Part shown: piece by piece, positions 1-64,000 of the stretch
How the letters are laid out: the number at the start of each line of letters is the position of its first letter
Numbering within the stretch: position 1 is the first letter of the stretch
Assembly: GCA_000002445.1 (NCBI GenBank)
Contig: CP000070.1
Span: forward strand, 1,120,001 to 1,184,000
Direction of reading: 5' to 3'
Source of the DNA: Trypanosoma brucei
Taxonomy: Eukaryota
Length of the DNA: 64,000 bases
The notes under the pieces: model-generated
The model's database searches: none
What the model saw: the letters and a program-made list of their open reading frames with translations, nothing else
Told to the model about the DNA's origin: nothing
Made by a program: the position numbers and the translations under genes

Positions 1-1170
1 CCAACCCTCAAATGTGCCGGGGAATACAAAGATTTGGGTCGCGGATCGATGCATAGCGTTCCTCTTCCAGCACCGTATGTTCGTGGTCGGCGTGGTGCAT
101 AACCACGTGACTTTTTCCCCCATTGAAATAAGGGACTATTCATATGGGAGGTGCTCTTGCCAGGAGAAAGCGGACTCCCCCTGGTAGAGTGATGTTATCG
201 CTATGATTGTTATTATTATTATTTCTTTTTCTACATAGCGTTTTAGTTGTTTTCCTCATCTTGCGACTCTGGGAGGGGTCCCTCATGTTTTTGCGCGAGC
301 GGAGGTGAGGTGAAGTTTCACTTATTAAGGACTCTATTTTGGCTGCTTTAGGTGCTCGTGTCGTTTGCTTGTGGAACGACGATTGTTCCCCTCTCCCTTT
401 GTGGAAGTGGGCGGATGATCAGTGTAGTGTGGCAAGAAAAGAGTTTTTTTTCCTTTTTTTTTTTCATCAGGGGTTGGCAAAAACCCTCCCTAGACCCGTA
501 GGGTGATTTAGCTGTGTTTCTTACTCTCTACCATTGTTACCGAGGTTGTGATTTTTCAAGTGCAACAACTTTGGTGAAAAGAGCGAACCTCCTTACCTAT
601 TGTATGTGTAGTTCACTGGATGCCCCACTGTTCTCCTCTTTTCCTTCTTGTTTTTATTTGACCTTGTATTACACGGAGAGTTTCTTCCCCTCTCCATTGG
701 CATCCGCGGGCGGTATTCTCTCATATGTTAAGAAGCACTGCTGCGTGCCTCGGGGGCCAGAGGAAGTGGTGGAAAGAAGGCCGGCCGGATTTTGGTCGAG
801 CAGCGGCCCGCCGCATGCAGTTGGAGCGGCGGCGACTGGAGGCGAGTACCCATCCACCACCTGTTGATCCCACGGCTCAGCAGGCTTGTGTTTTGTACCG
901 GCGTCTATTGAAGGCCGGCCACCAGCAACTTTTGGTTACGGACAAAAGTTACTACGCGCGAAAGGTGCGACATGAGTTTGAGGTGACGGCCCGACAAACG
1001 AGTGCGCGTGTGAGAGGTATTATGTATGAGCGTGGGCAGTGGTTGGTGGAGAATAAACTCGGTGGTATTGTCTGAGCGGGACGGGGCGGGTGTGACCGCA
1101 TCTGTGACGAAGCGGTTGGGGTGGGAAAGTTCGGGATTGGCTAACCTCAGGGAGGTGCTACCCAAAGGAA

Positions 1171-1190
1171 GTGTGTGTGTGTGTGTGTGT
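1171..1190. repeat. (GT)10 microsatellite
   Basis: gtgtgtgtgtgtgtgtgtgt read directly. Confidence 0.9.
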
Positions 1191-1261
1191 CTGTTGTTGT
1201 TTCTACTTCTCTACCTTTGTGTACCCAGTTGTTGCTTTGGCGACGCAACGGGTGGCGGCAG

Positions 1262-1318
1262 TTATTTACGCACCCGTTTCTTTTTGTTTGTTTTTCATTT
1301 TTCTTTTCTTGCGTAAAT
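1262..1318 (+). promoter_or_regulatory. Polypyrimidine tract upstream of the WD40 gene, a candidate trans-splicing/polyadenylation signal
   Basis: T/C-rich run (ttatttacgcacccgtttctttttgtttgtttttcatttttcttttcttgcg) immediately 5' of the 1332 ATG. In kinetoplastids such tracts direct SL trans-splicing. Confidence 0.35.
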
Positions 1319-1331
1319 ATCTTGAAACTCA

Positions 1332-4300
1332 ATGAAGGTAGGATTCATGGTTGGGAAGACGTATCTTCGGTATGTTGTGGGCCCACAGGGTGGTGCTGTC
1401 GCGAGCAATGGTTCCCTTTCATGTTACAGCAGTATCACGCGTCCGTCGTATGCCAAATCAACGGGAGTGGCGAAGACAACTTACAGTGAACGCAATAACC
1501 GAAATCAGGGGAGGGATAAGTCCTCAACCGCGGCTTCTGCTGTGATTTTCACTGCAAGTCTGGAGGCTGTGCGGGTGTACTCTCTGCGCAGCGGTGTGCT
1601 TCAACATACGTTAATACCTAGGGAAGGAAAAATGCCGTTGGAAGTTACCGCCCTCCGTGTTGTACCACTGGATATGGTCGGAACATCAACAGCGTCGGCA
1701 ACGCCACTGAATACCCTCAATCAAATTGAGCAAGAAGGATGGATGCTGTTGGTCGGATACCACAACGGGCACGTGGCAGTTTTTTCGTGTGGTCCGACAT
1801 CGAATTACGGGGAACCAGTTTGCCGTTTCTACGCCCTCGGTCACAAGATAGATACATCAGTTCTATCCGTTGCCATAGACTCGCAGCGCGCTTGCCTTTG
1901 TAGCGGGGGACAAGATACCGATCTTACCGTGTGGGATGTTGTGACTCAAGAGCCCTCTTTTCGGTTGCGTGGGCATCGGGGAGGTATTGTCGGTGTGGAG
2001 TTCGTACCACAACGACGCCCAACAGGCCGTTTAGTAGTTGTCACGGGCTCATCGGATGGTCTGATTAAAGTGTGGGAACTATCCATACGTCAGTGCTTGC
2101 AGACAATTGTCGCATCGGATACACAAGTGTCGTCTATACTAATTGATGCTACCGGTAGTCGGCTGTACTGTGGCCTCCGCGAAAGTCAACTGAAGGTGTT
2201 CAATACGGAAGAGCTCACTGCATCAAGTGAAATGGACAAGGAATTGGGTGCCGTCACAGAGCACGGAGGTGTTCCGCGCAAACACCAGAAGCCAATAACT
2301 TCTTTTTCCTTTTCATATGACGGCAACTTTCTCTTGGCGTGCACAAGCAAAACTGTGGAAATCTTTCGTATTCTGTCCCGCGACGATGTGCGACGGAAGG
2401 TTGCGCGGAAACGTAAGCGTCGGGAGGCAAAGAATAGCGGTAATGCCCCATTGAACGATGTGGCAGAGGATGATGGAGACGAGCCCAACGCCCCGGGTGA
2501 TGAGGATAGAATTGAGGAGAAGTTGCCACCGACGAGAATAACCACTGATGGCAAAAGTGAGGCTAATGACGCGGGTAGCAAAAGCACGCATTCTGCCCAC
2601 GCTACAGCCATGGAAGAGATGGCCTTGTTACGCACTTTCTTTCTTGACGAGAAGGTGCGTAGTGCTTGTTTCGTTCCTCCTTTCCCAGGCATGAGCGGTG
2701 GCAGAGGTAGTGGTAGTCCTGGACAGCTCCACATCGCTGTAACGTTTAACAACAATACAGTGCGCACATTCACTACTGCGCTGACATGCGGCGACCCCCC
2801 AGCTGCTGCTATGTGGTCGCTCGAGAACCTTTCGATGCGCCATACGATGGATTACAGCGGACACCAGTCTGACATCCGCTCGTTGCAGTTTGTCGACGAC
2901 GACACGACGTTGCTTTCGTTAAGCTCTGAAAAGCTGATGATGTGGAACATCTCCACGAAAGACCCGGAAGAGGATCACAGAAACGAGCACGATTTCTATG
3001 ATGCCGTAGAGGCAAATGTGAAGCGGGGTGATAAAACAGGGTCGCTCACATGTACATCTCAGGTCGCGCTTGACGATGCCGTTGCTGTTGCAGCCATCGC
3101 CTCAAACCTGTGCTGTGTAGGGCGTAAAGATGGGTCCGTATTGTTGGTTGACCTTCCCGCGGCGGAAACAGTGTTCACAGACACTGCAGTGCATGTTGGT
3201 GGTGTGCGGCATGTTACTCCACTCCCCGATAAAAGTGGTTTCGTTTCTGTTGGTGCTGACCGTCGCATGATCGTTTGGACTCTTGCTATGGTGAAGGCTG
3301 GCTCCGATGCCGCCTCTTCTGGTTCTGGCTCTCAAGCAGCGTCTCACCGCCATAAAAACTCATCCCCCGATACTCCAGAACCAACCGATGAAAACGGGAA
3401 TGGAGAGACCGATACAAAGAATATGTCACTTCAGTTACTGCAAAGCGCACAACTCGAGTTAACGGAGAGTCCTTTGTTCGCTGTGTGTAGTGCCGACGGG
3501 CGGTTCCTCGCGGTTGGGTTACAAAACACAAACATTCAGCTGTTCTTTGCTGACACAATGAAGCCGTACCTTTCCCTCTACGGTCATAAACTTCCACCTA
3601 CCGCGGCAACGTTCAGCACTGACGGTACTCTCATTGCCTCTTGTGGCATGGACAAAGCTCTGCGACTGTGGGGGACGGACTTTGGTGATTGTCATCGTTC
3701 TATTCATGCTCACGATGACTACGTGACGGACGTTGCTTTTTTTCGGGATACTCACCAACTTTTAACTGTTTCACTTGACGGTACACTCAAACATTGGGAC
3801 GGTGATAACTGGATAATGATCCAAATGTTCCGTCAGCACCAACGGGGTGTGTGGGCGGTTGCGGCGACGGCAAATAGCACATGTGTTGCGACAGCGGGAG
3901 TTGACAAATGCATTCGCTGTTTCTTACGCACCTCTGACATTGTCTTCCCAGCGGAGGAAGAAGAACGGTTAGCTCAGGAGGCGATGGATGAGGAGGCAGC
4001 AAAGCGAGCAGCGATGCAGAGTTTAAATGGCATCCAACACCAGCAGGAAGTGGGTGTGGCGGGTCATGCGACTACGGCAACTGCCGCTGCCGCGGAAAAG
4101 ATAATGGAAGCGCTCGATTTGGTGTCAGTGGAGCTACAACGACGGAAGAACGACTCGGATAGTGCTCCCCCAAACCCGCTTCTGGTGAACAAAACCGTCT
4201 GGGAATATCTCTGGTCCATCATAGAAAGTGTGCGACCCAGTGACTTGCGTCACGCGCTGTCCAACCTCACGAGCACACATGTTGATGCCTTGCTGGACTA

Positions 4301-4664
4301 CGTCGAGCAGATGCTGAAGGAACGGGCCGTGCTTAACTATGAGACCGCTGCGAGAATTCTGCTCGCTTTGGTTGGCACACCGGCTTCGGTGGCAACAACT
4401 CACATCGCTCGCGTAGCCGTTGCAGGTGAAGTGTCCGAGGCGCGTGGGGCACGCCGTCTAGCCGCCCTCCGCCGAATGATTGCTGAAGGCCTCGATCAAT
4501 CAGCAACGCGCATGGACTATAACGTTTCCGGCTTGCAGTTTGTTCGTAAGATACTCGAAGACAGCGAGAAGGCTCGCTTCTTCGACGTGAGCAAAGTCCA
4601 GGGGTACAAACAAAGGTATCACAGTCGTGTCCTCCATGAAGAGCAAAGAGGAGAGAAGCATTAA
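1332..4664 (+). CDS. WD40-repeat SSU-processome (U3 snoRNP) protein with a C-terminal Utp12-type domain, UTP12/WDR3-like
   Basis: 1110-aa ORF with several WD40-like segments (LTVWDV, GSSDGLIKVWEL, LRLWGTD, DGTLKHWD). The C-terminal block LLVNKTVWEYLWSII...LLDYVEQMLKE resembles the Utp12 domain. Internal acidic/KR-rich linker. Confidence 0.55.
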   Translation: MKVGFMVGKTYLRYVVGPQGGAVASNGSLSCYSSITRPSYAKSTGVAKTTYSERNNRNQGRDKSSTAASAVIFTASLEAVRVYSLRSGVLQHTLIPREGKMPLEVTALRVVPLDMVGTSTASATPLNTLNQIEQEGWMLLVGYHNGHVAVFSCGPTSNYGEPVCRFYALGHKIDTSVLSVAIDSQRACLCSGGQDTDLTVWDVVTQEPSFRLRGHRGGIVGVEFVPQRRPTGRLVVVTGSSDGLIKVWELSIRQCLQTIVASDTQVSSILIDATGSRLYCGLRESQLKVFNTEELTASSEMDKELGAVTEHGGVPRKHQKPITSFSFSYDGNFLLACTSKTVEIFRILSRDDVRRKVARKRKRREAKNSGNAPLNDVAEDDGDEPNAPGDEDRIEEKLPPTRITTDGKSEANDAGSKSTHSAHATAMEEMALLRTFFLDEKVRSACFVPPFPGMSGGRGSGSPGQLHIAVTFNNNTVRTFTTALTCGDPPAAAMWSLENLSMRHTMDYSGHQSDIRSLQFVDDDTTLLSLSSEKLMMWNISTKDPEEDHRNEHDFYDAVEANVKRGDKTGSLTCTSQVALDDAVAVAAIASNLCCVGRKDGSVLLVDLPAAETVFTDTAVHVGGVRHVTPLPDKSGFVSVGADRRMIVWTLAMVKAGSDAASSGSGSQAASHRHKNSSPDTPEPTDENGNGETDTKNMSLQLLQSAQLELTESPLFAVCSADGRFLAVGLQNTNIQLFFADTMKPYLSLYGHKLPPTAATFSTDGTLIASCGMDKALRLWGTDFGDCHRSIHAHDDYVTDVAFFRDTHQLLTVSLDGTLKHWDGDNWIMIQMFRQHQRGVWAVAATANSTCVATAGVDKCIRCFLRTSDIVFPAEEEERLAQEAMDEEAAKRAAMQSLNGIQHQQEVGVAGHATTATAAAAEKIMEALDLVSVELQRRKNDSDSAPPNPLLVNKTVWEYLWSIIESVRPSDLRHALSNLTSTHVDALLDYVEQMLKERAVLNYETAARILLALVGTPASVATTHIARVAVAGEVSEARGARRLAALRRMIAEGLDQSATRMDYNVSGLQFVRKILEDSEKARFFDVSKVQGYKQRYHSRVLHEEQRGEKH

Positions 4665-5117
4665 CCCAACCGCTGGGGAGAAGAGCAATAATGAAGGTAA
4701 CACATCCCAGCAATGTATCGCTGGTAATAAATCAGTCATGTGGTGGCTTTGCATCTTAATTAAAGTTCTACCTTGTGACAAAGGGCTGCAGCCTATGCTA
4801 GGAAGTAAAATGGAGCGTTAATTTTATTCGGTGGGGAGTATTATTGTAAAGGTCCCTCAATAAACGTGTAAGACGTAACCCAAAGTAGGGGCTTAAGGAA
4901 GGATGGAAGGGCACTAGAGCATGTGTCCAGTCGCAGGTGCACACGCATAAGCCCCAATGTTCCTCTCCTTGTATTCCCGTGTTCCGCCTACACGCGAACA
5001 CCCGTACAAACTCAAGAGCACAAATCACTGCATCATTGTTTCTCTTCACTCTTCCCATAATTTTTCAATGTTTGCACAGACCCCATAGCAAGTAAGTGGA
5101 GAAAAAGGTAACACACA

Positions 5118-5858
5118 GTGAGTAAGAAAAGCAGCAACGACGAGAAACAAAAGTTTGGCGTAATGGTGATGAAGGCTTTCCCCCTTTCCCTGTTAGCGGC
5201 AACCACTGTGTTATTACTGCTGCTTCCTGTTCCTGGTAGGTGTGCTGATTGCTTTGCTCATTCAAATGATTACTCCACTCCCGGGGAGCCGTTCGGCAAA
5301 TCGAAGCACACAATCACCTTAAGTGGTGGGAACTGGGGCACTGTCATAGGCAGTGACGGAAATGCACTAAAGACGGCCCTTCTACTTGACATTTACGCTC
5401 AAATACTGCGACGGCATGCTTTTAACACTTCCGTCACCGTCGACGATATGCGACAGGGAGAGCATGGCATGGAAGCTGAAGTAACCGTTACACAGGTTTT
5501 GTTGACTGATGTCCCTAGGGCCGACTTGCAGCATACATGGAATCCCAACGAAATAACATCGTTGTTAATGCAAGGGGTGTACAAACACACAAAAGATAAA
5601 CACGATCCGCATTCAGACGTCCATCTCGTTAGTGTCAGACTCCCCGCTGCGACTACAGAGCTCCACAAGTGTGGGAAGGCCTGTTGGACTGTTCGGTTAA
5701 TAGGCATCTTTATAGGGATAGCCATGATTCTCATTGCAGCATACACTATATTCATAACGCGTAAATGGGAAAAGCAAGCGGAAAAAGAACCGGATGACGA
5801 CTCTTCGCGGGAACCATTGCCAGAACAAGAACAGAGGAGGTCGAGAACACGCGTGTAG
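5118..5858 (+). CDS. Small type-I membrane protein, family member A (signal peptide, ~150-aa ectodomain, one TM, charged tail)
   Basis: ORF with hydrophobic leader MVMKAFPLSLLAATTVLLLLLPVPG (functional start probably ~5163). Conserved motifs SKHTITLSG, TALLLDIYAQILRRHAF, VTVTQV, QHTWNPNEITSLLMQGVYKHT, CGKAC. TM segment LIGIFIGIAMILIAAYTIFI followed by K/E/D-rich tail. Confidence 0.7.
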   Translation: MSKKSSNDEKQKFGVMVMKAFPLSLLAATTVLLLLLPVPGRCADCFAHSNDYSTPGEPFGKSKHTITLSGGNWGTVIGSDGNALKTALLLDIYAQILRRHAFNTSVTVDDMRQGEHGMEAEVTVTQVLLTDVPRADLQHTWNPNEITSLLMQGVYKHTKDKHDPHSDVHLVSVRLPAATTELHKCGKACWTVRLIGIFIGIAMILIAAYTIFITRKWEKQAEKEPDDDSSREPLPEQEQRRSRTRV

Positions 5859-6787
5859 CATCGTTTCATTAGCAGCGGCGACAACAATCCGAAGTAATGC
5901 GCGGTTAGTTGCGGACAACATTCCACTGCGTCTCTTTGATATACTTTTTTTTGCTTTTGCTTTTCGCTGCATATACCAGCACCCCACTCCACGTGTGGTG
6001 AGGAGCTTGGGGTGGCATTCTTTGTTTGAACGCCTCCCATCCCCTTTTATGTTATTTTATGTTTTTTTTCCCCCTCTTGCTCGTTTATTCCCGCCCACCT
6101 TGTTGCTTTGACTGCCCTATGTACGACTGATAAATATGCATTGGACAACACATGGCTACTATTCAGTGTCTAAATACATCTTGCACACGCGGTCTTCCTG
6201 TTACTGCATGCACGGAAACTACTTTGAGCCCCCCCTTCCTTTCCCTCCCTACTTTTTCATCTTTCATATTATACCACATACATTTTGTGTATTACTCATT
6301 TTACCGTTAGCACCACCTTGCAAAGTTGTTAGCGTAATATGGGAATGTGTGTATTATATACTTCCCAATTGAATCCATATTCGGGAAGTTTTCTGTCTCC
6401 TCACTCGCCTCGTTGAAATCCTGTTAGTTGTCTCGGTATCAATGATAATATTGATGTGTGTTGAATGGTGGTTTATGGATGTGACTGTATTTTGTTGCGT
6501 ATGAACCACTGGAATGATTAAAAGGTCCTTTTAGCACTGCGGGGTTATGAATATTAATAGCCTGCACTCGTGTCAATGTATCTGGTAGTATTTTCACACC
6601 CCACCCACGTGCAACTTTTTACCTTTGCTCTGAGTTATTCTACTCCACACACCCATCGTTGCAACATTATTGGAAGTTAAGTGCTTTAGTAGTCATTAAT
6701 TTTGTAACGACTCTAATTAACGCGGTTCCGGTCGACAAAATTAAGCACTGCTGACACCCACTTCTTTATTTCCCCCACCTGGAAACA

Positions 6788-7126
6788 ATGACTCGGCAAT
6801 CCGATGTGCAAAAATCCATGAGGACAATTTCTGATGGAGCGGAAAAGGCAGTAGAAGTACGGAAATATGACGAGAAAGCGGTGCAGCAGCGGATGCAGAA
6901 ACTTTATGCCGATGTGGCGAAAAAGAAATTAGCTGAGAAGAAGCGAGCTGATGAGTTGGCGCAGATCCCGGTGTCGGAGGAGGATGTGCAACTTTTGGTG
7001 CGTGAATGCGGTTGGGAGGCGCAGGTGGCACAACAGAAACTCCGTGAGAGGAATGGAAGCGTTGTGGCGGTTCTTCGAGATGTTGCGGGACTCCCGAAGG
7101 CCAAAGCATCGAGTGGAACCTCCTGA
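6788..7126 (+). CDS. HYPK-like protein (Huntingtin-interacting protein K / NatA-associated, UBA-like C-terminus), copy 1
   Basis: 112 aa. The C-terminus VSEEDVQLLVRECGWEAQVAQQKLRERNGSVVAVLRDV parallels the HYPK UBA-like region (KKEDLELIMTEMEISRAAAERSLREHMGNVVEALIAL). The upstream charged helix KYDEKAVQQRMQKLYADVAKKKLAEKKRADEL parallels the HYPK central helix. Start codon uncertain because no AG sits between the polyY tract and the first ATG. Confidence 0.55.
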   Translation: MTRQSDVQKSMRTISDGAEKAVEVRKYDEKAVQQRMQKLYADVAKKKLAEKKRADELAQIPVSEEDVQLLVRECGWEAQVAQQKLRERNGSVVAVLRDVAGLPKAKASSGTS

Positions 7127-8339
7127 AACCTGACAAACAAAAAAAAACATTTACAATATAATGGTTATGACTGATTGAATGAGAGCAGCAGCGAGAGAAA
7201 CGGAAGTTGGCGGGGCCCTTTTGGTTGACTTGTTACGAGATGCTCAGAGGTGTGGAGCGTAAGCATGTGTGTAATCCCACTGAAGACAATTGCATGGTGA
7301 TGCAGGGGATGTTTGAGTTCATACAAATCTCAAACAAACACTGTAGAGGCGTTGAACTCATTAATGTCAAACTCCATCTGATTATTTCAGGCACGAATGC
7401 CCTCATGTAGGATGAAAAGGATTGCCACTTCCTTCATGTCGCAACGGATTCGCTATCAATTGCAACAGCTCCGACCTACAGCTTGTTGTGAGTTTTTAAC
7501 GCGCTTGGACTTCGGTAATGAACTTGGAACTTGATTTCCTGAGGATCGCCGCGGTGCATAATTTGTTCCTTCCCCATTTGATGTGAGCAGTGCGGTGCAC
7601 TTAACCATTGTGGTATCACTGCTTCGCTTTCTATGAGTGTGTGCTGTACAAATCTAATTCCTCTTCCACTATTTACCGTATTTGAAGCTCATTAAAGGAA
7701 CCATAATTAGCAAAGGGGGCACACTCAGTTGTCAAGGCAGTGGAACCCACAACATCCGCGCACAGCGGTGACACAAATGCATAATAGCTGCTTTTCATAC
7801 ACCTCTATTGTGGGGATGTTGATTCTCAAAGCGTAGTGGTTGTAATTTGAAATCAGGCATGGAGCGTCTGGGTAGGCGCATCGAGGCCAATCGCTTTATT
7901 ATGGGACAGTTGGATGGTATGCGAGGGTGCACGCCTGCTGTTGGTTGCAGCGGCAGCCTCAAAAAATTAAGTTATGCAACACTCGGTGTATTGCGCCGGG
8001 AGAATATGCGGCGGTGCGGGTGAGCCCTTTCACTGCACTTTGGGCAGCGGGGGTTGGGATGGTATCTACAGGGGATCTACTTCACATTGGAAAGTAAACG
8101 TCACAACTGCTGTCTCGACTGGTCGCTGATAGAACCCGTGAGGTGGAGAGAGAGACTGCTAGACCGGAGTTCCCTTCCAGGACGGATTAGCATCGGCAAA
8201 CCGAGAGGCACAAGCACGCCCTCGTTGTTGAATTACTGATCGGCATTCTGTTGGAGGTATGAAGGAATCGCAGTGGCGGCGGTGTTGATTAAAGTTTGAG
8301 AAACCTCGAGGAAAGGGAAAACCTCGTGTCGCAAAAGTC

Positions 8340-9515
8340 ACTATTTCCCGGGAGTCACACCGGCTATAGAGGCTGAAATTGAATACTTGAGAAAACAGTT
8401 GGGCGACTGTAAAGAACAACTTATAAAATACAGAGCACACTTTGAGCAGGTTAACCACGTTATTAAGAATAGACGAATTAAAGGAAATGGTTCAGCAGCA
8501 AGCTCAGACATTGGAAAAGCTCGAAAAATATTATCAAGAACAAAACGCCCAAAAGGTCCCGTGGCCGCTGATCCTCGGAAACGATGTCTGTAAACCCCCA
8601 ACCTTCCTCCATAGACCGTCAACAGAGCACTCAGATGTACCAACATGTTTCCACTACTCCGCTCGGCTTTAGTATAAACTGGGTCGGATGGAAAAACAGA
8701 GCGGAAACCTCTGAAGGACTTTTACAATTGTATGACGAATGTGGGACTACAATTGGGAATCCTGAGAGGCCTTCATGGTACAATTCTGTAAATTAATGGG
8801 GGGGAAGTGAATCATCTCTACATTTTTGGACGTTCACAAGATGGGTACGGTATTATGACCACTTCGTGGCTACGGCGAATAGAATGCCAATACAATATAT
8901 AACAACAGGGGCAGCTATGTATAAAACATGGCGAATGGAAATGGCAGCACAGAAAAGAGGAGTATTTATCCCACGGGCAATACAAGAAGGATTGGATACT
9001 GAAGGAGGTATCAATGTATGATAAGATGGCAAACGCAGCTGCAAAACAAAGAGCTCAGAGAAGTCGCCAAGGACGGAATTGAAGCAATTTCAACAACCAT
9101 CAGCGTCGAACAAGCCCAAACGGGCGAAGGAAGTCCCCATCGCGGAAACAGTAGCAAAGGCGAGACTGAGCGGGGCTCGTAAAATATACCGCTCCCGACA
9201 TAAGAGAATGAAACAAAAGGCGAAGAAAGAATGGTCAAAACTACAAATCCACAAGAACAGTGAATATGTTCGAAAACACATGGGAAACAAGAAAATTCTA
9301 TGGGGGTGTTGCGATCCGCGCGCGGATATACGCAACAAAGAGATACGGGGATGCACAAATAAAATAGTAGCTCCGGCACCACCTAACCCAGTGACTGTCC
9401 CCCGCGCGCAGATTAGGCCCTGTTCGTCAGGGAACTCTGAGCGAGAGCACTGTCCGGACCTTAAAATGCCCATTCAAGCACCGGAAGTCAAGCCGATGCT
9501 ATGGCGTAAACTATT
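8340..9515 (+). mobile_element. Partial inverted copy of a degenerate retroelement 5' region (gag-like, frameshifted) inside the left arm
   Basis: Mirror of 10482-11657. Coiled-coil ORF fragments in three frames (LRKQLGDCKEQLIKYRAHFEQVNHV / LRIDELKEMVQQQAQTLEKLEKYYQEQNAQK) are followed by a very basic ORF (MKQFQQPSASNKPKRAKEV...RSRHKRMKQKAKKEW...). The frame changes imply decay. Confidence 0.4.
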
Positions 9516-11657
9516 AGGCTGGCATTAACACGCTTGCACGCATTGTTGAAAAAAACTGAACTTCCTCATTATTTCTTGGAACCAGTCTAGCGGCTCAGTT
9601 GCTAATACTTTTGCCGTAGCCACCAGGCTTCCAAATAATTTTTCAAGGTCTCGCAGGTCGATTAATTTCAAATATTCTTGTGTCGTCATCTGAATAAATT
9701 GTCTAGCCACATTATTTTCAATTTATTCAGATGTTTTTCTGTTACTTGTACACTTTTATTATTGTGGTCCAAGACCGCTCCTATGGAATCATAACTGGTG
9801 GCGTAAGGCAGCGGTTCGGATAATGTCACGCAGTATTTCTCCACCTTGCCGTGGAGGAGGCTAATTATTTTTGGCGCTTGTTTTTCCGTAATTGCTAGTC
9901 TGAAATTATCGATCCAGACATCACCGTCTATCATCCGGTGCTCTCAACGCGTTACCTGCGAGTGCCCCGTTAATGTCATTACCAACCACTGCATAATTTC
10001 GCAGCTTGTTGTTAATCCCATGGGCAATTGTGTCATTTCCAAAGGCGAACCATCTGCAGTTGCAATGGAGAAGCATGCGGTGGTGTTTACCGGCAGGTCA
10101 ATTTCATAGTAACTTGCTTTTAAATCACCCACTATTGCTCCAGCAGCGGAGAGTATGTCCAGGTACTCCTGGAACGGGTTTAATTCCACTATACAGCGAT
10201 AATCACACACATTATCTAAATAGTCATTCGTCGTGTTTGGCCATACCAATAGTCTCCTCCTGTTTTTCCAGGGTTCATCGACTGTAGATGCACGGGCGAC
10301 TGGGGGATCCACTGTCGATTTCGTGATATTCGCGCTGAGTACGGTCTTGGCATCACTGGATGATAGCCACTAACGCGCTGGGACGTCGCCTATTTCGTCC
10401 CGTCTTACGTATTGCGCGGCATCGGCTAATTGCCGGAGCAGCACTTGAATTCTTTCTTGCACCTTATTTTTTGTCGAACGCAATAGTTTACGCCATAGCA
10501 TCGGCTTGACTTCCGGTGCTTGAATGGGCATTTTAAGGTCCGGACAGTGCTCTCGCTCAGAGTTCCCTGACGAACAGGGCCTAATCTGCGCGCGGGGGAC
10601 AGTCACTGGGTTAGGTGGTGCCGGAGCTACTATTTTATTTGTGCATCCCCGTATCTCTTTGTTGCGTATATCCGCGCGCGGATCGCAACACCCCCATAGA
10701 ATTTTCTTGTTTCCCATGTGTTTTCGAACATATTCACTGTTCTTGTGGATTTGTAGTTTTGACCATTCTTTCTTCGCCTTTTGTTTCATTCTCTTATGTC
10801 GGGAGCGGTATATTTTACGAGCCCCGCTCAGTCTCGCCTTTGCTACTGTTTCCGCGATGGGGACTTCCTTCGCCCGTTTGGGCTTGTTCGACGCTGATGG
10901 TTGTTGAAATTGCTTCAATTCCGTCCTTGGCGACTTCTCTGAGCTCTTTGTTTTGCAGCTGCGTTTGCCATCTTATCATACATTGATACCTCCTTCAGTA
11001 TCCAATCCTTCTTGTATTGCCCGTGGGATAAATACTCCTCTTTTCTGTGCTGCCATTTCCATTCGCCATGTTTTATACATAGCTGCCCCTGTTGTTATAT
11101 ATTGTATTGGCATTCTATTCGCCGTAGCCACGAAGTGGTCATAATACCGTACCCATCTTGTGAACGTCCAAAAATGTAGAGATGATTCACTTCCCCCCCA
11201 TTAATTTACAGAATTGTACCATGAAGGCCTCTCAGGATTCCCAATTGTAGTCCCACATTCGTCATACAATTGTAAAAGTCCTTCAGAGGTTTCCGCTCTG
11301 TTTTTCCATCCGACCCAGTTTATACTAAAGCCGAGCGGAGTAGTGGAAACATGTTGGTACATCTGAGTGCTCTGTTGACGGTCTATGGAGGAAGGTTGGG
11401 GGTTTACAGACATCGTTTCCGAGGATCAGCGGCCACGGGACCTTTTGGGCGTTTTGTTCTTGATAATATTTTTCGAGCTTTTCCAATGTCTGAGCTTGCT
11501 GCTGAACCATTTCCTTTAATTCGTCTATTCTTAATAACGTGGTTAACCTGCTCAAAGTGTGCTCTGTATTTTATAAGTTGTTCTTTACAGTCGCCCAACT
11601 GTTTTCTCAAGTATTCAATTTCAGCCTCTATAGCCGGTGTGACTCCCGGGAAATAGT
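9516..11657 (-). mobile_element. Degenerate retroelement (gag-like plus Ty3/gypsy/DIRS-type reverse-transcriptase remnants), spanning right arm and unique centre
   Basis: Minus-strand order is coiled-coil gag-like ORFs (11610->11201), then the basic protein (10918->10370), then RT motifs in the unique centre. The RT motifs are GDLKASYYEIDL (cf. DLKSGYHQI), TACFSIATADGSPLEMTQLPMGLTTSCEIMQWL (cf. KTAF.T..G.YEF.VMPFGLTNAPATFQRLM), VWIDNFRLAI (cf. VYLDDILIFS), then FGSLVATAKVLATEPLDWFQE (cf. the post-RT F..LK.AL.SAPVL..PDF block). Multiple stops and frameshifts mean it is non-functional. Confidence 0.5.
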
Positions 11658-14117
11658 GACTTTTGCGACACGAGGTTTTCCCTTTCCTCGAGGTTTCTCA
11701 AACTTTAATCAACACCGCCGCCACTGCGATTCCTTCATACCTCCAACAGAATGCCGATCAGTAATTCAACAACGAGGGCGTGCTTGTGCCTCTCGGTTTG
11801 CCGATGCTAATCCGTCCTGGAAGGGAACTCCGGTCTAGCAGTCTCTCTCTCCACCTCACGGGTTCTATCAGCGACCAGTCGAGACAGCAGTTGTGACGTT
11901 TACTTTCCAATGTGAAGTAGATCCCCTGTAGATACCATCCCAACCCCCGCTGCCCAAAGTGCAGTGAAAGGGCTCACCCGCACCGCCGCATATTCTCCCG
12001 GCGCAATACACCGAGTGTTGCATAACTTAATTTTTTGAGGCTGCCGCTGCAACCAACAGCAGGCGTGCACCCTCGCATACCATCCAACTGTCCCATAATA
12101 AAGCGATTGGCCTCGATGCGCCTACCCAGACGCTCCATGCCTGATTTCAAATTACAACCACTACGCTTTGAGAATCAACATCCCCACAATAGAGGTGTAT
12201 GAAAAGCAGCTATTATGCATTTGTGTCACCGCTGTGCGCGGATGTTGTGGGTTCCACTGCCTTGACAACTGAGTGTGCCCCCTTTGCTAATTATGGTTCC
12301 TTTAATGAGCTTCAAATACGGTAAATAGTGGAAGAGGAATTAGATTTGTACAGCACACACTCATAGAAAGCGAAGCAGTGATACCACAATGGTTAAGTGC
12401 ACCGCACTGCTCACATCAAATGGGGAAGGAACAAATTATGCACCGCGGCGATCCTCAGGAAATCAAGTTCCAAGTTCATTACCGAAGTCCAAGCGCGTTA
12501 AAAACTCACAACAAGCTGTAGGTCGGAGCTGTTGCAATTGATAGCGAATCCGTTGCGACATGAAGGAAGTGGCAATCCTTTTCATCCTACATGAGGGCAT
12601 TCGTGCCTGAAATAATCAGATGGAGTTTGACATTAATGAGTTCAACGCCTCTACAGTGTTTGTTTGAGATTTGTATGAACTCAAACATCCCCTGCATCAC
12701 CATGCAATTGTCTTCAGTGGGATTACACACATGCTTACGCTCCACACCTCTGAGCATCTCGTAACAAGTCAACCAAAAGGGCCCCGCCAACTTCCGTTTC
12801 TCTCGCTGCTGCTCTCATTCAATCAGTCATAACCATTATATTGTAAATGTTTTTTTTTGTTTGTCAGGTTTCAGGAGGTTCCACTCGATGCTTTGGCCTT
12901 CGGGAGTCCCGCAACATCTCGAAGAACCGCCACAACGCTTCCATTCCTCTCACGGAGTTTCTGTTGTGCCACCTGCGCCTCCCAACCGCATTCACGCACC
13001 AAAAGTTGCACATCCTCCTCCGACACCGGGATCTGCGCCAACTCATCAGCTCGCTTCTTCTCAGCTAATTTCTTTTTCGCCACATCGGCATAAAGTTTCT
13101 GCATCCGCTGCTGCACCGCTTTCTCGTCATATTTCCGTACTTCTACTGCCTTTTCCGCTCCATCAGAAATTGTCCTCATGGATTTTTGCACATCGGATTG
13201 CCGAGTCATTGTTTCCAGGTGGGGGAAATAAAGAAGTGGGTGTCAGCAGTGCTTAATTTTGTCGACCGGAACCGCGTTAATTAGAGTCGTTACAAAATTA
13301 ATGACTACTAAAGCACTTAACTTCCAATAATGTTGCAACGATGGGTGTGTGGAGTAGAATAACTCAGAGCAAAGGTAAAAAGTTGCACGTGGGTGGGGTG
13401 TGAAAATACTACCAGATACATTGACACGAGTGCAGGCTATTAATATTCATAACCCCGCAGTGCTAAAAGGACCTTTTAATCATTCCAGTGGTTCATACGC
13501 AACAAAATACAGTCACATCCATAAACCACCATTCAACACACATCAATATTATCATTGATACCGAGACAACTAACAGGATTTCAACGAGGCGAGTGAGGAG
13601 ACAGAAAACTTCCCGAATATGGATTCAATTGGGAAGTATATAATACACACATTCCCATATTACGCTAACAACTTTGCAAGGTGGTGCTAACGGTAAAATG
13701 AGTAATACACAAAATGTATGTGGTATAATATGAAAGATGAAAAAGTAGGGAGGGAAAGGAAGGGGGGGCTCAAAGTAGTTTCCGTGCATGCAGTAACAGG
13801 AAGACCGCGTGTGCAAGATGTATTTAGACACTGAATAGTAGCCATGTGTTGTCCAATGCATATTTATCAGTCGTACATAGGGCAGTCAAAGCAACAAGGT
13901 GGGCGGGAATAAACGAGCAAGAGGGGGAAAAAAAACATAAAATAACATAAAAGGGGATGGGAGGCGTTCAAACAAAGAATGCCACCCCAAGCTCCTCACC
14001 ACACGTGGAGTGGGGTGCTGGTATATGCAGCGAAAAGCAAAAGCAAAAAAAAGTATATCAAAGAGACGCAGTGGAATGTTGTCCACAACTAACCGCGCAT
14101 TACTTCGGATTGTTGTC
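10482..14117 (-). repeat. Right arm of the large inverted repeat
   Basis: See left arm. Only one mismatch was found (5922 C vs complement of 14075), giving LVADNI vs LVVDNI in mirrored ORFs. Confidence 0.9.
12871..13209 (-). CDS. HYPK-like protein, copy 2 (identical mirror copy in the right arm)
   Basis: 112-aa translation identical to 6788..7126. Confidence 0.55.
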   Translation of the reverse strand: MTRQSDVQKSMRTISDGAEKAVEVRKYDEKAVQQRMQKLYADVAKKKLAEKKRADELAQIPVSEEDVQLLVRECGWEAQVAQQKLRERNGSVVAVLRDVAGLPKAKASSGTS

Positions 14118-14975
14118 AGCACTATTGCTATCAGATATGCCTTCGTTACTTTCTGTTTCCATTCTGGCATCGTCGACGTTTAGGACATTGACTGCATGTT
14201 TATTTGGAGTAGGAATGTCTTCCTCTTCTTCTTCTTCATCTTCCTCTTTTTCTGCATCCCTTCTCCATTTAAAAATTAAGAATACGCAAATTGCAGAAAC
14301 GAGAGCCATAAAAAACAAAATGACGCCCGAGAAGGTTCGCAGAGCCGCGCAGCCCTCCCCGCACCTATGAAGTTTTTCACTTATGGTCGGGTTCTTGACG
14401 CTCAGGAGGCGCACGGCACCGTTGCTACCGGTTTCGCTGTTACCACCGTACTCATTGTACAAGTTGTTTGTGTGTTTATACGTTCCTTGCATTAGTAACG
14501 ACGATATCTCGCTGGGATTCCATGTGTGCTGCATCTTCTCGCTCGGGGTACCATTTATCAAAACTTGCGTAATGGTCACTGTAACACTCATGTGTTTACC
14601 TCGAGTATTTACGTCGTTGATGTCAGCTGTGGTGTCGAAAGCGTGTCTCCGTAATATTTGAGCGTAAATATCAAGAAGAAGAGCCGTCTTTAGTTTCCTT
14701 TCACCCCCCGTATACACACCACCCCACTTATCGCCACTAAAAGTGATTACATGTTTCGATGTGCCCAACTGTTCTTCGTCAGTGGAATTATTGTCCCTCG
14801 GTGTTGCAAAGCAATTTTTCGAGAGAGTGGGCATGGGGATCAGCAACAGCATTGCTGCTGTTGTAAGAGAAAATGAAACCTTCACTGTCATTATGCTGAA
14901 AAGGGCTTTCTCTTTTCCTTTCTTTTTGTAAGCTACCCGTGTTTTACTTCTTTGCTCTAAGCCAAAACTTACCAA
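14100..14975 (-). CDS. Small type-I membrane protein, family member B
   Basis: Hydrophobic leader MTVKVSFSLTTAAMLLLIPMPTL. Motifs SKHVITFSGDKWG, TALLLDIYAQILRRHAF (identical 17-mer to member A), VTVTITQV, QHTWNPSEISSLLMQGTYKHT, CGEGC. TM VILFFMALVSAICVFLIF. Long acidic tail (EEDEEEEEEDIP...). The ORF-track start at 14975 is probably upstream of the true Met. Confidence 0.65.
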   Translation of the reverse strand: MVSFGLEQRSKTRVAYKKKGKEKALFSIMTVKVSFSLTTAAMLLLIPMPTLSKNCFATPRDNNSTDEEQLGTSKHVITFSGDKWGGVYTGGERKLKTALLLDIYAQILRRHAFDTTADINDVNTRGKHMSVTVTITQVLINGTPSEKMQHTWNPSEISSLLMQGTYKHTNNLYNEYGGNSETGSNGAVRLLSVKNPTISEKLHRCGEGCAALRTFSGVILFFMALVSAICVFLIFKWRRDAEKEEDEEEEEEDIPTPNKHAVNVLNVDDARMETESNEGISDSNSADNNPK

Positions 14976-15899
14976 TAATTCGAGTACGGTTGAAGAAAGA
15001 AAGAAAGGGGGGAGTGAAGGGAATCATGTTGGACAGAATCCACAACAAAAATTATAATTAACCGAATGGATCAACTTCATTGTCCAAACAGTCTCTGTTG
15101 TACTGCTGTTGTCGTCACCGTTCATTTGTGGTGAGGGAAGGAATTGTGTGTGCCGATTTATCCTTCCTGTTTTCTCTTAATAACGAGACAATAAAATAAG
15201 TGACCGTTAATATCTTTTATTTTCTTTTCTTCCCCCGGTACTCGAACCGCAAGGCGGGGGAGTCACATATAACGAGAGATCAAAGATACAAATAAATAAT
15301 ATAAAACAGCAGAAGGGCACACACACACATACATATATATATATATACATGTATGAGGGAACGAAATTAAGATAGTTTTTAACAAGGAGGAAGAAATAAA
15401 GCACTGAAAACTAAAAGAAACTCGACGCAACGGCTCTCAATATTCGCCGTACTTTACTCTCAGGGATCGCAGAGGTGTATTTTTTTTTCTTTCCTTGTCC
15501 CATTTCTTTTGGCACCTCCCGCGGCCTGCTCGTGGAAGAATGCACATAATTACGATAACTTACGTTCATGTCATATAAAATAATAATAATAGACAACAAC
15601 GACGCGGTGGCGATGATTGTTTTGATTAAATAACCTGAAGGGGGAAAAAAAAAAGAAACCTCAGTGGAGGAATATTCACAGATGGATGTTTTTTTCATTA
15701 TTATTTTGTTTTTGTTTCTGCGGGTGACAGCCTTTCCTTTAATTTTATTTGTTGGTTATGTACCGCTCATGTCCTACGTTGAGTGGTGGAAGAAGCACAA
15801 AAACAAGACTACAGCACAACTGAGTGAACAAATAAACTAACAACAAAAGTAATCGGATTGAAGCAGTGACGAATAAAACTTTTTTCACTACATATGCCT

Positions 15900-16613
15900 T
15901 TATTTGTTTGTTTCCTCAGTCCTATAGTGGTCTTGATTGTAAGGATGATTGGCATTGCTCTCATCTTTTTCTTTTGGTTCCCCACGGCAACAGTTGACGA
16001 TTAGGTAAATGATCAAAATAAGTAAAGAAACCCCCATTAAAATAATAACTACCATCGCCAGCTTTAATAGTCGCCTGCATGTGTCATCGCACTCACCAAA
16101 ATGCAGTTTTCCATCATGCACCTTCACGGAGATGAGTTCCGGTCTCTTCACACCTTCGTACAAACTTAGCGTTTTACTATAATCCGTCTGCGTAATAAGT
16201 GAATTCACCTCCGCAGGCGGCCAAATGTGTTGCCTCTCAGGATTTGAAACTTGTGCCCTGACGGTTTGTACAACAACTATGAGTATTTCGATAAAGTTGT
16301 GTGTGGGGTCGAATGAGGTAATTAAAACCTCCGTCAGAAAACTTCCATTCCGTTGCACGTAACGATCGATGTCGCTCACAAGTATTTCCCTCAGTTGTTC
16401 CTCTTTCTGCTGGACAGTTGCCGCCCAATTGTCGCCATCAAATTTCACGGTATGTTTTGATGTTGAGGACTGCTGGATGTCGTCAGCACACCTACCAGGA
16501 ACAGGAAGCAGCAGTAATAACACAGTGGTTGCCGCTAACAGGGAAAGGTGGAAAGCCTTCATCACCATTACGCCAAACTTTTGTTTCTCGTCGTTGCTGC
16601 TTTTCTTACTCAC
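15900..16613 (-). CDS. Small type-I membrane protein, family member C
   Basis: N-terminal 44 aa (MSKKSSNDEKQKFGVMVMKAF[H/P]LSLLAATTVLLLLLPVPGRCAD) nearly identical to member A. Divergent ectodomain with a QHIWPPAEVNSLITQTDYSKT motif, CDDTC pair, TM MVVIILMGVSLLILIIYLIV and a charged tail. Confidence 0.65.
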   Translation of the reverse strand: MSKKSSNDEKQKFGVMVMKAFHLSLLAATTVLLLLLPVPGRCADDIQQSSTSKHTVKFDGDNWAATVQQKEEQLREILVSDIDRYVQRNGSFLTEVLITSFDPTHNFIEILIVVVQTVRAQVSNPERQHIWPPAEVNSLITQTDYSKTLSLYEGVKRPELISVKVHDGKLHFGECDDTCRRLLKLAMVVIILMGVSLLILIIYLIVNCCRGEPKEKDESNANHPYNQDHYRTEETNK

Positions 16614-16785
16614 TGTGTGTTACCTTTTTCTCCACTTACTTGCTATGGGGTCTGTGCAAACATTGAAAAATTATGGGAAGAGTGAAGAGAAACAATGGTG
16701 CAGTGATTTGTGCTCTTGAGTTTGTACGGGTGTGCGCGTGTATTAAGTCAAGAAATGAGTGAGATAACAATGACCAATAAACAGG
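16497..16785 (-). promoter_or_regulatory. Conserved 5' flank/5' UTR block of the membrane-protein family (copy upstream of member C)
   Basis: About 285 bp nearly identical to 18108-18384 (upstream of member D). Its proximal ~180 bp is also found, reverse-complemented, at 5035-5215 (upstream of member A). It covers the presumed splice-acceptor region, 5' UTR and signal-peptide codons. Confidence 0.55.
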
Positions 16786-17538
16786 AGTCAGAAAGAGTAT
16801 TTGTACAAAGAAAAATTAGTGAACGATGCGGGAGAGCAACAACACAAGCTCAATAACAATAACGGAAAAAAGCAATGAAGACGACAGTCGCTTTGCCTAC
16901 TTGTCATCACAAATGTTAATTTCCTGCTGATGGGCAATAACCCAATGCCTACCCTCGGTAATTTGGTGAGATTCAGAGAAAAAAAGCAAAGGAATGTGGG
17001 AATTTCTTCGATCGAATGGAAACCCCTCAAAAAGGAGGAAAAAGTAAACATACGTAAAAATAACTCCCCCTCCTTCTGTCACACGAATATACAAGAATAT
17101 ATGTATTTTTACGCACACGTGAATTAAATGTTGCGCGCAACAAGAAATAAAACACAAGAGAACTTACATTGCCATTTTTTGTTTTAGTATCATCTGTTTA
17201 AGACAAATATCAACCGGTGAAGCACAAAGAGTTGTTGAAACAGAGATAAATAGATAAATTCAATAGTGTATATGAAGCACGGAGTGATGACAGTCGAAAA
17301 TACGAAGGAACGGGATGCGCATAACACAGAAGAGTGAATACGGTGCAATGACAAATCAAAAGAAAAAATACAACTCACTCGATATCATGAGACTTCTACA
17401 ATCAGAAAGCATTTGCTATTAGCGTGGAAAAAGAATGAAGAAGCAATAAAATATGTATAACAATGGCACGTACCTATAGCCACAGCTAGTATTGGGGGCA
17501 TCGAACCTGATGGGGCTAGTCCGCCGTTTTCGGTCACT

Positions 17539-18219
17539 TTAATCCCTTTCTTCAAGTTTCGGACGCCGGAAATGCGAATAAATCCAAATGTACGCCGTCA
17601 CACTAACTATTATGGTCATAGCAGCGAGAGACACGGCCACCACACCTCTAAGAATTTGACAGCTCGTGCCACATAATGGCGGACCCGGGGGAACCAAAGG
17701 AAGTCTGACGGTAATGAGTTCAACATCCCCATGGGGTTTGTACGTGCTTTTTGTGTGTTCAAATTTTCCCTGCATTATCATAGAGTTGGCCTCACTGGGA
17801 TTCCACACATGCTGCAACTCAGGCGTGGGGTCATCAGCCAATGCAACTTGTGTAACGGTCACTTCAACTTCCATTTCCCCCTCTCTCACTTTCATATTGT
17901 TGATGGTAACGGTGGTGTTGACGGCGTACTCCCGTTGCGTTTGCAAGTAAATGTCGAGCAAAAGTGACTTCCTCAACTTCGCTTCATCACTTATGACAAT
18001 TTCGTCCCATTTCGTGCCTTTAAAGGTGATTATGTGCTTCGATTTGCCGAACTCCGTTGGTTGCAAGTACAACATCGTACCATTGAGGCAGTCAGAGTGT
18101 GCGGGAACAGGAAGCAGCAGTAATAACACAGTGGTTGCCGCTAACAGGGAAAGGGGGAAAGCCTTCATCACCATTACGCCAAACTTTTGTTTCTCGTCGT
18201 TGCTGCTTTTCTTACTCAC
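17539..18219 (-). CDS. Small type-I membrane protein, family member D
   Basis: Same leader (MSKKSSNDEKQKFGVMVMKAFPLSLLAATTVLLLLLPVP). Motifs SKHIITFKGTKW, SLLLDIYLQ, VEVTVTQV, QHVWNPSEANSMIMQGKFEHT, CGTSC. TM VVAVSLAAMTIIVSVTAYIWI and a short basic tail. Confidence 0.65.
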   Translation of the reverse strand: MSKKSSNDEKQKFGVMVMKAFPLSLLAATTVLLLLLPVPAHSDCLNGTMLYLQPTEFGKSKHIITFKGTKWDEIVISDEAKLRKSLLLDIYLQTQREYAVNTTVTINNMKVREGEMEVEVTVTQVALADDPTPELQHVWNPSEANSMIMQGKFEHTKSTYKPHGDVELITVRLPLVPPGPPLCGTSCQILRGVVAVSLAAMTIIVSVTAYIWIYSHFRRPKLEERD

Positions 18220-19871
18220 TGTGTGTTACCTTTTTCTCCACTTACTTGCTATGGGGTCTGTGCAAACATTGAAAAATTATGGGAAGAGTGAAGAGAAACA
18301 ATGGTGCAGTGATTTGTGCTCTTGAGTTTGTACGGGTGTGCGCGTGTATTAAGTCAAGAAATGAGTGAGATAACAATGACCAATAACGCTACTTGATGAT
18401 GGAAACAAAAAGGGTACACGCATAAGAAGTCTACCACCATTCCATGGTGTGATTATTGCAAACTCGAAGGTAGTGTCGATTAACCACCCAGACGAGCCAT
18501 CTCCAGTTGTCGTTACTGTTGTTAATAGACCGAAAACAAGCCCTAGTAAGCGGTTAATTACTGGAGGAAGGATTTGCTCCTCTTTATTGGTGCTGCATAC
18601 TAACTTGTTATCATTGTTCCTTCAGCACTGCTGTTCAGTACGATAGGAGGAGGGGATTTGAATATATATATATATATATAAACAACTTTGCAGAACCAAA
18701 ATGCATCACTGAATTCCAACGAAGCGTTAAGACGAAAAATGATAACCCCCTCTCAGCATTGTCGACGCCAAGTTTATCGTTTTAAATACAAACATGCACG
18801 GAAATACGTATGATGCGTGCCCATAAACCCGTTGGATCAAATATTCACGCGGCGGCACTCTGTAAAATATAAAATGCCCGTCATGCGGCACGACGGAACG
18901 AGCGGGTCAACTTGTGGTTTCTACCCTTTTGTATCTTCAGGGCGCAATGGTGCTTCCACAACGCACCGAAGCTACTCAATGTCGGTTCACTATCGTGTGG
19001 CAACTTCATGACTAGGCCATTTCGATTTTGAAGTTATACTTCACTACTTAGTCGCCCCACGCTCCATTTCATTTGGAAGTACCGTATCTAACGCGGTGCC
19101 AAGGCTTGTTTTTGCTCCTTTGGCAGAACAAAAACATTCAGTAGCAAACGGTTGGCAGTAAAGTTTGAGATGGGCCGACTAAGAACTCAGAGCCGTTGGC
19201 GCGGATGTCCCCACGGGTTGGTTTAGTATGCCCAAGTGACGTGCTCAGTGAGTTCTTCAGCTGAGTCCTTACGTATTGTGTGAAGGCCGTAGTTAAGCGG
19301 CAGCATTCGTGGGGCCAGATTATTTGACCAAATAGCTGCGACAAGTGAAGGAATACCTTCAGCAGCCTAGTTCTTGTCCATAGTTCCCCTAGAGATAGCT
19401 CTTATGAAGGAGAAAAAGTGAAGGCAACCCATTGGATGTTAGAAGTGAAGCGACGCGAAAGGGGGAAACAGTAAATCTTGCGGATGAAGAAATGCAAACG
19501 TATATCTCATGAGAGTTTGGCTCGAAAGGGAGGCGTTTTGTCAAAAGCGTACGAATGGAAAGGGAAAGAAGGGACAAGTGGCATTTGCGTACTCCCTTTA
19601 AAGTTAGGAACCACAGTTGCACGTCTTCCCGGATGCTCATCCATCCACCTCTTCGCACTGTCACCAGGGCCCCCCTGCCGATTGGGACATGGCTCTCATA
19701 TCAAATAACGCTTTCAAAAGCCTTAACAATTAATAGTCATAAATAATAATAATAATATTGATAGTAGTCGGCACGATGCTGTGCCATGAACGAAGACCGA
19801 CATCCATTCAGTCACAACGCAGTTTCACGCCGTGGAGAACTGCAACGCTGGATTCAGCTTTTTCCTGGTGA

Positions 19872-20765
19872 TCAGCATATTTTGGCTTGTGAGAAGTCCA
19901 TTTCGGGATGCGCCGCCATAAACTTCGCCAGCATTTCTCTCTTTTTCTGCTCCTCTGAAGTGGGCAGTCCCATGGCCTTTTGCCTCTGGTCGTACATCAT
20001 TTTTTCAACCGTTTGTCTTGTATCGCCGTCAAGGTCGTCTAACTTGGAGTTCTCCGGCATCACCTTCTGCAGGTCGATTTCAGCATCACCCACCATAACA
20101 GTCTTCCACCACTCCATTTGATTTTGCTTCGTCAGCGTAACCACCACCGTGTGACCATCTTCAATAGTCCACATGGACTCCTCAGTTTTCACACTGGCAA
20201 AAAGCTCGCCATCAACAATAGGAGGCTTCCCCTTCATCCCCACCCGTAAACGGCGCTGCTGAAGAACCACATCCACATCCTTCCCCTTTGCGCGTGCCAC
20301 CAGTAACGGCACTCTCACTTCGACCTCCTTAAGTGTTTGCGAGAACATATAGTGCTCGTAATCGAACCCGTTCCCGACGGTCGGAGGAAGTCCTTTCGGC
20401 TTTGCTCCATCTTCATCTTCTTTCGCATTTGCTAATTCTTCCTTTTTTCGCTCCAAATCCGCTTTGCGCTTTGCGGCTTCAGCAGCCGCCTGCGCCGCCG
20501 CCTTCGCCTTCACCTCCTCTTCATCCTCCACCTCTTCCACGCGCGAGACGGGTGCCTCCTTCCGTTTTTGCCTTTGTTTCTCTTCCGCCTGCGCTAAATG
20601 GCGGTCAAGTGCGCGTTGTACTGCTGTGCGAGCCATGGCTGGTTGCGAGAAGAAGTCCGTTTTCCGCCCAAGAAAAGAGAAGAAGGTGTTGAGGATGGAG
20701 TCAATGCCATCGTGCTGCTGGGCGATAGCCAAAAGCATCGTGTCGAATCGTTCGTCCGTCGCCAT
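19872..20765 (-). CDS. NUDC: Nuclear distribution protein NudC homologue (CS domain)
   Basis: 297 aa. Acidic/K-rich coiled region, then a CS-domain core (YMFSQTLKEVEVRVPL...EESMWTIEDGHTVVVTLTK...WWKTVM) and the NudC-type C-terminus KFMAAHPEMDFSQAKI. Confidence 0.85.
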   Translation of the reverse strand: MATDERFDTMLLAIAQQHDGIDSILNTFFSFLGRKTDFFSQPAMARTAVQRALDRHLAQAEEKQRQKRKEAPVSRVEEVEDEEEVKAKAAAQAAAEAAKRKADLERKKEELANAKEDEDGAKPKGLPPTVGNGFDYEHYMFSQTLKEVEVRVPLLVARAKGKDVDVVLQQRRLRVGMKGKPPIVDGELFASVKTEESMWTIEDGHTVVVTLTKQNQMEWWKTVMVGDAEIDLQKVMPENSKLDDLDGDTRQTVEKMMYDQRQKAMGLPTSEEQKKREMLAKFMAAHPEMDFSQAKIC

Positions 20766-21263
20766 GACTTGAACTAGTCGTGTCCGTATGTGGTTAAAAA
20801 GTGTATACGCTTTATGTAGTGCTTGCTGGTAGTACGCATATGCAAAAAAAAAACCAAAGGTAAATATACGAGAAGAGGATTAGCATCGGTATGGGGGGAA
20901 GTGAAGACAGAAAACACGCGATAGCATGATATTGTGGGTAAAAATAAAAATACAACTTAACGCGCGGAGACTCGGAAGCTCCTGAGGGATGGAAAAAAAA
21001 TTATCTGTAGATGTTTGAACCATGTAAGGAAGATCCAAAAAAGCCAGCAGCAACAATGAGCAACATTGAGGATAGAAGGGAAGAGGTGGATGATTCTCGA
21101 AAAAAAAAAACAGAAAGCACCAACGAAGTGGTTGTTTCTTAATGCGCGAAAGCATACGTCCTTACGAGTACCGGCGTTAGTAACTGCCGACACAACAACA
21201 TGAAGGAATAGTGTGAGTATGCAAACCACCTACTGGAGAACCGCAGGGTACATGTTTCTGCAA

Positions 21264-21289
<26 letters not shown>
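21264..21289. repeat. (CA)13 microsatellite
   Basis: cacacacacacacacacacacacaca read directly. Confidence 0.9.
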
Positions 21290-21294
<5 letters not shown>

Positions 21295-21300
21295 GGTTTC

Positions 21301-22971
21301 TCACACATCTCTGCGATTGTGCTTTATTTTTCTTTCCCCCTTGATGAAGTACATCATCTGGGTGATGATGATCCCCAAAATCAGTTCACTCCCTTCAAGA
21401 ACAATAAAGTCGTACAGGACACAATTCCGCGCAAGTTGTAAGATGATGACCTCCCGTTCCATACCCTCGTATATCAGTGCAAACAGAGGAACCAGATTCC
21501 CTGCATCTCTCTGCATGCATTGCATCAGGCTGACAGCAGGGTGCGCCACAAAAGGAAATTGCTTCACTTCCATTTCGATAGCGCTCCATATTCCTTTTAA
21601 CATATCCCACTCAATACGATACTTATCAGTTTTCAGAAGAAGGCTTCTCATTACCGAAGCAATCGCCCCCCTACCCAACACATGGCTAAGATGGGATAGA
21701 TATCCCTTCAGTTGCCTCTCCTGATGAAAGAGTCTATGTGCGGTTGTCAGCTTATCCACGCGTACCCAAGCCCTTCCCCACTTCTCTTTCATGTATGCAA
21801 AAAAAATTCGTGCCACAGCACGACCAGCAAGTATATAAAATTGCATTCTTGCGGAGTGGCTAATGAGCGCTTGCCAAGCTTTGCATACAGTTCTAGCAAC
21901 GGGTAAGTCAGCAGGGCGCAGATAGTTTAAAACGTACTCTTGTAACTCGTAAGGTAAGGTCGAAAACGAACGCTGCAAGGTAGAAATACCCACACTTTTG
22001 TAGTGTACTCTCGAGTGACCACTGGGGATGTTGGATGCATCACGTTTGCGTTTACGTGTCTCCATAGTTTGGAAGTCGTCATACACGATATTTATTGCAT
22101 AACCGTCGCTGCTTGTTCTTCCCCTAGTCTCGCCCGACTCCTGAACGGTTTCATCCACGTCTTCGTTAATTTCCGCCTGCGCCACTATCTTTTGTATCGT
22201 TTGCAAGCGTTGAGTCCCGTGCCAGTACCACGTGGGCTCTCCAATGGTATACTCCGAACGAGATTTCAGCCACGGCAAAGTGGGTAAGGAGCAATTCCTT
22301 TTGTACCCCATGGTTTCTGCAAAAGTGTCCTTCGCAAACTCACACTGAAGCAAGGCTCTGGTCAAACTGAGGAAAAGGAATGCTACAGTAGAGTACATGG
22401 AAAGACCCGCATCACTAGGTTCCGCCTCCCTAAGGTATGGTGTTGATTCGAAGTAAGCACACAGTCCCTGCCGGATAGCTCTCCTCTCCAGGCGGCGGTC
22501 GACGTAAAAGTCTAGAAAGGAGAAAAGTACTGGGGCCAAGACATCCTCAGAAAGCCTTGTGTTAAAAACATCCAAATCGTCTGCAACCAAAGTGGTTGTG
22601 CCGTGAACAACGCCGTTTGTAGGGTTTCTTCCCCTGCCATCCTCAACGCCTTGCACTCCTCCCATACCACTGATAGTGGCGTTGGCGGAAGTATTTAATT
22701 CTTCATTCACCACACTACGCGCTTCTGTTTCCCTGGTCACTGGCAGCAACCTTGTGATAAGAAGCTGAACGAAAACACTATTTGTGTGCAGACAAATGTC
22801 CAAAAGTGAAAAACTGTCGGTTGGTACAGCACCCTCTTTGCGGCGTGTTATGTATTGAAAACGTTCCAGGAATTCTACAGATTCATCACTAAAGATCTGC
22901 GGCATACTATGTATCAGTACCTGCTCTGTTGCACATGTGAGTATGCAAGCGCGTTCATGGGAAATACCCAA
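21301..22971 (-). CDS. F-box domain protein (kinetoplastid-type hypothetical)
   Basis: 556 aa with an F-box-like motif LPYELQEYVLNYLRPADLPVARTVCKAWQALI. No other recognisable domain. Confidence 0.5.
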   Translation of the reverse strand: MGISHERACILTCATEQVLIHSMPQIFSDESVEFLERFQYITRRKEGAVPTDSFSLLDICLHTNSVFVQLLITRLLPVTRETEARSVVNEELNTSANATISGMGGVQGVEDGRGRNPTNGVVHGTTTLVADDLDVFNTRLSEDVLAPVLFSFLDFYVDRRLERRAIRQGLCAYFESTPYLREAEPSDAGLSMYSTVAFLFLSLTRALLQCEFAKDTFAETMGYKRNCSLPTLPWLKSRSEYTIGEPTWYWHGTQRLQTIQKIVAQAEINEDVDETVQESGETRGRTSSDGYAINIVYDDFQTMETRKRKRDASNIPSGHSRVHYKSVGISTLQRSFSTLPYELQEYVLNYLRPADLPVARTVCKAWQALISHSARMQFYILAGRAVARIFFAYMKEKWGRAWVRVDKLTTAHRLFHQERQLKGYLSHLSHVLGRGAIASVMRSLLLKTDKYRIEWDMLKGIWSAIEMEVKQFPFVAHPAVSLMQCMQRDAGNLVPLFALIYEGMEREVIILQLARNCVLYDFIVLEGSELILGIIITQMMYFIKGERKIKHNRRDV

Positions 22972-23278
22972 ATAGACACAACAAAAAGAAAATACGTGAA
23001 GGTAATAGAGGTTTATGTATGTGTGTGGTTGAGGGTGCCCTTCAAGCGTACCTGAAGGTTGGAAGCGTGTGAGAAAGGAATGCTACCGTCGATGCGGCAA
23101 ACGCTCCACAGAAGGTTCCCCCCCCCCCATTGCAGTATTAAAGGCTTACGTTTCGTTGTGTCGTCCCCGCGTTCCCCCGTAGAATTTTCTTTGGCTGACT
23201 TTGGCGCAGTGCCTCTACATTGCAGACAACCGAACTGACAGAGTGGCTTTCGTATTTGCTATTTTCTCGTTGTCACAC

Positions 23279-24820
23279 TTAACAGTGAGAAAAGTCAACA
23301 ATATCGGTTATTTCATGTGCAGCCCAGTTTGAAATACGCTGCTTTACCTTCGCCGCATCCTGCCGCTTGTAAAAAATAGGTTTTTGAAACTCCTTTACAA
23401 GGAAGTTCCTATCTTGCATGAATTCATGAACAGCCGCAAGACCCACCATAGCACCAGACCATGGGGTGGACCCCACCGCGTCATCACTGCCTAAGCGAAC
23501 AAGCATGCGAGGAATGTTCAAACGGCGCAAGTCTAAGCCATCACGTGAGTGCATAAATCGCTCCGTTGGGTTATGCACCACAGAATTGAGAGCTCGGAAC
23601 ACCGTTCTCGCTTCCACATCACTTAGACCGTAACCGCGGACTCGCGGTATGTTGTTACAACGACCAACAGCCCATATATTTGGTCGACAATAGAGTTGCA
23701 TTAGAGTACTTACGCGGTAGTGTCCATCCGGCATTTCATGCTCCGAGAGGATGTTGGTACAACCTTTTCCGGAAACGATGGGACGCGGAACATCGCCAAT
23801 AGTCGAAAAAACGTAATCATAACCTTCTTCCTCACCTGTTGATTCCACGGTATTGCTCGTCAGCTGCGGCTGCCGAGTCCCAAAATAGGCCTGATTGACG
23901 ATCGATTGCCGTGGTCGTGGTGCGAAGTGCATCTTTTCGTACCGCACAGTAAATGTCGACGGTTCATCCGGTGATGTTCCCCAAGTCAACCACCCCGTTA
24001 GTGGCTTCAGCAGGCTTGACAACATTGATGTGCTCGTTTCGTTCACGCGCCTTCCCAACGCATCATAACCAGTAACATCAGTGACGCGGGAACAGAGGTT
24101 AACAGTAATGTTATCACACTTCTCCACGGTTTCCAACGCATACCTTTGGCTTGTCGTTGGAAGCGCAGGGAGGAGCTCAGGTTTGGAGTGGTACAGGTGG
24201 ACTTTCAAGTCCTTCCTGTTGCGAGCGAGGTCGACTGCCAGTGACACCCCAACGGGCCCGCCGCCAAGAACGGCAACTTTTTTACATGTGCCAATGAATT
24301 CATTAAAGTTCTTCAGCTCCTGTACGCGTCCGCTCACTGTTCGCTGCTTCGTTGCAAAGGGGTATGGCTTGCGTTCTCCCACAGTGATGAATAACAGATC
24401 ATAGGGGACAGTGCGGCCATCTCGTAGTGTAACTGTGTTTTCATCCACGCCATGTACTGTACCCGTCAAGACGTTCGCCTGCTTCAAGTAATAACGGTGG
24501 AGAACGAGCAGGCGCCGGCACGCCTCTTCATTTAACTCACTCCAAGGGTTCGCTATGATAGGGATAATATCATTTGTAAGTTCAAAGTAATTTTTTTCAT
24601 CGATAAATGTGACGTTAAACATACTGTCAAGCATGTATGCCAACTTCGACCCGGTGTACCCGCCGCCAACAACAACGCATCTTACGGGGGTAACATCTTT
24701 GCTTGGGTCCATAACAACGTCCAATGTTGGTGGTGAAATGGCGAGCGACGAGGACGAAGTGCTGCGGTATGCCGACACTGCACCGGCTAACATGCTACTT
24801 GTGAATAACTTCCAGAGCAT
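23279..24820 (-). CDS. FAD/NAD(P)-binding pyridine nucleotide-disulphide oxidoreductase (AIF/FSP1-like or type-II NADH dehydrogenase-like)
   Basis: 513 aa. N-terminal targeting-like leader, two Rossmann dinucleotide-binding motifs (VVGGGYTGSKLA and VAVLGGGPVGVSLAVDLA), and DLLFITVGERKPYPF between them. Confidence 0.65.
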   Translation of the reverse strand: MLWKLFTSSMLAGAVSAYRSTSSSSLAISPPTLDVVMDPSKDVTPVRCVVVGGGYTGSKLAYMLDSMFNVTFIDEKNYFELTNDIIPIIANPWSELNEEACRRLLVLHRYYLKQANVLTGTVHGVDENTVTLRDGRTVPYDLLFITVGERKPYPFATKQRTVSGRVQELKNFNEFIGTCKKVAVLGGGPVGVSLAVDLARNRKDLKVHLYHSKPELLPALPTTSQRYALETVEKCDNITVNLCSRVTDVTGYDALGRRVNETSTSMLSSLLKPLTGWLTWGTSPDEPSTFTVRYEKMHFAPRPRQSIVNQAYFGTRQPQLTSNTVESTGEEEGYDYVFSTIGDVPRPIVSGKGCTNILSEHEMPDGHYRVSTLMQLYCRPNIWAVGRCNNIPRVRGYGLSDVEARTVFRALNSVVHNPTERFMHSRDGLDLRRLNIPRMLVRLGSDDAVGSTPWSGAMVGLAAVHEFMQDRNFLVKEFQKPIFYKRQDAAKVKQRISNWAAHEITDIVDFSHC

Positions 24821-25573
24821 TCGGCTATAAGTGAATGCAATGGAAGCTTACACGAGAGCTCGCGTACGTAATTATGTGAAGAAATACAGTTGAAGATGTG
24901 ATGCACAAGTAATTGGTACAGGTTATATCAGTAGCTTTGTTTAGCCTTACCCACTCAATACCTGGGTTGGCGATCCTTCGTATGCTTCCTTTGCGTATCA
25001 GTGCGGAAGCTTAGTCTGCGGTGCCCGTGTCCAATTGGCGAAAAAAAAAAAATACGACACGAAAACGAGCGTAAAGTCACTATGATCCTTCAATGCGCCG
25101 GATGTAGTCAAGTTGAAAGAGCGAAAGATGAAACAGGCGCTGGTTGTTGATACACAAAAAGTATGGACACTCATGAGGACATGCAAAGCACAATACAAGT
25201 ACATATAGATGTGTGTTTTTTATACGCAACTGAACAGAATAGTGGAAAGGTGAATTATCCCCCTTCCCCTGTTGGCCAATTTCGTGATCTATCGTGCGCA
25301 CCCCACTGAAACGAAATGCACAAATCCTTCATACACAAACACGGATGCACCCCGTGCTGCTCTGCAAAAAAGAAAAGTGGACACACCGTATGATAGTGCT
25401 AGTTCGTGTCTCAACGACAAAGCAGGAGCAATCACTGCATGTATGTTGCCCGCACGCCACTTCGGCATTTCGTAACGCACAACGCCGAGAGGAGGGACGC
25501 CACACTGCTTCCTCGGTGGATATTACCAAAATCAACGGAATATCTCACATACGCCCACGCGAGCGTTATGTTC

Positions 25574-26407
25574 TCACTTCACCGTCAGGAACTGTATGAG
25601 TTTCAAAACATCTTGCGCTGTATGCCATACCGTACTCTCCACCAACCGTGTGCGCCGTACCTCCCTGTGCAGCGCCTCCAGATTTACTTCCAACTCTACA
25701 TCGTGTGATAAGTACGGCGCGCTGATGAGTGGTAATTGCAATTGTTGTCCTAATGGTCGTGCGATGCGGGAGTGATCAGTGAACGAACGCACCACTGCCA
25801 AATCTACAGTGAGCAATGCCCCTACTCGCACGGACTTGCGCTGTCGGAGGCGCGACACTTTTGGTGTAAAGAGCTGCCACGTCGACAGGTCCCACGTCTT
25901 GACAGGAATGCGCGTTTCACGCGATACACACACACGAAAATCGGCGGCCCACGCGGGACAACGCACATCGTGGACGAAAAGGCGCTCCTTTTCGCTCCCC
26001 GAGAGCAGCTGACCTTCACTGCATGAGGCATTCATCGCGTATTCAAGTCTCTGTGTTCCTGCCGTATGTACAAAAAGGGTTGCGGTAGAGCGTGAGGGTA
26101 CACACGCGGCGGGGGCTGTTTTCTTCAGTTTCTCATGGAGTGCGTGAAACGTTGCCTGTGAAACTCCACTAAAAAAGTGGAAGGGTGCTGCCGACGCTGC
26201 TGTGTCCAGTACCGCAGGTGTTTGCGTATTGGTGGCGAAGGGATGAGTGAAGTTGTGACGAGAAGCTGAGTACGTGCCTAAGCGGCACTCAAACTCGACA
26301 AGGACATCGGAAGTTGCGTTTTTGCGGTAGATCTCCAACCCCCGAATGAGTGCATCCGCCAACAGCTGCACGAGAGGGTCACGATATGGTGGAATACGTT
26401 GCAGCAT
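25574..26407 (-). CDS. Candidate triphosphate-tunnel-metalloenzyme (TTM) RNA triphosphatase, Cet1-like
   Basis: 277 aa. N-terminal beta-1 motif VLVEFECRLGTY (ExExK/R-type) and C-terminal HDVELEVNLE (ExE-type) match the two metal-binding glutamate strands of the Cet1/TTM family. The size is similar to known protozoan Cet1 enzymes. Confidence 0.4.
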   Translation of the reverse strand: MLQRIPPYRDPLVQLLADALIRGLEIYRKNATSDVLVEFECRLGTYSASRHNFTHPFATNTQTPAVLDTAASAAPFHFFSGVSQATFHALHEKLKKTAPAACVPSRSTATLFVHTAGTQRLEYAMNASCSEGQLLSGSEKERLFVHDVRCPAWAADFRVCVSRETRIPVKTWDLSTWQLFTPKVSRLRQRKSVRVGALLTVDLAVVRSFTDHSRIARPLGQQLQLPLISAPYLSHDVELEVNLEALHREVRRTRLVESTVWHTAQDVLKLIQFLTVK

Positions 26408-26859
26408 GTGACCGCAGTGAATGCAACTCCACTGTTCCCCCTTTGCACGTTCCTGCTAACGAAACAGAAGGATAAAAACGAGACAAGGGTACAAGCAAAA
26501 CGACAATACAACGTGGATTCGCTCAAGGCGAAGACAGGGTACGGGAGCATCCGAGTGCCTCAAAATCTCTGAGTTTGTATATCCCACACACAAAAGAAAA
26601 ATAACGGTGGACGGAGTGTAGGCGAAGGCCACAGCAAATTAAAAAAATGCAGACTGCCAACTGGAACAGCACATTCACTACGCAAAATATCTCCTCAAAA
26701 CGCCGCATCATCTGCTGTTAAAGCACACCCTTCTTGCCCCTTTTTAATGTCTTTTCCTGCTTCATTCACTCGTTCCACACCCTCACGAGGCAAGGCACCC
26801 AATGGCGCATTTGAAATGAGCAAATGCGAACGTTTCCCACTTGTTACATTCCTTCCCAA

Positions 26860-29664
26860 TCATACACTACTACCACCAGAACTCAAGTCAGTGACAGAAA
26901 TATTGGCAACTTTCACGTCGGCACTGACCTGTGCGACTCCCGTTTCCACATGCATAGGCGCAACACCGCTTCCCAAGCTCAATGGAGGAGAAGTTGTTGG
27001 GACGGGCACTGGAAGTGATGCAGCAAAGGGAGGTACCATCACCTTTGGTCCCGGTTGGTGTTGCTGCACAGGTACCGGAATTGCTCGTATCACACTATTG
27101 GACGTCTCCAACCCTGCATTAGGGTGAGTACCGGGAGGCGAGACCGCAACGCCGGTAGTGGAAGCCAGTCCCGGCGGGCTCTCCATTGGAGCCGTGGGCA
27201 CAACGTTAGATTCTTTTGGGATTGCAAAATTAGTGCCTCCAGAGGGGGCATAACCGCGCCCTGTTGCACCGTTCCGGCCGCTATCAGTGATGCTGTCGTT
27301 CCTTAACCATTCCGGCGTACACGACGACGCGGCCGTCGACGGTTTAGAGGACGAAACCAAGTGTTGAACCACTTGACAGTCCACGCCTGGAGCCGCAGTA
27401 GAGGGTTTAGGCCTTACCGATAGACTATCATCCAATAAAGAACTCTTCCCAGAGTTCTGTACCTGTCCCGGCGGTTTTAGCGTCGAGAAAAGCTGTGGAA
27501 GGGATCCCATGCTGGCCATTGAGGAGGCGCAGTTTGATACGATACATTTTGAAGGGCGGGCTGCGCTAGTGATTGGCATTACATCCACGGGTGCAACAAC
27601 TCCGGCAGTGAGGTGAGAAGTGTTGTGAACCACCTCAGTGACTGTGTGTGGCTGCGGTTGCTGAGATAGGGAAGGAGGTGCTACCGAAGTGTGAGGCGCC
27701 GGTACAGTTTGGGGTTCTCCTTTCGTCACCTCTTGCTGTTGTTGCACCGGTGGCGCTGTCGCTGCCTGTGGTGCTGAAGGGAGCAGTTGCGGTTGCGGTT
27801 GCGGTTGCGGTTGCAGGGGCTGCGGCACCGCCGGTCGTGCACCAGGAAATGGCAACTGCTGTGGTACCGCCGACGGTGCATATATTTGGTTTGGTTCGAC
27901 TAATGGATGCTGCTGCTGTATCGACGCTGGTGCCAGGGGCTGTTGAGTCGACGGTACATGCTGCGGGTTTGGTGCTTGCTGCGTTGCCAGATGAGTTGAA
28001 GTCTGCTGCGCGGTTTGTATTTTCGGTGATTCTATTGGTGGTGCTGTGATTGTCGTCAACCCCGTTATTGGCTGTTGTTGGTCTAACGACGTACGCTGAG
28101 TTGCCGTTGGGAATGCATGTGTTTGGTAGTGTGGGTCCGAAGGGTGCTGTTGCACCATTTGCGCCGTGGCGGGGGGCACCTGCTGAGGTGCTAATGGTAT
28201 CGTTGCAGAAGCCGTAGGATGTAGCGCAACAGGCTGCTGCAGAGGTAACTGCTGTGTTGCCGTTGGCAGCGTGCGCGTTTCGCGCTGCAGGTCTAATGGG
28301 TGCTGTTGCTGTATCAGAGGTTGTTGGGTCATTGCTACACACTGCGGGTTTAACTCTTGCACAGCTCTGAGTGGCTGTGTTTGCAACGGAGGCACTGATG
28401 TATTTGTGTCAGGTCCCACTTTCGCAGTGTTCGCAGAACCTACGTTAGCAGCCCTCGATAAGAGGGCAGATATTGCAGGTTTCTCGGCGTTACCCTGCTG
28501 CATTTCGTTCACAGTAAGCCACGACGGGGAAGCCGATGGTCCCGCAGCATTCCCACTCACTGATGTCGCAGGGAGTGCCGATTCAGACTGCTTTCCTTCC
28601 TTCAAACTTTTCACAACCTTCTGCAACTCTTCCACCTGTTTGACAAGTGCGCTGTTACTTGCTTCCTGTTGTCGTGTATTGTTGTACTGCTGCAGTGCTG
28701 CGACGTCGGGGACAACGGGAACAGCAAATAAAGATTGCTGTGAATTCCGATGCGGAAGAGCTGCAACGCCTGCAGCCTGCACTGTCGGCAACCCCGGAAG
28801 AGTTGGCTCAGACTTCGTTTGCTCCAACTTCTGCTGTTGTGGCGATATTGGCTGTCCAGCCTGGACATTGGCTTTCCCACCTTCTGCTGAGGGCGGTACT
28901 GGAGAGGCCGGCTTCTGCCCAATCAGTGCCGCCTGCATCATCATCATCATACCTTCACGCTGCAGACGATCGTTTCTATCTCTTTCCTTCTCGAGGAGTT
29001 GCTCTATCGAACTCAGTTTATCCTGCAATTGGTGCATTTTAAGGTCATAATCGGTCTTCCACTGCTCTGGTTGTCGTGGTGGCTCCAGCGCGGTTTGTGG
29101 TTGTTGCTGTGGTTGAACCTGTACTAACGGCGATTCTACTGCAGGCTTCATCATATGACGCTTTCGTATGTGTGATTGTAATGACTCGCACTTTCCATAC
29201 ATTTCGCCGCACTGTGGACATATATATGTTGAGCCCGCCGTCGCGTTTCTTCCTGCCCTATTATATTCGTATGCCAACAACGTGCGGCGTTGTGCCTTCA
29301 CCTCTTTCCTCAAAACGCTGTTTTCCTGATTCAACCGGTCGCATTCCTGTTTCAGTGAATCAACGCCTTGCTGAGACTCTTGCATGCGCTCGTTAAGTTT
29401 TACGTTTATCTTTGCGAGACACTCTTGCGAGCAGACCAAATACTGAATAACCAGTTGACAAAGTGTGTAAAGATGGATAAAGTGGTCGGGGGTAAACATC
29501 GCCGCCTCATCACGTGTTAGGCGAGCGAACGCGATGTTTTCCACCACCCGCTGTAGAGTATCCACGTTGGTGTCTTTTATGAGACGCTGAATGTCAATAC
29601 TTACCAGCACACCCCAATCCAGGCGTTCACTTCCTTGTACAAACTGAAAGTCGAGTGCCGTCAT
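26860..29664 (-). CDS. DZIP1-like protein (Dzip N-terminal domain, single C2H2 zinc finger, long Q/P-rich C-terminus)
   Basis: 934 aa. N-terminus FQFVQGSERLDWGVLVSIDIQRLIKDTNVDTLQRVVENIAFARL...LYTLCQLVIQYLVCSQECL resembles the DZIP1/Iguana N-domain. Coiled coil, then C2H2 finger YICPQCGEMYGKCESLQSHIRKRH. The remainder is Q/P/A-rich low complexity with (PQ)n. Confidence 0.55.
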   Translation of the reverse strand: MTALDFQFVQGSERLDWGVLVSIDIQRLIKDTNVDTLQRVVENIAFARLTRDEAAMFTPDHFIHLYTLCQLVIQYLVCSQECLAKINVKLNERMQESQQGVDSLKQECDRLNQENSVLRKEVKAQRRTLLAYEYNRAGRNATAGSTYICPQCGEMYGKCESLQSHIRKRHMMKPAVESPLVQVQPQQQPQTALEPPRQPEQWKTDYDLKMHQLQDKLSSIEQLLEKERDRNDRLQREGMMMMMQAALIGQKPASPVPPSAEGGKANVQAGQPISPQQQKLEQTKSEPTLPGLPTVQAAGVAALPHRNSQQSLFAVPVVPDVAALQQYNNTRQQEASNSALVKQVEELQKVVKSLKEGKQSESALPATSVSGNAAGPSASPSWLTVNEMQQGNAEKPAISALLSRAANVGSANTAKVGPDTNTSVPPLQTQPLRAVQELNPQCVAMTQQPLIQQQHPLDLQRETRTLPTATQQLPLQQPVALHPTASATIPLAPQQVPPATAQMVQQHPSDPHYQTHAFPTATQRTSLDQQQPITGLTTITAPPIESPKIQTAQQTSTHLATQQAPNPQHVPSTQQPLAPASIQQQHPLVEPNQIYAPSAVPQQLPFPGARPAVPQPLQPQPQPQPQLLPSAPQAATAPPVQQQQEVTKGEPQTVPAPHTSVAPPSLSQQPQPHTVTEVVHNTSHLTAGVVAPVDVMPITSAARPSKCIVSNCASSMASMGSLPQLFSTLKPPGQVQNSGKSSLLDDSLSVRPKPSTAAPGVDCQVVQHLVSSSKPSTAASSCTPEWLRNDSITDSGRNGATGRGYAPSGGTNFAIPKESNVVPTAPMESPPGLASTTGVAVSPPGTHPNAGLETSNSVIRAIPVPVQQHQPGPKVMVPPFAASLPVPVPTTSPPLSLGSGVAPMHVETGVAQVSADVKVANISVTDLSSGGSSV

Positions 29665-30297
29665 TCCTTTCTATTATGCTGTTGCTTCTATGGTTGTAAA
29701 AGTAAGCTCAAATATTATTGTTATTCCCCGCTCCCTCCCTGCTTCACACTTCCACAACAACTTATGGGTGTCTCGCTTCGACCCAAATCCGTGTGACTCA
29801 CCCAGTTGGTGTTTAACAGCTTACTACCTTGTTTTCCTTTACCTGGTAATGATGCGCCACTTCGATAGGAAAGATATGAATGACGACTGTGAAAAATTAT
29901 CAAAACAGGAGTAATCTCCAATAACAAAAATAGAAACACTGTAATAATGAGTTTACGCGACAGTGAAGCAGTTGAGGCCCTACGGCTGCGGGCTTCCAGT
30001 GTGCCTACCGCCAGGTCCTCAAAAATACCTTCTGGACTACCCTACGCCGAAGTCAGCCGCCATCCAAATCCTTTTGTTCGAGTCCCTTCCCGCAGAACAA
30101 AAAATAACAAAGTACAAAAAACTCAGCTACTCAAGGCCTGCACTTTCATTCCTTGTCGCAGAGGGGTATTAAGTGTACGTTACACGCGTGTTAATTGTGA
30201 GTGCATGACTGCAACTACAGCTGCGGCCCCAGGAATTACTTTGTTTTCCTCACCCCTCCCCTCCCACATTTGCGCCACTCCTTGCACATCATCACTA

Positions 30298-32865
30298 CTA
30301 GTTTGTTACGAAGGAATACGCCTCCGCCTCGCGTTCCACCAGCTGTCGTGCACGCGCCGTTCCCACTAGCCTGTTCAGTTCATGAGAGTCGTATCTGCAA
30401 AAGAGAGTGAGCGAGAAGGCGTTTGGCGACGTGGCCACAAGGCGCCCAACAAGCGAGACGTAGAAGCTAGAGAATACAGGTGGGCTATAGAACACGATGA
30501 TTTCCGCATGTTTCACGAAATACCTCCTGAAAAAGTAGAAACGCTCCGTGACTAGCAGAAGTGGTCGCTCCAAATCGGTGAACTGCCCCAGTGACTTGCG
30601 CTGTTGCCGAAGAGAGGTGTACTCGCATATGGCTGCGAAGCTGTCGCGATGCTCGCGTATCATATAGTTTCGGATGCGAACGTAGTCAAAGTAGGAGGGA
30701 ACGAATATGATCGTACGCACATCACGAGAAACAGGCGGTAATATCTTGGTTGGAAGCACCTCGCGCGTGAAAAAGTCAAAGCGCGCGTCATCGCAGGATT
30801 CCACAGAACTTCCTGGATCGAAGCGAAGAAAGTGCTGTCTCACGGGCACCATAATTTGCTGGAGCACACCTGTTTCCTCCCTCCGATGCAGCGACACGCG
30901 ACCAGAGTTGTTCACAAACGTGCGAAAAGTGGAAAGAAGGACGGCATTTGTCACATTGCTTGAAATAATAGTCTGCCGATGGCGTCCGCTCTGTCCAGCA
31001 AGCGCCCAGGCATAAACACGACGCAAGTCAGATAATCCGTATGTTGTGTCGCGTGGGCGTTTATTCAGCAAACCGAGCACCTCCATCACATGCTGCCAGT
31101 TCTGCATCAACAAAACATGAGCTTCATCGATAAGGCAAACTTCAATAGAGGAAAGTGACACGGAGGCGTCGCCATTCCGTTCGAGACGCCGCCGCAACCC
31201 CAACGGGGAACAGATAATCATATCACTGTTCAACGGGTGAGTGTATACTCGCACACGACTTGGTTCAATTCGCAAACCCACACAAAAAGAATCATCAATA
31301 TTGCCGGCAAACTGTCGTTGGTAGTCACGGGGGCGGCGTGAGAAAGTTGGATCCATTGCCTCCGCAAGCTCAGTGAAGTCTTCGTCAAATGTAGCGAGCC
31401 TCGGACAGTCCTCAGGGATAGCACGAAGCAACTCTATCAGCGTGGTCACATATTCGTGAGCAATGTTGCGCATTGGGAGCATAATGAGCAATCGCGTTTT
31501 TCCAAAACCACGGTCTCGCAGTTCATACTCCCCATCCTCACCGTCACTATCATCCAGATTCTTGCTCGACACCGCGCTGCTGCCTTTAACCTTCTTCTTG
31601 GAGTTCTTTCTTTTCTGACGCTTCTTTTCATGTAGAAAGGCTTCGTGTAAGACCATAACCGCACGTGCCTTGTACCAATGGTTGAGAGCGTGAAGCAGAA
31701 ACACTTCTCGACGTGCCTCAGCGTTCTCAGCCGATCGACAACAGTCCATGACATCGGGGTAGCCCTGCAGAAGGTCCAACAGCCCCCGCTGTTCCGCCGT
31801 CATAGGTCCGCGAGACTTCGCCGCACGGTAATCCAACCATTTGTTCCAAAGTGTTTCGTGCATGTACGGCGGCCTCTTATCGAGTTTTTGTGGTGCTGAG
31901 GCAGTTCCTTGCCATCCAACGCGAAAGGGTTCATGTATGAGGTGCTCCATAGCATGCGCCGAAGCTGATACCGCAATCTGTCCGTATTCTGTATGATATT
32001 TTTGTTTTAACAGCTTCATCGGTGATCTGTCAATGCTTCCATGCTTATCGATATGATACTTTGTGAACCACGGATCATCCTCGCGTACGACGCGTTGCAG
32101 TGCCTCAAGCTTCGCTGTACCCAAGTGAAACTGCGGTAGAAGTTGGACCTTCTCCTCCTCAAATTTCTGTTGATCTCCGTCTCCTTCCTCGTCATCCTCG
32201 TATGCGTCCTCCTTTCCGCTATCCTCTCCTTCTTCGTCCTCCTCAGACTCTTCCATTGACATTACATCCTCTGCGTCATCCTCTTCTAGTGAGCCATCCT
32301 CCGTCCCAACCTCTTGTCCATCGCTCTCAATTGCGTAACTGTTTTCCTCCTCAAGTTCCTCAAGTTCTTCTTCCTCGTCTTCCTCTTCATCCTGTGGAAG
32401 GAATGTCCTCCAGTCGTCATCCCCACCATCCGACGGTACTGTGCCGTTCACGGCGGTTGTATCCACGTTACTCAAATCATTGTCACGCTGATTTTCAACA
32501 CCTTTACGCTTACTGTTGTTACCGTTATTATTGTCATTACCATTGTGACTATTATTACGACCGCGTTTCACTGCCCGGCCTCCATCGGCTATTCCCAGCA
32601 CGCGACGCAGTGCCAAAAGGGACTTTTCCTCCTTACGTGCCTCCAGTTCCGAGTCAGTGGAAGCCGCCTCACTCTCACTGCTGCTGCTGCTGCTGATCGC
32701 AGCGAGTTCCTCAGCTTCACGCTTGGCCGCGTAGTAATCGACTAGTTCATTATGCTTTAAACGTCGTTCTTCTTTGGAAGCACCCTTTGTACCTCGACGA
32801 CGGTGAGTGGCAAGGCGCTTCTGCTTGTTCTTAAGCCTCTTAAAAAAGCCGCCCGGCTTTCCCAT
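30298..32865 (-). CDS. UTP25: U3 snoRNP protein UTP25 (digestive-organ expansion factor/DEF homologue)
   Basis: 855 aa. Long acidic/Ser-rich N-terminus, then the degenerate helicase-like UTP25 core (LLHALNHWYKARAV, RLLIMLPMRNIA, ICSPLGLRRRL, EVCLIDEAHVLLMQNW, YRQ-like RHRQTIISS, IIFVPSYFDYVRIRNYM, LLVTERFYFFRRY). Confidence 0.75.
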   Translation of the reverse strand: MGKPGGFFKRLKNKQKRLATHRRRGTKGASKEERRLKHNELVDYYAAKREAEELAAISSSSSSESEAASTDSELEARKEEKSLLALRRVLGIADGGRAVKRGRNNSHNGNDNNNGNNSKRKGVENQRDNDLSNVDTTAVNGTVPSDGGDDDWRTFLPQDEEEDEEEELEELEEENSYAIESDGQEVGTEDGSLEEDDAEDVMSMEESEEDEEGEDSGKEDAYEDDEEGDGDQQKFEEEKVQLLPQFHLGTAKLEALQRVVREDDPWFTKYHIDKHGSIDRSPMKLLKQKYHTEYGQIAVSASAHAMEHLIHEPFRVGWQGTASAPQKLDKRPPYMHETLWNKWLDYRAAKSRGPMTAEQRGLLDLLQGYPDVMDCCRSAENAEARREVFLLHALNHWYKARAVMVLHEAFLHEKKRQKRKNSKKKVKGSSAVSSKNLDDSDGEDGEYELRDRGFGKTRLLIMLPMRNIAHEYVTTLIELLRAIPEDCPRLATFDEDFTELAEAMDPTFSRRPRDYQRQFAGNIDDSFCVGLRIEPSRVRVYTHPLNSDMIICSPLGLRRRLERNGDASVSLSSIEVCLIDEAHVLLMQNWQHVMEVLGLLNKRPRDTTYGLSDLRRVYAWALAGQSGRHRQTIISSNVTNAVLLSTFRTFVNNSGRVSLHRREETGVLQQIMVPVRQHFLRFDPGSSVESCDDARFDFFTREVLPTKILPPVSRDVRTIIFVPSYFDYVRIRNYMIREHRDSFAAICEYTSLRQQRKSLGQFTDLERPLLLVTERFYFFRRYFVKHAEIIVFYSPPVFSSFYVSLVGRLVATSPNAFSLTLFCRYDSHELNRLVGTARARQLVEREAEAYSFVTN

Positions 32866-33206
32866 GCGTTATCACTTATTACGAGGAAACAGGTATCTCC
32901 CGGAAGCGGTCCTTTTTCCTTGGGTCCCACTCTTTTCTCCTCTTTATTCCTCACACGCGTGAGCCGATGCGCTGCTCAGTCGCTGTGTCAACAACCGAGG
33001 AGGGAGAATAACGGATTAGTAAAACAAGAAAATAGGAAAAAAAAGGGACGGGTTAATCTTATATTTCAATCAAAGAAAAATCCCAACAACAATACTGCAA
33101 ATCGCCATTTGTCGCGAGAGTGAAGGCTTATCGCCTGAATCATGCCCCTCGTGGTCCCACACCCTTTTCAACCTAGCAAAAACGACTTACCTTCATTCCG
33201 CGTACC

Positions 33207-33686
33207 CTAAGTTACTGGAACTGTAGCGGCTGCCGTTATCGCTTCCTCCTGAGCCTGAATGACCTTTACACAGGCATTAACCACACCCCTAAAGTGCTGC
33301 TGGCACTCCCTCAGTGCCTCTGATGGGGCAACTGCAAACCATTTGGCAGGATCTTCTCCTGCGCTGTCTCCGCAGTTAACTAGCTTCCACACTGCACAGT
33401 CGACATTGTCGTCGCTAATTGCGGCAGCGCCCACACCGGCATCACCGCCGTTGCCACCGTCTTTCATCTCACGAACAATGCAATATTGAGGCTTTACGGC
33501 ACCAGCTGCTGTTGGAACAGCTTCCCACGCCAAAAGTAATCCGGTGCGGTCCATTTGTCTTTGGGCGTTGCTAAACGAGAAGTGCGCATGCTGGAGCATG
33601 CGGTGTAGGATGGTGCGAGAATCTTCCAACAACTGCAATTTGCTCATAGCCTTTTCGAATTTGCTGTCAGAGAGACTCGGGTTCAT
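33207..33686 (-). CDS. Hypothetical protein (159 aa)
   Basis: ORF in register with the surrounding - strand genes. No motif recognised. Confidence 0.35.
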   Translation of the reverse strand: MNPSLSDSKFEKAMSKLQLLEDSRTILHRMLQHAHFSFSNAQRQMDRTGLLLAWEAVPTAAGAVKPQYCIVREMKDGGNGGDAGVGAAAISDDNVDCAVWKLVNCGDSAGEDPAKWFAVAPSEALRECQQHFRGVVNACVKVIQAQEEAITAAATVPVT

Positions 33687-34350
33687 TGTAGTCTTGTTAA
33701 CTCCTCATGCATTAACTGGAAGAAAATACTCCGTTATGCCCTCTAGTTGACAACGACGAAAGGAAATGAGAGAAAGGAGTATGGGAAAGCTGCGTCTTTT
33801 ACCTTCCTGCAATCAGGTGCATTACAATCTTTAAAACATTTAACACAATGACGTACCACATTTCCCCAATGGAATGCTCGCGGCAAATCCCCCCATTATG
33901 CATAAAATTCGTTTCACCCATCACCTTCCCAACTATCACAACCAGCGGTTGGCAGCCAGAAAAGTTGTTTTCTTCCCCTTATTCCCGTTCGCTCCCTTCA
34001 ACCCTGCACATCATCAAGGTTGTTTCCCTTACTTGCGACACATATTTGTCAACATGGACCAATTTCCCCTCACTGCCACGATTTTTAGACACCCATTGGA
34101 CCCTCTGTCACCTTATGTGCCGACAATAGTTGCGAGATGTGCGCCCCCTTTCGAATCCTTAGGCGGCACGCACAATTCATTGAAGGCTGCTTCCACTGTT
34201 GGATATCACGAAAATAAATACAGTGGTAACGGTTAAAGAAACTAGCGCTCGCGTTGAATAGAATGACAGTGACAACAACAATAACGAGAAATATAGTTTT
34301 AATTAATAGTAAACATAAAACTTGGGGACACGATAAAGAACGAACGATAA

Positions 34351-35343
34351 CTAGGTTGCCAGTCGGTGTTGCTCGTGGCGCTCGTCCATTACTACGTAGG
34401 TTTCCTTCTTATTGCCCACTCTTACCATTTCCAGTGGTTCCTCCAGACTGCTATCACCCTCCCCCGACCCCGCGTGTCGTTGCTGCGCCGCACAACTCAA
34501 AAAATTAAGTGCATCCAAGGGGTTACCAACATCCTGCAGTTGAAAAAAAACACGCAATGTGCCAGTTCGACCGATGGCTTTCAGTACCTCCTCTTTGGAA
34601 ATCACTATAGTCCGTGTCCCGCCTTCTGCGCTCATGGGCAGCTCAGCAATACATCCACCTTTCTCATCCAATAACTTCAAACTGTGCGGTGGTACGATGC
34701 CGTTACGACCTAGTGCAAACAAAACAAACTCCTTTACGTCGTCAACATTGTACACACCGACAACATCCGTGGTGCCTGTCTCTCGCTTGGCCTCCAGCCT
34801 AATAAAAATAAGGTTGCGACTCAGCACAAATCCTCCTGAAGTAAATGGGTTGAGGACTTGTTGGAAGAAACGCGGAATGCTCCACGTGACATTCAGCGTA
34901 CCGATACCAGCCGAGGGCAACTTCTGATGCTCCAGTGTAATCACATCATCATCAAAGTGGAGGTGCAAAATTATCGTGCCATCGCTGCAGACAAAATCTA
35001 ACATGTCATTTTGATGGCAGGTGTTCCAGTGCCCACATCGTTCGGCAGTAGGAGGAATGGTGTGGGCAGTGTGTTGTCTCATGTAGGCACCATCGCTGTT
35101 GACAAAATAGTATGAGTACTTTGGGATCGCTACACTTTTGTAATGCATGTATACACCAATATTACCCTTTTCTGTAATTGCTATGTGGAGGTGAAACTTC
35201 ACCTGAGTGAAACAAGTGACGTTTGCACTGTCCAATGTGGTCCCGGGTCCATATTTACAAAAGTCTTTGATAGTCCAAATAAAGTGCCGACCTGACTTGT
35301 CAGCGGCCCGCATAACACCATAACGCTTTTTAAAGAAACCCAT
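34351..35343 (-). CDS. Hypothetical protein, possibly with an N-terminal MATH/TRAF-like beta-sandwich
   Basis: 330 aa. The N-terminal HFIWTIKDFCK...VKFHLHIAI pattern is reminiscent of MATH domains. Otherwise unassigned. Confidence 0.4.
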   Translation of the reverse strand: MGFFKKRYGVMRAADKSGRHFIWTIKDFCKYGPGTTLDSANVTCFTQVKFHLHIAITEKGNIGVYMHYKSVAIPKYSYYFVNSDGAYMRQHTAHTIPPTAERCGHWNTCHQNDMLDFVCSDGTIILHLHFDDDVITLEHQKLPSAGIGTLNVTWSIPRFFQQVLNPFTSGGFVLSRNLIFIRLEAKRETGTTDVVGVYNVDDVKEFVLFALGRNGIVPPHSLKLLDEKGGCIAELPMSAEGGTRTIVISKEEVLKAIGRTGTLRVFFQLQDVGNPLDALNFLSCAAQQRHAGSGEGDSSLEEPLEMVRVGNKKETYVVMDERHEQHRLAT

Positions 35344-35994
35344 CTATTCAGTTCCGTCCGTAGCCTTGTTGCGGTTCCTCCAATTTCCCCCTTAAACCGA
35401 TTTTACCTCCGCTTCGTTGTTTCCTTCTTTGCTTGTAACTGGTAGCCACCTGTTTTCTTGTGCACTTACGTCAATATATATATATATATGTATGTTTATT
35501 ATGTCGAATATATGTAACGTAATGTCGCGAGTACAAGTTATCTGCAAACACCGCTTTTCGTCGCCACCTCCTTTTGCTTAACCTTTTGCTTCACACGCCT
35601 CTCACAAATACAACGAAATGAAGGGGAAGTCAAAAATAGAAACGTTTTTCGTGTGCTTAAATAGACGCATGGAGAACCACGGGATCTTACAGCCGTTGTA
35701 GGCACTCTACAAAATTGTAGTGTGCGTATAACACTTGGTATACGGTGTCAACATCTAACGTTTTTCACAATCTATCCTACTGTTTATTTTCATCTACCTG
35801 TCCTTCTAACAACCCTGTCCATATTACGAGGAAGCACCAGGACGAGATGCTCCGCCCACGGACAGAGACATGAATGCCAACAGTACCATGGTGAAGTTCT
35901 ACGGGTTCCATTAAGTAACACAACCCTCGCAACACCCACTATCACAAACGCATGCACACGTGGACTAAAAAGTCAGCAGGCCACCATGCACTTT

Positions 35995-38900
35995 CTAGTA
36001 ACCTGCCAAGTCCCAGATGCTCGCGGCACGTTCGACTTCACTACAAACACCATCAGCACACTTTCGTACGCGTGGCGCACCTCTCATTGGGCTTAGTGAG
36101 GGAAATAGGTAATTGTCGACGTACATTTTCTGGTAGCGCCACTCCGCCGACTCCAGGAATGAAACAGTCACTTTGCTGTAAAAAGGTTGAAGGTGCTGTG
36201 CACCCCTCAATGATTGGGCTCTCTGTTTCCGAAGATGAAGTTTGTAGATTTCTGCATAACCGATCGGTGCCGCGGTGTTACCCTGCTGACGTGCTTTTTG
36301 ACAAACCTGCAGACTCCCACAGGGATTGGAACGGCTCAACGTAACAAATCTCGCTTCCCCTGATGCGGAGGCAGCGCCGTGCGTCGCCGTTCCTGCACAC
36401 TCTGTACCTCGAACCTTTTTCCTGCGCTTGACATTGTAGCCCGTGAAATCGCTATCATTGGCAATAGAACCCTGAACAGCCGACTTGCGCATAAGCAGAG
36501 GGGCCCACGGCCGGTCACGAAGATGCGGGGGAGTGCTGCACCGTCCATCCGTAATGTTGATTGACCAAACAACAGCTTTCTCATGCTGTTTTGGGTGTTC
36601 AGCTTCATCAAAAGTCACCAGGGAGCCAGTGCTCTGTTCGTTCGCCTGATATTCCGCAGGTACCGGGTCTTCCAGTGGCTCAGTGACATCTTTCACCATT
36701 GATAAAGCGGGTTCATTCCGATGTGGCCGCTTGCACAACAGTGAAGCGTCAGTGTACGGTTCAGTAGCGCGTGCCTCATCCTTAAACAGAGCGGTGTTAT
36801 TCGCTTCAATTTCACAATGACCACCTCCGGACCCCGCAACATCACCCGCATATTCTTCAAAACACAAGGATAGACTGGGTGGCCATTGCACCAGTGATCG
36901 ATAACAGTTCAGCTCGTCCCACCGCATTTCATTCCTCGCGTAATACTCAGCTCGTTCATTGTGCCACCGATTTCGTGCTTCTCTTTGAACAAGTTTGAAT
37001 AAAGAAATGTAGCACTGTTCCTCAACACAAGAGACCATATCACTGTAAGAAGAAACAACTTGGTTCGATTGGTCTTCGGTCCACACATAACCCTTGGTTG
37101 GTTCAGCAGTCGGATACGTCGCCTCGACAGCGGGTAATTCATGCTGGTCAGCTACGTCTGCAACACGGAGTGGGGTGGTGACGCGGTGTTCGAGAGCAGC
37201 AGAGTAACGAATCGCTTCAGCGCCCGTGGTAGTGGAAATTGATATATCACAACCACTCCTGTCACTCACGCCAAACAGTGATTTGCCAGCACCTTCAAGC
37301 GGCTCCCTGGTAGTGCTCAGTTCATGGAGCACGGTCGTCAAAACCGTATTCGCACGTTGCTCAGAATCAAGAACAATCTTATCATCTGAGCTTGCACAAA
37401 TACCAGCCACATCAACGCTAAGCATGCTTCCACTCCTCAGCGTGTTCGAGCGCATGACGCGCCGTAACAAGTTTGTAACACCCTCATCTTCTTGGCTTTC
37501 GATGGTGCCTCTTATTGCACATTCCTCACGTTGCAATTCACTAAGCAACTGTTGACACTGGAGGTAGCGTCTTTGTTCCTGTAATCGATATGCACTACGC
37601 TCAGCAGCAGAAGCAGCGGATTCACCTGCCCATCGTAACAAGTTTGTAACACCCTCATCTTCTTGACTTTCGATGGTGCCTCTTATTGCGCATTCCTCAC
37701 GTTGCAATTCACTAAGCAACTGTTGACACTGGAGGTAGCGTCTTTGTTCCTGTAATCGATATGCACTACGCTCAGCAGCAGAAGCAGCGGATTCACCTGC
37801 CCATCGTAACAAGTTTGTAACACCCTCATCTTCTTGGCTTTCGATGGTGCCTCTTATTGCACATTCCTCACGTTGCAATTCACTAAGCAACTGTTGACAC
37901 TGGAGGTAGCGTCTTTGTTCCTGTAACCGATATGCACTACGCTCAGCAGCAGAATCAGCGGATTCACCTGCCCATCGTAACAAGTTTGTAACACCCTCAT
38001 CTTCTTGGCTTTCGATGGTGCCTCTTATTGCGCATTCCTCACGTTGCAATTCACTAAGCAACTGTTGACACTGGAGGTAGCGTCTTTGTTCCTGTAATCG
38101 ATATGCACTACGCTCAGCAGCAGAAGCAGCGGATTCACCTGCCCATCGTAACAAGTTTGTAACACCCTCATCTTCTTGGCTTTCGATGGTGCCTCTTATT
38201 GCACATTCCTCACGTTGCAATTCACTAAGCAACTGTTGACACTGGAGGTAGCGTCTTTGTTCCTGTAATCGATATGCACTACGCTCAGCAGCAGAATCAG
38301 CGGATTCACCTGCCCATCGTAACAAGTTTGTAACACCCTCATCTTCTTGGCTTTCGATGGTGCCTCTTATTGCACATTCCTCACGTTGCAATTCACTAAG
38401 CAACTGTTGACACTGGAGGTAGCGTCTTTGTTCCTGTAATCGATATGCACTACGCTCAGCAGCAGAATCAGCGGATTCACCTGCCCATCGTAACAAGTTT
38501 GTAACACCCTCATCTTCTTGGCTTTCGATGGTGCCTCTTATTGCACATTCCTCACGTTGCAATTCACTAAGCAACTGTTGACACTGGAGGTAGCGTCTTC
38601 GTTCCTGTAATCGATATGCACTACGCTCAGCAGCAGAATCAGCGGATTCACCTGCCCATCGTAACAAGTTTGTAACACCCTCATCTTCTTGGCTTTCGAT
38701 GGTGCCTCTTATTGCACATTCCTCACGTTGCAATTCACTAAGCAACTGTTGACACTGGAGGTAGCGTCTTCGTTCCTGTAATCGATATGCACTACGCTCA
38801 GCAGCAGAATCAGCGGATTCACCTGCCCATCGTAACAAGTTTGTAACACCCTCATCTTCTTGGCTTTCGATGGTGCCTCTTATTGCACATTCCTCACGTT

Positions 38901-40212
38901 GCAATTCACTAAGCAACTGTTGACACTGGAGGTAGCGTCTTCGTTCCTGTAATCGATATGCACTACGCTCAGCAGCAGAATCAGCGGATTCACCTGCCCA
39001 TCGTAACAAGTTTGTAACACCCTCATCTTCTTGACTTTCGATGGTACGCCCGACCACAGCATCCCTGTGTTGAGTTTCGGTCAGCAACTCGTAGCAACGG
39101 TTGCCCAGCGGTGGAGTGCGGGCGCCAACGTTTTGTTTGTTGGGGATGTGTTTCGAATAGTTTGGCAGTGAGGAGCGGTCTTCTTGCGGTTCTCGACGCA
39201 ATATGGAATGATGACTCCAACTACCACCTCGATCACTCCTTTCAGCATGAATTAAATCGTGCGTGGACGAGGCGGAGGCGCTGTTTAGTTTGTCGTTTCG
39301 TAATGCAGAAGGTCGTGCATATCCTGATGTGTTTTCTGTGGAAAAGTGAGGAAAACGGTGATCCAAGTTTGTGACACTAAGGAGATCAGCGGCTGTTACC
39401 GAACTGTGGCCTTCCTCCAGTTCTGCCATATACAGCAACCCGAAAGCCTTCTCGTAGTGCGACGCCAAGAGCCCGTAAGCTGCCCTGCGCCACTGCAACG
39501 TGCGTGTTGCAAACTCCCCGGCAGGATCGTACTCAAAGGAAGAGAAGGACGCGCTCGATGCCTTGCTCAGTAAAGAATCGAATGACGACTCTCCGGAGTG
39601 TAACAATGCGGATGTAGTGTTCATTAATGGTGGTGAGTCTCCTAGCACTGTGGTGGCACCGAGAAATAAAGCAGATGTAACGTTGGTTTCTGAGAAGCCA
39701 GTTGACTGCTTGCGCCTCTGTCTTGAAAGATACTCATCGCTCTTCCCCCGCAACCCCATATTAGGTTGCTTCGTGTCTTTTCCGACGATAGCTGATTCAG
39801 CCCTTTTGGGTAAATGCTTCGCGTGAGTCTGGGTGAGCCCCTCGATGTTTTTGCAAAGAGGAGTCCACTTGGTCTCACTTTTGATATCGTCCGTTCTACT
39901 TTTAAATTCGGGCTTCAATCCCATCTCTATATTTTTTACAGTATGATGATGTTTCTTCGGACTTACACAACTTTTTGGCTGCGATTGCGCCGTTGTGCCA
40001 CTCCGCAACGAACTGTGGTACCCCTTAAGAGCAGAGCCATGGCTGGGGAGGCGAACCAAACCTGTGTGGGCCACCGAGTTCTGACGCATACGTTTAAGGT
40101 AATATTCAATACGAGCAATGTGGCGATCCACCGACGCTATGGATGAAGCAACACCCTCCATCTGACAGGTGGTCGCTTCCTCCTCCTGTAATAATGAGCT
40201 AATACAGAGCAA
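35995..40212 (-). CDS. Large repetitive protein (1405 aa) with ~10 tandem 57-aa repeats
   Basis: Continuous ORF. The central region is IRGTIESQEDEGVTNLLRWAGESADSAAERSAYRLQE[R/Q]RRYLQCQQLLSELQREECA repeated ~10 times with only ADSAA/AASAA and ERRR/EQRR variants. Flanks are Ser-rich low complexity. Confidence 0.7.
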   Translation of the reverse strand: MLCISSLLQEEEATTCQMEGVASSIASVDRHIARIEYYLKRMRQNSVAHTGLVRLPSHGSALKGYHSSLRSGTTAQSQPKSCVSPKKHHHTVKNIEMGLKPEFKSRTDDIKSETKWTPLCKNIEGLTQTHAKHLPKRAESAIVGKDTKQPNMGLRGKSDEYLSRQRRKQSTGFSETNVTSALFLGATTVLGDSPPLMNTTSALLHSGESSFDSLLSKASSASFSSFEYDPAGEFATRTLQWRRAAYGLLASHYEKAFGLLYMAELEEGHSSVTAADLLSVTNLDHRFPHFSTENTSGYARPSALRNDKLNSASASSTHDLIHAERSDRGGSWSHHSILRREPQEDRSSLPNYSKHIPNKQNVGARTPPLGNRCYELLTETQHRDAVVGRTIESQEDEGVTNLLRWAGESADSAAERSAYRLQERRRYLQCQQLLSELQREECAIRGTIESQEDEGVTNLLRWAGESADSAAERSAYRLQERRRYLQCQQLLSELQREECAIRGTIESQEDEGVTNLLRWAGESADSAAERSAYRLQERRRYLQCQQLLSELQREECAIRGTIESQEDEGVTNLLRWAGESADSAAERSAYRLQEQRRYLQCQQLLSELQREECAIRGTIESQEDEGVTNLLRWAGESADSAAERSAYRLQEQRRYLQCQQLLSELQREECAIRGTIESQEDEGVTNLLRWAGESAASAAERSAYRLQEQRRYLQCQQLLSELQREECAIRGTIESQEDEGVTNLLRWAGESADSAAERSAYRLQEQRRYLQCQQLLSELQREECAIRGTIESQEDEGVTNLLRWAGESAASAAERSAYRLQEQRRYLQCQQLLSELQREECAIRGTIESQEDEGVTNLLRWAGESAASAAERSAYRLQEQRRYLQCQQLLSELQREECAIRGTIESQEDEGVTNLLRRVMRSNTLRSGSMLSVDVAGICASSDDKIVLDSEQRANTVLTTVLHELSTTREPLEGAGKSLFGVSDRSGCDISISTTTGAEAIRYSAALEHRVTTPLRVADVADQHELPAVEATYPTAEPTKGYVWTEDQSNQVVSSYSDMVSCVEEQCYISLFKLVQREARNRWHNERAEYYARNEMRWDELNCYRSLVQWPPSLSLCFEEYAGDVAGSGGGHCEIEANNTALFKDEARATEPYTDASLLCKRPHRNEPALSMVKDVTEPLEDPVPAEYQANEQSTGSLVTFDEAEHPKQHEKAVVWSINITDGRCSTPPHLRDRPWAPLLMRKSAVQGSIANDSDFTGYNVKRRKKVRGTECAGTATHGAASASGEARFVTLSRSNPCGSLQVCQKARQQGNTAAPIGYAEIYKLHLRKQRAQSLRGAQHLQPFYSKVTVSFLESAEWRYQKMYVDNYLFPSLSPMRGAPRVRKCADGVCSEVERAASIWDLAGY
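37455..39040. repeat. 171-bp tandem repeat array (~9.3 copies) inside the 35995..40212 CDS
   Basis: The unit ...cgtaacaagtttgtaacaccctcatcttcttggctttcgatggtgcctcttattgcacattcctcacgttgcaattcactaagcaactgttgacactggaggtagcgtctt... recurs every 171 bp (e.g. 37630, 37801, 37972 ... 38998) with rare SNPs. Confidence 0.9.
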
Positions 40213-41170
40213 CGTGAATTGGTATCAAGTGTCTTTGGATATATATTTTGCGGAGTCGCAGTGCGGTGCGAAGTTGTTAGTTCTTTAACCGACCGAGTCT
40301 CCGCAGTTGAAAAATTGTATGTATGCGTGTATGTGTGTCTATGTCTATGCGCTGGTAAGAAAAGGAACAGTGCCTGAGGAAGCAAAGATAACAATGTAGT
40401 CTTCGTTCCCTTTTGTACACAATTTCACAAGGCGGAACATCGGACCAAACGGCAATGATGATAGAAGTAATTTTGGAAAGCAATCGGTTTTAACAAAAAC
40501 AACAGAGTAACTTTCCATCAAACACATTATGTGACTAGTTATATGCTGATCTTTGTGTAGCCCGTCGGTGCACAGATAGGTTTTCTCCTGTAAGAATGAA
40601 GAAAATGTACGAAAGAAAGCACATAAACACCAAAGAGATATTTTTAGTCATTTTTGTCGGCAATTGTGTTGCCCGGAACAGCAACCCCCACGTTTGGGCA
40701 ATCGATCCTCCTTGAAAAGCGGGGTTTTCTAATAATATACAACTTCACATAGCTTTCCTTGTCCCCTGCCGACGACTGCACCACACCACACCCCCCCCCC
40801 TCCCACTGATAAGGAGGAGAAAAAGAAGAGAGGGAATATATTAAATTGAGGACCGCGACTACAAAACTTATTCAGGAAATTTTGGAGGTGATATGAATAA
40901 TGGAGTTCATGACATTTCACCCTGGTCTGCAGCCTACATAGCCTCCCCACATTTTGCACGCGTACAAACACTATTGCATGCTAGCTTGGGCCCATCACTG
41001 GCATCAATGCCGTAAGTAATGCGCATTAGCTCACATTTGCGGCATCTACACACAAAAAGAAAAACAGCAGGGAGATGAAGAGGAAGGAGACATACGCAAA
41101 CACACCATTCAGCGTGGTGACAAGATACATTCAGGTCAGTGCTACACGGGCGAAGTGATGGCACAGGGCG

Positions 41171-41190
41171 TGTGTGTGTGTGTGTGTGTG
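41171..41190. repeat. (TG)10 microsatellite
   Basis: Read directly. Confidence 0.9.
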
Positions 41191-41757
41191 AGTGGGGGAA
41201 GGCACAACATGTATACGAGTAAGAACACCGACAGAACAACAAATGGGGTATGAGGCGAAACCATCCTCATATCCCCCTCCCACTGGCACTCAACTAAAAA
41301 GAAAAAAAACTCTTTTTAGTAGACAACTTCCCCTTATTCACGCACCACACGAAGGGAAATTGTCCCACCGCGTCAAAGCACTGAAAGCCATGTGACAGGT
41401 CTGCCGAATATCCCTTGTTACTGAACACGCATCCTTACTACACAAACCACAAATATCTCGAAAAGTTGGAGAAAGCAAACATACCAACGATATCGACAAA
41501 CTCACAATGGAAAACAGATCGCATGTCTCAGAACAGTAAACTACAAGACAGTAGCCCGACTACCTCCAGTAAAGTGCAAAATGGATGGCCGCAATCGTAC
41601 AGCTTGGCCCCTCAAGTACACACAAAAGACAGTGTATACTTGAAAGCCAAACAGAGATACTGTGAGGCACAACACCTCAACTCTCGCCCGTGCTTAAACA
41701 ACCCAACACCCTCGCACACTTTCCTCCGCCATATTACCGACACAAACCCACTCCGTC

Positions 41758-43650
41758 TCAGTTAAGTTCATTTTCAACCCGTTTAAGGGTTAAAATAACT
41801 TCCTCAATAGTGTCTTGCTGCAAAGGCATCTTATCCAGCTTGTTCATCATCGCCTCCAGTTCTCCAAGCCTCTCCACTGATATTGAGGGAGGCGCTCGCC
41901 TCGTAAAAGTATCGGAGTCATCACTGCTGCTCGTTGAAGATGAGGAATAATAAGATGACGATGTCGACGAACTGGTCGGCAATGGACTCAACATCTCCGT
42001 AGAGGAGTACTCTTCTAATCTCCTCTTACTTCGTTTGGAATCTTTGCCATTATCCCTGCCGCCCAGCCGACCAGACTTCACTTTCGATATACGACTACCC
42101 CGATCCGCTTTCTCGCGCTTCACCTTTGGTGGCTTCTGCCTTCGTTCATGATCACTCTTTTCCTTTTTTCTCCTGAGATCAGCTTGCCCCACCCGTCTTC
42201 GGCTCTCCTTTTCTTTCTTAAGTGACTTGCGCCCGTGTTTTGCGCGCAGAACCTGGGACGATTTGGACGAGATCGATATTGCTGCCCCTTCCTTTTGACG
42301 GCTACTCACGCGATCAGGTTTCTCCCATACGTCATCTTCATCCAGTATCCCGCCCCCTTCGCCTTCACTACCACCGGACGGACGTGTTTCAGTTTTTGTG
42401 GAGGTGGAGGACACCAGCGAAAGCCGTAGCCGGGGGCGCGGTGGTTTGCCACTGGGGTCCGCATGTGCGGGCACGGGGGCGTCTTTCCCATTCTCCGTTG
42501 ATTGTACCGGTGGTTTCCTGCGCAGTACTAACCTACGTCCGCCGTTATTTACCTGATGGCTAACAGTGTCGTCCGTGCGACTGCCGTTCGCGTCACATAC
42601 AAGCTTCTCATCTGCGCTTTGCACGGCCCCGTCACATGCTGCTTGGTATCGAGAAGGAAATAATGCAGCCAACTCATCAGCAGGAAGCGGCTCCATCGAT
42701 ATACCGTCGCCATTTGCGTCCATCATGCGGCGAAGCACCCCTGTCCCCGTCCCCGTGCGTGGCCCACATCCCACAGTGTCCTGTCCACACAATGTCGAGA
42801 AGAGTTCCTGATCCGCTTCTAACTGCTGTTTTTCATACGTCTCTGCATCTCTTACAGCACGATAGCCGATCTTCACAAGCTTGCGACACTGTGCAGCGAG
42901 GATGCTATCAGACCCATTGTAGTGTTCACAGTTACAGCTCATCAGGGTTAGGAGTGCCTTAAGATCGGCGTAGTCCGCCACAGTAGCATCCCAAACGCTA
43001 CAATAGAGTGTCGAAAGGGACACGGGACGCCTTACCCGCTGGTAATAGTTTGGGGCCTCCAGCTCCGTCACCGGCAGCAAAAAATCTGAACCTCCCGTAC
43101 AACTAAACCGCCACAGTTCATCCACGGCACGGGTCAGACAACACCGCCGGCGCCATGCCCGGCGTTGAGCTTTCATGCCTTCAACTTCACCTAATTTAAT
43201 CAACTCAGCCTCGCGCTCCGCTTCTACCTCAGAGGAGAGAAGCAAAACCTCCTCCATCAGCCGCTGCACACGTATGGATTCATAGTACGCTGTGACGGCA
43301 CCGTCCCGGCGCGTGTCCCCAATTGGCACTCCGTTGGAGAAATTTTCCGAAAGGAAACCATTATTTTCGACTCCACCATTAGCTATGGAACGGCGGTCTT
43401 TCCTCCGTCGTGTGGGTATAACAAAGTGTCTACCTCCGGTTGAAGTGGATGGCACAGTAATCTCCGCCCACTTCCTATCCCGCCACTTACACATCAGGGT
43501 CGACAGAGTCTCAGAAAACTCTTGGGGGTTCTGCACTGTTGAAAGGTGCTGGGCAAACGCCGTGCAAAAGGTATTACTGATGTCAACAGATACAAGGTGC
43601 TGCCACGGTGAACAGGAGGGCGCGCGACGTGCGGAGGTGCCCCCCGACAT
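41758..43650 (-). CDS. Bromodomain-containing protein (bromodomain factor) with an RS/K-rich C-terminal tail
   Basis: 630 aa. The bromodomain-like block FLLPVTELEAPNYYQRVRRPVSLSTLYCSVWDATVADYADLKALLTLMSCNCEHYNGSDSILAAQCRKL fits the F..PV...YY..I..P..L..I...Y....F..D..L...N...YN consensus. The C-terminus is rich in K/R/S/E/D. Confidence 0.6.
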   Translation of the reverse strand: MSGGTSARRAPSCSPWQHLVSVDISNTFCTAFAQHLSTVQNPQEFSETLSTLMCKWRDRKWAEITVPSTSTGGRHFVIPTRRRKDRRSIANGGVENNGFLSENFSNGVPIGDTRRDGAVTAYYESIRVQRLMEEVLLLSSEVEAEREAELIKLGEVEGMKAQRRAWRRRCCLTRAVDELWRFSCTGGSDFLLPVTELEAPNYYQRVRRPVSLSTLYCSVWDATVADYADLKALLTLMSCNCEHYNGSDSILAAQCRKLVKIGYRAVRDAETYEKQQLEADQELFSTLCGQDTVGCGPRTGTGTGVLRRMMDANGDGISMEPLPADELAALFPSRYQAACDGAVQSADEKLVCDANGSRTDDTVSHQVNNGGRRLVLRRKPPVQSTENGKDAPVPAHADPSGKPPRPRLRLSLVSSTSTKTETRPSGGSEGEGGGILDEDDVWEKPDRVSSRQKEGAAISISSKSSQVLRAKHGRKSLKKEKESRRRVGQADLRRKKEKSDHERRQKPPKVKREKADRGSRISKVKSGRLGGRDNGKDSKRSKRRLEEYSSTEMLSPLPTSSSTSSSYYSSSSTSSSDDSDTFTRRAPPSISVERLGELEAMMNKLDKMPLQQDTIEEVILTLKRVENELN

Positions 43651-43754
43651 TGTGGAGGGACAACGAAGAGACCTTTATAGAGCAAAATAAACGGTTAAAC
43701 AAACACAAAGAGCGGGAAAGAAGGCACATAACCTAGTAAAGGCAAGGAAGAAAA

Positions 43755-44225
43755 ACCATTTCAAAAACGTTTTGGTTAATTGACTAACCTCTGAAAAAAT
43801 GTTCACGTACGGTCCATTAATAAGAAAGTTACCTTACCTAACCAACTCTCCCCCATGGCAACGAAGCACACACACGACTCCATGGGGGCACTAGGTTTCA
43901 ATAAATCACGATAAGAAACTAACAACCTCTCGAACAAAATAAAAAATAAAATACGAAACCGCTCACACAACCCAGTAAAGTAAGTAAGGAAAGATCATCC
44001 CACAAACGTTTTGTTAAAATGATGCCGCCGTTTTCGTCTTGGTTAATTGACTAACCGCTGAAAAAAATGTTCGTGTCCAGCTCGCTAATAAGGGAGTCAC
44101 GTCATCTAACCAACTCCCCCATGAAGTTGTATGTGCTTCACCTCCATGGGGGAAGTTGGTGTCAACAAATCACAATACGATAAGAAACTAACAACTTCTC
44201 AAACGCAGAATTTCAAACTCTGATA
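43755..44225. repeat. Imperfect tandem duplication (~240-270 bp units) in the intergenic region, each unit carrying a conserved hairpin
   Basis: Shared blocks ttggttaattgactaacc[t/g]ctgaaaaaa(a)tgttc at 43772 and 44039. Hairpin cccccatgg...ccatggggg (43848-43888) and cccccatg...catggggg (44118-44156). Shared aaatcac(g/aat)a(c)gataagaaactaacaac[c/t]tctc(g/a)aac tails. Confidence 0.7.
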
Positions 44226-44230
44226 TTGTA

Positions 44231-46258
44231 TCAGCAAGAGCCCTCACTGGTGCAAACGACAAAACCAGTTACCTCCTTCCTCAGAAGAGACACATCCCGT
44301 GTTGCTACACGCGGTTTGAGAGAGCCGGATCGTGCTTCCACAGTAGCGAGTACCGCGCGCAGGCTCGGATGCACTGCTTCACCAGGGCATAGTGCGAGCA
44401 CCTTCTCATAGAGATACTTGCAACTCTCTGCTGGGTCAGTTACAGACTCAACACCTTCAGCTCCAACCGCGTCCTCACCGAGAATAGCATGAAGCACCGC
44501 CGCAGGAAACTTTGCCCAGTGCGCAGTGCTGGCGATCACGAGGGGTCGTCGGGTCTCTGGATGCTCCCGTCGGTACTCCGTAGCCGCATGGAGGGCGACA
44601 GCGGTGTGCGGGTCCAACAGTTTACCGGTCGCGTCAAATATTTTCTTTATAGCCGCAGCGCAATTGGACTCATTACATTTGCTTGACCAAAACGTTTCCT
44701 GCATTCTCTGCAGAACCTTGCCGCAAACCTCAAACCTCTTTTCAAACTCAAGTCGTCCCATCTGCTCGGAAACATACTTCGAATCACCGTCAGAGAGTAT
44801 AAAGAGAAACCGCTCCACATTTGACGCCTTCAATATATCAATTGAAGGAGAAGCGGTAGGTACCAAATGACGGTGGCTGATATCGTAGCAGCCAGTACTT
44901 ACAAACTCGTAGAGAACGTCGTTGGTGTTGCTGGCGACGATGAGTTTGCCGACGGGGAGTCCCATGAGCTTCGCCACGTACGCGGCGAGAATGTTGCCGA
45001 AGTTTCCACTCGGCACGACAAAGTCCACCTTGTCGCCAAATGCAAGGGCCCCTGTAACCTTGTCCCCATTCTGCTGTATACACTTTCGGTATGCCCAGAA
45101 ATAATATACAACCTGAGGAATCAGTCGGCCCCAGTTGATGCTGTTGGCGGAGGAGAGGCGCACGCCAGCGTCATTAACCAATTCCCTCTCCAGCTTTTCG
45201 TCGGCAAACAACTTCTTTACGCTTTGCTGACAAAAATCAAAGTCTGATTCAACACCAATGACGCGAACAGTGGTACCGTTGTCATACGAAATCATATGCA
45301 TCTTCTGCACTGGAGACACGCCTCGGAGGGGGTAAAACACCATAACACGACAAGGACTCTTCGCGTTAACAAATCCGCTGATAGCTGCGACCCCAGTGTC
45401 CCCCGAAGTGGCTGTTAGAATCATGTATTGCAGAGGTTTGCCGGCGGCTGTGCTGGAACTCACAACCTCTCCACCTCCACACCCATTGTTGTCACCGCCC
45501 TTCTGGTTCGCGACAGCCGCCACCGCCGTGTCAAAGTAGCGCGGAAACAACTGCAGTGCGAAGTCTTTGAATGCCCCTGTCGGCCCGTGATACAACTCAA
45601 GCAGATACATGTTATGCCAATCCGAGTGGTTCTCCGGCACATCCGCCACCGACGTGGCACGCGGATGTATGGGTGTAAGAGGGCACACATCCTTCAACCC
45701 GTTCCACCGTGAGGGATCGTATGCCTCCAAGATGTGCTTGGAAAGGATGTGCGGTTTCAAGCTCATGTCTGTCAGCCGCTCCAACAGGGACCGTGCCGCC
45801 TCCACGTAACTGAGGTTGGGGGCAGTGCAGAGGTACTTGAGCTGTGAAGCCGTTACCTGTGGAATCTTGCGCAGAGTGAAGAGCCCCCCGTCGGACGCCA
45901 GACCGTCACGAATGACACTGAGAAACGATACAGAAGGCTCGACAGCCCCCCGAGTCGACGAGAACTGCCGGTGGCTGACCAACGACGTCACCTCCGTGAT
46001 GACCTCTTCCACCGTGCTATCCTCACCCCACACAAATCGGCAGTCGTATATTTCCTCTTCTTCTCCAGGAGACTGTCGCTTCATGTACAACCCGGCAGCC
46101 GTTTGGTCGATACAGAGACGAAATACGTCGGAGGGTTCCCCCTTTTCACCATCACGAGGGTATGTGAACAACTGTGGACCCGTTACACTTAGCAGACCAT
46201 CAACCACGCGCTCCTTCACCTCCACTGAGGCTGTGCCACATACGCGTAAGGTGAGCAT
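44231..46258 (-). CDS. Threonine synthase (PLP-dependent, fungal/Thr4-type) with a ~95-aa N-terminal extension
   Basis: 675 aa. FSSTRGAVEPSVSFLSVIRDGLASDGGLF (cf. yeast YRSTRS...FEEAIIQGLATDGGLF), LLELYHGPTGAFKDFALQLF (cf. ELFHGPTYAFKDVALQF, the PLP-lysine loop), TATSGDTG, FVVPSGNFGNILAAYVAKLMGLP, SPSIDILKASNVERF, DPHTAV, STAHWAKF. Confidence 0.85.
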   Translation of the reverse strand: MLTLRVCGTASVEVKERVVDGLLSVTGPQLFTYPRDGEKGEPSDVFRLCIDQTAAGLYMKRQSPGEEEEIYDCRFVWGEDSTVEEVITEVTSLVSHRQFSSTRGAVEPSVSFLSVIRDGLASDGGLFTLRKIPQVTASQLKYLCTAPNLSYVEAARSLLERLTDMSLKPHILSKHILEAYDPSRWNGLKDVCPLTPIHPRATSVADVPENHSDWHNMYLLELYHGPTGAFKDFALQLFPRYFDTAVAAVANQKGGDNNGCGGGEVVSSSTAAGKPLQYMILTATSGDTGVAAISGFVNAKSPCRVMVFYPLRGVSPVQKMHMISYDNGTTVRVIGVESDFDFCQQSVKKLFADEKLERELVNDAGVRLSSANSINWGRLIPQVVYYFWAYRKCIQQNGDKVTGALAFGDKVDFVVPSGNFGNILAAYVAKLMGLPVGKLIVASNTNDVLYEFVSTGCYDISHRHLVPTASPSIDILKASNVERFLFILSDGDSKYVSEQMGRLEFEKRFEVCGKVLQRMQETFWSSKCNESNCAAAIKKIFDATGKLLDPHTAVALHAATEYRREHPETRRPLVIASTAHWAKFPAAVLHAILGEDAVGAEGVESVTDPAESCKYLYEKVLALCPGEAVHPSLRAVLATVEARSGSLKPRVATRDVSLLRKEVTGFVVCTSEGSC

Positions 46259-48212
46259 TGTCTTTTTTATGTATTGTCTTGGAGCTTTGGTAACTACAAT
46301 GTAATGGGTGAGAAAGGAGAGTCAGCAAAGGTGGCGGCCAAGTCGGGAATGCCCCCGACATCTTGAGAACTCGGCTACGTGCCGTGTAATGGAAGTCCAT
46401 GAAAAGAAAATATATGCTACCGTTAATACTGTAAAAACATCGTGTGTGGAAAGCCGTTGCTGGATGCCCCGTTGCAGCCGCGCCATAGAAGCGAAGGCAT
46501 TAATTGGAGAGGGGAGGAGGGGGAAAGACATCACATTGCGCTGTCTCCGTTGCGAGTAACCAGGGAGGGAGAGCGCATCAAGCCAATGAAGGTCAAACCT
46601 TTCAATCTAGCGACAACAGAAGACCTGAAGATTGAGCCGTCCTGTTGTGCCTCGCAGGAAAAACACAGCCGTACATAAACACAAGCATTTATCTACTCGC
46701 CTTTCCCTCCTCCCCACTTCCATCTGCACAACAGCTCGGAAGACTCTCACGTCACACCACCTTCCACACACACGCACAAAAACACACCACCCCCTAAAGC
46801 ATCCCGCAATCACGGGGACGGAACAATAAACCCCACCAACCCGCCGCGGTTTAGTGAACTAACGGCTACCAACGTTCAGAAACAGATACAAGGTAATGAA
46901 GAAGCCGGTAGTCACCATGTTTATGTGCATCTTTCACACTTGTTGATGAGTACTGCACAAAGCACCACTGGGAGTTTTCCTCTAATCGCATGAATCAACG
47001 AATAAGTAGACGCGGGGCGTTTGTATGTGAGAAACCAATGAAAACACAGACGTAAGTAATATATAAATATATAGAAGGGTACACACACAGGACAACAGGT
47101 GAGGGAACTGGGGCATCGAGGTAAACAAGAGTGCGACGAAACGTGAAGTGAAACGGAAAAAGTAACGCGGTACCTTCCTTTTCACACTATTCGCTGATCC
47201 TCCTGTAACTGACATTTGCTAACGCCTCGATAAGCCTCCACTGGCCTCGTCTCCTAAAGTCAAAAAAAAAAGGAGGAAGGGAATCGCAGCAACTGCTGGA
47301 GCCAGTACACCACGTGATCACCCGATCAATTTCTCTAGCAATCGAAACGGATGAAAAGGAATCCCCTGAAACGTAAATTAGACGAAACACAAACGAACCC
47401 GCTGAAGCGATGGGGGGATTAAAGACTCAACACAGCGGCTACCAAAGTGTTGGAATCAAAAGTAATTTTTTTTAAAAAAAAGGACAACGAATGAAAAACT
47501 AAAAGAAGGGAAGCACACGAAAAAAAGAAGAGGCATCACCAAAACGCCCCCACTCCGAAAAAGTCACAAGGTGCACGCAAACAATCACACTTCCTGAATA
47601 AGCATCCTTTTAAGGGGAGGAGAAAAGGAAAAAACAAAAAAAACAACACTGGTAATAAAGAGGGGAAAAGTCGCATGAAAGCAAATCCCCTTGTCGGAAG
47701 AGGGCGAAACGACGAAAAAGGTCTGCGATGTGCATATAGTTGACTTTACACACAGAAACACATACGTAGTATACCGCAAAGGACATCAGGATAGCGGCGA
47801 TAATTTTTTTTAAACGCGTATACATTTTTGTCCCCGTGAATAGATTCCAATTAAACCGTCGGTGATAGGAGAAACTCCTATAACAAGGGGGTTAGCCCTG
47901 GCGTATGACGATGCGCGCGTCCGTCCGTGCGAAGGGCCTTGGCCCGAAAAATTTAGAATGAAGATTTGAAAATGGTAAAAGTAGAGGGAGGAAAGCAAAC
48001 GAGAGATATAATGTTCAGACGCTGCGGCGGCTTATCTATCCTTCCTGATGATGTAGTCCCTCTACAAAAGGGAAGAAATTGGTAGCTGCAGCACAACTTC
48101 CTCAAATCACTAACATAACCCGCTCCCGCACAAAACTCTGCTGCTTATGCTCCATTCATGCGTCCTGAAACGAACGTCCGCGATCATTTGGGAAGACACA
48201 CTGTTGAAGGTA

Positions 48213-50483
48213 TTATGTGAGCATGTCAAGTACAGTTTTCAGGGCCTCAATATATCCCACGTCCTTATCCTGTTCCGCGTCTGCATCGCCACCTCGTAGC
48301 AGCTCCTCACGTTCGTATGTGAAGGCGAAATCAACCATAACAACACGTGCCGACGTCAACGGGTCGTCGGCATCGTACACAAATAACAAGGAAGAGGTAA
48401 AGAAACGGTACACATGATCCTGAAAGAATGCACGGCGAAGTCTCATGATCTGCCGTTTGAAAACTTGTTGAATGCGACTACTGCGTTGCATGAAACGGTA
48501 AATCGTGTCCCGAAGCCCATCCAATGACAAGAGACGCCCAGCAAGCTTAGAGCGCGTTTCATATCGCTGCTTGTCGGGACACCACCGCCGCATCCCTGCA
48601 AGCCGAACTCCGTAAAGTTTGGTTGTTGTCTGCGCCGCTTTGTGCTCCTTACTTCGTAACTTAGCTTCTGGCGGGTTAAGACCGTACTGCCGCTTGCCCA
48701 TCTTTAAATCAAGAACGCACGGATGTTGAAAACCGCTACATATGTCTTCGAGCACAATCATCTGTCTGAGCCCAACACCGGCAATCTTTTCGCCCTCTCC
48801 CGAGCGGTTTTCGGTAGTTTCACGGGGCGCGCTACTGGTTAATGCGCATTCCTGGGCGCTCTCTACCGCTTCAGCGCGTACGGAATCAACATCACCGGTA
48901 GGATTGACCCTCACATGATATAGGCCGTGGTACCGTGGTACAAATGGCGCTAACCTCACCAGGAACTCCCAATTCTTCACATCACGGGAGAAGAGGTGAC
49001 CCTCTGTACTCGAAGACATATCGTGAGAAATGGGAAATCCGCCTTCGCCACCAACAGCCTCCTCGCCATTGCCCTCCCCGATGTCCTCTGCACAATCGCC
49101 GGCAACTCCATACGTTCCTGACGCACCGTGCCCACCAGCTTTCCAGTCACGAGGGGGTCCCACTAACGTATTGCTCGAATCGGGGTCGCCGTCATCGCCG
49201 GAAGCATCGCACTCCGCTACAAACTCATCCTCACAGACACCAGGGGTGAGTGGTGCCTTTGTGTCCTCCTCTGTCGTAGCATTCCCCTCCACAACAACCT
49301 TGTCATCTACATCCCCCATTTTGTCCCTACAATATGCCGCTTCCTCTGAGGCGTACAGGGCAGCAAAGAAAACTGCATATCGCTCAACGTACTCCTGCAC
49401 TGGCTTCAACATTTCGTAAAAACTCTCCTCACGACGGGAGCAACTTTCCTTCATGAACACACCGTTGTGCTGAAACGCCAGATGATGACCGCCGATAGAT
49501 GAGTGACCGCCACTTAAAGTAGCTGTGAATCCCTCAGCTGGTGAGACGGAGGTTTGGCTACCACCGCCCGTGCCGAACAGACCCGTTGCCCTCGCCGTAG
49601 AGAAACCATTTGCCACCCGGCGTCGGCGCTGTAATAAGTTGATACAGCGGCCTCCTTCCCCTGGCACCCGACCCAACACTCTACTGGCTACTGTGGAGTT
49701 TCCACTAATTCTACAACTGCAATGTTCCGTCTCCGCTTCATCGGAGGGTGTAAACCCTGAGTGGGCATCGTTGTAAGAAGACCGGCTCATGCTGCCATCA
49801 CGTGGAAGAGGGTGGTTATCGGCAGATTGCTCTGCATGTGCCGGTCTTCTTGCGGTCACAGGAGATTGCGTCACGCTGCAAGATTCTCTTTCTCCATCTA
49901 AGCTCGGCCAGTGAACGTCGTCCATCCAACGCCACACGGGAGTTTCCGTCGGTGCATTATTTTCGTCATTGTCACTGCAAGCCGAACACTGGGTACTACC
50001 GGAGACTCTGCGCTTACCGATTGTATCATTCGTGCGTGAAAGCTCCCTCTGAACATTACTACTACTCGTACTCTCGACTATGCTTCTTATTTTGTCGATA
50101 TGGCGACCACTACCAGGACCCCCTCCACCCTCCGCTGTAGGGAAGCCAACTAGCGCGTTACTGTTGTCGCATGCATCGGTATGTAAATCACTACTTCCAT
50201 TTCCAACACCACTAGTTCTGCGTTCCCACATTGGAACGGTGGTAAAACTGTGGTTCCCATCACTGTGCTTCTGAGCGGGAGTAAGCTCTGCAGAGCTCCT
50301 GTAACCGTCAGCGTCATCGGTGCTTCCCTTCGCCTTCTCTAAATGTGAGGCCCGTGCATTTTCCGTCGCTTTTCTAGACACCGACCTGCATTCATTTGAC
50401 TCGGGGAGATCTAATATTGCCACTACCGATGGCCGTACGGAGCTCCTTAATGAGTTTCTACGTAAATTCTCCTCTTCCCCCAT
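48213..50483 (-). CDS. Inositol polyphosphate kinase family protein (IPK/IPMK/IP6K-like)
   Basis: 756 aa. A long low-complexity N-terminal region, then the IPK signature PCVLDLKMGKRQYG and SSLLFVYDADD near the C-terminus. Confidence 0.7.
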   Translation of the reverse strand: MGEEENLRRNSLRSSVRPSVVAILDLPESNECRSVSRKATENARASHLEKAKGSTDDADGYRSSAELTPAQKHSDGNHSFTTVPMWERRTSGVGNGSSDLHTDACDNSNALVGFPTAEGGGGPGSGRHIDKIRSIVESTSSSNVQRELSRTNDTIGKRRVSGSTQCSACSDNDENNAPTETPVWRWMDDVHWPSLDGERESCSVTQSPVTARRPAHAEQSADNHPLPRDGSMSRSSYNDAHSGFTPSDEAETEHCSCRISGNSTVASRVLGRVPGEGGRCINLLQRRRRVANGFSTARATGLFGTGGGSQTSVSPAEGFTATLSGGHSSIGGHHLAFQHNGVFMKESCSRREESFYEMLKPVQEYVERYAVFFAALYASEEAAYCRDKMGDVDDKVVVEGNATTEEDTKAPLTPGVCEDEFVAECDASGDDGDPDSSNTLVGPPRDWKAGGHGASGTYGVAGDCAEDIGEGNGEEAVGGEGGFPISHDMSSSTEGHLFSRDVKNWEFLVRLAPFVPRYHGLYHVRVNPTGDVDSVRAEAVESAQECALTSSAPRETTENRSGEGEKIAGVGLRQMIVLEDICSGFQHPCVLDLKMGKRQYGLNPPEAKLRSKEHKAAQTTTKLYGVRLAGMRRWCPDKQRYETRSKLAGRLLSLDGLRDTIYRFMQRSSRIQQVFKRQIMRLRRAFFQDHVYRFFTSSLLFVYDADDPLTSARVVMVDFAFTYEREELLRGGDADAEQDKDVGYIEALKTVLDMLT

Positions 50484-50535
50484 GAATTCGGTACCACTTA
50501 GTTATACAGGGGTTGCACTAAAGTCACCCCTCCCC

Positions 50536-50536
<1 letters not shown>

Positions 50537-50576
<40 letters not shown>
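50537..50576. repeat. (AC)~20 microsatellite
   Basis: Read directly. Confidence 0.9.
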
Positions 50577-50578
<2 letters not shown>

Positions 50579-52803
50579 ACAAGGGTACACGCGTACCAAA
50601 TACCAAACAGAGTTTTGTTCTCCCCTCCTGTTTTTGCTGTTACAAGGAGGAGATAACCTTTAAAAAAAAAAACTTCATCAACAATTGGAGAAACAGAACG
50701 GCATATGTGAAAAAGTGAATAAACGAGCAAGCAATGGTTGAATTTCAGGTTGTTAGGATAGCATCATCTCATTATAAATTTTACCGATAACAGTAAATGA
50801 GAAGGGTTAACACAGTCGCAAAACTGCGTTCATTAAACACGTCGCAAAAAGGGAGAGAAACACAAACAAAGAATGATTACAGAACAAAACAAAAAAACTA
50901 CACCCATCCCCCTCCCTCTCCCAACCGTCTTTCCACCCATCCACCCCCCCCCCCCAAACACAAACACACGCACCTCTTAAGTTCATGTCCGGCCATATTT
51001 CCTTTACATGAGAATCAACAAGTACATTGCTTTTTAATAAGTAGAGTGAATAATCAGAAGTTCCACTTGTCCACCACCGATTGGTTGCGTATAAATATCA
51101 TGAGGGACTGAGTAATGATAGCATAATTGTGTCTTTTTTTTTTCTTTCCTTTTTTTTTGCTTTTAATGAGGCCCCACATGCAAGACAAAACCTCAGTGAT
51201 ACACTTTCTGTTGATTCGCCGCTCGCTCCGCAAAATCAAACAAAAAAGTTACTCGTGTCTCCTTGAGCAGCGCTGAAGCAAAACGTTTCTTTCTGTACAT
51301 TTTCAAACACCGTACTTTTAAATTATGTATCAAGGAGGTTGAAATTTAGGAGAGGGACGGAGGGAGAATTAAACAAAAAAAAGTATGGATGAAAACCGCT
51401 AGGGGTCGGGGCGACAGAAACCGATTGCTGGTTTCAAAAGCAGTTCAGAAAGACATATTGAGAATGGAGAGGAAAACAAAAGTAGAGGGAAATAGGAGAG
51501 AGAGAGAGAGAAAGAAAAAAACGTGTATCAAATATTGGGTGGGGTAGGCACATACAATACACTTCTTTTTTTATCTTTCTCTTTTACAGTGAGAGCAAAT
51601 ACCACTCACTGTATTGATTTTGTGCGCTTGGATGTTACATGAGAGTCTCCTAAACAAAAAGGGAAGCGCAATACCAAAAAGTAAGTAACAAATGGATAAC
51701 ACAACTTCAAATATAGGACAATAATGATAAAATAGAAAAAGAAGAAAAGAAAAGATACATGTCATGTTCGTAAGAAAATGGTACATTTACTGTCTCCTCA
51801 CAGCGCCTCACCAACAAATATATAAATATATAAATATATTTTGTATTTTCAAGAGAAAAAAATTGTTTCACTCTTTCCCTATTCGGCCACTCGGAGACCT
51901 ACTGTTGGTACTACCTCACGGCAGAAGTGTTGAACAAACCACAACTGAAGTGAGGGACAAAGAGAAAGTATAACAATACAAAGGAGATTCAACAAATCGA
52001 GGATATTTGTGGTTCGACTGCTTAATTGGGCGCCACCCCTCCACTTATGGTGGAAATGAAGCATACTCTTGTGTGCAAGCTCGTGTTCGTAATATAGTCA
52101 TCCGTTTTTATTTCTTTTCTTTACCCTCGTTTCTCCCTTAACACCATTTTATTTAATTTGGTGTTGTTGCCTTTGCTTTGACCCTCTTACTTGAGAAGTG
52201 CACTTGACTCCTCTTTCACACCATCACCTCCACAACTTGCTCACAGTTTTCTTTCTTTCCACTCTTAAAATAAATGCACACACACACACATATGCTTATA
52301 CACCAGAAAATAAAAAGGGGAAGAGAGACACCCCCATTTGCTCAATGTGTGACGAGACGTCTTTACATTTAAGTTTCTCTTTTCATATTTGTCAAAAACA
52401 AAAGCGAAAACAAAAACTTTCTTTTCTCTTTTCCGCAAGTGCACAATCATGGTGGGGCCCCCAACTCAATAGCAACCGGTGGATGAAAAATGCCAGTTGT
52501 AAAAAAAAAAAATGATGTGACAAGCAGTGGCGAATGTTGTGGCCAGAAGGGAACAAAAACAAAACAACAAAAAAAAGGGAAAGCAACTCACACACACACA
52601 AGAAAGAGGAAAAGAGAGTGCCACTCAGCACGTTCAAACGCAGAACCAACGCAACTGCTAACTACACACACCTACACACATTTAAAACAAACAAAACATA
52701 CAAACAGGGAGTAAGGTGACCACAGGTAATTTTTGTATTTTCTTCCTTTTTCTTTCCCCTTATACACAGGAATTGAAAAAAAAAATGTGGCAACGGTGGA
52801 TGC

Positions 52804-54096
52804 CTACATGTTCTCTCTTAAAAAATTCCCTGAACCCTTATCAGGGTTGTTAAGGCTGCCCAAACCAACTGATGACAGGCGTCGCCATGCAGACCCACGC
52901 CTACCGGTGCGCGAGCCCGACCTGCTTGTTCTGCCGCGATGTGTTTCCACTGCATTAAAGCTACTCTTCCTTTGAAGCTGCCTGGGGCGGACCTCAACTT
53001 TTGCCAAACGCATATTGACCAACGGATGCATCTCATGGTAACGTGATTGTAGGGGAAGTTCCCGAAATATACTTACATGACGATAAATCGCCTCTCGTTC
53101 ACTTGGAGTGTACTCGTGCATTTCTACCAAGTCATCCACCATCTTCTGGTAAGCGGAGGTTAAGAGCGTTACTCGAAGCCGCTGAGCCTGGTCAGTAAAG
53201 GAAGCTCCTGGAAGCAACCCCGAGTGTGCCCCCCGGATCCCCGGTGACTGTCGACTGCCGTCGTCACATGAGGTAAACTCTACAGTACTGGAACCAATCC
53301 GCACGGGTGTGCGCGTCAGCAACTCCAGCGTTTTCCTCGGATCCTCGTCGCAACTCGGTCCGTTTGTGGCTTTCTCCTCTACGCTGTGAGTAACTGAGAA
53401 GTTCGGCCATATGGTGCGGGTGGAGGATGATGTGGTTTCCGGGTGATGAGTCTCCGTCGCTGTTGTTGTAGAGGAAACCGGACTCACGCTGCTTCGACTT
53501 GGCGGTCGGCTAACGACTGGTCCCCTTGTCGCTGGTTCGGGTTTCACCACTTGCTGAATTAGTGGCAGTTCCACATCGTTGTCATCCTCCAGTGCCCTCT
53601 CCAATAAACCACGGGGCGTATTCCACACGCTAGGCTGGGGTGAATGATTAGTGTGCGTACCCGCATCACTTCGATGGAACTCATCCCAAGTGACAGCAGT
53701 TGATGGTCTTCTCGAAAATGCGCCCGTATTCATCTGAGGTTTTTGTTGAGATTGCTGCTCAGCCTTGCGGGGTGTGGGGGACTGGTGTGGCGCAGCCGTC
53801 GTATTATACCTGTTTCTTAGCGCAGGAGGCGGCGAGTAGTTGGAGTCAAACACTTCCTGTTTTATGAATCGCCACCTGTGCGCTAGTCCTGTTGGTTGTG
53901 GAAACGCCGCAGCCGCCCTTGATCGCGTGGAAGGAGGTCGCTGTACTGTAGCCGCTACTTTATTTTCCTTTACAGTATAATATGTTCCACTAAAGGGACC
54001 CTTCACAGGCAATTCATGCACCTGTTCTGCTAACAGGGGTGACAAAAGCCCCTTTCGCTGCGGGCTGGCGAACTCTATCATCCCCACTGTGCGCAC
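52804..54096 (-). CDS. Hypothetical Ser/Pro/Thr-rich protein (430 aa)
   Basis: ORF in register with the - strand unit. Low-complexity S/P/T-rich centre. No domain recognised. Confidence 0.4.
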   Translation of the reverse strand: MRTVGMIEFASPQRKGLLSPLLAEQVHELPVKGPFSGTYYTVKENKVAATVQRPPSTRSRAAAAFPQPTGLAHRWRFIKQEVFDSNYSPPPALRNRYNTTAAPHQSPTPRKAEQQSQQKPQMNTGAFSRRPSTAVTWDEFHRSDAGTHTNHSPQPSVWNTPRGLLERALEDDNDVELPLIQQVVKPEPATRGPVVSRPPSRSSVSPVSSTTTATETHHPETTSSSTRTIWPNFSVTHSVEEKATNGPSCDEDPRKTLELLTRTPVRIGSSTVEFTSCDDGSRQSPGIRGAHSGLLPGASFTDQAQRLRVTLLTSAYQKMVDDLVEMHEYTPSEREAIYRHVSIFRELPLQSRYHEMHPLVNMRLAKVEVRPRQLQRKSSFNAVETHRGRTSRSGSRTGRRGSAWRRLSSVGLGSLNNPDKGSGNFLRENM

Positions 54097-55351
54097 CGAA
54101 CGAGTCTCCCTCTGCTACTCAGCCTTTGCTGATCCCTACCAGTGCGAACAATTGACGTACTGGGAAGCTTGAAACAAAGAAAAGGGGTATATGAGCACAA
54201 ATATATGAACAGTTATAGGAACATAGAGTGTTTCAGCGCACGGAACGTGAAGAGCAAGAACGAAATCGTAAGAGGGGAAGGGAAGGATATTGAGAAATAA
54301 AATTATAAATAGACGGCAATCACGCCGTCACTGCCAGGGAGCAGTAAATAATAAGAACATGTACGAAATGCAAGAAAAAAAAGACGGTTTCTACCGAGGT
54401 CATGTTCACGGTCTGGCCCCACGAACATTAACCGTATCGGTTGTGCGGACAACCCAGCCCTATTCCGTGTCGCTCTCAATGCAACATAATACTCAGTTGT
54501 TGTTGTTGTTTGCAGAGATTCCCAGCCCGGTGCTCTCACTGCTGTTCATTCCCTTGTACAACCTGGAAAATGCGATGATTGCTTGGAACATTCATCCCTC
54601 GTAATTTAGTGGTCGATGGCATCGCAGAGCATTTTTTTTTGAATGTTTTCAGTGCAGATAATGCTGCATGAGTTGTTTCACCTTCACCGCAAATGCTCCA
54701 TTGAGTCGCACAGTGGATTTCGCGTCCGGGTGTGTGCGAGTTGGGGTTTAGAGTTGTGTCAAAGTTCCTCGACTTACTGATGATGGAATGGTAGCTAAAA
54801 CATGAAATACCCTTCAAGAAACCGCGTGAACAAACAGAAGTGAAGAGGTAGGCAACGGTTGCATAAACTTTCGTGAGTATGGAAAATGCGATATATCAGA
54901 AAAAAAAGCAGATAGAACCCCCAAATGACCATTTGGAATTTCGGCATTTACCGCACATGTCACAAATATCCAACCGGGTATAGGGTTGAGTTGCGCAGGC
55001 GCCCCCTCACTTCGGCATGAGTGGACGGAAACTGATGAAAACAAAGTAACACATGCATACGAAAGAGTGGAAAGAATGAAAGGGTAAAGTATGTGACAAA
55101 TAAAAAAGTAGGCGAAATAAGTGATTTTTTCCCTCCCACTCGGTTAGCTCCGCTACCTTACCACCTGCCTTCCTGCATTCACCCTACCCACTATCGGCAT
55201 AATGGCACTTTGCTATGCATAACGCTTTTTTATCGTCCTCTTTCCAGAAGCGCAAGCGCCTTTCAACTCCTACTAGCACACTATTAGGTCATAAAAAAAC
55301 CTCCTTTCCCCCCCTATTATTCATCCCATTCGTCATCACGTTGCACGCCAA

Positions 55352-56212
55352 TTACGGCGAGGCCAAGCGCTTCTCGTTCTTTTTCTCCTTTTCCGCTTCT
55401 TCCGCCTCCTCAGCCTCACGTTGTCTGTTTGCTTCATCAACATGTGGTTTCAGCTCTTCATCAGTCAAGATTTTAAAGCTCGGAACCATCTTTGGGTTCA
55501 CACCGTACGGGTCCAGTAATTTTTGGGTCAGTGGTGCCTGAACGCGTTGGAGCACCGCCACCTCCAAGCGCTCTGGCGTAAGCTTCACAGCGTCCATCGT
55601 CTTACCGAGGACCCGTAGGCAAAGCACAATGCCCTCCTCCAGTGTAAGTTCCGGTTTCCAGTCACGCTTGAGAAGTGACTGTGCAACCTGGTCATTTTGT
55701 CCAACGGCATACGCCCGCCATGCGCTATAGTTACCGCTTGCATCTGTGTGGTAAAGTTGGTAGCCATAGTGGCGATCCCACCCTGCAAAGAGAAATGACA
55801 CACCGAAGGGACGCACACCACCATACTGGGTGTACAGCTGTTTCTCGTCACACACCATGCGGCAGAGGTCTTCCGCGGCTATCGGCTCCTGAAAGCTGTA
55901 AAAGTGGCGGGCTGCACTCAGTCGAGCGTAGTTGATTAGTGCGTAGGCATCAGAAGTTACGCCAGCGACGCTGCAGCCGAGATGATTTGAAATCTTATAC
56001 ACTTTTTCTCCACTTATATTTCTATCCTCCATGTTCTCTGTATCGAACAACCCATGTTGCTGCCCCCGCTCAGCGCCAAGCACGACACCACCAGTAGTGA
56101 GAATTCCGATGATAGTGCCCGCCTGCGATATTGCCTCTTCCGCATATTCCACTTGATAAAGACGTCCCTCAGGCGAGAAGGTGGTGGTGCGGGAGTCGTA
56201 ACGCGAGGACAT
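55352..56212 (-). CDS. 20S proteasome alpha subunit, alpha type-4 (PSMA4/yeast alpha3-like)
   Basis: The N-terminus [37 protein letters not shown] is nearly identical to the PSMA4 N-terminus ([37 protein letters not shown]). Charged KE-rich C-terminal tail. Confidence 0.85.
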   Translation of the reverse strand: [286 protein letters not shown]

Positions 56213-56911
56213 TTCTCTTGTTTACCGCACCCGTCTCTTTCTCTCGTATACTAGAATGCGTATGAAGGAACCTCTTTTGCTTTATTTCTCTTTTTTTCTT
56301 TTTTCACTCTCCTGTTAATTACCACCACTGCTTTACGATTCGAAAAAAAGAGGGAAAGAAAATAAAAGGAAAAGAGAAAAACAAAGTCAGCGTACACTCA
56401 CTCGCTTTGTTTTGTGGGGATCACCGACAAGGCACCTCCCCGAGGGATGTGTGGGCGCCCTGAGGCACAAACGAAGGCGAGCAAATGGAAGAGGAGATGT
56501 GAACAATAACGGTAATAACACCATCAATGATAATCTTCCAGTAAACAATACAACCTTGAGGACGTTAGTGTGGTAATCTCAACAAACTAGAAGCTCAAAA
56601 TAGCCACAACCAGAGGGTAACCGAGTGGATGGAGATGATAAACCATAGCAAAGGCCGATGAAGAAACATCAGCCGCTACAGAACGTAACTTATTCGCGAA
56701 AAACTGATTCGGTGCGCTCATCATTTGGCTAAGGGCCTTAACCCCCATTTGCAGCAGTTAGCACTTTCCTTCCATTGCAGGAATTGGATATACTCAAAGG
56801 TTCTATGAAAACTCGATGCACAGAAACACTATGTGATACCCGATGCAGAGGATGGCCAACAGAAGACTGGGAGACACCTTTACGGCCCCACACGCATGCA
56901 CAGCTATAAAT

Positions 56912-57601
56912 TCAATCATTCCATGGACTTTCTAATGCTCGCTGCTTATCTCGTGCCACAATACCCTCCTTCTCGACAAGTCGCCATATTGCCATGGTTG
57001 TCCCCTCATCCAACCCAAGTCGCGCTGCTACAGTGAAGAGCTTGACTCGCTGTTCCTCAGGAACCTTCTTGTAGCGGTGAAAGCACGCTGCCCTCATTGC
57101 GTCGTATACAAAACAACGAACTTCAGGCATTTGACTAAGACGCATGTTAATGTCAGTGTCATTTTCGGTATCCGATTTACTACCATCCTCGCCACTGGTT
57201 ACATTTCCAGCGTCATTTGCTGAGCCAGTCTGCGGTCCCTGTGCCTTCTCTAGTGTCTCCACCAGGTGCCTTCGATATCGCTCTACATCCTCCTCGCTGC
57301 TGTTATGGCGCATGGCAATTTTAAGCAACTCATACGATGGGAATAAGGCGGCTGAACACCCAGCGACCCAGTCGCGGGCGCGGCGTCCACCACCACTTGC
57401 ATGCACGAGGGCCTTGCAGTAAAGCACCGGTGTATCATTTTCCTTCAATGCATCCCCTACCCCAAAACTTTTCCACGAGCCATAACGCGGTGCCAGCCCA
57501 GTGCCGTACATAACGTTCAGCACCCATTGTTGCGAGGAGTCGTGACGCATTGCTACTCCCGCAGCTGGAAAGATGACGCAGGAACGAATAACGGAACGCA
57601 T
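56912..57601 (-). CDS. Hypothetical protein (229 aa)
   Basis: ORF in register with the - strand unit. No motif recognised. Confidence 0.35.
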   Translation of the reverse strand: MRSVIRSCVIFPAAGVAMRHDSSQQWVLNVMYGTGLAPRYGSWKSFGVGDALKENDTPVLYCKALVHASGGGRRARDWVAGCSAALFPSYELLKIAMRHNSSEEDVERYRRHLVETLEKAQGPQTGSANDAGNVTSGEDGSKSDTENDTDINMRLSQMPEVRCFVYDAMRAACFHRYKKVPEEQRVKLFTVAARLGLDEGTTMAIWRLVEKEGIVARDKQRALESPWND

Positions 57602-58077
57602 TATATATCCACACTGACCCCTTCGCTAAACTGCCTCAATAGTGTCGCAGAGTATTTTTTTCTGCTGGGTCGTTCAGGCCAACCCTACCACACACCATTC
57701 ACAACTTTCCCCACCTGTGGATGTGAGGTCCTGTAAACGGTTTTCTTATTACTTTTACAGGTACAGTCCGTCCGTGGCGGCTCCAGAAAAAAAAAAATGA
57801 GGTTCCAAAAACGCTATCGAAGGCAACCCTGTGCACCGTTCCTTCCTAAAATTCCTGAAAACCATGCTGGCAGACAAAGATAATAGATAGGAGGAAATGG
57901 ACAGCGGAACCCCGATGGCGGGAAGCGTCACCCACTGCAGAGATTATAAAAGTTTCTCAGTTGAAACCATTTGTAATGTGTAGTCATTCGCACCCGATGT
58001 GATGGTGAGCAATGATGGTACATATCCACAACGCTCGTCAGCAGCAAAACCCACATTGAGCATATTAGCCCTCATTG

Positions 58078-58956
58078 TCATTTATTACTTTGATTGTTAT
58101 CACCACACTCCTCTTTGTTTGTTTTATCTCCACCCAGCACATGATGACCATCCTGAGGCAACCCACAGACCTGCTGCATACCGTAATAGTCAAGTACGGT
58201 GCTCGGTCCGGGTGCTTCGGCTAAGCGCACCGCCGCTTCTGCAACAACATCGACACTAATCGGTGGTACCAAAAGGCCGTGGAGGTGCAGCGGCCGCAGC
58301 ACTGCTTCAAGAGGCTTGCCGATAGGCCACAGCGGAACCGGCACACAACCCTCCCCGAGTGGCACGTGCCGCGTGCCATAAATGAAACCAGGTCTCAGCA
58401 CAGCTCCGTCGTCACCAAGGTTCTCCAACACGGCCCGCTCAGCGACACGCTTTCCCATGAAGTAGCCCTTCAGCGCCCAGCGACTGTTCAAGAAAAAACC
58501 GGCACGCGTGCCCACTGGTTCCGCGGAGATGAGAACCATGCGGCGTGCAACAGCTCTTCGTTCGTACAGAGCTGCTGCAATGTTTACGTTGGCATCACCA
58601 CAAACACGGCGCGCCATTTCGTGATCTCTAGTGAGGAGACCAATGCAACTAATAATGGCACTTGCATCCGGGTGGTCATCCATGAACTGAAACACCTGCA
58701 GGCGACTTGTGGCATCAAGGGAAACAAACTCTAGCGGTTGGGGGACATGACACGTGTCGTGTGCAACTCCCTGTGAGAGCGTGTCTCCGTGCTTCTGTTG
58801 TAATGAAGTGAAATCATTATACAAAGGTGAACCGTGTATTGGTACGCCACCGCGAGTTGCACATATTACTCTCCAGCCGCGCTGTAGAGCCTTCCGAACC
58901 ACTACTGAGCCCACGAACCCCGTACCGCCAAATATCAATAGCTTACCCGACTTCAT
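58078..58956 (-). CDS. NAD(P)-binding Rossmann-fold protein, NAD-dependent epimerase/dehydratase or NmrA-like SDR
   Basis: N-terminal GxxGxxG motif MKSGKLLIFGGTGFVGSVVVRKALQRGWRV, typical of atypical SDR/epimerase family members. 292 aa. Confidence 0.6.
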   Translation of the reverse strand: MKSGKLLIFGGTGFVGSVVVRKALQRGWRVICATRGGVPIHGSPLYNDFTSLQQKHGDTLSQGVAHDTCHVPQPLEFVSLDATSRLQVFQFMDDHPDASAIISCIGLLTRDHEMARRVCGDANVNIAAALYERRAVARRMVLISAEPVGTRAGFFLNSRWALKGYFMGKRVAERAVLENLGDDGAVLRPGFIYGTRHVPLGEGCVPVPLWPIGKPLEAVLRPLHLHGLLVPPISVDVVAEAAVRLAEAPGPSTVLDYYGMQQVCGLPQDGHHVLGGDKTNKEECGDNNQSNK

Positions 58957-59807
58957 AATGCCACAAATCCCTCAACCAAAAAATGGCTCGCAAATGATTA
59001 AATTTGAGTGTATTTCCCCCCTTTTCCCTCTCTCACTGTAGCGGTGCTTCCCTTATTTCCAAATTTGACGTAACTCGACGTCTTCCAAAGTAGAATTTAA
59101 GATATATATATATATATATAAGCCTTTACAATGTTGCTATTTTCCTACGTTGTTTTTGACTGTTCAATGCCGACCCGCGCAGGAACCGGCTACTGTCCTT
59201 TCCCCAACCAACCAGCTCACCGCGTCCTAAAAGCAGAGAGGCTGCGTTGTATTTTAGTGGGTTTTGAGTTCTAGAGTTCAGCAAAGTTAGAGTAATAATA
59301 ATAATAATAAACAATAACCCACAAAGGAATACGAGTACATATCAGAAAAAAGAAGTGTAAATGTTGTCAAATACACTACAACCATCGGTGCTGTTTCCTT
59401 CATGCACGCATGAGTAAGTCATTGTTGCACATACACGGCGGGAAACACCCCCTTTTTGTCTTTTTTTCTTGTGCTTCTGATTTTATTTTCTTCCCTGCTT
59501 GCTTCACGGAGGAGGAACGTGTAGGTAATTATATGCTTATGTTTGTCCATGTATGCTGAGATGGGTTACACAAGTTTAAGGCACAGTGTAAATGTTGCGC
59601 ACAGTCCACTAACGCGTGATGAATCGTGTCGTTTTTGTTTTGTTTTGTTTTTTTTACAAATTATTTCTTTGTTTATCACAACAGTAGCAGCTTCCTTCGC
59701 GTTCATTGAACCTCCTCCACAGTGCTTTAATATATTTTCCTTTCATCCCTTCTTTCCCCATTTTTTAAATGTTTTCTCCTTTGCCTTTTGTTTCATTTGT
59801 GTTGTGC

Positions 59808-59812
<5 letters not shown>

Positions 59813-59842
<30 letters not shown>

Positions 59843-59892
59843 AAAATACAAAAAACAAACAAACAAACCGCCACCCGAATTCATCTTTTCAG

Positions 59893-59923
<31 letters not shown>
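59813..59923. repeat. Compound microsatellite region: (GT)~15 at 59813-59841 and (TA)~14 at 59895-59923
   Basis: Read directly. Further (TA)n at 60553-60578 and (TTTA)5 at 60827-60850 in the same 2.2-kb intergenic region. Confidence 0.9.
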
Positions 59924-59927
<4 letters not shown>

Positions 59928-61278
59928 CTCATCCACTGTATGCATAAACACATCGCCACTGAAGGAAAAGAAGTGCAGCAAAAGTAATTTTTTTTTTACC
60001 AAAACAAAACTGAACAAAAAAGGAGGGAACCTCAAAAACAAACAAAGACATGAAATAAAAAAAAGGTGAAAAAACAAAACGAGCAAAAACAAAAAGGAGG
60101 AAGAGGAAGAGGAAACAAAACAAAAAAGGGAGAAGATACGTTCCCTGCTCACCATTTGTTATACGGGTAACACATGTGCGCCAATTAGTACCATTTATGG
60201 GTGTTTTCTTTTTCTTTTTTTTTCCTTTTGAAAATATGTAATTAATTATTTTTCTCCCTTTCTCTCATAACAGCGGGGTACTATCACTTCTTGCTCAGCT
60301 GAACTCAGTCGGGTTTGGTTACTTGTTTTCGCCCCAACTACCAAAAATAAAAAAAAGAAAAGGTACGCCATCCTGGAGAGTATTGTTTCCTTCCTATTCT
60401 TTTACCCATATCGCCCACTTTTCTTTTATTTATTTTCCTTCATTTTGATTTGGTTCCAGCTTAATAATGAGGACACTGTTACACCCAAATGCTACTGATC
60501 CTACATATACACTGCCCCCAACCGCTTCGAAAAAAACAAAAAGAAAAAAAGAGTATATATATATATATATATATATATGCCGCGTGTGTGGTCCCATATG
60601 AACGAAGAAACCATTTTACGTGATTTACCTCCCTTTTCCCTTTTCTCTTCCCTTTTTATTGACCAAACAGTCAAAACACAAAAATACAATCACAACCAAA
60701 CACGTCAGTTCTCAATACTCTCTTTCCAAACCCTTCGCTGTACATCCATTTGTTATTCGCTACCGGGACATACGGTGGGGGCCCATACCTTTCTTTTTTT
60801 TCCTTTTTTTTCCTTTTTCTTTCTTTTATTTATTTATTTATTTATTTTTCTGCCTCACTCATCCACTATTTGCATATTTAAATAAGAAGGGGGGAAATTG
60901 TCTATATTAATAGCTGATCTGTTATACGTTGTTACGAAGCGCTATTTACCCTGCTGGAAACTGGTAATAGACATTAAAGGAACTGCGAGGAGAAATTAGT
61001 GGTAAGAAACTTAGTGAGTTGAACACTACTCAGAATGGAAACAGGAGAGGGGGGAAAAAAAAAGCAGAGGCAAAAAGAGAAAAGAGGTAACACTTATTGG
61101 CCTCTTGCTATGTTCTTCCTTTTTTTTTCTTTTACTCACCTAAAAAAAAAAAAAAATGCACAACTGTCGTTGCAAAACCAACTCCGTATGCTCCCAAACC
61201 TTGTCCACCTCCACGTTCCGATCTATGTTAATTCAGTCACTTACTTCATCTGCTCACACCCATGTTGGCTTCCTCGTG

Positions 61279-63867
61279 TTAAAAAAGTGATTCACCGCCG
61301 CCAAAGTCATTTCCATCAGCCTCACGACTCCTTTTTTTACTTGGCTCCATTAAAGCACTTGTAGTGAAGGTTTCTATTTCTTGTACCGGTGGTGGTAACA
61401 ATGACCTGCGCATTCCTCCTTCTACATCGCTTCCAATAGGCATAAGCTCGCCTATATTTGGAGTCTCCAAGAGACCGCCACGATTGTAACCCGAAAAGTT
61501 GTCCACCTGGTTGCTGCTGCCGTTGCTATTGATATTTGCCTCAACAAAACTACTGTTCATCTCCAGTACCCCAATTTCATCTGAAGGCACCTGCTCACCC
61601 CCGGCATCGGCATCAGAACAAAGCACTAACTGGGATAAGGGCGTATCAAGTGGATTGGGGGCGTGGTTAATGCCCAGGTTCCATTTGTTATGTTGATGTC
61701 GACTCTCGTGGGCTAAAACCGCAGCATGTTTCGAGTTCTCTCCATATCGTCGATCCACAAAAGTGTTAGAAAGGTTGTGATACTCCTCGAACATCCTACG
61801 CCCAACACCTCCTGGGCTATAATCATCCTTGAATTGGTTCGCCAACCTAACGACCGCCTCTTGGCCTTTGGTAAAATCAGTTGGGAAGTGTCTGTTGTAC
61901 CACTCTTCCTTGCGCAAGTATTCCCATAAGGTCAAGCCATTATAGCGCACCTCGCGGAGAAAGCCACGCTCCTCGTCCTTCGCCTTCTCACAGTCCTCAG
62001 AGGCATGGTAGTAGGAATCACAGAAGAGACATACATCTGGAAAGTTATCAACTTGCAACTGTGCAAGGTGTTGAAGAAGATCGTTTGATTTAACATACAG
62101 TAGGAATGCCCGAACGGTAGCTGTACTGTAACGGGCGGCAGCAAGAGGAATACGTGCGTCTGTGAGTTCTTTAATCGCCGTCAGGAAACTCTCCGGGTAT
62201 GCTTTATCTTTTCCCAGGACCTCCCACGCATCCGACAGCCGAGAGGAATCTCGTACGTTACGGTCAGCCCGCAAACGTTGAATTCGGTCTTGCACCAAAC
62301 CCGGATTAAGTCGTATATCGATCACCTTCAAATGATGCTGCTCCAACACCCGACGTGCCTCCACTTCACACCAACGGGTACCGTGCCCCATAGCATCACA
62401 AGTTTTGCAGTATGGAATCCGGTTGTCGTTAATCAGCTTTACAGCAAGAAAAAGCTCATCCTTGCGGAAACGTTTTGCCTTTCGGTCACTCATATCAATG
62501 GCTTTAAGAGCCTCCTCAAGAAGATGGCTTTCCTCTGGGTATTTCATCGCCAAAAGGTTATGTTCCTTTAGCAGGTTCCGTGCAACATGCAAATCCCAAG
62601 GTTCCTTTCTTCTCGTGCAGTGGGTAGCAGCATGAAAAGGCTCTAAGCAGTTGTAGCAGAGTATATCTTTTACGGGTCGTAGTAGTTGCACTTCCGTTGG
62701 TACACATGCATACAAGTCCGGGGGGTATTCCTCCGGAAGGGAGCCGTCAATAAGGCAGTGAAAGAATGAATTTGTTTCTTGCACTTCCTTTATGCTTTGG
62801 TACATTTGAGCCGGTAATTTCGCTTGACGAAAGTGGATGTCCAGCACCTCTACGCTCTGCAGCAGCTGATCCCACTCTCGGAAGCGACGACTTTTTTTTA
62901 GGAATCCATGCACACGCTCCATCGCAGGGCTTAGAGCCTCGTCATTCGGTTTACCAAATACTGTAGAGGAGGGCAGGATACCATAGCTTGCGTGAATCCA
63001 CATCGCATGTCGCTCGCGCGGGCCAGTGGTGGCACCCCGCACGGTATCAAACGCATCGAGCAATTGGTCGTACGGCTCGGCATTTTTAATTAGATTCACA
63101 ATACAGTCCAGCGCCTCCTCGTATACGAGGGGAAGCCGAATTCTATGCTTAAATAATATTTCCGCCGCATTCCTGCGAGACACACCTCCACGGTCTTTTT
63201 GAAGCAAGCTATAATAGTGAGAGCGGCGATAGTTATTCTGCTGACCGTTTGCCGTGATCATGGGGAACCGCACAAACGGTCGTTCACAGGGACATTGTGC
63301 CTCCGTATGCGTCCACACATCACACCGAGGGCAGCCACCTTTTTTTTCTACCAGTTCGTGTAACCACATCCGTGCGTGTGGGTGCATGACAGTATCTAAC
63401 GCATCAACCTCCACTGTGGACGCGGGTACAGGAAGGCAGGTCTTGATGTAGCTGCTGTTGCTCATTGGGGCGATGTCTCCCATCACCGCACCAGCAGCGG
63501 CAACATCACCAGATTCCTGGACTGGAGCTTCTGCCGCCGCTGGAGCAGGGGGTGTCCATCCGTAGCACCTAAGCAAATGATGCGATAAAGACGGCCGTGA
63601 TTTTCGACGTCGAAGACGATGGAGGCTGTCTCTAAAATCGGGAGGAACGCGAAGCCGCTCCGATCCATCTTTTGTTGCCTTCGATCCCCTCTGTTCCGCC
63701 GTACGGGTGGCTTGCTTGAGCCGCTGATAAACATCACCCCTCCACACCTTCTTCCACGTTTCAAGGAGCTCAAGGCCCTTGCTGCGTAACTCTTTGGACC
63801 GCGACGGTGACGCATTCTTATCAGCAAATAAAGCGGCCACCACTCCGGGACCATACGCATCGAGCAC
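61279..63867 (-). CDS. Large hypothetical protein with repeated Cys/His zinc-knuckle-like motifs
   Basis: 862-aa ORF. Recurrent C-x2-C-x(4-6)-H-x(3-5)-C-type motifs (CYNCLEPFHAATHC, CKTCDAMGHGTRWC, CLFCDSYYHASEDC, HTEAQCPC). No enzymatic domain recognised. The N-terminus may lie a little upstream, as the ORF-track start is the first in-frame Met. Confidence 0.45.
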   Translation of the reverse strand: MLDAYGPGVVAALFADKNASPSRSKELRSKGLELLETWKKVWRGDVYQRLKQATRTAEQRGSKATKDGSERLRVPPDFRDSLHRLRRRKSRPSLSHHLLRCYGWTPPAPAAAEAPVQESGDVAAAGAVMGDIAPMSNSSYIKTCLPVPASTVEVDALDTVMHPHARMWLHELVEKKGGCPRCDVWTHTEAQCPCERPFVRFPMITANGQQNNYRRSHYYSLLQKDRGGVSRRNAAEILFKHRIRLPLVYEEALDCIVNLIKNAEPYDQLLDAFDTVRGATTGPRERHAMWIHASYGILPSSTVFGKPNDEALSPAMERVHGFLKKSRRFREWDQLLQSVEVLDIHFRQAKLPAQMYQSIKEVQETNSFFHCLIDGSLPEEYPPDLYACVPTEVQLLRPVKDILCYNCLEPFHAATHCTRRKEPWDLHVARNLLKEHNLLAMKYPEESHLLEEALKAIDMSDRKAKRFRKDELFLAVKLINDNRIPYCKTCDAMGHGTRWCEVEARRVLEQHHLKVIDIRLNPGLVQDRIQRLRADRNVRDSSRLSDAWEVLGKDKAYPESFLTAIKELTDARIPLAAARYSTATVRAFLLYVKSNDLLQHLAQLQVDNFPDVCLFCDSYYHASEDCEKAKDEERGFLREVRYNGLTLWEYLRKEEWYNRHFPTDFTKGQEAVVRLANQFKDDYSPGGVGRRMFEEYHNLSNTFVDRRYGENSKHAAVLAHESRHQHNKWNLGINHAPNPLDTPLSQLVLCSDADAGGEQVPSDEIGVLEMNSSFVEANINSNGSSNQVDNFSGYNRGGLLETPNIGELMPIGSDVEGGMRRSLLPPPVQEIETFTTSALMEPSKKRSREADGNDFGGGESLF

Positions 63868-64000
63868 ATCTTCCCCGTTGGTAGAACCCCCGTTGGCACC
63901 TAGAGTGTCTAACCGCGACGTGTTGCGCCCAAAACACCAGTGGTGGGCAATGAGGTCTGGGAGGAATGAGTTTATCTCTTCGATGATTGAAGCGCAGAGG

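What the first reader, a model, noticed from the sequence alone, without database searches (positions are those of the whole stretch)
5118..18219. Clustered family of small type-I membrane proteins with conserved leader and membrane-proximal motifs but hypervariable ectodomains
Four paralogues lie at 5118-5858 (+), 14100-14975 (-), 15900-16613 (-) and 17539-18219 (-). They share one architecture. This comprises a signal peptide, an SKH.I.F.G..W motif, (T/S)(A/L)LLLDIY.Q, VTVT.TQV, QH.WNP.E..S(L/M).MQG.Y.HT, a Cys pair (CG..C) immediately before a single TM helix, and a short charged cytoplasmic tail (acidic in two members). Three members have a virtually identical first ~44 codons. In contrast, the ~150-aa ectodomains share only the motif skeleton, and the tails differ in length and charge. 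Conserved framework with diversified surface loops, in an array flanking a recombinogenic palindrome and retroelement at a strand-switch region, is the pattern expected for a surface-exposed family under diversifying selection or gene conversion in a trypanosome. I could not match it to a named family from memory.
Basis: partly seen in the sequence, partly recalled or inferred. Interest (0 to 1): 0.7.

Follow-up and report, generated by a model that had tools for sequence, protein, structure and literature searches.

The report
Known trypanosome Fam79 surface-protein cluster
The four genes are the already named Fam79 family of small surface membrane proteins of Trypanosoma brucei (ESP12, ESP13, EVMP1 and a fourth); they are old, conserved paralogues whose identical leaders come from local gene conversion, not a rapidly diversifying antigen family.

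Summary
The four ORFs are real and share the described architecture. Their products are 100% identical to T. brucei TREU927 chromosome 7 proteins Tb927.7.4230/4260/4270/4280. This is Fam79 of the published cell-surface phylome: ESP12, ESP13, EVMP1/Fam79.3 and Fam79.4. Members were already detected in surface proteomes and localised by tagging, so the family itself is known.

- True starts are ATG, 15 or 28 codons downstream of the listed GTG/TTG.
- The ectodomain core is the best conserved part of the mature protein, not hypervariable.
- dN/dS is 0.3-0.5 between paralogues and pooled 0.29-0.40 between subspecies.
- Small homologues occur across the genus Trypanosoma, including T. cruzi.

What this work adds, as far as I could find:
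- The identical leader (about 175 nt of 5' flank plus the signal peptide) is a sharp-edged gene-conversion tract. The same pattern recurs in T. vivax (DNA level) and T. congolense (protein level), although the paralogues predate speciation.
- The ectodomain models confidently as a ferredoxin-like, SEA/MAD-like membrane-adjacent domain.
- It is homologous to Pfam FAZ1_cons, a module repeated in giant kinetoplastid proteins without signal peptide or membrane segment.
- The 3.6-kb palindrome is real and evolves in concert.

Molecular function remains unknown.

The parts
4989..5162 (+). Conserved 5' block upstream of Fam79.1: pyrimidine tract, probable trans-splice acceptor and 5'UTR. It is shared at 99% with Fam79.3 and Fam79.4.
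   Evidence: Inverted repeats I2/I3. The alignment shows sharp borders. The splice-signal reading is inference from the sequence.
5163..5858 (+). Fam79.1 = Tb927.7.4230 = ESP12, 231 aa. Signal peptide is about codons 1-29 (5163-5249), SEA-like ectodomain 5247-5690, membrane segment about codons 177-199, then a mixed-charge tail.
   Evidence: 100% identical to XP_846046. Gene id. Hydropathy. Structure model.
5880..9515 (.). Left arm of the palindrome. Its first 18 nt (5880-5897) are a relic of the Fam79.2-type C-terminus 'DNNPK*'.
6788..7126 (+). HYPK-like UBA-domain gene, copy 1, inside the left arm.
   Evidence: Pfam UBA_HYPK, E 2e-11.
7255..7392 (+). Decayed Fam79 pseudogene fragment in the left arm.
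   Evidence: tblastn gives 48% identity over 46 aa to Fam79.4 residues 119-164, E 1.3e-8. Stops flank the fragment.
9516..10481 (.). Unique spacer at the palindrome centre, at the convergence of the two gene arrays.
   Evidence: No identifiable protein family.
10482..14117 (.). Right arm of the palindrome. It overlaps the last 18 nt of the Fam79.2 coding sequence.
12605..12742 (-). Mirror copy of the decayed Fam79 fragment.
12871..13209 (-). HYPK-like gene, copy 2.
   Evidence: Identical ORF. Same inverted pair in T. b. gambiense and T. equiperdum.
14100..14891 (-). Fam79.2 = Tb927.7.4260 = ESP13, 263 aa. It has its own leader (not the shared block) and a long acidic tail.
15900..16568 (-). 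Fam79.3 = Tb927.7.4270 = TbEVMP1, 222 aa. It is the most divergent member, is orthologous to a T. congolense gene, and has a Cys-Cys pair just inside the membrane.
   Evidence: Pfam FAZ1_cons 31.7 bits.
16483..16780 (-). Shared 5' block of Fam79.3: signal-peptide codons plus upstream flank. It is 100% identical to the Fam79.4 block over 283 nt.
   Evidence: D1 and I2.
17539..18174 (-). Fam79.4 = Tb927.7.4280, 211 aa, with a short tail.
18104..18386 (-). Shared 5' block of Fam79.4.
   Evidence: D1 and I3.

Best explanation
IDENTITY (shown). The window is T. brucei brucei TREU927 chromosome 7. The four genes are Tb927.7.4230, .4260, .4270 and .4280, the Fam79 family: ESP12, ESP13, EVMP1/Fam79.3 and Fam79.4.

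WHAT THE PROTEINS ARE (shown by sequence, model and profile comparison).
- They are type-I membrane glycoprotein candidates.
- The extracellular part is a short disordered N-terminal peptide plus one compact alpha/beta domain of about 110 aa.
- The domain has beta-alpha-beta-beta-alpha-beta order (ferredoxin-like). Its closest solved structures are animal SEA and cadherin membrane-adjacent (MAD) domains.
- A C-x3-C pair, one membrane helix and a paralogue-specific cytoplasmic tail follow.
- The domain is homologous to Pfam FAZ1_cons, which otherwise occurs in tandem in giant kinetoplastid proteins that lack a signal peptide and membrane segments.

HOW THE GENE PATTERN AROSE (shown).
- The paralogues are ancient. 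The F79.3 lineage predates the T. brucei/T. congolense split, and F79.1/2/4 are a later brucei-side expansion.
- They evolve under purifying selection.
- The identical leaders arise because a tract is repeatedly homogenised between paralogues by gene conversion. The tract holds the splice-acceptor region, the 5'UTR and the signal peptide, and stops at the signal-peptide/mature-protein junction.
- This happened independently in T. brucei, T. vivax and, at protein level, T. congolense.
- The ancestral array was probably [Fam79-HYPK] units in tandem, as in T. vivax. In T. brucei an inverted duplication made a 3.6-kb palindrome whose arms are kept identical by arm-to-arm conversion.

WHAT THEY DO (inferred, about 0.3 confidence). 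They are invariant, low-profile membrane-adjacent proteins that sit beneath the VSG or procyclin coat. The conserved ectodomain serves as a lateral or self-association module. The divergent tails send each paralogue to a different surface domain and life stage: flagellar pocket and endosomes, whole surface, or flagellar membrane and vesicles.
For: Identity:
- 100% protein identity to TREU927 entries, with the UniRef names ESP12 and ESP13.
- Gene ids in the Gadelha 2015 supplement.
- Fam79.1-79.4 are listed by gene id in bioRxiv 10.1101/2020.10.07.330316. Fam79 is named as a cell-surface-phylome family in PMC4587319.

Architecture and domain:
- Hydropathy, Cys positions and glycosylation sequons.
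- AF2 model: pLDDT 85.3, pTM 0.78.
- All four proteins hit Pfam FAZ1_cons in one register, but only F79.3 is above the cut-off.
- hhalign Fam79 versus FAZ1_cons repeats: 98.8%, E 1e-16, 93 columns.

Evolution:
- dN/dS values.
- Tree: within-species monophyly 0-2%, F79.3 with its T. congolense orthologue 100%.
- Sharp 5' block borders.
- T. vivax: 241-797 nt at 99.6-99.9% ending at codon 32, against 28% identity in the mature part.
- T. congolense: identical 23-25 aa leaders on cores 27-31% identical.
- Lineage-wide shared substitutions in the block.
- Palindrome arm-to-arm differences of 1-11, against 40-45 between genomes.
- Synteny with T. vivax and the Fam79 relic in each arm.
- PMC3605285 lists Fam78-81 among families constrained by selection.

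Localisation and stage.
Against: - The function is not tested by anything here, and no partner or ligand is known.
- The FAZ1_cons repeats used for the profile comparison were picked by their match to the N-terminal third of the Fam79 profile, so that part of the hhalign score is circular. The Pfam hits are independent, but three of four fall below the cut-off.
- dS between paralogues is saturated, so their dN/dS values are rough.
- Orthologue counts are small (22-38 substitutions in all). F79.3 versus T. equiperdum gives 0.87.
- ESP13 carries a clustered six-residue replacement between subspecies.
- The T. congolense evidence is protein-only.
- SignalP and TMHMM were not available. The signal peptide and membrane segment rest on hydropathy and on published predictions.
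Confidence: 0.85

Rival explanations
1. One reading: a surface antigen family whose ectodomain loops diversify under immune (diversifying) selection, with the leader and framework held constant.
For: - The proteins are at the surface.
- The disordered N-terminal peptide between the signal peptide and the SKH motif is the most variable ectodomain part.
- ESP13 has an 11-nt, six-residue clustered change in the beta1-alpha1 loop between TREU927 and T. b. gambiense.
- F79.3 pN/pS is 0.87 against T. equiperdum, based on 8 changes.
Against: - Ectodomain dN/dS is 0.29-0.49 between paralogues, and pooled 0.29-0.40 between subspecies.
- The ectodomain core is better conserved than the membrane segment and tail.
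- Orthology extends across species.
- The family is present in trypanosomes without VSG-type antigenic variation.
- There are only four copies.
- Jackson 2013 places Fam78-81 among constrained families.
Confidence: 0.08
2. The identical leaders reflect recent duplication, after which the rest of each gene diverged very fast. Gene conversion between old paralogues would not be involved.
For: Tandem arrangement of the genes. The gene array differs in copy number between subspecies: T. b. gambiense has the F79.2-F79.3 pair twice.
Against: - Synonymous sites are saturated in the gene bodies (dS above 1.3) but show 0-0.12 in the leader.
- Identity drops abruptly from 99-100% to about 40-60%.
- F79.3 groups with a T. 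congolense orthologue at 100% bootstrap, while its leader matches its T. brucei paralogues.
- The same substitutions are shared by all paralogues within a lineage.
- The pattern recurs in T. vivax with a different leader sequence.
Confidence: 0.02
3. Fam79 proteins are receptors or co-receptors for a host or vector ligand taken up through the flagellar pocket, as the transferrin and haptoglobin-haemoglobin receptors are.
For: - ESP12 is in the flagellar pocket and endosomes, the pattern of recycling receptors.
- Expression is stage-specific.
- Polar residues are invariant on the domain: S, H, D, R, Q, E.
Against: - The ectodomain is one domain of about 110 aa next to the membrane.
- It is conserved in trypanosomes with very different hosts and life styles.
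- ESP13 and Fam79.3 are not restricted to the pocket.
- The same domain works inside the cell in cytoskeletal proteins.
Confidence: 0.12
4. The domain is an oligomerisation or adhesion module. Outside the cell it would zip membranes together or shape them, for example in flagellum-cell body contact, nanotubes or vesicles. This would mirror what FAZ1_cons repeats do inside the cell.
For: - Homology to FAZ1_cons.
- A Pfam-B domain, PB000506, which is probably the same module, marks nine T. brucei cytoskeleton and flagellum-attachment-zone proteins.
- Fam79.3 is in the flagellar membrane and in filaments and vesicles budding from it. Fam79.1 is in the bloodstream-form vesicle proteome.
- Each ectodomain has an odd number of cysteines (three), which would allow intermolecular disulfides.
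Against: - No function is known for FAZ1_cons itself.
- The identity of PB000506 with PF23398 was not checked.
- ESP12 and ESP13 are not enriched at the attachment zone.
- Presence in vesicles may be passive.
Confidence: 0.15

Closest known systems
Fam79 of the African-trypanosome cell-surface phylome (Tb927.7.4230/4260/4270/4280; ESP12, ESP13, TbEVMP1)
   Same: These are the same genes. The proteins are 100% identical, and the architecture of signal peptide plus single C-terminal membrane helix matches.
   Different: Nothing differs. This work adds fold, remote homology and evolutionary mechanism to a family so far described only by proteomics and localisation.
Pfam PF23398 FAZ1_cons, probably the former Pfam-B PB000506 domain of FAZ1, FAZ8, GB4, PFC20 and FLAM8
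   Same: Shared H-x-[IV]-x-F-x-G-x2-W ... D ... motif and the same beta-alpha-beta-beta-alpha-alpha order. hhalign gives 98.8%.
   Different: FAZ1_cons occurs as 3-14 tandem copies in 0.3-5 thousand-residue proteins. Almost none of these has a signal peptide or membrane segment. Fam79 has one copy, outside the cell. It adds a fourth strand, a QH-W-P-E insertion and a C-x3-C, and three of four members score below the Pfam cut-off.
Animal SEA domains (MUC1/MUC16, TMPRSS11D, TMPRSS6, GPR126) and cadherin membrane-adjacent domains (PCDH15 MAD12, CELSR1)
Invariant surface glycoproteins ISG65/ISG75 of T. brucei
   Same: Type-I, non-variant surface proteins of the bloodstream stage, found in the pocket, endosomes and surface and thought to lie beneath the VSG coat (own knowledge).
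   Different: ISGs have much larger helical-bundle ectodomains (own knowledge). No Pfam or other sequence similarity was seen. Fam79 is genus-wide and one member is procyclic and flagellar.
T. cruzi MASP/mucin-type families (conserved leader and C-terminus, hypervariable centre)
   Same: Leader conserved between members whose mature parts differ (own knowledge of MASP).
   Different: Those families have hundreds to thousands of copies, with GPI anchors and truly hypervariable centres. Fam79 has four copies with membrane helices, and its centres are old, orthologous and constrained.

Membership tests
Fam79 (T. brucei Tb927.7.4230-4280) | Sequence identity with the four named genes | tested here: met
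   100% identity to XP_846046/049/050/051 on the 2.2-Mb TREU927 chromosome.
Fam79 (T. brucei Tb927.7.4230-4280) | Predicted signal peptide plus single C-terminal membrane helix | tested here: met
   Kyte-Doolittle segments at residues 1-28 and about 165-210 in all four proteins. A published prediction for .4270 agrees. SignalP and TMHMM were not available.
Fam79 (T. brucei Tb927.7.4230-4280) | Presence at the parasite surface | not testable with these tools
   Taken from the literature only. ESP12 is in the flagellar pocket and endosomes, ESP13 across the whole surface. Fam79.3 is in the flagellar membrane and vesicles.
Pfam PF23398 FAZ1_cons | Score at or above the curated cut-off of 27.5 bits | tested here: inconclusive
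   F79.3 scores 31.7 bits (met). F79.1, F79.2 and F79.4 score 13.1, 16.6 and 13.3 bits (below), but in the same register. The T. congolense orthologue scores 35 bits.
Pfam PF23398 FAZ1_cons | Profile-level homology over the whole domain | tested here: met
   hhalign 98.8-98.9%, E 1e-16 to 2.5e-17, 92-93 columns. The repeats were selected partly through the Fam79 profile, so this is partly circular.
Pfam PF23398 FAZ1_cons | Same secondary-structure order | tested here: met
   Fam79.1 has E-H-E-E-H-H-E. The FAZ1_cons repeat has E-H-E-E-H-H.
Pfam PF23398 FAZ1_cons | Context: tandem copies in large cytoskeleton-associated proteins without signal peptide or membrane helix | tested here: not met
   Fam79 has a single extracellular copy. 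The giant hits have 2-14 copies, and almost none has a hydrophobic segment.
SEA domain (Pfam PF01390 and SEA-like folds) | Ferredoxin-like beta-alpha-beta-beta-alpha-beta fold next to the membrane | tested here: met
SEA domain (Pfam PF01390 and SEA-like folds) | Sequence match to the SEA profile | tested here: not met
   No SEA hit at E <= 1 in Pfam. No PDB sequence hit at E <= 10.
SEA domain (Pfam PF01390 and SEA-like folds) | G/S-V-V-V autoproteolysis site between strands 2 and 3 (present in many, not all, SEA domains) | tested here: not met
   No conserved G-S at that position in the 21-sequence alignment. F79.2 has 'HMSVTV' only.
SEA domain (Pfam PF01390 and SEA-like folds) | Association with a Ser/Thr-rich O-glycosylated stalk | tested here: not met
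   Only 0-20 residues precede the domain.
ISG65/75 invariant surface glycoproteins | Sequence match to the ISG family profile or a large helical ectodomain | tested here: not met
   No such Pfam hit at E <= 1. The ectodomain is a 110-aa alpha/beta domain.
   Paralogue dN/dS 0.29-0.49. Pooled orthologue pN/pS 0.29-0.40. Orthology is conserved across species. The one clustered patch in ESP13 remains unexplained.

The most novel reading that the evidence does not exclude
The Fam79 ectodomain may be the extracellular branch of an ancient kinetoplastid SEA-like module (FAZ1_cons) that is otherwise used in tandem inside the cell in flagellum-attachment and cytoskeletal giants. In that reading it acts as a homotypic membrane-adjacent adhesion or oligomerisation unit in flagellar-membrane contacts and in nanotube or vesicle formation. 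Its genes would additionally be kept on a common 'leader cassette' (splice site, 5'UTR and signal peptide) by conversion tracts that selection stops exactly at the mature-protein border in three salivarian species.
Probability: 0.12. Interest if true: 0.6.

Novelty: already known. Interest (0 to 1): 0.3.

Why it matters
The family itself is not a discovery. It has been in the T. brucei surface catalogues since 2013-2015, and three members have been localised. The value here is in correcting the picture: these are invariant, conserved surface proteins, not a diversifying antigen family. Invariance matters for anyone considering them as diagnostic or vaccine targets.

Three further points give the family a testable structural and evolutionary frame:
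- a confident SEA/MAD-like fold;
- homology to the FAZ1_cons repeat of cytoskeletal giants;
- recurrent conversion confined to the leader cassette.

They also link an uncharacterised surface family to an uncharacterised cytoskeletal domain. None of this yet tells us the function.

Tried and rejected
- Pfam on the four proteins gave only weak FAZ1_cons hits and spurious membrane-helix matches such as Tweety, TMEM154 and EphA2_TM.
- A PDB sequence search with the ectodomain profile found nothing at E <= 10.
- The word-indexed protein search found only the T. brucei paralogues, both with one sequence and with a 21-sequence alignment. The exhaustive profile search was needed to reach other species.
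- Foldseek against the PDB found nothing at E <= 0.001. The afdb50 library was not available.
- Shimogawa 2015 (PMC4587323) is not held. Fam79 is not mentioned by number in the main text or held supplement of Jackson 2013.
- The retroelement claim was tested on the spacer ORF 9944-10312(-). There was no Pfam hit at E <= 10 apart from noise, no PDB hit and no homologue. There was also no tblastn match to the T. vivax ingi-like proteins.
- A donor search for the ESP13 codon 59-65 patch found none in the window or in the gambiense and equiperdum loci.
- No tRNA genes or tandem repeats were found.
- Palindrome as an assembly artefact: rejected, because the same inverted gene pair is present in two other assemblies.
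- Recent duplication as the origin of the shared leader: rejected (see rival explanations).

Full report
OBSERVATION.

The four ORFs exist at the stated coordinates. A profile built from the family finds no further copy in any frame of the 64-kb window. Alignment shows the listed motifs.

Hydropathy gives an N-terminal hydrophobic leader and a single strong C-terminal hydrophobic segment in each protein. A C-x3-C pair lies just before the membrane segment, and a short charged tail follows.

The listed GTG/TTG starts come from a bacterial start-codon set. The database proteins begin at ATG at 5163, 14891, 16568 and 18174, giving products of 231, 263, 222 and 211 aa.

IDENTITY.

The products are 100% identical to T. 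brucei brucei TREU927 proteins on a 2.2-Mb chromosome. UniRef names two of them 'Enriched in surface-labeled proteome protein 12/13'.

- The supplement of Gadelha et al. 2015 (PMC4587319) gives ESP12 = Tb927.7.4230 and ESP13 = Tb927.7.4260.
- That paper localises ESP12 to the flagellar pocket and endosomes, and ESP13 to the whole cell surface. It names Fam79 as a well-represented cell-surface-phylome family of unknown function.
- A preprint (10.1101/2020.10.07.330316) lists Tb927.7.4230, 4260, 4270 and 4280 as Fam79.1-79.4.
  - It shows Fam79.3 (TbEVMP1) in the procyclic flagellar membrane and in vesicles.
  - It notes Fam79.1 in bloodstream-form vesicle proteomes.
  - It reports opposite stage preferences for the paralogues.
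- Tb927.7.4270 mRNA is raised in stumpy forms.
- Jackson et al. 2013 place Fam78-81 among conserved families constrained by selection.

The family is therefore already named and partly characterised.

IS THE ECTODOMAIN HYPERVARIABLE?

No. Among F79.1, F79.2 and F79.4 the ectodomain core is 44-52% identical (27-33% to F79.3). The membrane segment and tail are only 16-31% identical.

- Nei-Gojobori dN/dS for the ectodomain is 0.29-0.49, with dS saturated.
- DNA for T. b. gambiense and T. equiperdum was recovered. Against these, each protein differs by 1-13 residues.
- Pooled pN/pS is 0.29 (T. equiperdum) and 0.40 (T. b. gambiense).
- The one oddity is an 11-nt cluster changing six residues of ESP13 (codons 59-65, the beta1-alpha1 loop). 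No donor for it was found in the sequences held.

TAXONOMIC RANGE AND AGE.

An exhaustive profile search found 45 proteins at E <= 0.001.

- Small type-I homologues occur in T. congolense, T. vivax, T. cruzi, T. conorhini, T. grayi, T. theileri and T. melophagium.
- There is also a 551-aa type-I relative in Phytomonas.
- A neighbour-joining tree of the core groups F79.3 with a T. congolense gene at 100% bootstrap, and with a T. vivax gene at 73%.
- F79.1/2/4 group with TcIL3000_7_3410 at 84%.
- Within-species monophyly is recovered in 0-2% of replicates.

THE SHARED LEADER.

F79.1, F79.3 and F79.4 share a block at 99-100% identity. It begins about 175 nt upstream of the ATG and ends at codon 29. 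F79.3 and F79.4 share 283 nt at 100%. Both edges are sharp, and the flanking sequence is about 40-60% identical.

- In T. vivax, Tv209 and Tv229 are 99.9% identical over 797 nt ending at codon 32, while their mature parts are 28% identical.
- In T. congolense, three paralogues have identical 23-25-residue leaders on cores that are 27-31% identical.
- The leaders differ between species.
- In T. brucei, positions -136/-135 read AC in all three TREU927 paralogues and GT in all gambiense and equiperdum paralogues. Other sites are mosaic.

Together this shows repeated, ongoing gene conversion limited to the cassette of splice-acceptor region, 5'UTR and signal peptide. T. cruzi and T. grayi paralogues do not share leaders.

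LOCUS STRUCTURE.

Genes on the + strand (WDR3 homologue, F79.1, HYPK-like) converge on genes on the - strand (HYPK-like, F79.2-4, NudC homologue and onward). Between them lies a 3,636-nt inverted repeat with 1 mismatch and a 966-nt spacer.

- The same inverted HYPK pair, flanked by the 231-aa and 263-aa genes, is present in the gambiense DAL972 and T. equiperdum assemblies.
- Arms differ by 1-11 positions within a genome but by 40-45 between genomes. The arms therefore evolve in concert.
- The left arm begins with a relic of the F79.2-type C-terminus, 22 nt beyond the F79.1 stop.
- Each arm holds a decayed Fam79 fragment just 3' of HYPK.
- T. vivax has WDR3-Fam79-HYPK-Fam79-HYPK-Fam79 on one strand, followed by an ingi-like element. 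This suggests the ancestral tandem unit.
- The T. brucei spacer ORF that looks reverse-transcriptase-like by eye has no detectable relative.

FOLD AND REMOTE HOMOLOGY.

AlphaFold2 on the F79.1 ectodomain with 21 homologues gives pLDDT 85.3 and pTM 0.78. The element order is beta-alpha-beta-beta-alpha-alpha-beta, and the N-terminal 10 residues are disordered.

- Foldseek finds only generic ferredoxin-like folds, all below significance.
- All four proteins hit Pfam FAZ1_cons in one register. Only F79.3 is above the cut-off.
- The giant hits of the profile search carry 2-14 strong FAZ1_cons copies. These proteins run from 0.3 to 5 thousand residues and come from Leishmaniinae, Angomonas and relatives. 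Almost all lack hydrophobic segments.
- Profile-profile comparison gives 98.8% probability over 93 columns.
- Sunter et al. 2015 described a Pfam-B domain shared by nine T. brucei cytoskeletal and attachment-zone proteins. It is probably the same module, but I did not verify this.

MECHANISM.

Shown: identity, architecture, constraint, age of the paralogues, leader conversion, palindrome concerted evolution.

Supported by models: the SEA/MAD-like fold and the homology to FAZ1_cons.

Inferred: the proteins are low-profile invariant membrane-adjacent proteins beneath the coat, with a conserved association domain and paralogue-specific tails that set their location.

- F79.3 and most non-brucei homologues carry juxtamembrane Cys-Cys and a P-Y-P or N-P-F tail motif. 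These could be acylation and sorting signals. This is speculation.

VERDICT.

This is a correct observation of a real family, but the family is already known. The diversifying-selection reading is not supported.

Noticed in passing
window 5880-9515 and 10482-14117 (spacer 9516-10481): A 3.6-kb palindrome with 1 mismatch lies at a convergent strand-switch. It is conserved in T. b. gambiense and T. equiperdum. Arms differ by 1-11 positions within a genome and 40-45 between genomes, which indicates arm-to-arm gene conversion.
   Followed up: yes
window 7255-7392 (+) and 12605-12742 (-): Each arm holds a decayed Fam79 pseudogene fragment just 3' of the HYPK-like gene (48% identity over 46 aa to Fam79.4, E 1.3e-8). 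This matches the alternating Fam79-HYPK order seen in T. vivax.
   Followed up: yes
window 5880-5897: Twenty-two nt after the Fam79.1 stop lies an exact copy of the last five codons and stop of Fam79.2 (DNNPK*). Fam79.1 therefore seems to have acquired an earlier stop after the inverted duplication.
   Followed up: partly
window 14697-14717 (Fam79.2/ESP13 codons 59-65): There are 11 nucleotide changes in about 20 nt between TREU927 and T. b. gambiense (YTGGER to SVQSEK) in the predicted beta1-alpha1 loop. No donor sequence was found in the loci held. It could be a micro-conversion from an unsampled allele or a local hotspot.
   Followed up: partly
L004 (T. b. gambiense DAL972 chromosome 7): The Fam79.2-Fam79.3 pair occurs twice in T. 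b. gambiense, with near-identical copies. The gene array therefore varies in copy number between subspecies.
   Followed up: partly
window 9944-10312 (-), in the spacer: This 122-aa ORF contains a reverse-transcriptase-like 'LPMG...S..I.Q' stretch by eye. It has no Pfam, PDB or protein-database relative and no match to the T. vivax ingi-like proteins, so its nature is unresolved.
   Followed up: yes
window 6788-7126 (+) and 12871-13209 (-): Two identical copies of a 112-aa HYPK-like UBA-domain gene lie in the arms, one per arm. T. vivax also has two copies, but in tandem.
   Followed up: partly
L009 (T. vivax), 5392-10630 and 12126-14693: The locus is syntenic: WDR3, then three Fam79 genes alternating with two HYPK genes on one strand. 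A non-LTR retroelement follows (Exo_endo_phos and RVT_1 hits).
   Followed up: partly
P0016, P0021-P0025, P0034-P0048 (Leishmaniinae, Angomonas and others): These giant proteins (1.5-5 thousand residues) have multiple FAZ1_cons repeats, and almost none has a hydrophobic segment. The repeat models as an SEA-like beta-alpha-beta-beta-alpha-alpha unit (pLDDT 91). I know of no published fold or function for it.
   Followed up: partly
Fam79.3 tail (window about 15900-15995) and homologues P0015, P0017, P0018, P0026, P0029: Juxtamembrane Cys-Cys clusters and a P-Y-P or N-P-F motif near the C-terminus are conserved across species in the Fam79.3-like and stercorarian proteins. They are absent from Fam79.1/2/4. 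They may be acylation and sorting signals.
   Followed up: no
window 5399-6040 (-), 13957-14370 (+), 16369-16719 (+), 17951-18325 (+): Long antisense ORFs overlap the Fam79 genes. They have no independent support and are most likely chance reading frames.
   Followed up: no

Follow-up and report, generated by a model that had tools for sequence, protein, structure and literature searches.

Large, near-identical palindromes on the human sex chromosomes are maintained by gene conversion between their arms. Long inverted repeats also serve as sources of small RNA: the hpRNA loci of animals and plants (e.g., the Drosophila loci cited in PMC3447711) consist of a long inverted repeat whose transcript can fold to dsRNA, and this dsRNA is diced into Argonaute-bound siRNAs. 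In Trypanosoma brucei siRNAs are made at ordinary convergent units, which lie where two RNA polymerase II polycistrons meet and bear the marks H3.V, H4.V and base J; these siRNAs are DCL2-dependent and increase upon loss of H3.V. A further source is the chromosome 7 inverted repeat Tb927_07_IR3 (IR3), reported by Tschudi, Shi, Franklin and Ullu (BMC Genomics 2012, PMC3447711). According to that paper, IR3 is the most productive inverted-repeat source of AGO1-bound 22–25-nt siRNAs in procyclic cells, with 372,045 AGO1-bound small-RNA reads against 33,373 for the best ordinary convergent unit.

The stretch of T. brucei DNA analysed here (the window, 64,000 nt) contains an 8.2-kb palindrome. Its parts, delimited by repeat search and base-by-base comparison, are as follows:

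5880..9515, no strand: left palindrome arm, 3,636 nt, the reverse complement of 10482–14117 with a mismatch at 5912
9516..10481, no strand: unique 966-nt centre (loop), delimited by base-by-base comparison and by colinear alignments with other assemblies
10482..14117, no strand: right palindrome arm, 3,636 nt, whose outer 18 nt are the last five codons and stop of ESP13

The symmetry axis lies at 9998.5. Comparison of the window with itself showed the arms to be reverse-complementary over their full 3,636 nt with only one mismatch, a C/T difference at 5912/14085; the sequence-only reading had described both arms and their single mismatch correctly but had put the latter at 5922/14075, which is wrong by 10 positions. 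Inter-arm identity ends sharply, at the outer and the inner arm ends alike, and a perfect 3.6-kb inverted repeat cannot have originated by chance. The remaining inverted repeats in the 64-kb window are only gene-family modules of 245–260 nt, and no tandem or internal repeats of note were found inside an arm.

We identify this palindrome as Tb927_07_IR3, a real structure known since 2012. In PMC3447711, the Table 3 entry for Tb927_07_IR3 gives 1125000/1134900, 3,636 bp and 1 mismatch, and the arm length and mismatch number measured here equal these values. The window covers the corresponding location on TREU927 chromosome 7 (~1.125–1.135 Mb), and all six proteins tested from it are exact matches to T. 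b. brucei TREU927 proteins (AAZ12487–AAZ12493). Both 25-mer oligonucleotides used for IR3 Northern blots in that paper match with 0 mismatches, once per arm and in opposite orientations, where no match is expected by chance. Thus chromosome, arm length, mismatch number and probe oligonucleotides all point to the same object, and we found no difference from the IR3 described in that paper. The guess at Trypanosoma made from the letters alone was correct as well. The oligonucleotides bound a non-coding stretch in the inner part of each arm, and the stretch in the left arm is presumably a zone of abundant siRNAs:

8233..8593, no strand: non-coding inner-arm stretch between exact IR3 Northern oligonucleotide matches (8233–8257 and 8569–8593)
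11404..11764, no strand: its right-arm mirror, likewise bounded by exact oligonucleotide matches (11404–11428 and 11740–11764)

Taken as a whole, the reading that we favour, with a probability of roughly 85%, is that the palindrome is the published IR3 at a convergent region, that its siRNAs come from read-through dsRNA, that its arms are gene-converted and that it arose by an inverted duplication in the T. brucei lineage. As the palindrome has been documented since 2012, it opens no new question by its existence. The available portion of PMC3447711 gives no account of the arm gene content, the retroelement relic in the loop, concerted evolution between strains or the state of the locus in other trypanosomes; the arm gene content, the loop relic, the between-strain comparison and the comparison with other trypanosomes presented below are additions to the IR3 publication.

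The palindrome had initially been taken as new and as a possible mis-assembly, and publication in 2012 together with PCR verification of IR3 in strain YTat 1.1 (PMC3447711) speaks against both. One might suspect that the assembly was folded back or mirrored, or that a repeat was collapsed and just one arm is real, since chimeric long reads and repeat mis-joining classically yield near-perfect palindromes, and short-read contigs (three Logan contigs and the T. equiperdum OVI contig) do break at or near the arm boundaries. Such breaks, as at 5883, are what a true repeat with two contexts gives in short-read graphs. Moreover, the left and right flanks are unique and different, each running into its own conserved gene order, and the centre is unique as well. 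The same palindrome is present in two further chromosome-level assemblies, T. b. gambiense DAL972 (orthologous locus on chromosome 7, 1.18–1.20 Mb) and T. b. equiperdum, and the OVI contig holds arm and centre in the same configuration. The orientation of the centre is identical in all four T. brucei-group assemblies, and in the three besides this window the alignments are colinear through it. Given this recurrence with the same spacer orientation in independent assemblies from three subspecies, and the PCR product from a fourth strain, the artefact reading is effectively refuted.

The palindrome lies where two polycistrons converge, and the genes that define this setting are:

5163..5858, + strand: ESP12 in the left flank, the last unique gene of the + polycistron, outside the arms; exact match to AAZ12487
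6788..7126, + strand: HYPK-type UBA-domain gene, copy 1, 112 aa (Pfam PF19026, E=2e-11, above the curated cutoff)
12871..13209, − strand: HYPK-type UBA-domain gene, copy 2, identical to copy 1 by arm identity
14100..14891, − strand: ESP13, the right-flank paralogue; exact match to AAZ12490

WDR3 and ESP12 are encoded on the + strand and all large ORFs between 14100 and 63867 on the − strand, so that + strand genes run up to HYPK (ending at 7126) and − strand genes from the second HYPK (12871) to the window end. In terms of gene order, a polycistron ending WDR3-ESP12-HYPK meets one ending NudC-(two ESP-like genes)-ESP13-HYPK, which is the two-polycistron convergence of trypanosomatid strand-switch regions; other species retain the order of the flanking genes. 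The strands of the flanking ORFs therefore bear out the proposal that the palindrome occupies a convergent strand-switch region, and the two HYPK copies (6788–7126 on +, 12871–13209 on −) are each oriented for their own polycistron, as had been predicted. A tRNA scan found no tRNA genes, and no Rfam family matched, anywhere in the 64-kb window; RNA polymerase III genes (tRNA or other), which are present at some such regions, were thus not found at this junction. Enrichment of H3.V, H4.V and base J is stated in general for siRNA loci, including inverted repeats, in PMC4721609.

The genes next to the arms, annotated as 'Enriched in surface-labeled proteome protein 12' (AAZ12487) and 'Enriched in surface-labeled proteome protein 13' (AAZ12490), encode products localised to the flagellar pocket/endosomes and the whole cell surface (PMC4587319). 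The left arm begins 21 nt past the ESP12 stop codon (5856–5858), and the outer end of the right arm (14117) is 18 nt within the ESP13 coding sequence, so that the last five codons and stop of ESP13 (14100–14117) are inside the arm. With 43% protein identity, ESP12 and ESP13 are indeed diverged inverted paralogues of one membrane-protein family, as first proposed. The further suggestion that they mark an older and larger inverted duplication is plausible but not proven: ESP12 is nearer to the third gene across the junction (49%) than to ESP13, and in the outer flanks the ESP12/ESP13 homology extends through the transmembrane region while the last 60–100 nt beside the arms do not align. As the global alignment score of the outer flanks (23) is just above that of the best shuffle (21) and these adjoining nucleotides remain unaligned, a larger old inverted duplication with the palindrome as its homogenised core is only plausible.

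Each arm holds a single intact gene, HYPK; the rest is non-coding DNA and one pseudogene relic, and Pfam assigned no credible family to seven small ORFs from the arm's inner half. The HYPK sequence bears two accessions (AAZ12488 and AAZ12489), its orthologues in other Trypanosoma species are 60–71% identical, and it is single-copy in T. cruzi and T. melophagium. The relics are:

7255..7392, + strand: ESP-like family pseudogene relic directly downstream of HYPK, recognised by tblastn, nucleotide identity and position
12605..12742, − strand: its right-arm mirror, placed by reflecting the coordinates (19997 minus x); the two arms show no difference in this part

The relic matches the paralogue at 17539–18174 with 48% identity over 46 aa (tblastn, E=5e-9) and shows 72% nucleotide identity to 17702–17813. 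Its position fits the order of HYPK followed by a family member seen in T. vivax and T. cruzi.

The centre contains the decayed remains of a retroelement:

9686..10312, − strand: VIPER-like (tyrosine-recombinase-type) reverse-transcriptase (RT) fragment, interrupted by stops, recognised by HMMER and tblastn

In translation the relic occupies a single reading frame, with stops, from roughly 9530 to 10400. An exhaustive HMMER search with a 122-aa ORF from the centre gave 155 matches at E<=1e-3, several of the top ones carrying RVT_1 and RNase H-like domains, and tblastn linked the centre (E=2e-14) to a T. cruzi element with gag, recombinase-like, RT and RNase H parts. Pfam, a PDB sequence search and a word-indexed protein search returned no usable match for the pseudo-protein of the centre. 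The loop pseudo-ORF is 32–37% identical to the RT of the T. cruzi element, and the two have in common the unusual VWIDN box within the motif VWIDN(F/I)R. In contrast to VIPER, which was compared here through this T. cruzi element, the loop keeps only ~0.8 kb of RT with stops and has no recombinase, RNase H or terminal repeats. VIPER itself is reported to be degenerate in T. brucei (PMC6681497).

A VIPER-like relic in the centre brings up the idea that the entire structure is one DIRS/VIPER-type retroelement with the arms as its inverted terminal repeats, as DIRS-order elements can have inverted terminal repeats (PMC6681497). The arms, however, hold a conserved host gene, HYPK, and a host ESP-like relic in the same order as in other trypanosomes. 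When T. cruzi gag, recombinase and RNase H and T. vivax non-LTR ORFs were compared by tblastn with arm and centre, the only significant similarities were RT in the centre and the ESP-family relic, and the arms showed no similarity to any of recombinase, gag and RNase H. At roughly 0.3 kb the terminal repeats of DIRS-1 are also far shorter than 3.6 kb. We found neither the host-gene-free arms nor the internal gag, tyrosine recombinase and RT/RNase H of such an element, only the RT fragment, and regard the single-element reading as extremely improbable.

Comparison between strains indicated how the arms have stayed alike. About 40 alignment columns split TREU927 and OVI from DAL972 and T. b. equiperdum on both arms (pattern 0011110), and 0 columns separate left from right arms across genomes. 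Within a genome the two arms differ at 1, 2 or 12 positions, while 40–49 differences separate the two groups; in the T. b. equiperdum assembly the 12 differences between arms slightly exceed the 9 between its left arm and that of DAL972. These arm identities should be read with the caveat that Sanger or short-read assemblies could pool the reads of the two arms and thereby inflate them. Arms are thus more alike within a genome than between orthologues, and we found no fixed differences specific to one arm; columns shared by strain group together with the absence of left/right columns form the pattern expected from arm-to-arm gene conversion. The sequence-only reading had allowed for re-homogenised arms, and the between-strain comparison supports this. 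The near-identity would accordingly be maintained by gene conversion between the arms without flipping of the spacer, to judge from these comparisons.

In this respect IR3 resembles the human sex-chromosome palindromes: its arms are of kb scale and >99.9% identical, flank a unique spacer, carry genes and are more alike within a genome. It is, on the other hand, ~10 to 1000 times smaller, with one small gene per arm, and resides in a diploid protist with polycistronic transcription, where its documented output is siRNA.

As for the origin of the structure, T. vivax, T. cruzi and T. melophagium have HYPK and the ESP membrane-protein family on a single strand; the palindrome is therefore derived in the T. 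brucei lineage. It probably arose there by inverted duplication of a segment consisting of an ESP-family gene, HYPK, a second ESP-family gene (now the relic) and downstream DNA, at a site that would have adjoined an old VIPER-like retroelement insertion. In T. vivax an unrelated near-perfect, VIPER-bearing palindrome is located at the end of the NudC polycistron.

The evidence for siRNAs from IR3 in PMC3447711 comprises AGO1 pull-down sequencing, Northern blots and dcl1 and dcl2 knockouts. Compared with the wild type, dcl1-/- cells keep 73% and dcl2-/- cells 41% of the IR3 small RNAs, and so both Dicers contribute. Ordinary convergent units in dcl2-/- cells mostly retain <5% of wild type, with 16 to 53% at the highest; by the 41% that it retains, IR3 behaves unlike a plain convergent region. 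According to the same paper small RNAs come also from the IR3 loop, and siRNAs are confined to restricted parts of the arms, which is not as a simple full-length hairpin predicts. Deletion of H3.V increases the small RNAs of inverted repeats, with IR3 shown in S2 Fig of PMC4721609.

Of the two classes of siRNA source described above, IR3 shares with hpRNA loci the long inverted repeat, the transcript that can fold to dsRNA and the dicing of that dsRNA into Argonaute-bound siRNAs. It departs from them in its far longer arms (3.6 kb), each with an intact protein-coding gene, in its siting where two polycistrons meet and in the lack of a promoter of its own; a single-molecule hairpin is here putative. 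With ordinary T. brucei convergent units it has in common the junction of two RNA polymerase II polycistrons, the siRNAs and their rise on H3.V loss. Unlike these units, it yields at least 11 times the reads of any unit listed in PMC3447711, and the overlap is encoded in the DNA as a palindrome.

The most likely route to these siRNAs is read-through transcription, which gives long hairpin or double-stranded RNA that is cut by Dicer. RNA polymerase II arriving from either side would be incompletely stopped before the centre, and arm, loop and arm would therefore be transcribed. The resulting RNA could fold on itself and form a hairpin whose stem would reach up to 3.6 kb, and pairing may also occur between convergent transcripts that overlap. 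Nuclear DCL2 and cytoplasmic DCL1 would then dice the dsRNA. The loop small RNAs (PMC3447711) argue for transcription of both strands, and together with the partial dependence on each Dicer they are compatible with, without proving, a single transcript over both arms.

Roles in transcription termination, replication-fork stability or amplification of the surface-protein genes had been proposed for the palindrome from the letters alone. These are unsupported, and the activity documented for IR3 is siRNA production. We consider it unlikely that the palindrome has a mainly structural role in which it, or a cruciform or R-loop at this site, blocks RNA polymerase II or replication where the polycistrons converge. 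Its exact siting where the two polycistrons meet would fit such a role; a 966-nt spacer should, however, strongly disfavour cruciform extrusion. The enrichment of H3.V at siRNA loci including inverted repeats, and the rise in small RNAs when H3.V is lost (PMC4721609), could likewise be taken in its favour. Against it, the abundant small RNAs, which have both polarities and arise from the loop too, show transcription entering and crossing the structure and not stopping there (PMC3447711), and the other convergent regions in that paper are listed as ordinary convergent units, not as inverted repeats.

A possibility to be taken seriously, though we would not put it at even odds, is neutrality: the palindrome would be no more than the by-product of an inverted duplication at a strand-switch region, homogenised by gene conversion, with siRNAs as an unavoidable side-effect that has no selected role. 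The intact arm gene is of housekeeping type and single-copy elsewhere, the remainder of each arm is relic and non-coding, and the T. vivax palindrome, being unrelated, suggests that such structures form readily at sites of this kind; moreover, no target or phenotype is reported for its siRNAs. What weighs against neutrality is that boundaries and spacer orientation are the same across T. brucei subspecies despite ~1.2% divergence, and that the very high identity suggests selective pressure according to Tschudi et al. (PMC3447711). Neither subspecies conservation nor high identity settles the matter, since arms can stay identical through gene conversion alone.

It is also improbable, in our estimation, that IR3 is a selected hairpin-RNA 'gene', one that formed where two polycistrons meet, with an ancient VIPER-like insertion at its core, whose arms gene conversion keeps identical and which produces regulatory siRNAs. 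If it were, the siRNAs would tune the dosage of HYPK or, via the ESP-like relic in the arms, the ESP-family paralogues; alternatively, those from the loop would police VIPER-type retroelements. On this reading the independent T. vivax palindrome would suggest that salivarian trypanosomes have built small-RNA loci in this manner more than once. Under any of these readings, IR3 is among the clearest natural cases in protists of a kb-scale palindrome that survives in the genome and feeds RNAi, and HYPK and the surface-protein pseudogene relic in the arms, the retroelement relic in the loop, gene conversion and the derived origin offer handles on its retention and on the role of its siRNAs. At two other convergent units, mRNA was unchanged in dcl2-/- cells (PMC3447711).

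A repeat search of the window recovered inverted-repeat arms of 3,636 nt each at 5880-9515 and 10482-14117, exactly where the sequence-only reading had placed them, with 966 nt in between. Base-by-base comparison showed that arm identity stops sharply at the outer and inner ends alike, and that the arms differ at a single site, a C/T mismatch at 5912/14085, ten bases off the 5922/14075 first proposed. On the left, WDR3 (1332-4664) and a membrane protein (5118-5858) are encoded on the + strand, and from 14100 to the window end all large ORFs lie on the - strand. The palindrome is thus located on a convergent strand switch, and the ORF strands on both sides bear out the same claim made from sequence alone. 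The tRNA and Rfam scans gave no tRNA genes and no Rfam family matches anywhere in the window.

Large inverted repeats of the TREU927 genome were surveyed by Tschudi, Shi, Franklin and Ullu (BMC Genomics 2012; PMC3447711), whose list of seven includes Tb927_07_IR3 (IR3) on chromosome 7 (1125000/1134900), with a 3,636-bp repeat of '99% (1)' identity, i.e., one mismatch, confirmed by PCR in strain YTat 1.1. Because both IR3 Northern oligos published there match the window with 0 mismatches (one at 8233-8257/11740-11764, the other at 8569-8593/11404-11428), the identity of the palindrome with IR3 is settled. It is confirmed as a real and already known structure. Relative to what that survey reports, our additions are incremental: the anatomy of arms and loop, concerted evolution across subspecies, the derived origin and a possible T. 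vivax parallel.

The genes of the arms and flanks, whose proteins were assigned to T. brucei brucei TREU927 by exact-sequence look-up, are as follows.

5163-5858, + strand, left flank: ESP12, exact sequence match to AAZ12487
6788-7126, + strand: HYPK copy 1 (UBA-domain gene), intact, 112 aa, Pfam PF19026, E=2e-11
7255-7392, directly downstream of HYPK, one per arm: relic of the ESP-like membrane-protein family, 48% identity over 46 aa to the paralogue at 17539-18174, E=5e-9
12871-13209, - strand: HYPK copy 2, intact, 112 aa, Pfam PF19026, E=2e-11
Right flank, - strand: ESP13, exact sequence match to AAZ12490

Each arm carries one HYPK (accessions AAZ12488 and AAZ12489), and past ESP13 the right side continues with two more paralogues and then NudC. 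Both flanking proteins carry the name 'enriched in surface-labeled proteome'; in tagged form, ESP12 is found at the flagellar pocket and endosomes and ESP13 over the whole cell surface (PMC4587319). The relic shows 72% nucleotide identity to its paralogue, and its position after HYPK repeats the order of HYPK and family member in T. vivax and T. cruzi. The left arm opens with 18 nt that repeat the last five codons and stop of ESP13, now downstream of the ESP12 stop codon. No credible coding potential and no internal repeats were found in the inner ~2 kb of each arm, the part in which the published IR3 probes fall.

The same palindrome is present on chromosome 7 of T. b. gambiense DAL972 and in the chromosome-level T. 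b. equiperdum assembly, both alignments being colinear with the window through the centre, and a T. equiperdum OVI contig holds right flank, arm and centre in matching configuration. An assembly artefact was rejected, as the two flanks are distinct sequences, each running into its own conserved gene order. Three Logan short-read contigs (ERR7929161, ERR7929157, ERR7929159) each span 5883 to ~7131-7146. Their start at the outer arm boundary fits a repeat boundary, since short-read contigs break where the sequence outside a repeat differs between its two copies; their end lies 5-20 nt past the HYPK stop codon. To the right of the DAL972 palindrome (FN554970.1, locus positions 319-9110), the block of ESP13, 222-aa and 211-aa genes occurs twice in a locus with a 100-N gap, which indicates either copy-number variation or assembly uncertainty in the surface-protein array beside IR3.

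Translation of the centre revealed one - strand reading frame interrupted by a few stop codons. An exhaustive search with its 122-aa ORF gave 155 protein matches at E<=1e-3, with RVT_1 and RNase H-like domains in several of the top ones. By tblastn this ORF matched a T. cruzi element in the RT ORF (E=2e-14), and it shares an unusual VWIDN box with that element. As this element, with its gag-like, recombinase-like, RT and RNase H ORFs, has the architecture described for VIPER, which is reported as degenerate in T. brucei (PMC6681497), the centre is here termed a VIPER-like RT relic. In the arms, tblastn detected nothing else belonging to such an element. A lysine-rich ORF leaves each arm into the unique centre (9079-9528, +; 10370-10918, -), giving two versions of 149 and 182 aa with different C-termini. 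It has no family match, the - strand version shares the reading frame of the RT relic, and DAL972 has an annotated 104-aa gene at the site; the ORF could be a spurious call or belong to the retroelement relic. In two T. cruzi strains, too, VIPER-like elements follow this membrane-protein array (L011 15326-15604; L012 ~15300-19200), at differing positions and orientations. Insertion of retroelements at this polycistron's end seems to be recurrent.

In T. vivax, WDR3, family member, HYPK, family member, HYPK and family member follow one another on one strand, a direct tandem duplication, and in T. cruzi and T. melophagium a lone HYPK precedes a run of three to five family members, again all on one strand. 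NudC is the last gene of a different polycistron in T. vivax, T. theileri and T. cruzi. Because these outgroups keep HYPK and the family on one strand, the T. brucei palindrome is derived; the simplest account is an inverted duplication, in the T. brucei lineage, of family gene, HYPK, family gene and downstream DNA. An older, larger duplication had also been proposed. The flanking ESP12 and ESP13 are indeed diverged paralogues (43% identical), but ESP12 is nearer (49%) to a third gene on the opposite side, and the 60-100 nt bordering the arms do not align between left and right flank, so that a diverged outer part of the same duplication is plausible only. At one T. vivax locus (L009), the HYPK and family member tandem (8128-13036; unit ~2.3 kb, 100% identity) is followed on the same strand by a non-LTR retroelement with endonuclease and RVT_1 ORFs (15006-17573). 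About 4.4 kb downstream of NudC, T. vivax has a near-perfect palindrome of its own (GCA_021307395.1, SOPI01000326.1, L014 15295-20906), with arms at 15439-17777 and 18423-20761 that are 100% complementary around a 645-nt spacer and run on at 96% identity to the locus end. Both arms contain RT and RNase H-like sequence of the VIPER-like kind, homologous to the relic in the T. brucei centre.

We aligned both arms from TREU927, DAL972 and equiperdum with the single OVI copy. Forty columns split TREU927 and OVI from DAL972 and equiperdum in both arms simultaneously, and in none do the left arms of all genomes part from the right ones. Mismatches number 1, 2 and 12 between the arms of one genome vs. 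40-49 between the two groups, a pattern expected of arm-to-arm gene conversion, with the caveat that assemblers can pool reads of both arms. A second caveat is that in the equiperdum assembly the 12 arm-to-arm mismatches slightly exceed the 9 between its left arm and DAL972. Spacer orientation is alike in all four assemblies, a small sample, which fits conversion without crossover.

According to the 2012 survey (PMC3447711), IR3 gives the most AGO1-bound small-RNA reads of the inverted repeats (372,045; Northern-validated), at least 11 times any listed convergent unit (best, 33,373). The siRNAs arise from limited stretches of the arms and from the loop between them, and both Dicers contribute: 73% of the wild-type level remains without DCL1 and 41% without DCL2, whereas ordinary convergent units in dcl2-/- mostly fall below 5%, the highest retaining 16 to 53%. 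A later paper reports higher small-RNA levels at inverted repeats once histone H3.V is deleted, and shows IR3 in its S2 Fig (PMC4721609). In the most likely mechanism, RNA polymerase II leaving either polycistron would be incompletely stopped before the centre and would copy arm, loop and arm; this RNA would fold back as one long hairpin, or the convergent transcripts would pair, and the double-stranded RNA would be diced. Since the unique loop yields small RNAs, both strands are transcribed there, and the hairpin and convergent-pairing routes therefore probably coexist. The read excess and the 41% left in dcl2-/- distinguish IR3 from ordinary convergent regions, and both fit fold-back RNA also reaching the cytoplasmic Dicer. 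A serious rival is that the palindrome is tolerated, as a neutral product of duplication and gene conversion; IR3 has no known target or phenotype. The roles first suggested in termination, replication-fork stability and gene amplification drew no support from any test made here.

Elsewhere in the window, a module made up of the 5′ region and the signal-peptide codons is near-identical (99-100% over 245-283 nt) in ESP12 and two ESP-like genes across the palindrome (4989-5248, 16483-16780, 18104-18386), with gene bodies of just 32-49% protein identity behind it; the module is missing from ESP13. The pattern suggests a further homogenised segment that works across the strand switch. A 1,405-aa - strand ORF of unknown function (35995-40212) contains a tandem array (37463-39130) of at least nine copies of a 171-nt (57-aa) unit, 98-99% identical.

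Follow-up and report, generated by a model that had tools for sequence, protein, structure and literature searches.

The palindrome in the stretch of Trypanosoma brucei DNA analyzed here (the window, 64 kb of TREU927 chromosome 7) is the published inverted repeat Tb927_07_IR3 (Tschudi et al. 2012), and we are confident that a dead, truncated VIPER retroelement lies at its centre, in a locus that generates siRNAs from the palindrome and would homogenize its arms by gene conversion and owe its mirror arrangement to a lineage-specific duplication. About 1.9 kb of the third VIPER open reading frame (ORF3) appears to survive on the minus strand, consisting of a putative N-terminal extension (~11413-10540) followed by the fingers, palm and thumb of a reverse transcriptase (RT; 10540-9525). 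A VIPER relic and IR3 are each already known, and the link between the two, which is not mentioned in the literature searched, appears to be undescribed. The result is thus an annotation of a known locus of a reference genome and not a new kind of system.

A repeat search delimited two arms of 3,636 nt each, at 5880-9515 and 10482-14117, which are separated by a unique spacer of 966 nt (9516-10481), in exact agreement with the breakpoints 9515/9516 and 10481/10482 that a first-pass annotation of this sequence had proposed. The left arm is the reverse complement of the right arm, with one mismatch across 3,636 nt as determined by blastn. Open reading frames of the window translate into proteins identical to those of TREU927 chromosome 7, in line with the trypanosome host that the first-pass annotation had assumed. 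The palindrome was identified as IR3 because its length of 3,636 bp, the single mismatch and the location on chromosome 7 agree with Table 3 of Tschudi et al. (2012), and because both published IR3 siRNA northern probes match the window exactly: one, whose sequence is given in an additional file of that study, at 8569-8593 on the minus strand and 11404-11428 on the plus strand, and the other at 11740-11764 and 8233-8257. The same arm boundaries were found in T. b. gambiense (L003) and T. equiperdum IVM-t1 (L002), where the spacer measures 957 nt. Each arm carries a HYPK-like gene with a UBA domain. The left copy (6788-7126, plus strand; AAZ12488 or AAZ12489; Pfam UBA_HYPK, E=2e-11) and the right copy (12871-13209, minus strand) are identical ORFs, the exact protein was found in TREU927, DAL972 and T. 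equiperdum, and two copies have likewise been called for gambiense and equiperdum. Immediately beyond the left arm lies F0 (5118-5858, plus strand), a gene of the F family of membrane proteins with weak FAZ1_cons matches. F0 is the diverged mirror partner of F1 (14100-14975, minus strand): a residual inverted similarity of 75-83% remains (repeats I2 and I3), and the 5' end of F0 matches F2 and F3 in the opposite orientation with 99% identity.

The presence of a decayed retroelement with a genuine RT at the centre of the palindrome, proposed initially from sequence motifs, was confirmed by protein-level homology in phmmer and tblastn searches. The motif peptides DLKASYYEIDL, LPMGLTTSCEIMQWL, VWIDNFRLAI and AKVLATEPLDWF were all found in minus-strand translations. 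In an exhaustive phmmer search of 1.84 billion proteins, the 141-aa ORF at 9947-10369 (minus strand) had 164 matches at E<=1e-3, the best at 3.6e-12, and the top matches bear the Pfam domains RVT_1 and RT_RNaseH. When a pseudo-protein was joined across the stop codon, its residues 33-217 aligned with up to 92.7 bits. With these 164 matches and this alignment, chance resemblance of the motifs was rejected. A tblastn search with a VIPER-clade RT (rt574 of L009) matched 9719-10261 at E=7.7e-26, whereas the pseudo-ORFs matched no RT family in a Pfam hmmscan, even with the cutoff relaxed to E<=1, so that RVT_1 itself was not matched directly. A word-indexed protein search with the 287-aa joined RT returned no matches, and the same search with an alignment of the RT family returned one protein only; a search of PDB sequences with the RT yielded only chance matches to L,D-transpeptidases. 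Given that the Pfam, PDB and word-indexed searches were negative, the RT assignment rests on exhaustive phmmer, on tblastn and on transitive homology.

Demonstrable homology to VIPER ORF3 extends over 9525-10540 on the minus strand and covers about 70 residues preceding the RT, the RT core and the thumb, interrupted by three in-frame stops (10370-10372, 9944-9946 and 9686-9688) and one frameshift near 9700. In tblastn, the HSPs begin at 10540, or in a few cases at 10654-11095, and end near 9690; the region preceding the RT is matched by a profile over 10540-10316 (E=3.9e-5), and in the family alignment the thumb aligns within a 61-aa ORF at 9525-9710. The whole spacer is decayed ORF3 on the minus strand, encoding remnants of the fingers, palm and thumb. 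The brucei and gambiense spacers differ by indels of 2 nt and 5 nt, and the spacer is therefore under no coding constraint. Upstream, the RT frame continues as a stop-poor stretch at 10541-11413 (minus strand) with 3 stops in 291 codons, a number as low as which was reached in only 3 of 20,000 shuffles. This stretch corresponds to what had been described as a separate basic ORF and to part of what had been called gag-like. Neither label was borne out, as no homology was detected for either and as the sequence from 11413 downward lies in the reading frame of the RT itself. Over 10541-12600, nothing was detected beyond 10540 by phmmer with 43 N-terminal regions or by profile. Related ORF3 proteins possess a basic N-terminal region of about 400 aa, and 10541-11413 is probably the N-terminal extension of VIPER ORF3, which fits better than gag. 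Ribeiro et al. reported no VIPER gag hits in TREU927, and gag is too divergent to be detected even between species. A candidate for a further part of the element is a set of frame-shifted, coiled-coil-like ORF fragments at 11414-11764 (minus strand), mirrored at 8233-8583; the ORFs at 11325-11555 and 11404-11610 had no Pfam hit. Scans of the locus for tRNAs and Rfam families gave no matches.

The remainder of the element is missing. Searches by tblastn with 150 full-length relatives found neither RNase H nor any further VIPER part in the rest of the 64 kb. Since the homology does not extend past the thumb (about 9525) and the element breaks off at 9516, the lack of RNase H fits truncation and not membership in a different family. 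An intact relative (L009) has a gag-like ORF of 490 aa, a recombinase ORF of 344 aa and an RT ORF; unlike in this relative, there is no room for the 344-aa recombinase ORF between the 5' part and the RT. Six VIPER tyrosine recombinase cores and one from TATE, used as tblastn queries, reached a best E of 0.014 in the window and had no match in 10400-12600. No split direct repeats of at least 40 nt were found in 5000-16000, a result that carries little weight because the element lacks its 3' end and has no defined 5' end.

The limits of the palindrome fall within this element, as had been proposed. The ORF3 homology passes the 10481/10482 junction in frame, so that the right arm and the spacer carry the element uninterrupted, and the RT ends abruptly at 9516. 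The left arm also mirrors part of the element: 8584-9515 (plus strand) copies 10482-11413, the putative N-terminal part of ORF3, with the identity of the arms and the same ORFs on the opposite strand. The left arm had been thought to end exactly where the RT begins; the arm boundary is as described, but conserved ORF3/RT homology starts at about 10540, some 59 nt into the right arm. The 9515/9516 position is the rearrangement junction at which the cut RT meets an inverted copy of the segment with HYPK and the 5' part of VIPER. The orthologous genes of T. vivax and T. cruzi all point in one direction and, as judged by this gene order, only the brucei group has the mirror arrangement among the species compared. 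The inverted duplication may have arisen in the T. brucei lineage through a break or a template switch inside VIPER. A break and fold-back origin within VIPER is plausible but unproven, and the sequence does not reveal which arm is the original because recombination between the arms can flip the spacer. A less likely, though still serious, explanation is non-allelic recombination or inversion between inverted VIPER or F-HYPK copies that already existed, in which case the junctions would mark the limits of later conversion. It would be in keeping with the F-HYPK unit that is already tandem in T. vivax, with the 99% inverted identity of the F0 5' end to F2 and F3 outside the perfect arms, which points to ongoing exchange between inverted paralogues, with the weaker inverted similarity that reaches past the arms (I2 and I3), and with the transposable elements that pile up downstream of the same gene array in T. 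cruzi and T. vivax. However, the inner junction is a sharp break within a single continuous ORF3 whose RNase H is gone from the window, for which a single truncating event is simpler, and the left arm has no second RT fragment beyond the mirrored part.

Clear differences emerge when the RT is scored by phmmer against the reference RTs of Ribeiro et al. 2019 (supplement 16). VIPER references gave 74.4 bits (C. fasciculata), 64.6 (KV452601), 56.3 (T. grayi) and 53.2 (T. cruzi), and TATE gave 16.7 or less, which answers the suggestion to compare both families in favour of the VIPER clade. The LTR references 412, gypsy and Ty3 scored 10.8, 6.5 and 0.7 bits, DIRS1_BF, SkowPat, PAT and Ngaro 4.4, 2.4, 2.1 and -0.2, and HBV about 0 or below. 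By sequence similarity the element is assigned to VIPER, a tyrosine-recombinase retroelement of kinetoplastids. The initial designation as Ty3/DIRS-type consequently fails for Ty3 and holds for DIRS only in the broad sense that Ribeiro et al. class VIPER in the DIRS order. The closest named relatives are trypanosomatid proteins of Leptomonas pyrrhocoris and Angomonas deanei ("TcC31.12"), and one relative, P0044, agrees by eye with VIPER KV452601 in the RT alignment of Ribeiro et al. The family motifs RRRxxxWP, DLKASF/YxQ, LPMG, VWIDN and YxFxGVxFDH are shared with VIPER, as are the thumb and a trypanosome host. For TREU927, 58 RT/RH and 36 recombinase tblastn hits to VIPER have been reported, and all 15 copies analyzed were degenerate (Ribeiro et al. 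2019), as is the copy on chromosome 7. The IR3 copy differs in that it is absent from these 15 listed copies, sits inside a palindrome of host genes and retains only part of ORF3. A Ty3/gypsy-type LTR retrotransposon or a classical DIRS element, in which gag is directly followed by pol, is a highly improbable alternative: LPxG- and xDD-type motifs are common to all LTR and DIRS-type RTs and the order of coiled coil, basic region and RT resembles gag-pol, but the 53-74 bits for VIPER stand against 10.8 or less for gypsy-type and 4.4 or less for DIRS references, the WIDN box and RRRFIxWP are VIPER-specific motifs, 5000-16000 contains no direct repeats or LTRs, and no protease or integrase was matched in Pfam.

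The orientation of the genes identifies the site as a convergent strand-switch region, as proposed at the outset. The centromeric setting suggested along with it did not hold, since an AT-rich or CIR147-type array is absent. It is true that centromeric strand-switch regions are marked by degenerate retroelements, which in T. cruzi include VIPER/SIRE and in T. brucei are of the INGI/DIRE type. Nevertheless, the sole tandem arrays in the window are a coding 171-nt repeat and (AC)20, the GC content is unremarkable throughout the locus, and IR3 was kept apart from putative centromeric regions by Tschudi et al., so that a centromere-associated domain of degenerate retroelements is very hard to reconcile with the locus.

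The two arms evolve in concert, in the manner of arm-to-arm gene conversion, since they are about 44 sites apart between the subspecies and one within each genome. The two brucei arms are distinguished by 1 site and the gambiense pair by 1 site and 1 gap, whereas the comparison of brucei with gambiense arms revealed 43-45 mismatches and 16-17 gap columns; the flanks of the two subspecies diverge by 0.7-1.1%. The arms of T. equiperdum IVM-t1 show 11 differences, which could be assembly errors or incomplete conversion. Frequent conversion between the arms would hold them identical. This pattern resembles that of primate sex-chromosome palindromes, with arms more than 99.9% identical within a genome, orthologous arms 1.2% apart between lineages, a unique spacer and genes in the arms. 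Unlike these palindromes, IR3 is roughly a thousand times smaller, lies where transcription terminates, has a link to RNAi and contains a retroelement-derived spacer. An artefact of assembly (a chimeric fold-back read or a mis-join, for example) is barely conceivable as the source of the inverted repeat, for although virtually identical arms are what an artefact would yield and a short-read contig of T. equiperdum OVI (L005) ends where the spacer ends, the same boundaries are present in three assemblies (Sanger-based TREU927, DAL972 and the independently deposited T. equiperdum IVM-t1), subspecies-specific substitutions occur on both arms, and IR3 was checked by PCR in a fourth strain, YTat 1.1 (Tschudi et al. 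2012).

IR3 is the strongest inverted-repeat source of AGO1-bound siRNAs, with 372,045 reads (Tschudi et al. 2012). These siRNAs, which were also shown by northern blot, stem from the spacer and from limited portions of the arms, are partly dependent on DCL1 and DCL2 (73% of wild type in dcl1 and 41% in dcl2; Tschudi et al. 2012), and their level increases upon knockout of H3.V. With the repeat computed here and the AGO1-bound RNAs of 22-25 nt known from the literature, the locus belongs to the class of siRNA-producing inverted repeats of T. brucei. Judging from just the two published probe positions, the siRNA-rich part appears to coincide with the VIPER-derived part. Transcription of two converging RNA polymerase II units probably extends into the palindrome, and the transcripts would then fold back or pair with antisense RNA to form double-stranded RNA. 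IR3 shares with the hpRNA loci of Drosophila and with transposon-derived loci of plants and fungi the route from a long inverted repeat through fold-back RNA to diced, Argonaute-loaded siRNAs, as well as a partly transposon-derived sequence. It differs from these loci in lacking a dedicated promoter, transcription most likely coming from two converging polycistronic units, and in having arms that bear a duplicated functional host gene, HYPK, with no siRNA target known. The papers on IR3 (Tschudi et al. 2012; Reynolds et al. 2016) mention no retroelement at its centre, the word "VIPER" having 0 occurrences in the former, and compare neither the arms between subspecies nor the synteny with other trypanosomes.

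When IR3 was published, it was presented as a curiosity, and no explanation was available for its near-perfect identity or its heavy siRNA output. The question is now shaped by a retroelement core, by arms that are homogenized and yet diverge between subspecies, and by the absence of the mirror arrangement from T. vivax and T. cruzi. The retroelement core, the homogenized arms and this absence together suggest that a transposon inserted at the end of a transcription unit and that a subsequent inverted duplication created a new convergent strand-switch region and a source of hairpin RNA. A further and doubtful reading is that IR3 is retained as a "trap", in which the VIPER relic, set within a palindrome where transcription terminates, serves as a standing source of double-stranded RNA and selection for the hairpin, not only gene conversion, keeps the arms identical. 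VIPER relics may, on the same reading, underlie several of the T. brucei siRNA loci that are neither ingi nor SLACS. If other siRNA loci do sit on VIPER relics, RNAi in T. brucei would target a third family of retroelements in addition to ingi and SLACS. Among the siRNA loci published with coordinates, that is, all but the "miscellaneous" loci of Tschudi et al., IR1 on chromosome 2 and CTU11 on chromosome 5 are overlapped by two of the VIPER copies listed by Ribeiro et al.

A repeat search of 5000-16000 returned one long inverted pair, the arms of which (5880-9515 and 10482-14117; 3,636 nt) are separated by 966 nt and, according to blastn, differ by a single mismatch; the breakpoints 9515|9516 and 10481|10482 proposed in the first-pass annotation are thus exact. 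All peptides quoted there are present in the minus-strand translation of the window, in which one frame can be followed from about 11413 to 9686, interrupted by just a handful of stops. Seven window ORFs match exactly TREU927 chromosome 7 proteins (AAZ12486 to AAZ12504). Each arm contains one gene for a small UBA-domain (HYPK-like) protein, and this protein has a pair of consecutive accessions in TREU927 and likewise two accessions in T. b. gambiense, so the reference annotation includes both arms. To the left of the palindrome the genes lie on the plus strand, and all those to its right lie on the minus strand, which makes the site a convergent strand-switch region. An assembly artefact was rejected because T. 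b. gambiense DAL972 and T. equiperdum IVM-t1 share the structure, with equal boundaries and a 957-nt spacer. In these two, the arms reach 3 nt deeper inward (AGG/CCT) than in TREU927 (window 9516-9518 and 10479-10481 against the DAL972 locus L003; arm-alignment columns 3649-3651), so that the ancestral arm/spacer junction was probably 3 nt deeper, one side having since mutated in TREU927.

The reverse transcriptase (RT) proposed for the palindrome centre is genuine: Pfam profiles, a word-indexed protein search and PDB sequences gave no RT match, but an exhaustive search of 1.84 billion representative proteins and tblastn were both significant. The 141-aa ORF at 9947-10369 (minus strand) had 164 matches at E<=1e-3 (best 3.6e-12), the best of which carry RVT_1 and RT_RNaseH across the matched stretch. 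A conceptual protein joined over the stop at 9944 aligned continuously over residues 33-217 with up to 92.7 bits, and tblastn with one relative gave a match spanning this stop (E=7.7e-26). In the RT family alignment, the 'IDN' that stands where a YxDD box would be usual is normal for the family (VWIDN, VWIDD or VWIDG), and the window RT also shares RRRxxxWP, DLKASYY, LPMG, the YDxxG...H...K motif and the thumb.

The window RT was scored against 34 sequences from the alignment of Ribeiro et al. 2019 (PMC6681497, supplement 16), which cover VIPER, TATE, DIRS, PAT, Ngaro, hepadnaviruses, caulimoviruses, retroviruses, Ty3/gypsy, BEL, copia and LINEs. The six trypanosomatid VIPER RTs reached 33.6-74.4 bits (T. 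cruzi 53.2, T. grayi 56.3), compared with 16.7 bits for the best TATE RT, 10.8, 6.5 and 0.7 bits for the gypsy-type RTs of 412, gypsy and Ty3, respectively, and at most 4.4 bits for classical DIRS RTs. The initial assignment to Ty3 was therefore wrong, whereas the DIRS-type label holds in a broad ordinal sense only and not for classical DIRS. Where relatives among the matches are named, they are trypanosomatid: the proteins come from Leptomonas pyrrhocoris and Angomonas deanei ('TcC31.12'). In L009, an intact relative of metagenomic origin, a 490-aa first ORF is accompanied by a 344-aa ORF matching VIPER recombinases (E=1e-13) and by an overlapping RT ORF, the architecture published for VIPER. 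The reference scores, the relatives and this architecture thus identify the element as a VIPER relic. T. brucei is known to carry degenerate VIPER copies only, with 58 RT/RH, 36 recombinase and 0 gag tblastn matches in TREU927 (Ribeiro et al. 2019, PMC6681497), and the copy reported here is absent from the 15 TREU927 copies listed in that survey. In public databases, the multi-copy VIPER RT proteins that L. pyrrhocoris encodes (P0036, P0066 and their cluster) bear the name 'target of rapamycin (TOR) kinase 1', which looks like a propagated mis-annotation. The T. b. gambiense ORF calls CBH12560 to CBH12562 ('hypothetical protein, unlikely'; L003 11801-12238, 12425-12739 and 12943-13323) lie inside the palindrome, where the sequence is VIPER-derived or antisense, and almost certainly do not represent genes.

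In tblastn, ORF3 homology extends from about 10540 down to about 9690, with a few gapped HSPs beginning at 10654-11095, and carries on into the thumb within a 61-aa ORF ending at 9525. A profile built from the 300 residues that lie ahead of the RT core in 42 relatives matched 10540-10316 (E=3.9e-5; 11.1 bits versus 0.9 bits for the best of 30 shuffles) and had no match upstream of 10540, where no recognisable homology was detected. It follows that ORF3 passes in frame from the right arm into the spacer; the element is cut at the left junction, 9515|9516, and the duplication junction hence lies inside the retroelement, as had been claimed. Searches of the 64-kb window for RNase H, recombinase and further VIPER pieces found none elsewhere, and 5000-16000 has no LTR-like direct repeats.

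The mirrored 5' part, initially described as gag-like, is probably not gag. In the RT frame, only 3 stops occur among the 291 codons of 10541-11413, compared with a mean of 12.7 in the best frame of shuffles, and a count this low occurred in just 3 of 20,000 shuffles. In related ORF3 proteins, the RT is preceded by an N-terminal region of about 400 aa that is basic and of low complexity, and the window has 382 codons ahead of its RT core, in the same frame. Given the scarcity of stops and this region of the relatives, the 'very basic ORF' and most of the 'gag' are better read as an N-terminal extension of ORF3. Between gag and RT, a complete VIPER would also need a recombinase ORF of about 1 kb, and its absence here counts against gag. 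The coiled-coil-like fragments at 11414-11657 fall outside the ORF3-extension reading.

In T. vivax and T. cruzi, the HYPK orthologues are part of co-directional arrays on one strand (L014 8272-13510 and L015-L017 10001-14010, respectively). The gene order is Utp12, F, HYPK, F, HYPK, F in T. vivax, where F-HYPK-F-HYPK-F forms a direct tandem array (F denoting membrane-protein genes), Utp12, other genes, HYPK, F, F, F in T. cruzi, and Utp12, F0, HYPK, VIPER, inverted HYPK, F1, F2, F3 in the T. brucei group, the only one among the species examined with a mirror arrangement. The array is followed by an ingi-like element in T. vivax (L014 15006-17573) and by VIPER or an L1Tc fragment in T. cruzi strains, including VIPER copies at L016 14351-20174 (minus) and L017 17608-19156 (plus), so that the array end is a recurrent landing zone for transposable elements. 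In view of this and of the mirror order, the strand-switch region likely originated by inverted duplication at a transposon-occupied gene-array end. Outside the perfect arms, F0 (5118-5858) and F1 (14100-14975) retain 75-83% inverted similarity in their gene bodies. The 5' end of F0 is 99% identical, inverted, to those of F2 and F3 (4989-5248 versus 16483-16742 and 18104-18348; direct repeat 16498-16780/18104-18386), and this contrast with the diverged bodies suggests patchy gene conversion inside the membrane-protein family spanning the palindrome. From both observations, the original duplication may have exceeded 3.6 kb, or exchange among inverted F genes persists.

Six arms from brucei, gambiense and equiperdum IVM-t1 were aligned. 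The two arms differ at 1 site in brucei and at 1 site plus one gap in gambiense, whereas brucei and gambiense arms differ from each other at 43-45 sites and 16-17 gap columns (about 1.2%), and the unique flanks at 0.7-1.1%. The arms thus diverge between lineages at an ordinary rate yet remain identical to each other, as is characteristic of arms that frequently undergo gene conversion with one another. The spacer (window 9516-10481 against L003 12733-13693) is 2.6-3.3% diverged, two to three times as much as arms and flanks, and has 2-nt and 5-nt indels, which also shows the absence of coding constraint; relaxed constraint is insufficient to explain its faster divergence, because the arms are largely non-coding too. 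The T. equiperdum arms (L002 9096-12738 and 13696-17334) are 11 sites and 8 gap columns apart, several differences showing the brucei state in one arm and the gambiense state in the other; these could reflect incomplete conversion, a hybrid haplotype or an assembly error.

The palindrome has been described as Tb927_07_IR3 (chromosome 7, 3,636 bp, one mismatch) and PCR-verified in strain YTat 1.1; its 372,045 AGO1-bound small-RNA reads, by far the highest number among inverted repeats, originate from restricted arm portions and the spacer, and amount to 73% and 41% of wild type without DCL1 and DCL2, respectively (Tschudi et al. 2012). The two IR3 probe oligonucleotides of that study match the window exactly at 8569-8593/11404-11428 and 8233-8257/11740-11764, in the inner third of the arms, adjoining or within the retroelement-derived part. 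Deletion of histone H3.V increases siRNAs at IR3 (Reynolds et al. 2016, PMC4721609).

Beyond the identity of the relic, the junction position inside ORF3 and the concerted evolution of the arms, which this analysis demonstrates, a mechanism can be proposed. A break or template switch inside VIPER would have produced the duplication, two converging polymerase II units would read into the palindrome, and the Dicer substrate would form from transcripts that either fold back or pair with antisense RNA, the stem of which would be maintained by arm-to-arm gene conversion; IR3 RNA is diced and loaded into AGO1, restrained by H3.V (Tschudi et al. 2012; Reynolds et al. 2016, PMC4721609). The duplication may instead stem from recombination between inverted copies already in place, a live alternative to the fold-back origin suggested initially: the sharp truncation of VIPER fits fold-back, but fold-back requires a second event that rejoins the Utp12 side. 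Since arm exchange can invert the spacer, the RT may today be continuous with an arm other than the original.

The first-pass observation is thus confirmed and its interpretation partly so. Both the palindrome and the element family, as degenerate VIPER in T. brucei, were already described, whereas a VIPER relic as IR3 core, subspecies-level concerted evolution of the arms and the lineage-specific arrangement are absent from the papers searched. VIPER is not mentioned in Tschudi et al. 2012, and a full-text search for VIPER together with T. brucei inverted-repeat siRNA matched only the VIPER survey itself. By coordinates across differing assembly versions (v5.1 and v4), two of the 15 listed Ribeiro VIPER copies, on chromosome 2 (894,682-911,167) and chromosome 5 (115,202-131,660), overlap IR1 (898,600-902,200) and CTU11 (123,700-131,000), respectively, the latter with 33,373 reads (Tschudi et al. 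2012). These overlaps are a lead, suggesting that siRNA loci other than IR3 may also rest on VIPER relics.

Elsewhere in the window, a 1,405-aa ORF with a BING4CT domain (35995-40212, minus strand) houses a 171-nt (57-codon) tandem repeat of 9.3 near-perfect copies (99% matches) at 37463-39045.

Follow-up and report, generated by a model that had tools for sequence, protein, structure and literature searches.

The Fam79 genes and their common 5' end

The window analysed here, a stretch of 64,000 nucleotides, corresponds to chr7:1,120,001-1,184,000 (chromosome 7) of T. brucei TREU927, as anchored by comparing the ends of the B coding sequence with the coordinates 1134100-1134891 of Kolev 2010. 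Four of its open reading frames were 100% identical to XP_846046, XP_846049, XP_846050 and XP_846051, and sequence identity to Tb927.7.4230, Tb927.7.4260, Tb927.7.4270 and Tb927.7.4280 places all four (members A, B, C and D, respectively) in Fam79. Member A is ESP12 (Tb927.7.4230) and B is ESP13 (Tb927.7.4260); the names Fam79.1-79.4 are taken from bioRxiv 10.1101/2020.10.07.330316. Fam79 is family 79 of the T. brucei cell-surface phylome and is also referred to as ESP12/ESP13/EVMP1.

The Fam79 translations have hydrophobic stretches at both the N-terminal and the C-terminal end, and Pfam transmembrane-region matches in C were weak. The KHARON preprint (bioRxiv 10.1101/2020.10.07.330316) describes Tb927.7.4270 as having a type I topology, with an N-terminal signal peptide and a single C-terminal transmembrane helix. 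The sole Pfam match on the four proteins was FAZ1_cons, which exceeded its cut-off in C only (32 bits, against a 27.5-bit cut-off); it says nothing about the 5' block described below.

Table 1. Features of the Fam79 locus, in window coordinates; positions relative to the ATG are given where they apply
Feature	Position	Strand	Details
Member A CDS (Tb927.7.4230 / ESP12 / Fam79.1)	5163..5858	+	231 aa
Member B (Tb927.7.4260 / ESP13)	14100..14967	-	CDS 14100-14891; mapped 5'UTR 14892-14967
Member C CDS (Tb927.7.4270 / Fam79.3)	15900..16568	-	222 aa
Member D CDS (Tb927.7.4280 / Fam79.4)	17539..18174	-	211 aa
5' cassette of A	4989..5248	+	-174 to +86 relative to ATG 5163; inverted relative to C/D
5' cassette of C	16483..16780	-	-212 to +86 relative to ATG 16568; 16498-16780 common to D, 16483-16742 common to A
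5' cassette of D	18104..18386	-	-212 to +71 relative to ATG 18174
Polypyrimidine tract of C, TGTTTCTCTTCACTCTTCCCATAATTTTTC	16665..16694	-	read from sequence; D equivalent 18271-18300, A 5037-5066
Predicted trans-splice acceptor AG of C	16652..16653	-	first AG past the polypyrimidine tract; D 18258-18259, A 5078-5079
Predicted 5'UTR, ~83 nt	C 16569-16651, D 18175-18257, A 5080-5162	C/D -, A +	from the predicted AG
Start codon and signal-peptide codons 1-25 of C, MVMKAFHLSLLAATTVLLLLLPVPG	16494..16568	-	D 18100-18174, A 5163-5237; cleavage site inferred by the -3/-1 rule
Palindrome left arm (3636 nt)	5880..9515		3' flank of A; HYPK-like gene 6788-7126 (+)
Palindrome right arm	10482..14117		3' flank of B including its last 5 codons and stop; HYPK-like gene 12871-13209 (-); 1 nt different from the left arm in TREU927

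Three of the four genes (A, C and D) carry a near-identical front end of ~260-283 bp. When the C and D copies were compared with a repeat finder and blastn, 282 of 283 nt were identical (16498-16780 and 18104-18386), and a 283-nt match at 99.6% cannot have originated by chance. The only mismatch, T at + strand position 16549 in C and G at 18155 in D, makes codon 7 His in the former and Pro in the latter; the identity stops at 16780/18386, with "...gaccaataa". The earlier, sequence-only reading of this DNA had recognised this near-identical block, and its end at gaccaataa was borne out; the limits it gave (16497-16785 and 18108-18384) were 1-5 nt off, and of the 1-2 substitutions it mentioned one was found. 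It had also noted a reverse-complemented copy at A, which is indeed present but extends over 260 nt (4989-5248) instead of ~180 bp (5035-5215). The A copy matches C 16742-16483 at 257/260 nt (three mismatches) and D 18348-18104 at 99% over 245 nt, and it lies 11-13 kb from the C and D copies, on the other side of a convergent strand-switch region.

Pairwise alignment of the upstream regions gave the boundaries of the block, from -212 (C/D) or -174 (A) to +71/+86. The description of the block as a 5' flank, as originally proposed, fits its upstream part but not the whole, since the start codon and signal peptide are encoded in its final 71 nt (C/D) or 86 nt (A/C). Neither is the similarity confined to this coding leader, as the upstream extent shows. 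The downstream edge coincides with the junction of signal peptide and mature protein, the C/D identity ending at codon 24 and that of A/C at codon 29. Past this edge the divergence is abrupt, in agreement with the initial observation: the coding bodies have 38-58% nucleotide identity, and a sensitive blastn search found no other similarity between the C and D flanks.

The 5' region and signal peptide of B are homologous to the cassette yet diverged, with 47-49% nucleotide identity in the signal peptide. Member B serves as an internal control, an example of a copy without conversion, and its diverged version indicates that the cassette is ancestral to the family. The same version is one of several observations that make it extremely improbable that the block is a generic dispersed repeat, or a fragment of a mobile element, situated upstream of these genes by accident. 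The block carries the family's own signal peptide, with the start codon in frame, and its only copies in the 64-kb window and ~100 kb of related loci are those of A, C and D. The N-terminus was absent from all other proteins among 5.8 billion clusters; there was no Rfam or tRNA match, and neither terminal repeats, target-site duplications nor an open reading frame of its own were seen in the window or these loci.

Signals in the cassette and expression of its carriers

The block contains ~50-90 nt 5' of a polypyrimidine tract, the tract itself, a predicted trans-splice AG, a 5'UTR of ~83 nt, the ATG and the signal peptide. The role assigned to the polypyrimidine tract follows from the general rules of trypanosome trans-splicing. 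The first-AG rule by which the acceptor was predicted fits paralog B, the mapped 5' end of which is 14967 (Kolev 2010 supplement); spliced-leader-trapping and RNA-seq supplements list splice-site coordinates for B but for none of the other three members.

The 5'UTR is purine-rich and unstructured (MFE -7 kcal/mol, z +0.76). Folding of the whole block gave a z of +1.89, so that both were less structured than shuffled controls, and the idea of a structured RNA element was dropped. Searches of the whole window with Rfam (at the gathering threshold) and ARAGORN gave no match, so that the block and its vicinity contain no RNA gene. As a combination of RNA-processing signals, a leader and an ER-targeting signal, the block still forms a functional module.

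Because of these signals, the identity of the copies might be ascribed to purifying selection on a trans-splicing, 5'UTR or signal-peptide element maintained for co-regulation, without recombination; a shared regulatory module of this kind had been put forward in the sequence-only reading. The presence of the polypyrimidine tract, AG, leader, ATG and signal peptide is in favour of this explanation, as is an architecture that is identical among the paralogs of three species, and identity itself could be useful. We nonetheless consider it highly unlikely. According to the literature, the carriers of the block are not co-regulated: C is preferentially procyclic, whereas expression in bloodstream forms is higher for A and also for B, the member without the block (bioRxiv 10.1101/2020.10.07.330316). 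Tb927.7.4270 is elevated in stumpy forms, and A is among the robustly regulated transcripts, its stage regulation having been confirmed by qPCR with body-specific primers (Nilsson 2010). In addition, B functions with a diverged cassette, and the 5'UTR displays neither conserved structure nor an Rfam match. The proposed co-regulation was thus not upheld; further evidence against selection acting alone is provided by the strain and species comparisons below.

Variation of the cassette among strains and species

At synonymous sites the bodies of the paralogs are saturated, with a pS of 0.62-0.78 (dS >1.3 or not computable), while in the block pS is <=0.05. Together with the identity of the non-coding sequence, this excludes whole-gene duplication followed by uniform drift, in agreement with the initial suggestion. 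The histories of the two parts are also discordant: in the body comparison C, with 22-29% amino acid identity to the three other members, is the outlier and A is nearest to B, yet it is C that has the longest shared block with both A and D.

In DAL972 (T. b. gambiense), T. b. equiperdum BoTat and T. equiperdum OVI, the block is found at the same three genes and has the same limits. An assembly artefact, in which reads of the paralogs were collapsed or mis-joined, could be suspected from the OVI assembly, which breaks inside the block, and from the N-gap in the DAL972 array. The recurrence of the boundaries in the TREU927, DAL972 and BoTat assemblies leaves very little room for this. We take the four assemblies to be of different types (Sanger for TREU927 and DAL972, PacBio for BoTat, and presumably short-read for OVI), and at 283 nt the block is shorter than a Sanger read, so that single reads would extend across it.

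Variants specific to a strain were common to its paralogs. Block positions 197-198 (numbered from window position 16900, in gene orientation) are AC in all three TREU927 copies and GT in all gambiense and BoTat copies. Over a 244-nt core, the TREU927 paralogs differ from each other by 1-3 nt, and orthologues between strains by 4-7 nt. The gambiense copies differ by 2-6 nt, so those of TREU927 are the more homogeneous. In a four-gamete test, 7 of 45 informative site pairs were incompatible. The core has 11 variable sites, and as gambiense does not differ from BoTat in it, the strains represent effectively two independent T. brucei lineages; the OVI contigs break within the block, and the OVI consensus there is possibly chimeric.

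Divergence of orthologues between strains was 17/826 (2.1%) in the block, compared to 1.5% over 13 kb of the locus. As the block has diverged at least as much as its surroundings, purifying selection alone does not explain the identity of the copies; the reduced divergence expected of a selectively maintained element was not seen, and selection alone cannot yield within-strain variants that are common to paralogs.

Three features expected of segmental gene conversion were observed: a sharp tract of near-identity that includes silent and non-coding sites, a discordant phylogeny, and lineage variants common to paralogs. In line with the original suggestion, and with the interstrain divergence and the recurrence in other species, we conclude that the 5' cassette has very probably been kept near-identical among A, C and D by repeated segmental interlocus gene conversion. 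A single historical event, such as a one-off recent replacement of the 5' end or a register-shifted duplication in A, C and D with nothing since, would agree with the identical boundaries in all four T. brucei-group assemblies, and the upstream identity of the T. vivax genes V2 and V3 (see below) is part of a larger recent tandem duplication. This explanation is nevertheless very improbable. The strain-specific shared variants and the four-gamete incompatibilities require exchanges after the separation of the strains, the lower number of differences among the TREU927 copies (1-3) than among those of gambiense (2-6) points to lineage-specific events, and three coincidental one-offs would be needed to produce this mosaic independently in each of three species.

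To these species belongs T. vivax, in which the sequences of three genes (V1, V2 and V3) agree between -144 and +97, over a block of 241 nt that contains a single mismatch. Their signal-peptide codons 1-32 are 100% identical in nucleotide sequence, and their bodies have a pS of 0.82. The T. vivax cassette occupies the same position as that of T. brucei, but its sequence is unrelated, which is a further argument against a selectively conserved element. The identity of V1 and V2 begins exactly at the 5' edge of the cassette, while V2 and V3 are alike throughout their upstream regions; an unequal crossover within the cassette would produce this layout. At the protein level, three T. congolense paralogs have an identical 23-aa N-terminus and bodies that are 24-30% identical. 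Word-indexed protein searches with A alone, with an A-D profile and with a T. congolense profile returned own-species clusters only; the homologues in other species surfaced only in an exhaustive search of representatives. The pattern thus recurs in T. vivax and, as far as the protein level indicates, apparently in T. congolense.

In the tree of the bodies, C of T. brucei grouped with the T. congolense C-type with 97% bootstrap support, and V3 of T. vivax joined them at 78%. Monophyly of the paralogs of each species received 0%; the cassettes cluster by species instead. Judged from this body phylogeny, the paralogs would have split before the divergence of T. brucei, T. vivax and T. congolense.

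The neighbouring palindrome provides additional evidence of exchange at this locus. Its arms differ from each other by 1-2 nt in both TREU927 and DAL972 (12 nt in the BoTat assembly), compared to ~45 nt (~1.2%) between TREU927 and T. b. gambiense, so that the Fam79 locus is demonstrably conversion-active. DAL972 also has a second B-C-D unit, with ends at window positions ~19782 and ~13610 that are joined via a gap of 100 N; it may represent a haplotype or a scaffolding artefact. The block was considered as a mediator of this duplication and rejected, given the position of the ends.

Mechanism, parallels and implications

The scenario that we favour is one of ancient mature-protein paralogs, among which one copy of the cassette would time and again have replaced another through non-reciprocal homologous recombination. 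Interlocus gene conversion, with an occasional unequal crossover, would include the inverted copy 11-13 kb away. The ends of the tract would then be the ends of homology: upstream lies the gene-specific 3'UTR of the preceding gene, and downstream the diverged start of the ectodomain. The pathway was probably RAD51-type repair, with mismatch repair as a barrier to diverged sequence, and the cassette may be regarded as a self-perpetuating homology island. Homogenisation would be tolerated, the parts being interchangeable, rather than selected for.

It is also conceivable, though unlikely, that the Fam79 locus of T. vivax, T. congolense and T. brucei maintains the cassette as a module for recombination and expression, and that identity itself is favoured. 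Identity might ensure that the RNAs of functionally diverged surface paralogs are processed uniformly and their products enter the ER in the same way, or it might place them under a single trans-acting factor. Identical cassettes could in that case anchor unequal crossover or inversion and so alter the number of copies (the T. vivax [body-HYPK] duplication being an instance), and ectodomain bodies could move between the two convergent transcription units with their transcription sense intact.

Concerted evolution of this kind is known, and the Fam79 cassette is a clean example. Partial gene conversion in T. brucei tandem arrays was described by Jackson 2007 (BMC Evol Biol 7:54, PMC1855330). 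The Tb24 and Tb62a arrays have invariant non-coding regions and diverging coding sequences, and for BARP a distance of 0.335 in the coding sequence was reported, versus 0.073 in the 5'UTR (PMC1855330). The same study found conversion events that 'spanned the start codon', as well as UTRs whose history disagreed with that of the coding sequences; Fam79 genes are absent from its main text (PMC1855330). Mechanism and signature in these arrays are the same as those of the Fam79 cassette. The Fam79 tract differs in being sharply bounded, ending at the signal-peptide junction, and in that one partner, an inverted copy on the far side of a convergent strand-switch region, is not a tandem neighbour. 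Member B, moreover, is excluded from the exchange, and the pattern persists in T. vivax and, it appears, in T. congolense.

In the MASP and mucin genes of T. cruzi, the signal-peptide region and the adjacent UTR are reportedly highly conserved and the mature ectodomain highly divergent. These families have hundreds to thousands of members, their C-terminal GPI signal and 3' flank are conserved as well, and their proteins are unrelated to those of Fam79. Fam79 consists of four genes, of which A, C and D are alike at the 5' end only; the 3' flank that A and B have in common is due to the palindrome. Conotoxin and other venom-peptide superfamilies combine a near-invariant signal sequence with a hypervariable mature peptide and switch abruptly at the processing site. 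Those are animal genes with introns between the regions, and the contrast is usually ascribed to differing selection or mutation, whereas Fam79 has no introns and its shared strain-specific variants point to recombination. Gene conversion from arm to arm is said to occur in the ampliconic palindromes of the human Y chromosome, which the 3.6-kb A/B palindrome resembles in this signature of intrachromosomal exchange between inverted repeats, its arms being nearly identical within a strain and ~1.2% apart between strains. It is far smaller, lies at a convergent transcription-unit boundary and is a neighbour of the 5' block, not the block itself.

The locus is a compact and well-bounded natural case of concerted evolution below the level of the gene, in a genome that has neither introns nor individual promoters; interchangeable gene parts (RNA-processing signals, leader and ER signal) are homogenised and the host-exposed ectodomains diverge. 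The A, C and D mRNAs cannot be told apart over their first ~155 nt, and no spliced-leader tag, short RNA-seq read or start-codon ribosome-profiling footprint from this region can therefore be assigned to one paralog; the same applies to 5' RNAi or CRISPR targets and to primers for N-terminal tagging. Since A and C carry the same cassette and have opposite stage preferences, their stage regulation must reside elsewhere, presumably in the 3'UTRs, and the Fam79 locus constitutes a natural experiment on stage regulation.

Extent and anatomy of the shared 5' block

A repeat search and blastn aligned C 16498-16780 to D 18104-18386 with identity at 282 of 283 positions; the near-identity that the sequence-only reading had described upstream of these two Fam79 genes is real, and its limits were correct to a few bases. 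The inverted copy reported at paralog A is also present, but it is longer than had been claimed, spanning 4989-5248 and matching C 16742-16483 at 257 of 260 positions; it aligns to D across 245 nt. In gene orientation the block begins at -212 (C, D) or -174 (A) relative to the ATG and ends at +71 (D) or +86 (A, C). The term "flank" fits its non-coding part only, since its last 71-86 nt open with the start codon and encode the signal peptide MVMKAF(P/H)LSLLAATTVLLLLLPVPG. The divergence past the signal peptide is as abrupt as first described: beyond the block, nucleotide identity between the genes is 38-58%, and outside it the C and D units showed no further match in sensitive blastn.

Fam79 genes, elements of the block and neighbouring palindrome (window positions)
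Feature	Position	Strand	Remarks
A (Tb927.7.4230, ESP12, Fam79.1)	5163-5858	+	protein match
B (Tb927.7.4260, ESP13, Fam79.2)	14100-14891	-	protein match
C (Tb927.7.4270, Fam79.3, EVMP1)	15900-16568	-	protein match
D (Tb927.7.4280, Fam79.4)	17539-18174	-	protein match
Sequence 5' of polypyrimidine tract	start of block		~50-90 nt
Polypyrimidine tract of C	16694-16665	-	read from sequence
Predicted trans-splice AG	C 16653-16652; D 18259-18258; A 5078-5079		first AG after tract
Leader (5'UTR)	between predicted AG and ATG		83 nt, purine-rich, without upstream ATG
ATG, then signal-peptide n- and h-regions	3' end of block		
Palindrome left arm	5880-9515		HYPK-like gene 6788-7126, + strand (Pfam UBA_HYPK)
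Palindrome spacer	9516-10481		966 nt
Palindrome right arm	10482-14117		HYPK-like gene 12871-13209, - strand (Pfam UBA_HYPK)

The products of A-D, small paralogous genes flanking a convergent strand-switch region, are 100% identical to XP_846046, XP_846049, XP_846050 and XP_846051; the ends of the B coding sequence coincide with the published coordinates 1134100-1134891, which places the window at chr7:1,120,001-1,184,000 of T. brucei brucei TREU927. Fam79 products are surface/flagellar-pocket membrane proteins according to surface proteomics (PMC4587319), described as carrying a signal sequence at the N-terminus and one TM helix at the C-terminus (bioRxiv 10.1101/2020.10.07.330316). A ~45-residue N-terminal ectodomain motif in A-D (S-K-H-x-I-x-F-x-G-x-x-W ... 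L..D, residues ~36-110) matches Pfam FAZ1_cons; in an exhaustive search, motifs of this type were seen as 4-14 repeats in giant proteins of 1,500-5,000 aa (P0020, P0028-P0034 and others).

In B the published 5' end, at window 14967, immediately follows the first AG past the polypyrimidine tract, indicating that the first-AG rule is valid in the family; the splice acceptors of A, C and D are predicted by the same rule. The 3' edge of the block falls at the likely signal-peptidase region, judged by the -3/-1 rule (VPG followed by R in A and C; VPA/HS in D). No excess secondary structure was found in the leader (folding z +0.76), and Rfam and tRNA searches over the whole window gave no match. Past the point at which D diverges, A and C share five further codons (G-R-C-A-D; 16483-16497 and 5234-5248). 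Cys is absent from that site in the C-type orthologues of T. congolense and T. vivax, a hint that C took this end of its cassette from an A-type gene.

Discordant histories of block and bodies

Synonymous sites in the bodies (the mature-protein coding parts) are saturated, with a proportion of differences (pS) of 0.62-0.78, whereas pS in the block is at most 0.05 and its non-coding part is identical. The body of C stands apart from the others, and that of A is nearest to B; nonetheless, the longest block is common to C with A and D, and this conflict is evidence for gene conversion. The signal peptide of B is recognisably homologous (F-x-L..AA...LLL.P.P....CFA) yet only 47-49% identical in nucleotides, and shows what becomes of a cassette left unhomogenised.

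Orthologous loci of T. b. gambiense DAL972, T. b. equiperdum BoTat and T. equiperdum OVI carry the block in the same three genes with identical boundaries. In the 244-nt common core, where 11 sites vary among few independent T. brucei lineages, TREU927 paralogs are 1-3 nt apart and TREU927-gambiense orthologues 4-7 nt apart. Variants are shared across genes (sites counted from window 16900 in gene orientation): 197-198 read AC in every TREU927 copy and GT in every gambiense and BoTat copy; the variant at 203 is common to C and D in TREU927 only, that at 309 to the C and D copies of gambiense and BoTat, and that at 312 to the A copies of both plus the second gambiense C copy, while the His/Pro variant at 352 is found in C in TREU927 but in A and D in OVI. 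At seven pairs of sites all four gametes occur, so that the four-gamete test fails; such failures, together with paralogs closer than orthologues, are the defining signature of concerted evolution.

The DAL972 assembly contains the B-C-D unit twice (window ~19782-13610 equivalent), joined through exactly 100 Ns at L003:12988-13087 of its chromosome 7 locus; its two C copies differ at sites 309 and 312, and BoTat has a single unit. Rather than a real tandem duplication, the doubling may represent two haplotypes or an artefact of scaffolding. Three OVI contigs (L006, L007, L008) start or stop where the palindrome ends or within the 5' cassette, and L007 has the block at both ends; these repeats thus fragment the OVI assembly.

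A 3636-nt near-perfect palindrome runs from the 3' flanks of A and B across the strand-switch region, and is found in DAL972 and BoTat as well. The two arms are 1 nt apart in TREU927 and 2 nt apart in DAL972, against ~45 nt between TREU927 and gambiense, a pattern that indicates arm-to-arm gene conversion and hence a conversion-active locus. The palindrome edge lies inside the B coding sequence (14100-14117; last five codons and stop, GACAACAATCCGAAGTAA); the same 18 nt occur at 5880-5897, 22 nt past the stop codon of A, which thus seems to have formerly had a B-like C-terminus, now untranslated. Elsewhere in the window, a 171-bp (57-codon) tandem unit (37463-39045, 9.3 copies, 99% identity) lies in a 1405-aa ORF (35995-40212, - strand) with a Pfam match to BING4CT (NUC141).

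Conversion or a regulatory module

Two explanations had been offered for the mosaic. Segmental gene conversion is supported by the age contrast, the discordance, the shared strain variants and the conversion-active locus; on the recombination pathway, and on whether homogenisation is neutral or favoured, we infer rather than observe. The other, a shared module co-regulating the family, is in keeping with the block being functional sequence. The block's orthologue divergence (17/826, 2.1%) is not below the locus average of 1.5%; the absence of special constraint also favours conversion. Expression of C is preferential to procyclic forms, whereas A and B reach higher levels in bloodstream forms (bioRxiv 10.1101/2020.10.07.330316). 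C is also raised in stumpy forms, and the "robustly regulated transcripts" of Nilsson et al. include A and B, A being verified by qPCR with body-specific primers. As one cassette serves both A and C, which have opposite stage preference, co-regulation through it is not supported, and stage control must be located elsewhere. The 3'UTRs are its likely seat, given how trypanosome genes are generally regulated.

Of 47 T. brucei tandem arrays, 21 showed partial gene conversion, including arrays with invariant non-coding regions but divergent coding sequences, events across the start codon, and UTRs whose histories conflict with those of the coding sequences (Jackson 2007, PMC1855330); the Fam79 cassette belongs to the same kind. 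In the literature searched there appears to be no mention of a Fam79-specific 5' cassette ending sharply at the signal-peptide junction, of an inverted copy taking part across the strand-switch region, of the exclusion of B, or of recurrence in T. vivax and T. congolense. The cassette is a tidy, somewhat extended case of a known phenomenon, of moderate interest, with practical effect on read mapping and reagent design at A, C and D. T. cruzi MASP and conotoxins also combine a conserved signal peptide with a variable mature region, a likeness by analogy only.

Relatives and cassettes in other trypanosomes

Word-indexed protein searches returned nothing beyond the four T. brucei clusters; an exhaustive profile search yielded ~20 small full-length relatives. 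Cluster look-up gave three in T. congolense IL3000 (TcIL3000_7_3410, TcIL3000_7_3420, CCC91533) and three in T. vivax, and T. cruzi, T. grayi, T. theileri and T. melophagium were each present among ten relatives looked up. The label "T. brucei spp.-specific" in the family's annotation is therefore wrong.

The T. congolense proteins have an identical 23-residue N-terminus, MTTNALLSFAVALLLVGPISALA, and bodies 24-30% identical, as compared at the protein level only. The T. vivax genes are syntenic, downstream of a WDR3-like gene; V1 and V2 are recent duplicates, and V3, with a body pS of 0.82, is an ancient paralog. A 241-nt block (-144 to +97, one mismatch) is common to the three genes; it contains a polypyrimidine tract with its AG, a short leader and the signal peptide, stops at the signal-peptide junction and shows no similarity in sequence to that of T. 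brucei. In a mature-region distance tree, T. brucei C grouped with the T. congolense C-type (97% bootstrap), T. vivax V3 joining at 78%, and species-wise monophyly of paralogs received 0%. The paralogs are thus older than the split of the three species and the 5' cassettes species-specific, which indicates, at the protein level for T. congolense, that homogenisation has been long-running, lineage by lineage.

V1/V2 identity starts exactly at the cassette's 5' edge, and V2 and V3 are identical upstream through the HYPK gene, a layout that would be expected from unequal crossover inside the cassette. An ingi-like retroelement follows the T. vivax array (L009:12126-14693; Exo_endo_phos_2 and RVT_1 matches), and a 738-nt inverted repeat (99%; 11917-12654 and 19315-20052) surrounds ~6.7 kb of this locus.
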